Below are positions 1 through 16,328 of a DNA stretch of 16,328 nt, piece by piece. The number at the start of each line of letters is the position of its first letter. Position 1 is the stretch's first letter. Origin of the DNA: Hadesarchaea archaeon (GTDB lineage: Archaea; Hadarchaeota; Hadarchaeia; Hadarchaeales; Hadarchaeaceae); NCBI GenBank assembly GCA_030619825.1, contig JAUXAS010000011.1:1-16328 (forward strand). The letters are read 5' to 3'. Below the pieces are notes generated by a model. It did not search any database, was not told where the DNA came from, and saw only the letters and a program-made list of their open reading frames with translations. Made by a program: the position numbers and the translations under genes.

Positions 1-253
1 TTACACCCCTGTAAAGCCCGATGATAGCGTCAACCCGTGAACCTAATCGAGCGAGCTCGTCGCCGAGGGGCCCCAGTGCTAGGTCAAGCTTGCTGTAAAG
101 CTTCGTCAGCTCCGCGAGGTTCGTCTCGATCGCAGCCACCCTTCGCTCCAAGCCCCGGAGGCGCTGCTCGAGCACCCGCGCGTCGTCCCGAAGGCTGGAT
201 ATCCACCGCCCGTGTTCAGCGAGCACTACCTTTCCGTCCTCCTCGCCAAACAC
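1..253 (-). CDS. Partial hypothetical coiled-coil protein (runs off the left edge; absent from the ORF track)
   Basis: Manual translation from GTG at 253 (GGAGG/GGAG just upstream) gives MFGEEDGKVVLAEHGRWISSLRDDARVLEQRLRGLERRVAAIETNLAELTKLYSKLDLALGPLGDELARLGSRVDAIIGLYRGV with no stop before base 1; Leu heptad pattern; overlaps the end of the upstream gene. Confidence 0.7.
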   Translation of the reverse strand, partial: MFGEEDGKVVLAEHGRWISSLRDDARVLEQRLRGLERRVAAIETNLAELTKLYSKLDLALGPLGDELARLGSRVDAIIGLYRGV

Positions 254-828
254 CTTCGCTCCCTCCTCGCCTCCTGAAGGTCGAGGAGCCAGCCCGATAT
301 GCGCGCCAGCTCTCCAGAAACCTCGCGATTCTTGAGCGCCTTTTGCCACGCGTTCGGCGGGGTCATGAGGAGCACCCAGGTGCGCTCGCTTATCGCCCGC
401 TCCTCGTGTAGCTCCTCGAACAATTTCTCCGGATCAATCCTACCGAGATCTCTCAACCTCGCCCGCAAACAAGCGAATTTGAGAAAATCCATCTCCCCGA
501 CCAAAAATTCCTTCAAGGCTAGAACCTCGTCCTTGAGCTTGATGAAGTCGCGCTCGGCAAAGCGCGTCCAATCATCGCGCAGGGGTCCACCGCACCTCAC
601 GTTGAGCAGGGATTGAAGGAACTGGGCGGCTGCAGCTTTGAGCGAGGCCACCAGCTCAGCCAGGCGCCCGTGACGAGCCGCATCAAATTTGGCTGCACCG
701 AGGAGCCCGTCGAGCATGTTATCTAGCTTCGGCCAGAGTTCACCCCCCGAGCTCACCTCCCGGGGAGACAACTCTAAGAGACGGTCGATCGCTGTCAAGA
801 TCGCCTCGAACGTCGGCTCATCCCCCAT
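226..828 (-). CDS. Hypothetical alpha-helical protein (~200 aa)
   Basis: ORF 226..891; likely start is ATG 828 (MGDEPTFEAIL), preceded by GGAGTTGGGTGAGG and overlapping the end of the 818..1072 gene; no family motif recognised. Confidence 0.7.
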   Translation of the reverse strand: MGDEPTFEAILTAIDRLLELSPREVSSGGELWPKLDNMLDGLLGAAKFDAARHGRLAELVASLKAAAAQFLQSLLNVRCGGPLRDDWTRFAERDFIKLKDEVLALKEFLVGEMDFLKFACLRARLRDLGRIDPEKLFEELHEERAISERTWVLLMTPPNAWQKALKNREVSGELARISGWLLDLQEARRERRCLARRTER

Positions 829-1072
829 CCTCACCCAACTCCTCCAGCCTCCCCTCGACCTCCGACAGCTTCCGCTCGCTCTTGGACTCACGCCTGAGAC
901 GAAGGCGCCGCCTGAGTTCGCTCCTGAGGGTTCGGAGCAGGTCCACCTCGGCCGACAGCAAGAGCTTCGCCAGCGGGGGCCGGGCTTGCTTCGGATAGCG
1001 CGAGCGCTCGAGCAAAGTCAAGCCGATGTGCCAGGCAACAGCTAGCGCGACCACCACTGGTAAGGTGTCCAA
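818..1072 (-). CDS. Small hypothetical protein with N-terminal hydrophobic segment and basic coiled-coil tail
   Basis: TTG start with GGGTGA immediately upstream; LPVVVALAVAWHIGLTLL is hydrophobic; C-terminus LSEVEGRLEEL; first gene of an overlapping three-gene minus-strand run. Confidence 0.6.
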   Translation of the reverse strand: MDTLPVVVALAVAWHIGLTLLERSRYPKQARPPLAKLLLSAEVDLLRTLRSELRRRLRLRRESKSERKLSEVEGRLEELGEDGG

Positions 1073-1168
1073 TTCACCCGCCTAGGCTTTGGGGGGGAGT
1101 TGTTTAAAAGGGGGAAAATTTGGCAAAAGCTAATGAACTATTGCAGATACCTGAAGCTTGGTGAACCT

Positions 1169-1810
1169 GTGGTAAAAGCTCCCCCGTCCTTTGTGTTCCT
1201 GCTCGGGCGCCCGGGCTCCGGGAAGTCGGCCATCTACCGCATGTTGGGGCAGAAGTTACGCGAGGAAGGCTTGGCGAGCGATATCACGCGGATCGACGAC
1301 TTCCCCGTGCTTAAGGAGCTGCTCGACCGCGACACCGAGTTTAAGCGCCATTACCGAAAGGAGGGCGGCTTCGTCGTCACCGACTTCACGATCCTCGACG
1401 ACGTGCTTGAAGAAATCAACAGCAAGCTCAAGGAACTCGAGCAGTCGAGCAGGGTGAATTTCGTCGAGTTCGCCCGCGCCCGATACGCCAATGCGCTCAA
1501 GAATTTCGACCGCGAAGTGTTGGACCACTCGCTGATCCTTTACATTTACTGCCCGTTCGACATCTGCGTGGAACGAAATGTTCGGAGGTTCAGGGAAGCC
1601 AGGGGCAAGGACATCGACGAGCACATCGCCCCCACCGACATCATGGAGCGCTACTACAAGTACGACGACTACGAGGAGCTTTACCTGAAATCGGAGGCGG
1701 AGCTGAAGCGGCAGGCCCCAGCGCCGCTCGTGGTTGTGCGTAACGATGCGGAGGGATTAGAGAGGTTAAAGCGGGAGCTGAAAAAAGTTACGGAAGCACT
1801 CAAAATTTAG
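1169..1810 (+). CDS. P-loop kinase-like protein (NMP-kinase/AAA_33-type fold), substrate unknown
   Basis: Walker A FLLGRPGSGKS, RIDD motif, lid-like CVERNVRR; GTG 1169 preceded by GGTGA (1160-1164) is preferred over TTG 1100. Confidence 0.75.
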   Translation: MVKAPPSFVFLLGRPGSGKSAIYRMLGQKLREEGLASDITRIDDFPVLKELLDRDTEFKRHYRKEGGFVVTDFTILDDVLEEINSKLKELEQSSRVNFVEFARARYANALKNFDREVLDHSLILYIYCPFDICVERNVRRFREARGKDIDEHIAPTDIMERYYKYDDYEELYLKSEAELKRQAPAPLVVVRNDAEGLERLKRELKKVTEALKI

Positions 1811-1824
1811 GTCAAACCAAAACG

Positions 1825-1832
1825 TTTTAAAT
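1825..1832 (+). promoter_or_regulatory. Putative archaeal TATA box for a leaderless dtxR-feoB transcript
   Basis: CAAAACG-TTTTAAAT lies 24-31 bp upstream of ATG 1856; no RBS precedes the ATG. Confidence 0.6.
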
Positions 1833-1850
1833 TTAGGCATACCTAAATTT
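1829..1850. promoter_or_regulatory. DtxR-family operator palindrome
   Basis: AAATTTAGG-CATA-CCTAAATTT, perfect 9-bp arms with the TTAGG/CCTAA half-sites typical of DtxR-family boxes, directly upstream of the DtxR gene. Confidence 0.88.
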
Positions 1851-1855
1851 TACCG

Positions 1856-2473
1856 ATGATTACTGAAAGTGTTGAAGAGTATCTGGAGGCGATTTACCGC
1901 CTGGGCGAGCGGGGAGAGGCTGCGACTACTACGAGCGTAGCTAATGAGCTCAAGGTGGCGCCCGCGAGTGCAACCCAGATGCTGAAAAAATTAGCCAAGC
2001 AGAGATACCTAAAGTACACACCCTACCGGGGGGTCTACTTAACACCCAAAGGGAAAAAAATCGGGAAAGAAATTCTGAGGAAGCACCGCGTGATGGAAAA
2101 GTTTCTGAGCATCTTAGGCTTGCCGAAATCAAGGGTTCATAAAGACGCATGTGAGCTGGAGCACCACATCCCTGATGACCTTGAGCGAGCCATCCATCAA
2201 AGGGTCGAAGGTGAAAAAACCCTGCCCCCGGGGGCCCCTAGCGATGTCGTGTCGCTCACCAGCCTTTTGGACGGGCAAAAAGGCGTCATCTCATTCATCG
2301 GGGGCGGGCGGGGCGCTTCCCAGAGGCTTGCCGACCTAGGGCTAACCCCCCGCACGGAGGTAACGGTCGTCAGGTCAGCGCTATTCCGCGGCCCGCTTAT
2401 GGTATCTGTGAGGGGTACCACACTGGCGATCGGTCGTGGCGTGGCGGCCAGAGTTTTTGTGAGAGCGAAATAA
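1856..2473 (+). CDS. dtxR: DtxR/IdeR-family metal-dependent repressor with C-terminal FeoA domain
   Basis: SVEEYLEAIY N-terminus, wHTH, YRGVYLTPKG, RKHRVMEKFL, HKDACELEHH (H77/E81/H95/C99/E102/H103); C-terminal RLADLGL...GPLMVSVRGTTLAIGRGVA is FeoA-like. Confidence 0.93.
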   Translation: MITESVEEYLEAIYRLGERGEAATTTSVANELKVAPASATQMLKKLAKQRYLKYTPYRGVYLTPKGKKIGKEILRKHRVMEKFLSILGLPKSRVHKDACELEHHIPDDLERAIHQRVEGEKTLPPGAPSDVVSLTSLLDGQKGVISFIGGGRGASQRLADLGLTPRTEVTVVRSALFRGPLMVSVRGTTLAIGRGVAARVFVRAK

Positions 2474-2474
2474 A

Positions 2475-4397
2475 ATGTCAACCGCCGAGAAAAAATCCAT
2501 AACGATAGCCCTAGCGGGCAATGCAAACGTCGGAAAAAGCGTAATCTTCAATTATTTGACCGGACTGCACCAACACATCGGAAACTGGCCTGGTAAGACG
2601 GTTGAAAAAGCCGAGGGAACGCTTCACTTTAAGGGGCGCACGATAGATGTCCTTGACCTGCCTGGCATCTATTCGCTGTCCGCCTTTTCGATTGAAGAGC
2701 GGATCTCCCGGGAGTACATCGCGACCGAAAAACCGGATGTCGTCGTAAATATCGTCGACGCCTCAGCACTTGAGAGAAACCTCTTTTTCACCCTGCAGCT
2801 GCTCGAGCTGGAAACGCCGATGATTGTGGTGCTAAATCAGGTGGATATGGCAGAGGCGAAGGGGATAACCATCCACGTTCCCGAGCTACAAAAATCCCTC
2901 GGCATACCCGTAATCCCGACCATCGCTACGAGGGGGACGGGCCTAGATAAGCTACTAAACAAGGCCGTGAAGGTTGCAAAGAGCAAGAAGTTAGCGAGGC
3001 CAGCCAGATATGGTAGGGAAATAGAAGAAAAAATCCGTAGGGTCACAAAGCTCGTGAAAAAGATCCCCATTCAATATCCACCGAGATGGGTTGCGGTCAA
3101 ACTCCTCGAAGGCGATGAAGAGATCAGGAAAATTGTCGGCAGGATTGATCCGAAAATAGTCTCCAGCGCTGAAAGGCACGCTGGGGACTTGGAACGAATC
3201 CACGGCGAGCCATGTTCAATCATAATAACGTCGGAGCGCTACAACATCGCGAACAAAATTGCTAGAAAAAGCCAGCGAATCACTCCCCCTCGTGGGCCAT
3301 CTCTTACGGAGAGATTAGATGCGATGACGACCCACCCCCTCGTGGGCTACCCAATCTTGATCGGCGTCATGCTTCTTGTTCTCTTCACGGTTTTTACCAT
3401 CGGCGGCTACCTAAGCGGGTTCTTCGAGGACGCGATGGAGATAATTCAAGGTGCCTTCGGAGGTGGGGCGGGGGAGGTAATCGGAGAGGGACTACTCGGC
3501 GGATTGATAGCTGGGATAGCCATAGTGCTACCGTTCATCCTGCCTTTTTACCTGATTCTGACCTTCTTGGAGGACTCCGGGTACCTGCCTCGCGCCGCGT
3601 TCATGACTGATAGCCTCATGCACCGCATGGGGATCCACGGCAAAGCGTTCATCCCGTTCATACTCGGCTACGGCTGCAATGTTCCCGCGTGCCTTGGATG
3701 CAGGGTAATGGAGACCGAGCGGGAACGAACGATTGCTGCGTTCGTTGTGACGTTGGTGCCATGTGCTGCCGTGACGGTCGTGGTCTTGGGTTTGGTCGGG
3801 GCGTTTGTAGGAATCCATTGGGCGTTGGCGTTATACTTGCTCAATTTGGTGATTATTTTCATCCTTGGGAAGGTCGCGTTTAAGGTTCTGCCAGGAGAAC
3901 CCATGGGGTTGATCATGGAGATGCCTCCTTACCGAAAGCCGCACGCGCGCTCGGTGCTCAAGGAAACTTGGATGAGGGTAAAGGATTTCGTTTACATCGC
4001 GTTCCCGCTGATAATCATTGGTAGCGTGGTGCTCACGGGGCTAAAGGTTGGTGACCTGTTGGAGCCGATCGGGGATGTCATGAGCCCCGTCACGGTTGGG
4101 TGGCTGGGGCTGCCCGCGATCACCGGCGTCCTGCTCATCTTTGGGGTTCTCAGAAAGGAGCTCACGCTGGTCATGCTCGCGACCCTCATGGGCACGGCGA
4201 ATTTTGCAACGGTCTTAACTCCAACCCAAATGATTGTCTTCGCTATAGTCGTGATGTACTACATCCCTTGCGTCGCAACTATCGCCGCGTTGGTGAAGGA
4301 GCTGCGGTGGAAGAAGGCGGCCTACATCACGGTGTTCGAGATAGCGTTTGCCCTCCTCTTGGGTGGCATCGCGTTCAGACTGCTGACGTTGGTGTAA
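2475..4397 (+). CDS. feoB: Ferrous iron transport protein B
   Basis: G motifs GNANVGKS, NWPGKTVE, DLPG, NQVD; LEDSGYLPRAAF, GYGCNVPA, IMEMPPYR, YIPCVAT; multiple TM helices. Confidence 0.97.
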   Translation: MSTAEKKSITIALAGNANVGKSVIFNYLTGLHQHIGNWPGKTVEKAEGTLHFKGRTIDVLDLPGIYSLSAFSIEERISREYIATEKPDVVVNIVDASALERNLFFTLQLLELETPMIVVLNQVDMAEAKGITIHVPELQKSLGIPVIPTIATRGTGLDKLLNKAVKVAKSKKLARPARYGREIEEKIRRVTKLVKKIPIQYPPRWVAVKLLEGDEEIRKIVGRIDPKIVSSAERHAGDLERIHGEPCSIIITSERYNIANKIARKSQRITPPRGPSLTERLDAMTTHPLVGYPILIGVMLLVLFTVFTIGGYLSGFFEDAMEIIQGAFGGGAGEVIGEGLLGGLIAGIAIVLPFILPFYLILTFLEDSGYLPRAAFMTDSLMHRMGIHGKAFIPFILGYGCNVPACLGCRVMETERERTIAAFVVTLVPCAAVTVVVLGLVGAFVGIHWALALYLLNLVIIFILGKVAFKVLPGEPMGLIMEMPPYRKPHARSVLKETWMRVKDFVYIAFPLIIIGSVVLTGLKVGDLLEPIGDVMSPVTVGWLGLPAITGVLLIFGVLRKELTLVMLATLMGTANFATVLTPTQMIVFAIVVMYYIPCVATIAALVKELRWKKAAYITVFEIAFALLLGGIAFRLLTLV

Positions 4398-4412
4398 GGA
4401 AACAACTAATAA

Positions 4413-4426
4413 TGTGCAATACCACT
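4413..4426. promoter_or_regulatory. Putative operator (TGTGC-N4-GCACA family), copy 1
   Basis: TGTGCAATACCACT, 12/14 match to the 5701 palindrome; follows AT-rich TAATAA, upstream of the DUF134 gene. Confidence 0.6.
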
Positions 4427-4443
4427 TTAATTTGGGTGCTAGC

Positions 4444-4794
4444 TTGTACCAGTGGCGTCGCGGTCGGCGAAGGGGGCCCGGAAGGCCGATGAAACCTAGG
4501 TTCTTGGGCTTCAGGCCCGGAGCGGTGACATTCATGCCATCCGCTCCAATGGGGCCACCAATCGTTGCGGGTGAGCCAATCTACATGACCTATGACGAGT
4601 ACGAGGCCTTCCGCCTGATTTATCACGAAGGGCTGAACCAGGAGGAGGCCGCCAAGCGGATGAAAATTTCGCGTGGGACGGTGTGGCGATGCTTGGAGAG
4701 TGCAAGGGATAAAGTTGCCTGCATGCTCGTCGAACGCCGCCCGCTTGTGGTCACGCCTGCGCCTCCTCAGCCTCCTGAGGAGACAGGCACTTGA
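4444..4794 (+). CDS. DUF134 (UPF0251) family predicted DNA-binding HTH protein
   Basis: GRPMKPR...MTYDEYEAFRLIYHEGLNQEEAAKRMKISRGTVWRCLESARDKVACMLVE fits the DUF134 pattern; TTG 4444 with GGGTG at 4434-4438 is preferred over GTG 4414, which lies inside the operator. Confidence 0.9.
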   Translation: MYQWRRGRRRGPGRPMKPRFLGFRPGAVTFMPSAPMGPPIVAGEPIYMTYDEYEAFRLIYHEGLNQEEAAKRMKISRGTVWRCLESARDKVACMLVERRPLVVTPAPPQPPEETGT

Positions 4795-5654
4795 GCCAAG
4801 TCGATGGGATGCGGCTCACGGTTCTGGTCGACGATTCCAAGAACCCGACCCGACCCGAACTCACCGCCAAGCACGGGCTGGCCTTCTTCATCGAGCTAAA
4901 AGCTGGTAAGGACACAACTAATTTGCTGATGGATACCGGACCGTCCGCAGATGTCGTCTTACAAAATGCCCAGAGGCTCAACGTCGATCTGAAAAAGGTT
5001 GATTCGATTGTGCTGAGCCACGGACATTACGATCATACGGGTGGACTCTTGGGCGTCCTAAAACACATCGGCAAAAAAGTGCCCGTGATGGCCCATCCAG
5101 AGGCGCTTGAACCAAAATTCGCGGCGAGGAAGAAGCGTCTCAAGAAGGCCGGCATTCCTTTTCAGGTTTCAGAGTTGGAGAAATCAAGCGGCATCTTAAC
5201 TCTAAAACGGGGGCCGACTTCTGTAGCACCTAGGATTTGGGTGAGCGGGGAAATCAAAAGAGCCAGTCCATTTGAAAAGGTTAAAGGTTTCAAAACCGTG
5301 AGGAGAGGCAAGCTCGTCAAGGATTACATGCCGGATGATCAGGCGCTTTTCGTGGTGGTTAAGGGGAAAGGGCTGGTGGTCGTCACGGGGTGCGCTCACG
5401 CGGGGTTGATAAACACGATTAAGCAGGCTCAAAGGGGGGCGGGTTCAAGCGGTGTGCATGCAGTCGTTGGTGGGTTTCACCTAGCTGGTGCAAGCGCGGG
5501 AAGGACAAAAGCGACCATCGAGGAGCTCCAGAAAGCTGGTGTGAAAGCCGTCATGCCATGTCACTGCACCGGAAAGAAGGCAATCGCGAAATTCATCAAG
5601 GCATTTGGTGAAAAGTGCAAGCAGCTTAGAACCGGCGATGTGGTCACGTTTTAA
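4791..5654 (+). CDS. MBL-fold metallo-hydrolase (COG1237; MptH-like family)
   Basis: HGLAF, LMDTG, LSHGHYDHTGG, DDQAL, TGCAHAG, GGFHL, PCHCTG; TTG start overlaps the DUF134 stop. Confidence 0.92.
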   Translation: MSQVDGMRLTVLVDDSKNPTRPELTAKHGLAFFIELKAGKDTTNLLMDTGPSADVVLQNAQRLNVDLKKVDSIVLSHGHYDHTGGLLGVLKHIGKKVPVMAHPEALEPKFAARKKRLKKAGIPFQVSELEKSSGILTLKRGPTSVAPRIWVSGEIKRASPFEKVKGFKTVRRGKLVKDYMPDDQALFVVVKGKGLVVVTGCAHAGLINTIKQAQRGAGSSGVHAVVGGFHLAGASAGRTKATIEELQKAGVKAVMPCHCTGKKAIAKFIKAFGEKCKQLRTGDVVTF

Positions 5655-5686
5655 GGTTGAAAAAATCTCGCTTGTTTTTAAATGCA

Positions 5687-5702
5687 CCGAAAAGTTTTTA
5701 TG
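5687..5702 (+). promoter_or_regulatory. Putative BRE + TATA box
   Basis: CCGAAAAG-TTTTTATG upstream of RBS AAGGTGA (5741-5747) and ATG 5754. Confidence 0.65.
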
Positions 5703-5736
5703 TGCAATAGCACAAATTTAGAAATGCGATAGCACA
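5701..5736. promoter_or_regulatory. Tandem operators (TGTGC-N4-GCACA family), copies 2 and 3
   Basis: TGTGCAATAGCACA (5701-5714, perfect 5-bp arms) and AATGCGATAGCACA (5723-5736), 22 bp apart; direct repeat TGCRATAGCACAAAT at 5703-5717 and 5725-5739. Confidence 0.75.
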
Positions 5737-5753
5737 AATAAAGGTGATAACGA

Positions 5754-6074
5754 ATGTGGTGGCCTAGAGGTCGGAGATGCTGGTGGTGGCACATGAATCC
5801 ATACATGATGTATCCACCCTATCAGCCATACGTGCAAGCGCCGCAGCAACCCTCGCAACCTGCGCAGCAACCCGCACAACAACCCCCAGCGGCACCTTAC
5901 TACCCGCTCCCGCCGTTCGTGCCTCCACCGACGCCCGAGCAAGAGATCGAAGCGCTGGAGGCATACAAAGCCGAAATCGAAGAGGAGCTCAAAGGGATCG
6001 AGGCCAGGATAAAAGAGTTGATGGAATCCCTGACCAAAGAATCCGGCGGCCAACCATCCGAAACCGGGAAGTGA
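5754..6074 (+). CDS. DUF5320-like protein: Trp/Arg-rich head, Pro/Gln/Tyr low-complexity middle, C-terminal coiled coil
   Basis: MWWPRGRRCWWW; QQP repeats; PEQEIEALEAYKAEIEEELKGIEARIKEL; strong RBS. Confidence 0.8.
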   Translation: MWWPRGRRCWWWHMNPYMMYPPYQPYVQAPQQPSQPAQQPAQQPPAAPYYPLPPFVPPPTPEQEIEALEAYKAEIEEELKGIEARIKELMESLTKESGGQPSETGK

Positions 6075-6078
6075 TGAT

Positions 6079-6408
6079 TTGAAGCTCAAAGTGGCCGTTG
6101 CTACAAAGGGGCCCAAAGGTTTGAAGGACGAGGTATCCTATGAATTCGGCAGGGCTCGAACTTTTACAGTTATCGACCTCGAAGACGATCAGGTCAAAAA
6201 CGTGAAAGTTGTGAATAATCCAGCAGCCTCGTATGAACACGGGGCAGGGCCGATAGTCGTAAAGATGCTCGCTGACATGAAAATCGAAGTCGTGGTCGCG
6301 GGTGAATTCGGTCCAGGAGCTTCGGTGCTCCTCAAGGATAAAAATATTCGCGCGGCCAAGGTTAAAGCCGGGACAAACGTCAGTCGATCTGTGAGTATAA
6401 TTAGGTAG
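6079..6408 (+). CDS. NifB/NifX (Nitro_FeMo-Co) family protein
   Basis: KVAVAT...VSYEFGRARTFTVID...NNPA...HGAG...GEFGPGA; TTG start. Confidence 0.9.
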   Translation: MKLKVAVATKGPKGLKDEVSYEFGRARTFTVIDLEDDQVKNVKVVNNPAASYEHGAGPIVVKMLADMKIEVVVAGEFGPGASVLLKDKNIRAAKVKAGTNVSRSVSIIR

Positions 6409-6435
6409 GGGTTGGGTGTAATTCGAGGCAGACCC

Positions 6436-7323
6436 ATGAAAGTAGCAATACCTTCCAATATGCCAGGCGGGCTGGATGCCAAGATATTCCCCCATTTCGG
6501 CAGGTGTGATGTATTCACGGTAGTTGAAATTAAAAACGGCAAAATAGTGGGCGGGAGCACCATCGACAACCAAGGGGAGCATTTCGGTTTTGATAAAACA
6601 CCAGCAGAAATCTTGGTATCGAGCGGCATAGATGTGGTAGTAGCACAGGGAATGGGCCCCAAGGCTCTAGAGCTCCTGGGACAGAGCGGCATCAAAACAT
6701 ATTCCACCTCGACCAAAACGGTTGGGGAGGCCGTACGTGAGCTGATCAAGGGTAAGGCTAAGCTGGCCACGCCCGAGGAAGCTTGCAAGGAATCAAGGTC
6801 ATCAACTGGACCACCTCCGACCGCTCCCATGCCTCCCTTTGGCCCTGGGATGGGCCGTGGGATGGGAAGAGGAATGGGGAGGAGAATGGGGCCCTATTCA
6901 CACGCCCCCGCTTACCCGCCAATGGCCCCGCCAATGCCGTATCCTCAACAACAAATGCCAAAGCCTTCGCCCCCACCCACAGGCCGCTTTAAAGTGGGTG
7001 TCGCAAGCCAAGGAACTGGGGGGCTCGACGACATGGTATCGCCGATCTTCGGCAGGTGCCCAAGCTTTACCATCGTCGAGATTGAAGGGAAAGAGATTAA
7101 GAATGTAAAAGTGGTGCCGAATCAATTCGTTTCTGCACCTCGCGGTGTGGGAATCGCTGTGGTCCAGATGTTGGCAAGCGAAGGGGTGAAATTTATTTTG
7201 GCCGGACGATTTGGCCCTTGGGCATCCTCGACCTCTAGCCAATTCGGTATCCAAATGGTCATGGTTCCGCCTGGCGTGAGGATTAGGGACGCTATTAACC
7301 AATACCTCATCGGTTCACGCTAG
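6436..7323 (+). CDS. Tandem two-domain NifB/NifX family protein with Pro/Met/Gly-Arg linker
   Basis: Domain 1 MKVAIP...HFGRCDVF...GMGPKA; domain 2 KVGVAS...IFGRCPSF...GRFGPWA; ATG 6436 with GAGG upstream. Confidence 0.9.
   Translation: MKVAIPSNMPGGLDAKIFPHFGRCDVFTVVEIKNGKIVGGSTIDNQGEHFGFDKTPAEILVSSGIDVVVAQGMGPKALELLGQSGIKTYSTSTKTVGEAVRELIKGKAKLATPEEACKESRSSTGPPPTAPMPPFGPGMGRGMGRGMGRRMGPYSHAPAYPPMAPPMPYPQQQMPKPSPPPTGRFKVGVASQGTGGLDDMVSPIFGRCPSFTIVEIEGKEIKNVKVVPNQFVSAPRGVGIAVVQMLASEGVKFILAGRFGPWASSTSSQFGIQMVMVPPGVRIRDAINQYLIGSR
6847..6891 (+). repeat. In-frame 12-bp degenerate tandem repeat encoding (GMGR)3-RMG
   Basis: GGGATGGGCCGT GGGATGGGAAGA GGAATGGGGAGG AGAATGGGG. Confidence 0.85.
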
Positions 7324-7334
7324 GGTGCAAATAA

Positions 7335-8231
7335 TTGAAGGAAATTGTGGTAGTGAGCGGGAAAGGTGGAGTTGGTAAAACCACGGTTGCTGCATCGCTC
7401 GCGGTTTTTTTGGCCAAAACCGGGACTAAAATCGTTGCAGCGGATGCGGATGTCGATGCACCGGATCTCTTGTTGGCGCTCGGCGGCGGAAGGACGATTT
7501 CCTCAACCGAGATCAAAGCTTCTGAAAAAGCAACGATCGACGAGTCGAAATGCACTGAATGTGGTAATTGCGTCAGCGCATGCCCGTTTGGTGCAATTGT
7601 GATGGATAACCACCGCCCAACCGTCGTGCGACTGATGTGCGAGGGCTGCGGCGTGTGCAAGGTTGTCTGCCCCGTCGATGCGGTTGAGGTGAAAAAAGCG
7701 GTGACGGGAACCCTGAAAATCGAGGATACTAAGTACGGATTTCCATCGGTGACTGGGTACCTGAGGCTTGGCGAACACAATTCGGGATACCTCGTAGCGA
7801 GCGTAAAGAATTCCGGGAGAAAGACGGCTGAGGATTTAGGGGCAAAGGCGCTCGTGGTCGACGCCGCACCTGGCATAGGTTGTCCAGTGATCGCTTCGAT
7901 TACAGGGGCTAGCTATGTTATTGCCGTTACCGAGCCGACGCCAGCCGCCAAGCGGGATCTGGAACGCTTGGTCAAAGTCATAAAGCACTTCGGGGTTCCG
8001 GTGGGGGTGGTGATAAACAAGGCGAACCTTTCGGACGACTTCAGGGGCGTGCTTGAGGACTGGGTAAAACATGAGCTAGGTTATCAAATTTTAGGCGAGA
8101 TCCCCATCGACTATGAAGTTGTTAAAGCTCTAGTGAAAATGGTGCCGGTCACCGAGTTTAATCCAAACGCTGAAGCATCGAAGATCTTGACTGCGATAGC
8201 CAAACGCGTGAAGGATGAGGTCTTACCATGA
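7335..8231 (+). CDS. MinD-superfamily P-loop ATPase with inserted 2x[4Fe-4S] ferredoxin domain (COG1149)
   Basis: SGKGGVGKTT, DADVDAPDL, CTECGNCVSACP, CEGCGVCKVVCP, DAAPGIGCPV, VTEPT, INK. Confidence 0.93.
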   Translation: MKEIVVVSGKGGVGKTTVAASLAVFLAKTGTKIVAADADVDAPDLLLALGGGRTISSTEIKASEKATIDESKCTECGNCVSACPFGAIVMDNHRPTVVRLMCEGCGVCKVVCPVDAVEVKKAVTGTLKIEDTKYGFPSVTGYLRLGEHNSGYLVASVKNSGRKTAEDLGAKALVVDAAPGIGCPVIASITGASYVIAVTEPTPAAKRDLERLVKVIKHFGVPVGVVINKANLSDDFRGVLEDWVKHELGYQILGEIPIDYEVVKALVKMVPVTEFNPNAEASKILTAIAKRVKDEVLP

Positions 8232-9181
8232 AGTCTGGTGGGGGGGCATCAGCGAAATTACTCAGGAGAAAGCGCGTGAGCGTGCCCGTGATAGCAGTCA
8301 CCGGTGGGAAGGGCGGCACAGGCAAAACCACGGTTGCGGTGAATTTAGCCGTGGGGCTGAGCATGAAAGGTTCCAAGGTCATGTTGGTTGACGCAGATGT
8401 TGATGGCCCTTGTTGCGCGATGTTGCTTGGAGCAGAGTTGGACGCCGGCGAAGAGGTTAGAATGTTTAAGCCGGTGATAGATGCGGCGAAGTGCACCAAG
8501 TGTGGAAAGTGTGTGGATGTCTGTCGGGAACATGCGTTGGTGGGTCTTGAGGGGCAAGTCCCATCACTTTTCGAAGAACTTTGCTCCGGGTGCAAAGCGT
8601 GCCACCTCGTCTGTGAAGTTGACGCCATAAAGAGCGGTCAGAAAGTTCTCGGTACTATCTACATCACAGATTCAAATGGGATTAAACTGGTGGTGGGCGA
8701 ACTCAAGCCGACTGAGCCGAGGTCGCCGATCGTGGCGCGTGCGACCATGCTCAGAGCCGCTGAGGAGCTTGAGCATGACAAATACGATGTCGCAATCGTC
8801 GACACCGCTCCGGGAATTCATAACGTGGTGGCTCAAGCCCTTTGGGAAGCCGACCTAGCGCTGGCTGTGACCGAGCCGACCCCACTTGGAGCTCACGATC
8901 TGGGGTTCATGTTAGATCTCACTGAGGAACTGGGGCTGCCGACTGAGGTCATCCTGAACAAGGCCGACATCCCGGGCGGTTTAAAGGACGAGGTGGTGAA
9001 GACAAGCCGCGATCGGGGGGTCGGGATCGTTGCGGAGATACCGATGGACGAAGAGCTGTTGCGCTCATACGTTTCGGGTGAACCGCTTGTGAGAAAATCC
9101 CCCAAGAGTCCCGCGGGGGTTGCACTATTAGCTCTGGTTCCGCACATTCGTGAAATGTTTGTAAAAGGAGGTGAAACCTGA
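8228..9181 (+). CDS. Second COG1149 ferredoxin-inserted P-loop ATPase (start may be GTG 8276)
   Basis: GGKGGTGKTT, DADVD, CTKCGKCVDVC, CSGCKACHLVC, DTAPG, VTEPTPLG, LNK; ATGA overlap at 8228, alternative AGGAG + GTG 8276. Confidence 0.92.
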   Translation: MKSGGGASAKLLRRKRVSVPVIAVTGGKGGTGKTTVAVNLAVGLSMKGSKVMLVDADVDGPCCAMLLGAELDAGEEVRMFKPVIDAAKCTKCGKCVDVCREHALVGLEGQVPSLFEELCSGCKACHLVCEVDAIKSGQKVLGTIYITDSNGIKLVVGELKPTEPRSPIVARATMLRAAEELEHDKYDVAIVDTAPGIHNVVAQALWEADLALAVTEPTPLGAHDLGFMLDLTEELGLPTEVILNKADIPGGLKDEVVKTSRDRGVGIVAEIPMDEELLRSYVSGEPLVRKSPKSPAGVALLALVPHIREMFVKGGET

Positions 9182-9420
9182 TGGCGCAACCACCCATCCC
9201 ACCACCGCTGCCAACTAAAAAGTTTCAATGTTTTGCCTGCGGGAACATCATAGAGGTACCCCGGGGCATGCCTAAGCCAGCGGCATGTCCTAGATGCGGT
9301 GCTCCGCTCATGGCGATTCATCGCGTGGACAAGGGGCCGCCAGGTGGAAGAGGCGCGGGAAGGCGCGGTGCTGGTGGCCCCGGCGGAGGGCGCGGCAGGG
9401 GGCCACGTTGGTCTCAGTAG
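9181..9420 (+). CDS. Small zinc-ribbon/rubredoxin-like protein with Pro-rich head and Gly/Arg-rich tail
   Basis: CFAC-x15-CPRC; tail GGRGAGRRGAGGPGGGRGRG; RBS GGAGGTGA; TGATG coupling to the upstream ATPase. Confidence 0.82.
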   Translation: MAQPPIPPPLPTKKFQCFACGNIIEVPRGMPKPAACPRCGAPLMAIHRVDKGPPGGRGAGRRGAGGPGGGRGRGPRWSQ

Positions 9421-9450
9421 GCTTAGCCTCATTGAGATTTGAGATGCTGA

Positions 9451-9471
9451 GTTAATCTAGGTTAATCTAGA
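9451..9471. promoter_or_regulatory. 10-bp tandem repeat forming a DtxR-box-like near-palindrome
   Basis: GTTAATCTAG x2; contains TCTAGG-TTAA-TCTAGA (9456-9471), same TAGG-N4-yCTA geometry as the 1829-1850 operator; upstream of the ZIP gene. Confidence 0.5.
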
Positions 9472-9522
9472 GGAAAAAATCAGGTGAAAAATTAAAAACA
9501 GAACTTGAAGGAGGAAAGCTGA

Positions 9523-10248
9523 ATGAACGATCTTTTGTTAATACTGTTCTTGATCTTTGTTGGGCAAACCCTAGGATCGTTGATAGGTCTCATCAAAAAA
9601 CTAGGCAAAGTCGCTTTATACGGCTCTTTATCTTTTGCTGCGAGTATGATGGTCGCCATATCCTTTCTTCAGCTGATACCAGAAGGCTTAAAATACACGC
9701 CTTTATTTTTGATAGCAATCTCGTTTTTCGTTGGGATAGCGATAATGCGGATAGTGGATCGTTTGCTACCTCACATCAATCCTGAGCTAATTAAAAAAGA
9801 AAAGCCCTCTATTGAGAGAAGCGTCACCATGTTGGTCATCGGCATAGCCTTGCACAATATTCCAGAAGGTTTGGCAATCGGGGTTGGTTTTGCGGTAACT
9901 GCGGAATTGGGAATCGCTATTGCGTTAGCCATTGCAATTCAAGATCTTCCGGAAAACGTTGCGACAATTGTTCCATTATACGGTTTGATCAAGAAAAAAG
10001 CGAAGTCATTTATCATCCTTATTACCACGGTACTGTTCGAGGTAGCTGGATTTCTCATAGGATATTTAGCCTTGGGAGGAGCATCGTTGAGCTGGCTGGG
10101 GGCTTCACTGGCGCTTGCAGCAGGATTTATGGTTTACATCTCTGTCGAGGAATTGATACCTTCAGCACAGGTAAAGACGTACCCCAAAATGGCGGCGGCG
10201 GCAATGGTTTTAGGTGTGATGTGTGTTCTATTAACAAGTTTGATATGA
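9523..10248 (+). CDS. ZIP (ZupT/GufA) family divalent metal transporter
   Basis: Multiple TM helices; IALHNIPEGLAIG, AIAIQDLPE, AAGFMVYISVEELIP; RBS GGAGG. Confidence 0.93.
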   Translation: MNDLLLILFLIFVGQTLGSLIGLIKKLGKVALYGSLSFAASMMVAISFLQLIPEGLKYTPLFLIAISFFVGIAIMRIVDRLLPHINPELIKKEKPSIERSVTMLVIGIALHNIPEGLAIGVGFAVTAELGIAIALAIAIQDLPENVATIVPLYGLIKKKAKSFIILITTVLFEVAGFLIGYLALGGASLSWLGASLALAAGFMVYISVEELIPSAQVKTYPKMAAAAMVLGVMCVLLTSLI

Positions 10249-10303
10249 TTAAATCGGTGAAAGAGAAATTAGGAAGAAGTCTTGGATAATTCGGTGAATA
10301 AAA

Positions 10304-11143
10304 ATGAAAACCTATCTAGATTGCATTCCGTGCTTCGTGAGGCAGGCTTGGGAAGCGAGCAAGATGGCTACGGGGAACAAAATTAAACAGGAAAAAACAT
10401 TAAAGGCGGTTTTATCGGAGCTGGAGAAGACTTCATTAAAAAATAAGATACCGCCGCAGATCGCTCGCAAGGTTCATCGCATAGTCAGGGAGGTAACAAA
10501 AAACAATGACCCTTACAAGAAAGTGAAAGATAAATACAACAGAAAAGCTCTAAAAATGTATCCAAGTCTTAAACGAAAGGTCGCCAAGTCTAAAGATAGA
10601 TTGCTAACGGCAACGAGGCTTGCTATAGCTGGAAATATCATCGACTTCGGGCCCGGTTCGAAATTCGATCTCGAGAAAACTATAGAAGATGTTTTAGCTC
10701 AGGATTTCGCGATAAATCATTTTAACCAGTTTAGAAAAATGTTGAACAGTTCTAAAAAAATTTTATATCTGGGAGACAATGCAGGTGAAATTGTTTTTGA
10801 CCGCATTCTCCTAGAAGAATTGAAGGATAAAGAGATCACATTTGTCGTCAAGGGAGGGCCCATCATTAATGATGCAACGGTTGAGGATGCGAGGTTCGTA
10901 GGGATAGACAAAATTGCGAAGATTGAAGTGGTTAGCAACGGTGATCCCGACACGGGACCAGCTAGACGGTCGAAGGAATTTATCAACAAACTGAAAGACG
11001 CGGATCTCGTGATCAGCAAGGGGCAAGGCAACTACGAGGCCTTAAGTGAAGTGGATGCAGATATCTTCTTCTTACTCAAGGTGAAGTGCCCATTGATTGC
11101 TAGGGATATAGGTGCTAAGGTCGGCAATATCATAATAAAATGA
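10304..11143 (+). CDS. DUF89 / ARMT1-like damage-control phosphatase (subfamily I-like)
   Basis: N-terminal DCIPC, DPY, AIAGNIIDF, GDNAGEIVFD, PIINDAT, ISKGQGNYE, KVKC. Confidence 0.93.
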   Translation: MKTYLDCIPCFVRQAWEASKMATGNKIKQEKTLKAVLSELEKTSLKNKIPPQIARKVHRIVREVTKNNDPYKKVKDKYNRKALKMYPSLKRKVAKSKDRLLTATRLAIAGNIIDFGPGSKFDLEKTIEDVLAQDFAINHFNQFRKMLNSSKKILYLGDNAGEIVFDRILLEELKDKEITFVVKGGPIINDATVEDARFVGIDKIAKIEVVSNGDPDTGPARRSKEFINKLKDADLVISKGQGNYEALSEVDADIFFLLKVKCPLIARDIGAKVGNIIIK

Positions 11144-11167
11144 TGCTTGGCTCACTAGGCGATCAGG

Positions 11168-12355
11168 ATGTTAGGAGTCAAGGCCGAAGCCATCACCGCG
11201 GAAGAAATGGCCAAGGTGGATCGAAAAGCAGCGGAATTCGGGATTCCTAGCATCCTGCTCATGGAAAACGCCGGGGGCGTTGTCGCAAGGATCATAACAG
11301 AAAAATTCGGTACCAAATTGAAGGTGGTAGTCTTTGTTGGCACGGGCAACAATGGCGGGGATGGGCTCGTCGCTATCAGACACTTGATGAGTAAAAGGGC
11401 CAAAGTAAATGTCTTCTTGATCGGGGATCCGGGGGATATCCGTACTGAAGAAGCGCACCTGAACTGGAATGTGATACAAAAAATGAGGCAAAATGTCAAG
11501 ATCCATGTGGTTAAAAGCATTCCTGACCTTAAGGGGGTAGCGCGCTACCTAAAGCGTGCAGATGTGATTATCGATGCTATGCTCGGAACTGGCCTAAAGG
11601 GTCCGCTCAGGGAGCCTTTCGCTTCCGCGGCGCGCTTGGTGAACGTGTCGAAGGTTCCCGTAGTTTCGGTAGACGCGCCCACCGGGTTGGATCCATCGAC
11701 CGGCGAGGTACACGGGGTCGCGGTCAAGGCAACTTGCACTGTGACTTTTCACAGGATGAAAATGGGATTTCTCAAGGCGAAGGGGTACGTGGGCGAGGTC
11801 ATAGTGGCCGATATCGGGATCCCGCCGGAAGTCGAGGCTGCAGCCATCGGCAAGCGCCGGCGTTTACGGTGGAGAGTTGGGGAAGCACCGAAAGAAATCC
11901 CGAAGTTAGTGAGTGCGTGTCTTCTAGGAGTTAACTGTAGGTACAATGGTCAAAACAACCTTAACGAGAAAGTAATGCAGCTAGCCGCGAAGGAAGTGTT
12001 GATCCCCGTCTGCCCCGAGCAGCTCGGTGGGCTTGGAACTCCTCGGGAGCCCATGGGGATAATCGGCGGAGGTGGTTCTGAGGTCTTGGATGGAAAGGCG
12101 AGGGTCATAAATGAGAGCGGCAGGAACGTGACTGAAAACTTAGCAAGAGGTGCCGAAGAGGTTTTGAAAATCGCGAGGTCGTTAGGCGTAAAGGGGGCTA
12201 TCTTGAAGGCGAGGAGCCCCTCATGCGGCTGCGGGAAAATTCACGATGGGACGTCCCCCAGCAGGTTGGTCAAGGGGGACGGGGTCACGGCCGCTTTGTT
12301 GAAGAGGAATGGCATCCAGGTAGTCACGGAGGACGATCTTGATAGAATAATATGA
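11168..12355 (+). CDS. nnrE: Fusion: NAD(P)H-hydrate epimerase (YjeF_N/NnrE) + DUF523 (TudS-like thiouracil desulfidase)
   Basis: aa 1-~220: LMENAG, GTGNNGGDG, IIDAMLGTG, SVDAPTG, TVTF, DIGIP; aa ~247-395: LVSACLLGVNCRYNG, VCPEQLGGLGTPRE, LKARSPSCG, GDGVTAALL. Confidence 0.88.
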   Translation: MLGVKAEAITAEEMAKVDRKAAEFGIPSILLMENAGGVVARIITEKFGTKLKVVVFVGTGNNGGDGLVAIRHLMSKRAKVNVFLIGDPGDIRTEEAHLNWNVIQKMRQNVKIHVVKSIPDLKGVARYLKRADVIIDAMLGTGLKGPLREPFASAARLVNVSKVPVVSVDAPTGLDPSTGEVHGVAVKATCTVTFHRMKMGFLKAKGYVGEVIVADIGIPPEVEAAAIGKRRRLRWRVGEAPKEIPKLVSACLLGVNCRYNGQNNLNEKVMQLAAKEVLIPVCPEQLGGLGTPREPMGIIGGGGSEVLDGKARVINESGRNVTENLARGAEEVLKIARSLGVKGAILKARSPSCGCGKIHDGTSPSRLVKGDGVTAALLKRNGIQVVTEDDLDRII

Positions 12356-12375
12356 AAGGAAGGTCTTTCACGTAG

Positions 12376-12843
12376 TTACACCTTCCCCTCCAGCCAGCCA
12401 ATTTTGACGTTGTTTTTCTGATCAAACTTCGGGACATATGGTTTGATGTCTAGAAGAGGGGTGCCGTCGAGCATGTCGATACCCCTCACCTTCAAGATAT
12501 TTCCCTTGCGTTCCAACAGCTCCACGATAGTGAGCCCTATTGGATTTGGCCTGTTCGGGGATCTCGTGGCGAAAAGTCCGCGCGGGGTATCATCCAGATA
12601 AGGTTTTACCAGAAGCCCAAACGAATTTAGGTAATGTTCTTTTTTTACCGAGCGCTTGACAGATTTGTGAAACATGTATAAAATTATGAGGTGAGAAAAA
12701 CCCTCGACATCTTTCAGCCCTCCCTCGTACTCCTTAAAAACTTCGATTTCGCCGACTTCCTTTGATTTGTAAGCTTGGTGAGGCGCTTCCCCGTCCTTTT
12801 TGTATGGTGTGTGGATTATCCCTATAGGTTTTAATCTCCTCAT
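12376..12843 (-). CDS. tsaA: tRNA (N6-threonylcarbamoyladenosine(37)-N6)-methyltransferase TrmO/TsaA-like (single domain)
   Basis: PIGIIHTPY, GLKDVEGFSHL, RGLFATRSPNRPNPIGL, DMLDGTPLLDIKPY; ATG 12843 overlaps the stop of the upstream gene (ATGA). Confidence 0.92.
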   Translation of the reverse strand: MRRLKPIGIIHTPYKKDGEAPHQAYKSKEVGEIEVFKEYEGGLKDVEGFSHLIILYMFHKSVKRSVKKEHYLNSFGLLVKPYLDDTPRGLFATRSPNRPNPIGLTIVELLERKGNILKVRGIDMLDGTPLLDIKPYVPKFDQKNNVKIGWLEGKV

Positions 12844-13487
12844 TCTATCACCAGCCCCACACCACACCTCACGTATTGTTTCGGGAACGCGTGCGCTAAC
12901 TCCCTTTTGTATGATGTACAGTGGCAGGGGGAAATCAATTTAACGCCTTTTAGAAGGGCGAAATCACTAAATCCGTGGAAACCTCCAATAACGCCGTAAA
13001 TATTGCCAAACTTTGATGCCACATTCATGATGTCATGCACTCCGGAGTGGGAGCAGCCGGTGATCATAAACACGCCTCTTTTGTCCAAACAAATTAACGA
13101 TTGTTCTTTGATGTAAGTGCCCAACCCACCTGTTGTGAACACGCCTTCGCGTATCCACATCGGTTTCCGGACATCAACCAGCTTTGGTTTCGCGGGGATT
13201 TGGTTTTTTAATGCAGTATAAAACGATGGCAGGACATACACGGAAATATCCTGATCCTCTTCAAGCAGGTCCGATAAACCACCGGTGTGATCCCCATGTC
13301 CGTGCGACAATACAACAGATTCTATGTTGCTCAGATTGATGTCCAATTTCTTCATATTGTGTAACAAGGCTACGCCATCGCCACCCGTGTCAAATAAAAT
13401 GTCATTATTAATTAAACAGGAAAAACCCCAGCCCGCCGTCAATCCCCTCTTTGACACTTCGTTGTCGTAAACTACTGTTATTTTCAT
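12840..13487 (-). CDS. Second MBL-fold metallo-hydrolase (COG1237)
   Basis: MKITVVYDN, WGFS, LFDTG, LSHGHGDHTGG, TGCSHSG, GGFH, PCHCT; ATG 13487 with AGGAG RBS. Confidence 0.9.
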   Translation of the reverse strand: MKITVVYDNEVSKRGLTAGWGFSCLINNDILFDTGGDGVALLHNMKKLDINLSNIESVVLSHGHGDHTGGLSDLLEEDQDISVYVLPSFYTALKNQIPAKPKLVDVRKPMWIREGVFTTGGLGTYIKEQSLICLDKRGVFMITGCSHSGVHDIMNVASKFGNIYGVIGGFHGFSDFALLKGVKLISPCHCTSYKRELAHAFPKQYVRCGVGLVIE

Positions 13488-13524
13488 GCCCGCGAGTCTC
13501 CTTTCGTAATTTTGTACAGTAAAG

Positions 13525-13532
13525 TTTATATA
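13525..13532. promoter_or_regulatory. Putative bidirectional TATA box
   Basis: TTTATATA on + (AAAG upstream) and TATATAAA on -; roughly 25 bp from the RBS of each divergent gene. Confidence 0.6.
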
Positions 13533-13534
13533 CA

Positions 13535-13556
13535 ATTATGTGCATATGCTCATAAT
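13535..13556. promoter_or_regulatory. Operator palindrome (TGTGC-N4-GCACA family), copy 4
   Basis: ATTATGTGCATATGCTCATAAT, 22-bp palindrome with one mismatched pair; core TGTGC-ATAT-GCTCA. Confidence 0.8.
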
Positions 13557-13569
13557 GGAGATGAAGAAA

Positions 13570-14064
13570 ATGGCTTACGGTCAGGGAGGTTGGAGAAGAA
13601 GGAACATGTATTACCTCACCGGTGTGCCGGGATGGATGAGGTTCGGATATTCACCGGGATGGGTAGGCAGAAGTCCAACAGGATTGTCGCCAACCGCGCA
13701 ATACTTGATGCAGGCTGGGCAGGTGCCTCAACCTTACCCAGCACAAGTACCAGCACAAATTTCAGTTCCCACTCATGGGGACTGCGCTAATTTCAGGGAT
13801 GGGTTCTGCACATTAAACGGTGCCGCCGTGGATCCTAGCGCCCCCGTGTGTCCAAGCTTCACACCGCAAAGTTCCACTCCAATACCACAGGCACCGCCAA
13901 CGCAACCCATGTTCCAAGTACCCGTCGGTTCTCCTCCAGCGCAAATGTCTCAGGTACCCAAAGAACAGGAGATTCAGATGTTAGAGGGTCAATCAAGAAT
14001 GGTGGAGCAACAACTAGAACAGATCAAGAAAAGGCTTGAAGAACTCAAAAAGGAGGTGAAATGA
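13570..14064 (+). CDS. DUF5320 family protein with inserted His/Cys motif
   Basis: GGWRRRNMYYLTGVPGWMRFGYSPGW head; P/Q-rich; C-terminal KEQEIQMLEGQ...LEQIKKRLEEL; ATG 13570 with GGAG RBS (earlier in-frame starts lie in the operator or RBS). Confidence 0.87.
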   Translation: MAYGQGGWRRRNMYYLTGVPGWMRFGYSPGWVGRSPTGLSPTAQYLMQAGQVPQPYPAQVPAQISVPTHGDCANFRDGFCTLNGAAVDPSAPVCPSFTPQSSTPIPQAPPTQPMFQVPVGSPPAQMSQVPKEQEIQMLEGQSRMVEQQLEQIKKRLEELKKEVK

Positions 14065-14504
14065 TGCCGTTCGGCTGGGGAAGAGGATTTGGTAGAGGAT
14101 TCGGATGGGGGGGCAACCCCTACGTCTGCGCACGTTTCCCATGGCTTCCGAGGCGGTGGTGGACCGGAATGTACGGCCCCATGACACCTTTTACGGGAGC
14201 ACCGGGGATGCCCTACACGCCGTATGGCCAATATGGCACGTACGCAACGTCAGCCCCAACAGCTGCACCATGGACAAATACACCGTACTACGCGCCACCC
14301 TACAGCACGTATGCACCACCAACCACAGCAATGCCGAGCATGACCTATCCATCGCCATATGCACCATCACCTTACCCAACAGGCGCGGAGATCCCTCAAA
14401 TTCCGAAGGAACAAGAAAGACAAATGCTTGAGGGTCAGGCGACAGCGCTCCAGCAGCAATTGGACCAGATCAAGAAGAGGCTTGAAGAGCTCAGCAAAAT
14501 GTAG
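14061..14504 (+). CDS. DUF5320-like protein (Gly/Arg/Trp head, Pro/Tyr/Thr-rich middle, coiled coil); start 14061 or 14064
   Basis: GWGRGFGRGFGWGGNPYVCARFPWLPRRWW; C-terminal KEQERQMLEGQ...LDQIKKRLEEL; RBS AGGAGGTGA. Confidence 0.85.
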   Translation: MMPFGWGRGFGRGFGWGGNPYVCARFPWLPRRWWTGMYGPMTPFTGAPGMPYTPYGQYGTYATSAPTAAPWTNTPYYAPPYSTYAPPTTAMPSMTYPSPYAPSPYPTGAEIPQIPKEQERQMLEGQATALQQQLDQIKKRLEELSKM

Positions 14505-14596
14505 GGCTCCAACAGCCTTATCAGCGAGTTCGACAACTGGGGCGAAGAGTACTACAATACGTGTAGCCTCATCAAATCAGATAGACAAATACTTAT

Positions 14597-14610
14597 TGTG
14601 CAATCGCCGA
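14597..14610. promoter_or_regulatory. Putative operator (TGTGC-N4-GCACA family), copy 5, degenerate
   Basis: TGTGCAATCGCCGA, 11/14 match to the 5701 site, directly after AT-rich AAATACTTAT and upstream of mrp. Confidence 0.5.
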
Positions 14611-14623
14611 AAAGGAATTTTGA

Positions 14624-15484
14624 ATGGGAGTGAAGCAAGTGGAAGGAAGGATGAAAGAAATAAAGGAGCAGGAGAAGCGCATCAAAATACGGATGGCCAA
14701 AATCAAGCATAAACTGGTGATACTGAGTGGAAAGGGCGGAGTCGGCAAGAGTACTATCACCGCTAATTTAGCCATCGCATTGGCACGCAAGGGTCACAAG
14801 GTGGGTGTTTTAGATATTGACATTCACGGCCCAAGCATCCCCAAAATACTCGGCATAAGGGGGCAGGAGTTGACCGCAGGGCGGCTTGAAGGCGTGGGCA
14901 TCTTCCCGGCCAAAGGACCGCTCGACATCAAAGTCATCTCTATGGATTTCTTGCTTCCGAGCGATGAAACTCCAGTCATCTGGCGCGGCCCCATGAAGAT
15001 GGGCGTGATCAGGCAGTTTCTGGCGGACGTAGCATGGGACAACCTAGATTTTCTGCTTGTAGATGTACCTCCAGGCACTGGCGATGAACCCCTTAGCTTG
15101 ATGCAGTTGTTGCCCTGCATCGACGGCGTTATTATCGTGACTGCTCCTTCTGAGGTTTCCCAAATCGTCGTCAAGAGGGCCGTCGGATTTACAAGAGAGT
15201 TGCACGTGCCTGTGCTAGGTATCGTTGAAAACATGAGTGGGTTCGTTTGTCCAAAGTGCGGGGCAGAAGTTGATATTTTTGGGAGCGGGGGAGGTCAAAA
15301 AATAGCGGGAGAACTGGGAGTGCAATTCCTCGAAAGGATTCCAATCGATTCAAAGATATGCGAGGATTCAGACAGAGGAGCACCCTTCATCATCGAGCAT
15401 GCCGAAACTCCAGCAGCCAAGGCCTTCATGCGAGTGGTGGACAAAGTGGAGGGGTATTTAGAACAACAGGGAGTGCAGGCTTGA
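14624..15484 (+). CDS. mrp: Mrp/NBP35 (ApbC) Fe-S cluster carrier ATPase
   Basis: SGKGGVGKST, DIDIHGPS, IWRGP, DVPPGTGDE, VENMSGFVCPKCG; start could be ATG 14651. Confidence 0.95.
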   Translation: MGVKQVEGRMKEIKEQEKRIKIRMAKIKHKLVILSGKGGVGKSTITANLAIALARKGHKVGVLDIDIHGPSIPKILGIRGQELTAGRLEGVGIFPAKGPLDIKVISMDFLLPSDETPVIWRGPMKMGVIRQFLADVAWDNLDFLLVDVPPGTGDEPLSLMQLLPCIDGVIIVTAPSEVSQIVVKRAVGFTRELHVPVLGIVENMSGFVCPKCGAEVDIFGSGGGQKIAGELGVQFLERIPIDSKICEDSDRGAPFIIEHAETPAAKAFMRVVDKVEGYLEQQGVQA

Positions 15485-16257
15485 TCGTCGACGAGTTATT
15501 GGGTCTGGTCGGGGAGCGGAGAAGCCAGCTAGAAGACCTGACGCTCTCGAGGGTATGCGTGAGCCTCTGCTATACCGCGGTGATGCTCGATAACGGCTAC
15601 GTTGGGCTCTGCCATACGCCTACTGAGGACATTGCACACACTCATTGGGGCCGCAGGCGGGACTTCCACGGCTTCAAGGCCTTGGAGATCACCCGCCTGG
15701 CGAATTCGCTTGATATGATTGAGAAGACAGTTGGCATCACGACGTTGAACGCCCTCTCACAGTACCTGATGGACTCCGATGGTTACGAGCGGCAGTTTGG
15801 AATGGATGCCTTTGATGCGATAGATGTGAGGAAGGAAGACAGCGTCGCGGTGGTTGGGTACATAAGGCCCCTAGTCGGGAAGCTGAGGGCGAGGGCCCGG
15901 GAAGTCCACGTTTTCGAGCGCAACCCCCAGTTGAGGGGGGATGCTCTGCCAGATACTTTTGTCGACTCGATATTGCCGAAAGCGGATGTCGTGGTTATAA
16001 GCGGGTCGAGCTTGGTCAACGGAACGCTCGATAGGTTGCTCGAGCTATCCAAAAGAGCTAGATTCGTGGTTTTTGCAGGGCCAACGGCCAGCACTTTGCC
16101 AGAGCCTCTTTTCAAGCGGGGTGTAAGCGTCGTGGCGGGTGTTCACGCGAAAGGTCCTAAGGTGGTAGATGCAGTAGCCGAGGCCAAACCATTTGTGGCA
16201 TTCAAAGAGCTTGTGGAGAAGTATATTTTAAAGAATGAAAACAGCCTGAAGGGGTAA
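15481..16257 (+). CDS. DUF364 (with DUF4213-like N-terminus) Rossmann-like putative metal-chelating protein
   Basis: YTAVML..GYVGL, VGITTLNALSQ, VAVVGY, ADVVVISGSSLVNGTLDRLL, GPTAS; TTG 15481 overlaps the mrp stop, with GGGAGTG upstream. Confidence 0.85.
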   Translation: MIVDELLGLVGERRSQLEDLTLSRVCVSLCYTAVMLDNGYVGLCHTPTEDIAHTHWGRRRDFHGFKALEITRLANSLDMIEKTVGITTLNALSQYLMDSDGYERQFGMDAFDAIDVRKEDSVAVVGYIRPLVGKLRARAREVHVFERNPQLRGDALPDTFVDSILPKADVVVISGSSLVNGTLDRLLELSKRARFVVFAGPTASTLPEPLFKRGVSVVAGVHAKGPKVVDAVAEAKPFVAFKELVEKYILKNENSLKG

Positions 16258-16259
16258 AA

Positions 16260-16328
16260 CTGGATCGGCTTAAACACATCGCTGCGGAGCTCAAAGAGCA
16301 TGCACCTTTCACCGCCTTTGGGGCGGGC
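16260..16328 (+). CDS. Probable 5' end of a further (membrane?) protein, truncated by the window edge
   Basis: Frame reads (L/M)DRLKHIAAELKEHAPFTAFGAG to the edge; begins at CTG just after the DUF364 stop, with GAAGGGGT upstream. Confidence 0.5.
   Translation, partial: MDRLKHIAAELKEHAPFTAFGAG

Follow-up and report, generated by a model that had tools for sequence, protein, structure and literature searches.

A hadarchaeal gene cluster combining parts of the ORP complex and of the IssA iron-sulfur system

The gene cluster described here, part of a window of 16,328 nucleotides from a Hadesarchaea archaeon (Table 1), combines parts of two partly studied Fe-S systems of anaerobes, the ORP complex of Desulfovibrio vulgaris Hildenborough (Orp3/4/5/8/9; PMC6345978, PMC8359166) and IssA of Pyrococcus furiosus, which forms Fe-S particles of 20-300 nm (PMC5524996). 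Both were overlooked in an earlier note on this DNA, which had called the system uncharacterised and neighbourhoods of this kind without an assigned function. The role of IssA is disputed between that of a store and that of a detoxifier, and to our knowledge the ORP complex has had no settled function since it was first described. On balance we lean towards an accessory system of the ORP/IssA type, in which iron sulfide would be sequestered in protein-coated particles and remobilised into Fe-S clusters. Its purpose is likely iron-sulfide sequestration and detoxification with some recycling, rather than the maturation of one dedicated enzyme. In keeping with this reading, the cluster has a patchy distribution, being found in 19 of the 61 genomes of the phylum and in 11 of the 26 that are near-complete.

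The gene list of the earlier note was confirmed, with three NifX-type domains, two ATPases with 2x[4Fe-4S] motifs, Mrp/ApbC, a zinc ribbon, a DUF4213/DUF364 protein and a ZIP transporter. The window is indeed without nitrogenase and hydrogenase genes, and the genome, 89% complete, yielded no match to PF00148. Only three PF02579 domains were found in the genome, all in the window, one in the single-domain and two in the tandem protein. In both P-loop ATPases the Walker A is of the deviant kind and the CxxCxxCxxxC motif occurs twice; Mrp/ApbC, with a deviant Walker A (GKGGVGKS) and CPKC, scores 322.9 bits against PF10609, above its cut-off. The DUF134 gene starts with a TTG, where a relative (L027) has ATG. 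The ZIP, DUF89 and YjeF-DUF523 genes are scattered among the cluster genes. Each of the 30 bins into which the window was divided is covered by a public DNA run, so an assembly artefact is excluded.

Four transcription units are headed by the same palindrome, whose occurrence follows that of one DUF134 subtype; the copy between the divergent MBL and DUF5320b genes lies directly 3' of a TATA-like TTTATATA. The DUF134 protein (GRP subtype) is the candidate regulator that probably acts on this TGTGC-N4-GCACA operator. The common operator points to co-regulation of the genes; the block comprises more than one operon, however, with TrmO and MBL genes on the minus strand in its middle.

Table 1. Features of the cluster and of the adjacent iron-uptake unit.
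Feature	Position	Strand	Remarks
Adjacent iron-uptake unit	1831..4397	+	own palindrome, DtxR-FeoA, FeoB
Operator-like palindrome before DUF134	4410..4429	.	TGTGC-N4-GCACA type; 18.3 bits
DUF134 HTH protein, GRP subtype	4444..4794	+	Arg/Gly arm before conserved G-R-P-x-K-P-R
Metallo-beta-lactamase (MBL)-fold hydrolase	4791..5654	+
Operator site, strongest of the genome	5698..5717	.	28.7 bits; weak second copy 5720-5739
DUF5320-like protein a	5754..6074	+	Trp/Arg/Cys N-terminus, Pro/Gln/Tyr linker, acidic C-terminal coil
Single NifX-type (PF02579) domain	6079..6408	+	without tail; orthologues in clade with SipA-like proteins
Tandem NifX-type protein	6436..7323	+	domain 1 (HFGRC type), disordered Pro-rich linker, domain 2
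MinD-like ATPase, two [4Fe-4S] motifs (Orp3/Orp4 type)	7335..8231	+	without Gly/Arg tract
Second MinD-like ATPase, two [4Fe-4S] motifs	8228..9181	+	34% identity to first
Zinc-ribbon peptide (2 x CxxC)	9181..9420	+	Gly/Arg tail
ZIP (ZupT-like) metal transporter	9523..10248	+	accessory; in 6/88 loci
DUF89/ARMT1-like damage-control phosphatase	10304..11143	+	accessory
YjeF_N (NAD(P)HX epimerase)-DUF523 (2-thiouracil desulfurase family) fusion	11168..12355	+	accessory
TrmO/TsaA-family protein	12376..12843	-	recurrent, 15/88 loci
Second MBL-fold hydrolase	12840..13535	-	divergent from DUF5320b; start not fixed
Operator site between MBL and DUF5320b	13536..13555	.	25.0 bits
DUF5320-like protein b	13570..14064	+	conserved RNMYYLTGxPGW, Pro/Gln linker, small Cys insert, C-terminal coil
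DUF5320-like protein c	14064..14504	+	GWGRGFGRG tract, near-invariant C-x-x-FPWLPRxWW, Pro/Tyr linker, helix 115-145
Operator site before Mrp	14594..14613	.	19.8 bits
Mrp/ApbC Fe-S carrier ATPase	14624..15484	+	fits MrpORP model positions 1-249
DUF4213/DUF364 protein	15481..16257	+	TTG start at 15481

Orp3 and Orp4, with two [4Fe-4S] motifs each, are purified together with the NifX-type Orp8, and MrpORP transfers clusters to them in vitro (PMC6345978). The present cluster shares with this complex the adjacent paralogous pair of MinD-like ATPases with two such motifs each, a NifX-type single domain, a Mrp carrier and genes in several co-regulated units; the tandem NifX-type protein matches the ORP structure 2WFB (E 1.2e-8). 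In contrast to the MrpORP fusion, Mrp and NifX are separate genes here, and the MrpORP model NF041136 is matched by them in halves (356.9 bits, cut-off 450). Control is apparently exerted by DUF134 and its site instead of OrpR/sigma54, for which no gene was found among the window proteins. The window also has three DUF5320-like genes and Gly/Arg tails, whereas Orp9 is without these.

IssA consists of a PF02579-type domain, a Pro-rich region and a Gly/Arg/aromatic tail (PMC5524996). The window repeats the joining of a PF02579 domain to Pro-rich and Gly/Arg/aromatic segments, the basic pI and the paucity of Cys, with pI 9.60 and no Cys or pI 9.68 and three Cys (for IssA, pI of at least 9 and fewer than five Cys). 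GMGRG repeats are common to the linker of the tandem protein and to Thermococcales SipA-like proteins, and its domain 2 is 42% identical to a SipA-like protein of Thermococcus onnurineus. In a NifX tree of few columns from a quick search, with SipA-like stand-ins and without P. furiosus IssA, a clade of 97% SH-aLRT unites domain 2, the single-NifX orthologues, Thermococcales SipA-like proteins and most fusions of NifX, tail and coil. MTH1175 is the best PDB match for the IPR003731 domain. In T. onnurineus, sulfur induces both SipA (TON_0919) and an ATPase (TON_0916) (PMC4463584). Differences concern the tract, which is internal, between two domains, and not C-terminal; the published criterion for an IssA tail, a Gly content of 20% or more over the C-terminal 40 residues, is reached by no window protein (10% and 12.5%). 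Further tails reside on separate, coil-bearing DUF5320 chains, whereas IssA particles are reported to be homomeric. Immunoprecipitation of IssA yielded no partner protein (PMC5524996), which argues against mixed particles in that case.

The three window proteins, whose nearest atlas clusters are DUF5320, share with this family (PF17253) a Gly/Arg/aromatic N-terminal part, a Pro/Tyr linker and a C-terminal coil. Only the coil fits the Pfam model (21.7, 26.6 and 27.4 bits, cut-off 27), and the N-terminal motifs FPWLPRxWW and TGxPGW mark divergent subtypes. In protein a the coil is acidic and a Gly/Arg tract is all but missing; protein c is predicted to be disordered with one C-terminal helix, and of its N-terminal 114 residues 24 are aromatic and 5 are Arg. 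In many other genomes the DUF5320 body, a Gly/Arg tract and a coil, stands fused behind an IssA-clade NifX domain, so that DUF5320 seems to be an IssA-type tail with its coil that has become detached. In two samples of loci, such fusions occur in 7 of 88 anchored on the ATPases and in 18 of 34 anchored on SipA (at least 6 kb each), with free DUF5320-like genes in 30 of the 34. With a fusion as query, a hand count gave PF02579 and PF17253 together in 63 of 120 among the matches listed; of four fusions that were scanned, three score above the cut-off of PF17253, with matches from model position 20, 30 or 33 to position 99. As had been expected, DUF5320-like genes co-occur with the ATPase pair (17/19 genomes).

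The six Gly/Arg stretches of the earlier note are all in frame, but WWPRGRRCWWW (0) and GGWRRR (7) fall below a threshold of at least 10 Gly+Arg per 15 residues. This level is reached by DUF134 (10), tandem NifX (11), the zinc ribbon (13) and DUF5320c (10), i.e. by 4 of 12 cluster proteins examined against 10 of 1051 predicted proteins of the genome, a background somewhat undercounted because the gene caller missed three low-complexity genes of the window itself. The tracts are short (about 8-20 residues). Across both locus samples they are carried by NifX, DUF5320-like, zinc-ribbon and DUF134 proteins; the threshold is passed by only about half of the DUF5320-like proteins and, among NifX proteins, by between a third and a half, and the low-complexity composition is kept among homologues. 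None of the ATPases (0/165 and 0/51, together 0/216) or Mrp proteins (0/33 and 0/23, together 0/56) bears a tract, so the cluster carriers are not RG-tagged; DUF364, MBL and single NifX have no tag either. The claimed recruitment of RG/Pro-tagged carriers is thus unsupported, since ATPases, Mrp, DUF364 and single NifX are untagged here and in homologues. Most likely the Gly/Arg-rich tails grip iron-sulfide polymer rather than serve as tags for entry into a protein droplet of the eukaryotic kind.

In the proposed system, DUF134 probably binds the palindrome that the four transcription units have in common. By analogy to IssA, the IssA-clade NifX domains would be the binding sites of Fe and S, with the cationic Gly/Arg/aromatic tracts wrapped around the anionic Fe-S polymer; for IssA itself, thioferrate binding by the tail has been proposed only (PMC5524996). 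The DUF5320 proteins may act as an IssA-like tail plus coil on a separate chain; with several tails held together by the coils, particles would be coated or cross-linked. The genome has no NifX protein with a coil, and co-assembly would therefore run via the shared Fe-S polyanion. The findings on the ORP complex suggest that [4Fe-4S] clusters would pass to Mrp and to the two ATPases, all of them untagged, and that ATP would drive the remodelling, mobilisation or positioning of the material. Remobilisation is the weak step, because thioferrate-like iron also arises when IssA is absent, and in iron-depleted medium it failed to sustain growth (PMC8219758). A bolder version, which we regard as rather unlikely, is a shell-less iron-sulfide organelle of anaerobes. 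Thioferrate would be nucleated by the IssA-type NifX domains and cross-linked into a mixed protein-mineral coacervate by several DUF5320 paralogues, which would be detached tails borne on coils that oligomerise, with a Cys/Trp motif particular to each subtype, and would serve as adaptors in the manner of McdB. The pair of MinD-type ATPases, which bear Fe-S, would position or dissolve the particle, and Mrp would export clusters from it.

The earlier note had instead proposed a FET-like liquid condensate, in which Tyr/Trp-Arg contacts and coils of DUF5320 recruit RG/Pro-tagged cluster carriers. Its Fe-S link is supported and the multivalent scaffold survives in part, whereas a tag-recruiting condensate is improbable. 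The aromatic-rich DUF5320c, predicted to be disordered but for one helix, and the conserved composition would suit such a scaffold, and FET proteins likewise have aromatic and Arg/Gly-rich disordered segments. FET-like scaffolds, however, combine a long Ser/Gly/Gln/Tyr prion-like domain, extended RGG boxes and folded RNA-binding domains; the window candidates have Pro-rich instead of Ser/Gln-rich regions of 62-130 residues with 3-6 Arg each and no RNA-binding domain (RRM). As the tracts are far shorter and DUF5320 carries near-invariant Cys/Trp motifs such as C-x-x-FPWLPRxWW, not composition alone, the analogy finds no support; the tract of DUF134 (WRRGRRRGPGR) is moreover the N-terminal arm of an HTH protein. 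The tailed relative IssA does form large particles, but its tail is explained by the binding of a polyanion, and the apo domain stays monomeric as long as no Fe and S are added (PMC5524996). Bacterial McdB condenses via a disordered region and a coiled coil, and the McdA/McdB carboxysome positioning system resembles the window in its ParA/MinD ATPase with a small partner, basic-residue disordered region and coiled coil (PMC10554743); the window ATPases differ by their Fe-S clusters and the cargo would be Fe-S material, so that this is an analogy only.

A dedicated maturation role, with NifX carriers, Mrp and ATPases building or delivering a complex metal-sulfur cluster for one enzyme or for the ATPase pair itself and the tails being secondary, is unlikely too. 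The role of the NifX family in nitrogenase speaks for it, and the HFGRC motif of domain 1 resembles the Di-Nase motif of MrpORP. Further points in favour are the Mo-Cu-S cluster bound by homologues of Orp8 and the loading of Orp3/Orp4 by MrpORP in vitro (PMC6345978). None of the four families profiled as client enzyme co-occurs with the gene cluster, however. CODH/HCP is found in 6/19 cluster-bearing and 14/42 other genomes, the NiFe family in 53/61 and AOR in 57/61, mostly without the cluster. SufB (13/19 versus 26/42) shows that the cluster does not replace SUF. As no client tracked the cluster among the families tested, this claim of the earlier note is unsupported. Binding of RNA or G-quadruplexes by the tracts, which would make the small proteins post-transcriptional regulators of the cluster, seems very improbable. 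RG motifs in DUF134 and DUF5320 of M. mazei are candidate G-quadruplex binders, but by motif scan only (PMC7565180); the zinc ribbon shows weak similarity to those that Asgard loci encode in fusion with DUF134 proteins, yet the same tract stands behind Fe/S-binding NifX domains, and IssA particles contain Fe and S. No more credit is due to a role in cell division or shape, with the MinD-like pair in spatial control and Fe-S clusters as redox switch. Inactivation of orpR causes morphological defects, a division role being its authors' hypothesis (PMC8359166), and MrpORP is polar (PMC6345978); against this, the cluster was not found in 42 of the 61 genomes, among them a same-genus member of 3 contigs and 94% completeness, and its neighbours are metal and sulfur genes.

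The window locus and its relatives tie ORP and IssA together; the fusions provide DUF5320 with a concrete identity, that of an IssA-type tail joined to a coil, and DUF134 acquires a candidate operator. Should a particle of Fe-S and several proteins indeed be formed, it would represent a widespread means of anaerobes to cope with iron sulfide. The iron-uptake unit, with FeoB just upstream of the cluster as the earlier note had placed it, is headed by a palindrome distinct from the cluster operator (TTTAGG-N4-CCTAAA, 1831-1848); with FeoB present in 12 of the 88 loci, its link to the cluster is largely a local one.

The window, an entire contig of a 0.99-Mb genome that is 89% complete, is covered in all its 30 bins by a public DNA run, and the nearest loci, from Hadesarchaea or Hadarchaeota, carry a first ATPase that is 89–96% identical. 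Scans against Pfam (23 ORFs) and NCBIfam (20 ORFs) bore out the gene list of the earlier note. From DUF5320a to the zinc ribbon gene the intergenic gaps are 4, 27, 11, −4 and −1 bases, which is consistent with a single operon; DUF5320b/c and Mrp–DUF364 are additional transcription units. One RNA run over the window gave three short contigs, at 4660–4723 and 5726–6253, too little to bear on co-transcription. The GC content is 62% in the first kb and about 53% in the remainder. Scores for a C-terminal amphipathic helix that might tether the ATPases to the membrane were uninformative, the Mrp control (0.81) exceeding both ATPases (0.63 and 0.46).

Genes and putative regulatory sites of the window
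Feature	Position	Strand	Remark
Three ORFs	2–1072	−	no Pfam match
P-loop nucleotide-kinase-like ORF	1100–1810		like the three ORFs, upstream of dtxR; weak matches only
Palindrome, weaker copy	1807		before dtxR-feoA/feoB
Palindrome ATTTAGG-CATA-CCTAAAT	1831–1848		perfect; before dtxR-feoA/feoB
Operator-like 20-bp palindrome	4410, 5698, 13536, 14594		consensus TTATGTGCAATTGCACAAAA
DUF134	4444–4794
DUF5320a	5754–6074
Single NifX	6079–6408
Tandem NifX	6436–7323
First ATPase	7335–8231
Second ATPase	8228–9181
Zinc ribbon	9181–9420
TAGG-N4-CCTA-like sites	9420–9470		degenerate; before ZIP
ZIP	9523–10248
YjeF_N (NAD(P)HX epimerase)–DUF523 (2-thiouracil desulfurase family)	11168–12355		in-frame fusion; also in related loci L019, L021, L023; DUF523 only in L020
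TrmO	12376–12843	−
MBL	12840–13535	−
DUF5320b	13570–14064
DUF5320c	14064–14504
Mrp	14624–15484
DUF364	15481–16257

Gly/Arg-rich tracts, defined by a minimum of 10 Gly+Arg in 15 residues, are present in 4 of the 12 cluster proteins versus 10 of 1051 predicted proteins genome-wide, a background that is a lower bound since gene prediction overlooked three low-complexity genes in the window. Two of the six stretches quoted in the earlier note fall below this cut-off. The single NifX protein, both ATPases, Mrp, DUF364 and MBL of the window have no tract. Related loci were compared in two samples. Among 88 ATPase-anchored loci (21 from Hadarchaeota, 67 other; cut-off at least 9 Gly+Arg per 15 residues; 10 of 18 stretches of one locus set removed as duplicates of another) tracts are borne by 48 of 153 NifX proteins, a count in which about five rows from Syntrophus-type loci on a very long branch may be misassigned, by 25/61 DUF5320-like proteins, 8/10 zinc ribbons and 20/45 DUF134 proteins, and by 0/165 ATPases, 0/33 Mrp, 0/13 DUF364 and 0/26 MBL. 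In the second sample, 80 metagenome loci with a SipA-like protein as anchor, the numbers are 73/133 for NifX, 51/97 for DUF5320-like proteins, 9/14 for DUF134, 0/51 for ATPases and 0/23 for Mrp.

A single chain with the order NifX domain, GMGRG tract, Pro-rich segment and window-type DUF5320 coil is encoded in 7 of the 88 ATPase-anchored loci and, among those anchored on SipA, in 18 of the 34 that measure 6 kb or more. When one of these fusions served as query, PF02579 and PF17253 were combined in 63 of the 120 matches listed by hand count (59 of 120 by our own coil profile), a figure biased by the query that measures spread and not frequency. PF17253 covers tract and coil in four fusions (model positions 20–33 to 99), three of them above cut-off. 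Unfused DUF5320-like genes occur in 30 of the same 34 loci, in 19/21 Hadarchaeota loci and in 21/67 other ATPase loci; genome-wide, a DUF5320-like match is found in 17 of 19 ATPase-bearing Hadarchaeota genomes versus 5 of 42 others, these being related and not independent genomes. The linker of the tandem NifX protein and the C-termini of Thermococcales SipA-like proteins share the same GMGRG repeats. In a quick phylogeny built from 191 NifX domains, one clade of 68 rows (97% SH-aLRT) holds domain 2 of the tandem protein, the single-NifX orthologues, the Thermococcales SipA-like proteins and most fusions; domain 1 lies outside it. Because of the fusions, the co-occurring free genes, the common repeats and the tree, DUF5320 is best read as an IssA-type tail made as a separate chain, with a coil. 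The coil is found on no NifX protein of the window's genome, so that coil-mediated NifX recruitment does not apply there.

AlphaFold predicts two folded domains and an unstructured linker (119–176) for the tandem NifX protein and, for the DUF5320c monomer, only a helix at 115–145, with no confident fold of the FPWLPRxWW motif (pLDDT about 60). DUF5320 subtypes nevertheless retain exact motifs: in this one C22, F25–R30, W32 and W33 each show conservation of 90% or more among 34 aligned homologues, found by a search that favours shared words, and the motifs were seen again in bacterial and other archaeal loci. DUF5320b has a small three-Cys insert (HGDCANF...C...C), a possible metal-binding module, that is also present in the NifX–tail–coil fusion P0084 and as an ORF of its own in locus L052. 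A coil-less Trp/Gly/Arg-rich gene with the motifs GPWPGRGPFS and FPWLPRWWW and no Pfam match lies at L001:6608–6904; this extra gene of close relatives sits between operator and DUF5320a and is missing in the window (5654–5754), L019 and L020. Bacterial-type loci (L157:5387–5611, L165, L167, L173, L176, L178) have a DUF5320-like subtype with a GTGP/GRG N-terminus that ends in a four-Cys zinc-ribbon-like segment in place of the coil. Literature searches, with most subscription journals outside their reach, found nothing on DUF5320 function or linking DUF5320 to IssA or ORP; for archaeal condensates, phase separation and RGG with iron-sulfur they gave unrelated papers, and for DUF134 with NifX the 25 matches listed of 353 were all on NifX.

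The 20-bp palindrome occurs four times in the window. A weight-matrix scan of the genome gave 17 sites of at least 11 bits with the window sites as the top four, a ranking that is partly circular since the matrix was seeded with them. Among the 67 non-Hadarchaeota loci, none used for training, 20/20 loci with a GRP-type DUF134, drawn from only a few lineages, have a site that scores 17 bits or more, versus 3/47 others. A plain pattern search (at most 3 mismatches) found 19 sites versus 11.6 expected, reached in 9 of 200 shuffles and barely above chance; the argument for an operator is based on the weight matrix and on where the sites lie in other phyla. The sites lie at or just downstream of TATA-like elements, which suggests repression. 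In DUF134, an HTH protein, the tract is an arm immediately N-terminal to the conserved G-R-P-x-K-P-R, most simply a candidate DNA-contacting arm. Asgard loci (L040:7847–8284, L043, L046, L049, L051, L071) have two DUF134 subtypes, an MPRP subtype whose C-terminal zinc ribbon shows weak similarity to the free zinc-ribbon peptide of the window, and a GRP subtype with tandem operator sites upstream, about 23 bp apart.

Orp3 and Orp4 of the Desulfovibrio orange-protein (ORP) complex each contain two [4Fe-4S] motifs and co-purify with the NifX-type Orp8, and MrpORP passes clusters to them in vitro (PMC6345978); the role of the complex is called unclear in the literature (PMC8359166). The MrpORP model corresponds to the window's Mrp at positions 1–249 and to its NifX proteins at 265–363, here separate genes; neither an MrpORP fusion nor OrpR was found among the window's proteins, which sets the cluster apart from ORP proper. 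IssA consists of a PF02579-type domain, a Pro-rich region and a Gly/Arg/aromatic tail and forms thioferrate particles of 20–300 nm; the tail, conserved in chemical character and not in sequence, is a proposed binder of anionic polymer (PMC5524996). From IssA proper the cluster differs in that the Gly-rich C-terminal tail was not found. We regard the cluster as working like ORP and IssA without filing it as either. In later work IssA proved dispensable for the formation of thioferrate-like iron, this iron did not serve again as an iron source, and issA deletion led to poorer growth in high sulfide, which favours detoxification (PMC8219758). Sulfur induces SipA and a nearby ATPase in T. onnurineus (PMC4463584), IssA-clade proteins go up in M. 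voltae on pyrite (PMC9431491), and one of two Hadesarchaeota genomes has an IssA homologue (PMC8351635). Our protein search found Thermococcales SipA-like proteins, none named IssA among the 120 matches listed, and the P. furiosus issA locus (published primer) had 0 matches in metagenome contigs.

Gene content, tract distribution, fusions, co-occurrence and a common palindromic site were observed, and we lean towards a cluster that sequesters iron-sulfide, with some recycling. NifX domains would bind Fe/S, tails a polyanion, the coils would bundle, and clusters would flow through Mrp and the ATPases. A dedicated maturase is an unlikely alternative reading of the genes. Of the 61 genomes sampled from the phylum, 19 encode the ATPase pair, and of the 26 that are near-complete, 11 do; CODH/HCP is found in 6/19 genomes with the pair versus 14/42 others, the NiFe family in 53/61 and AOR in 57/61 genomes, and nitrogenase-type PF00148 was not found in the window's genome, 89% complete. 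None of these families follows the distribution of the cluster, in keeping with an accessory role.

The earlier note had envisaged a FET-like condensate that recruits RG/Pro-tagged cluster carriers. The low-complexity composition is indeed kept among homologues in both samples, so that the model survives the first refuting condition named in the note, but the carriers to be recruited, the ATPases and Mrp, are untagged throughout, and we consider this model improbable. A mixed protein-mineral coacervate that MinD-type ATPases would handle via McdB-like DUF5320 adaptors, the boldest reading and one by analogy (PMC10554743), is doubtful, though less so than recruitment by tags. Binding of nucleic acids appears very improbable, and a role in division the least probable of all.

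Replacement of SUF by the cluster, a candidate raised by the missing SufB of the window's genome, was rejected: SufB is present in 13/19 cluster-bearing genomes (26/42 others), and the window's genome, in which SufB/D was not found, has IscU/NifU. In genus g4 of the phylum sample SufB occurs in 0/7 and NifU in 6/7 genomes, which suggests that individual lineages of Hadarchaeota have exchanged one Fe-S assembly system for another.

The palindromes before dtxR-feoA/feoB and the similar degenerate sites before ZIP are presumably DtxR boxes. Since the former palindrome differs from the cluster operator, the iron and metal uptake genes seem to be under control separate from that of the cluster.
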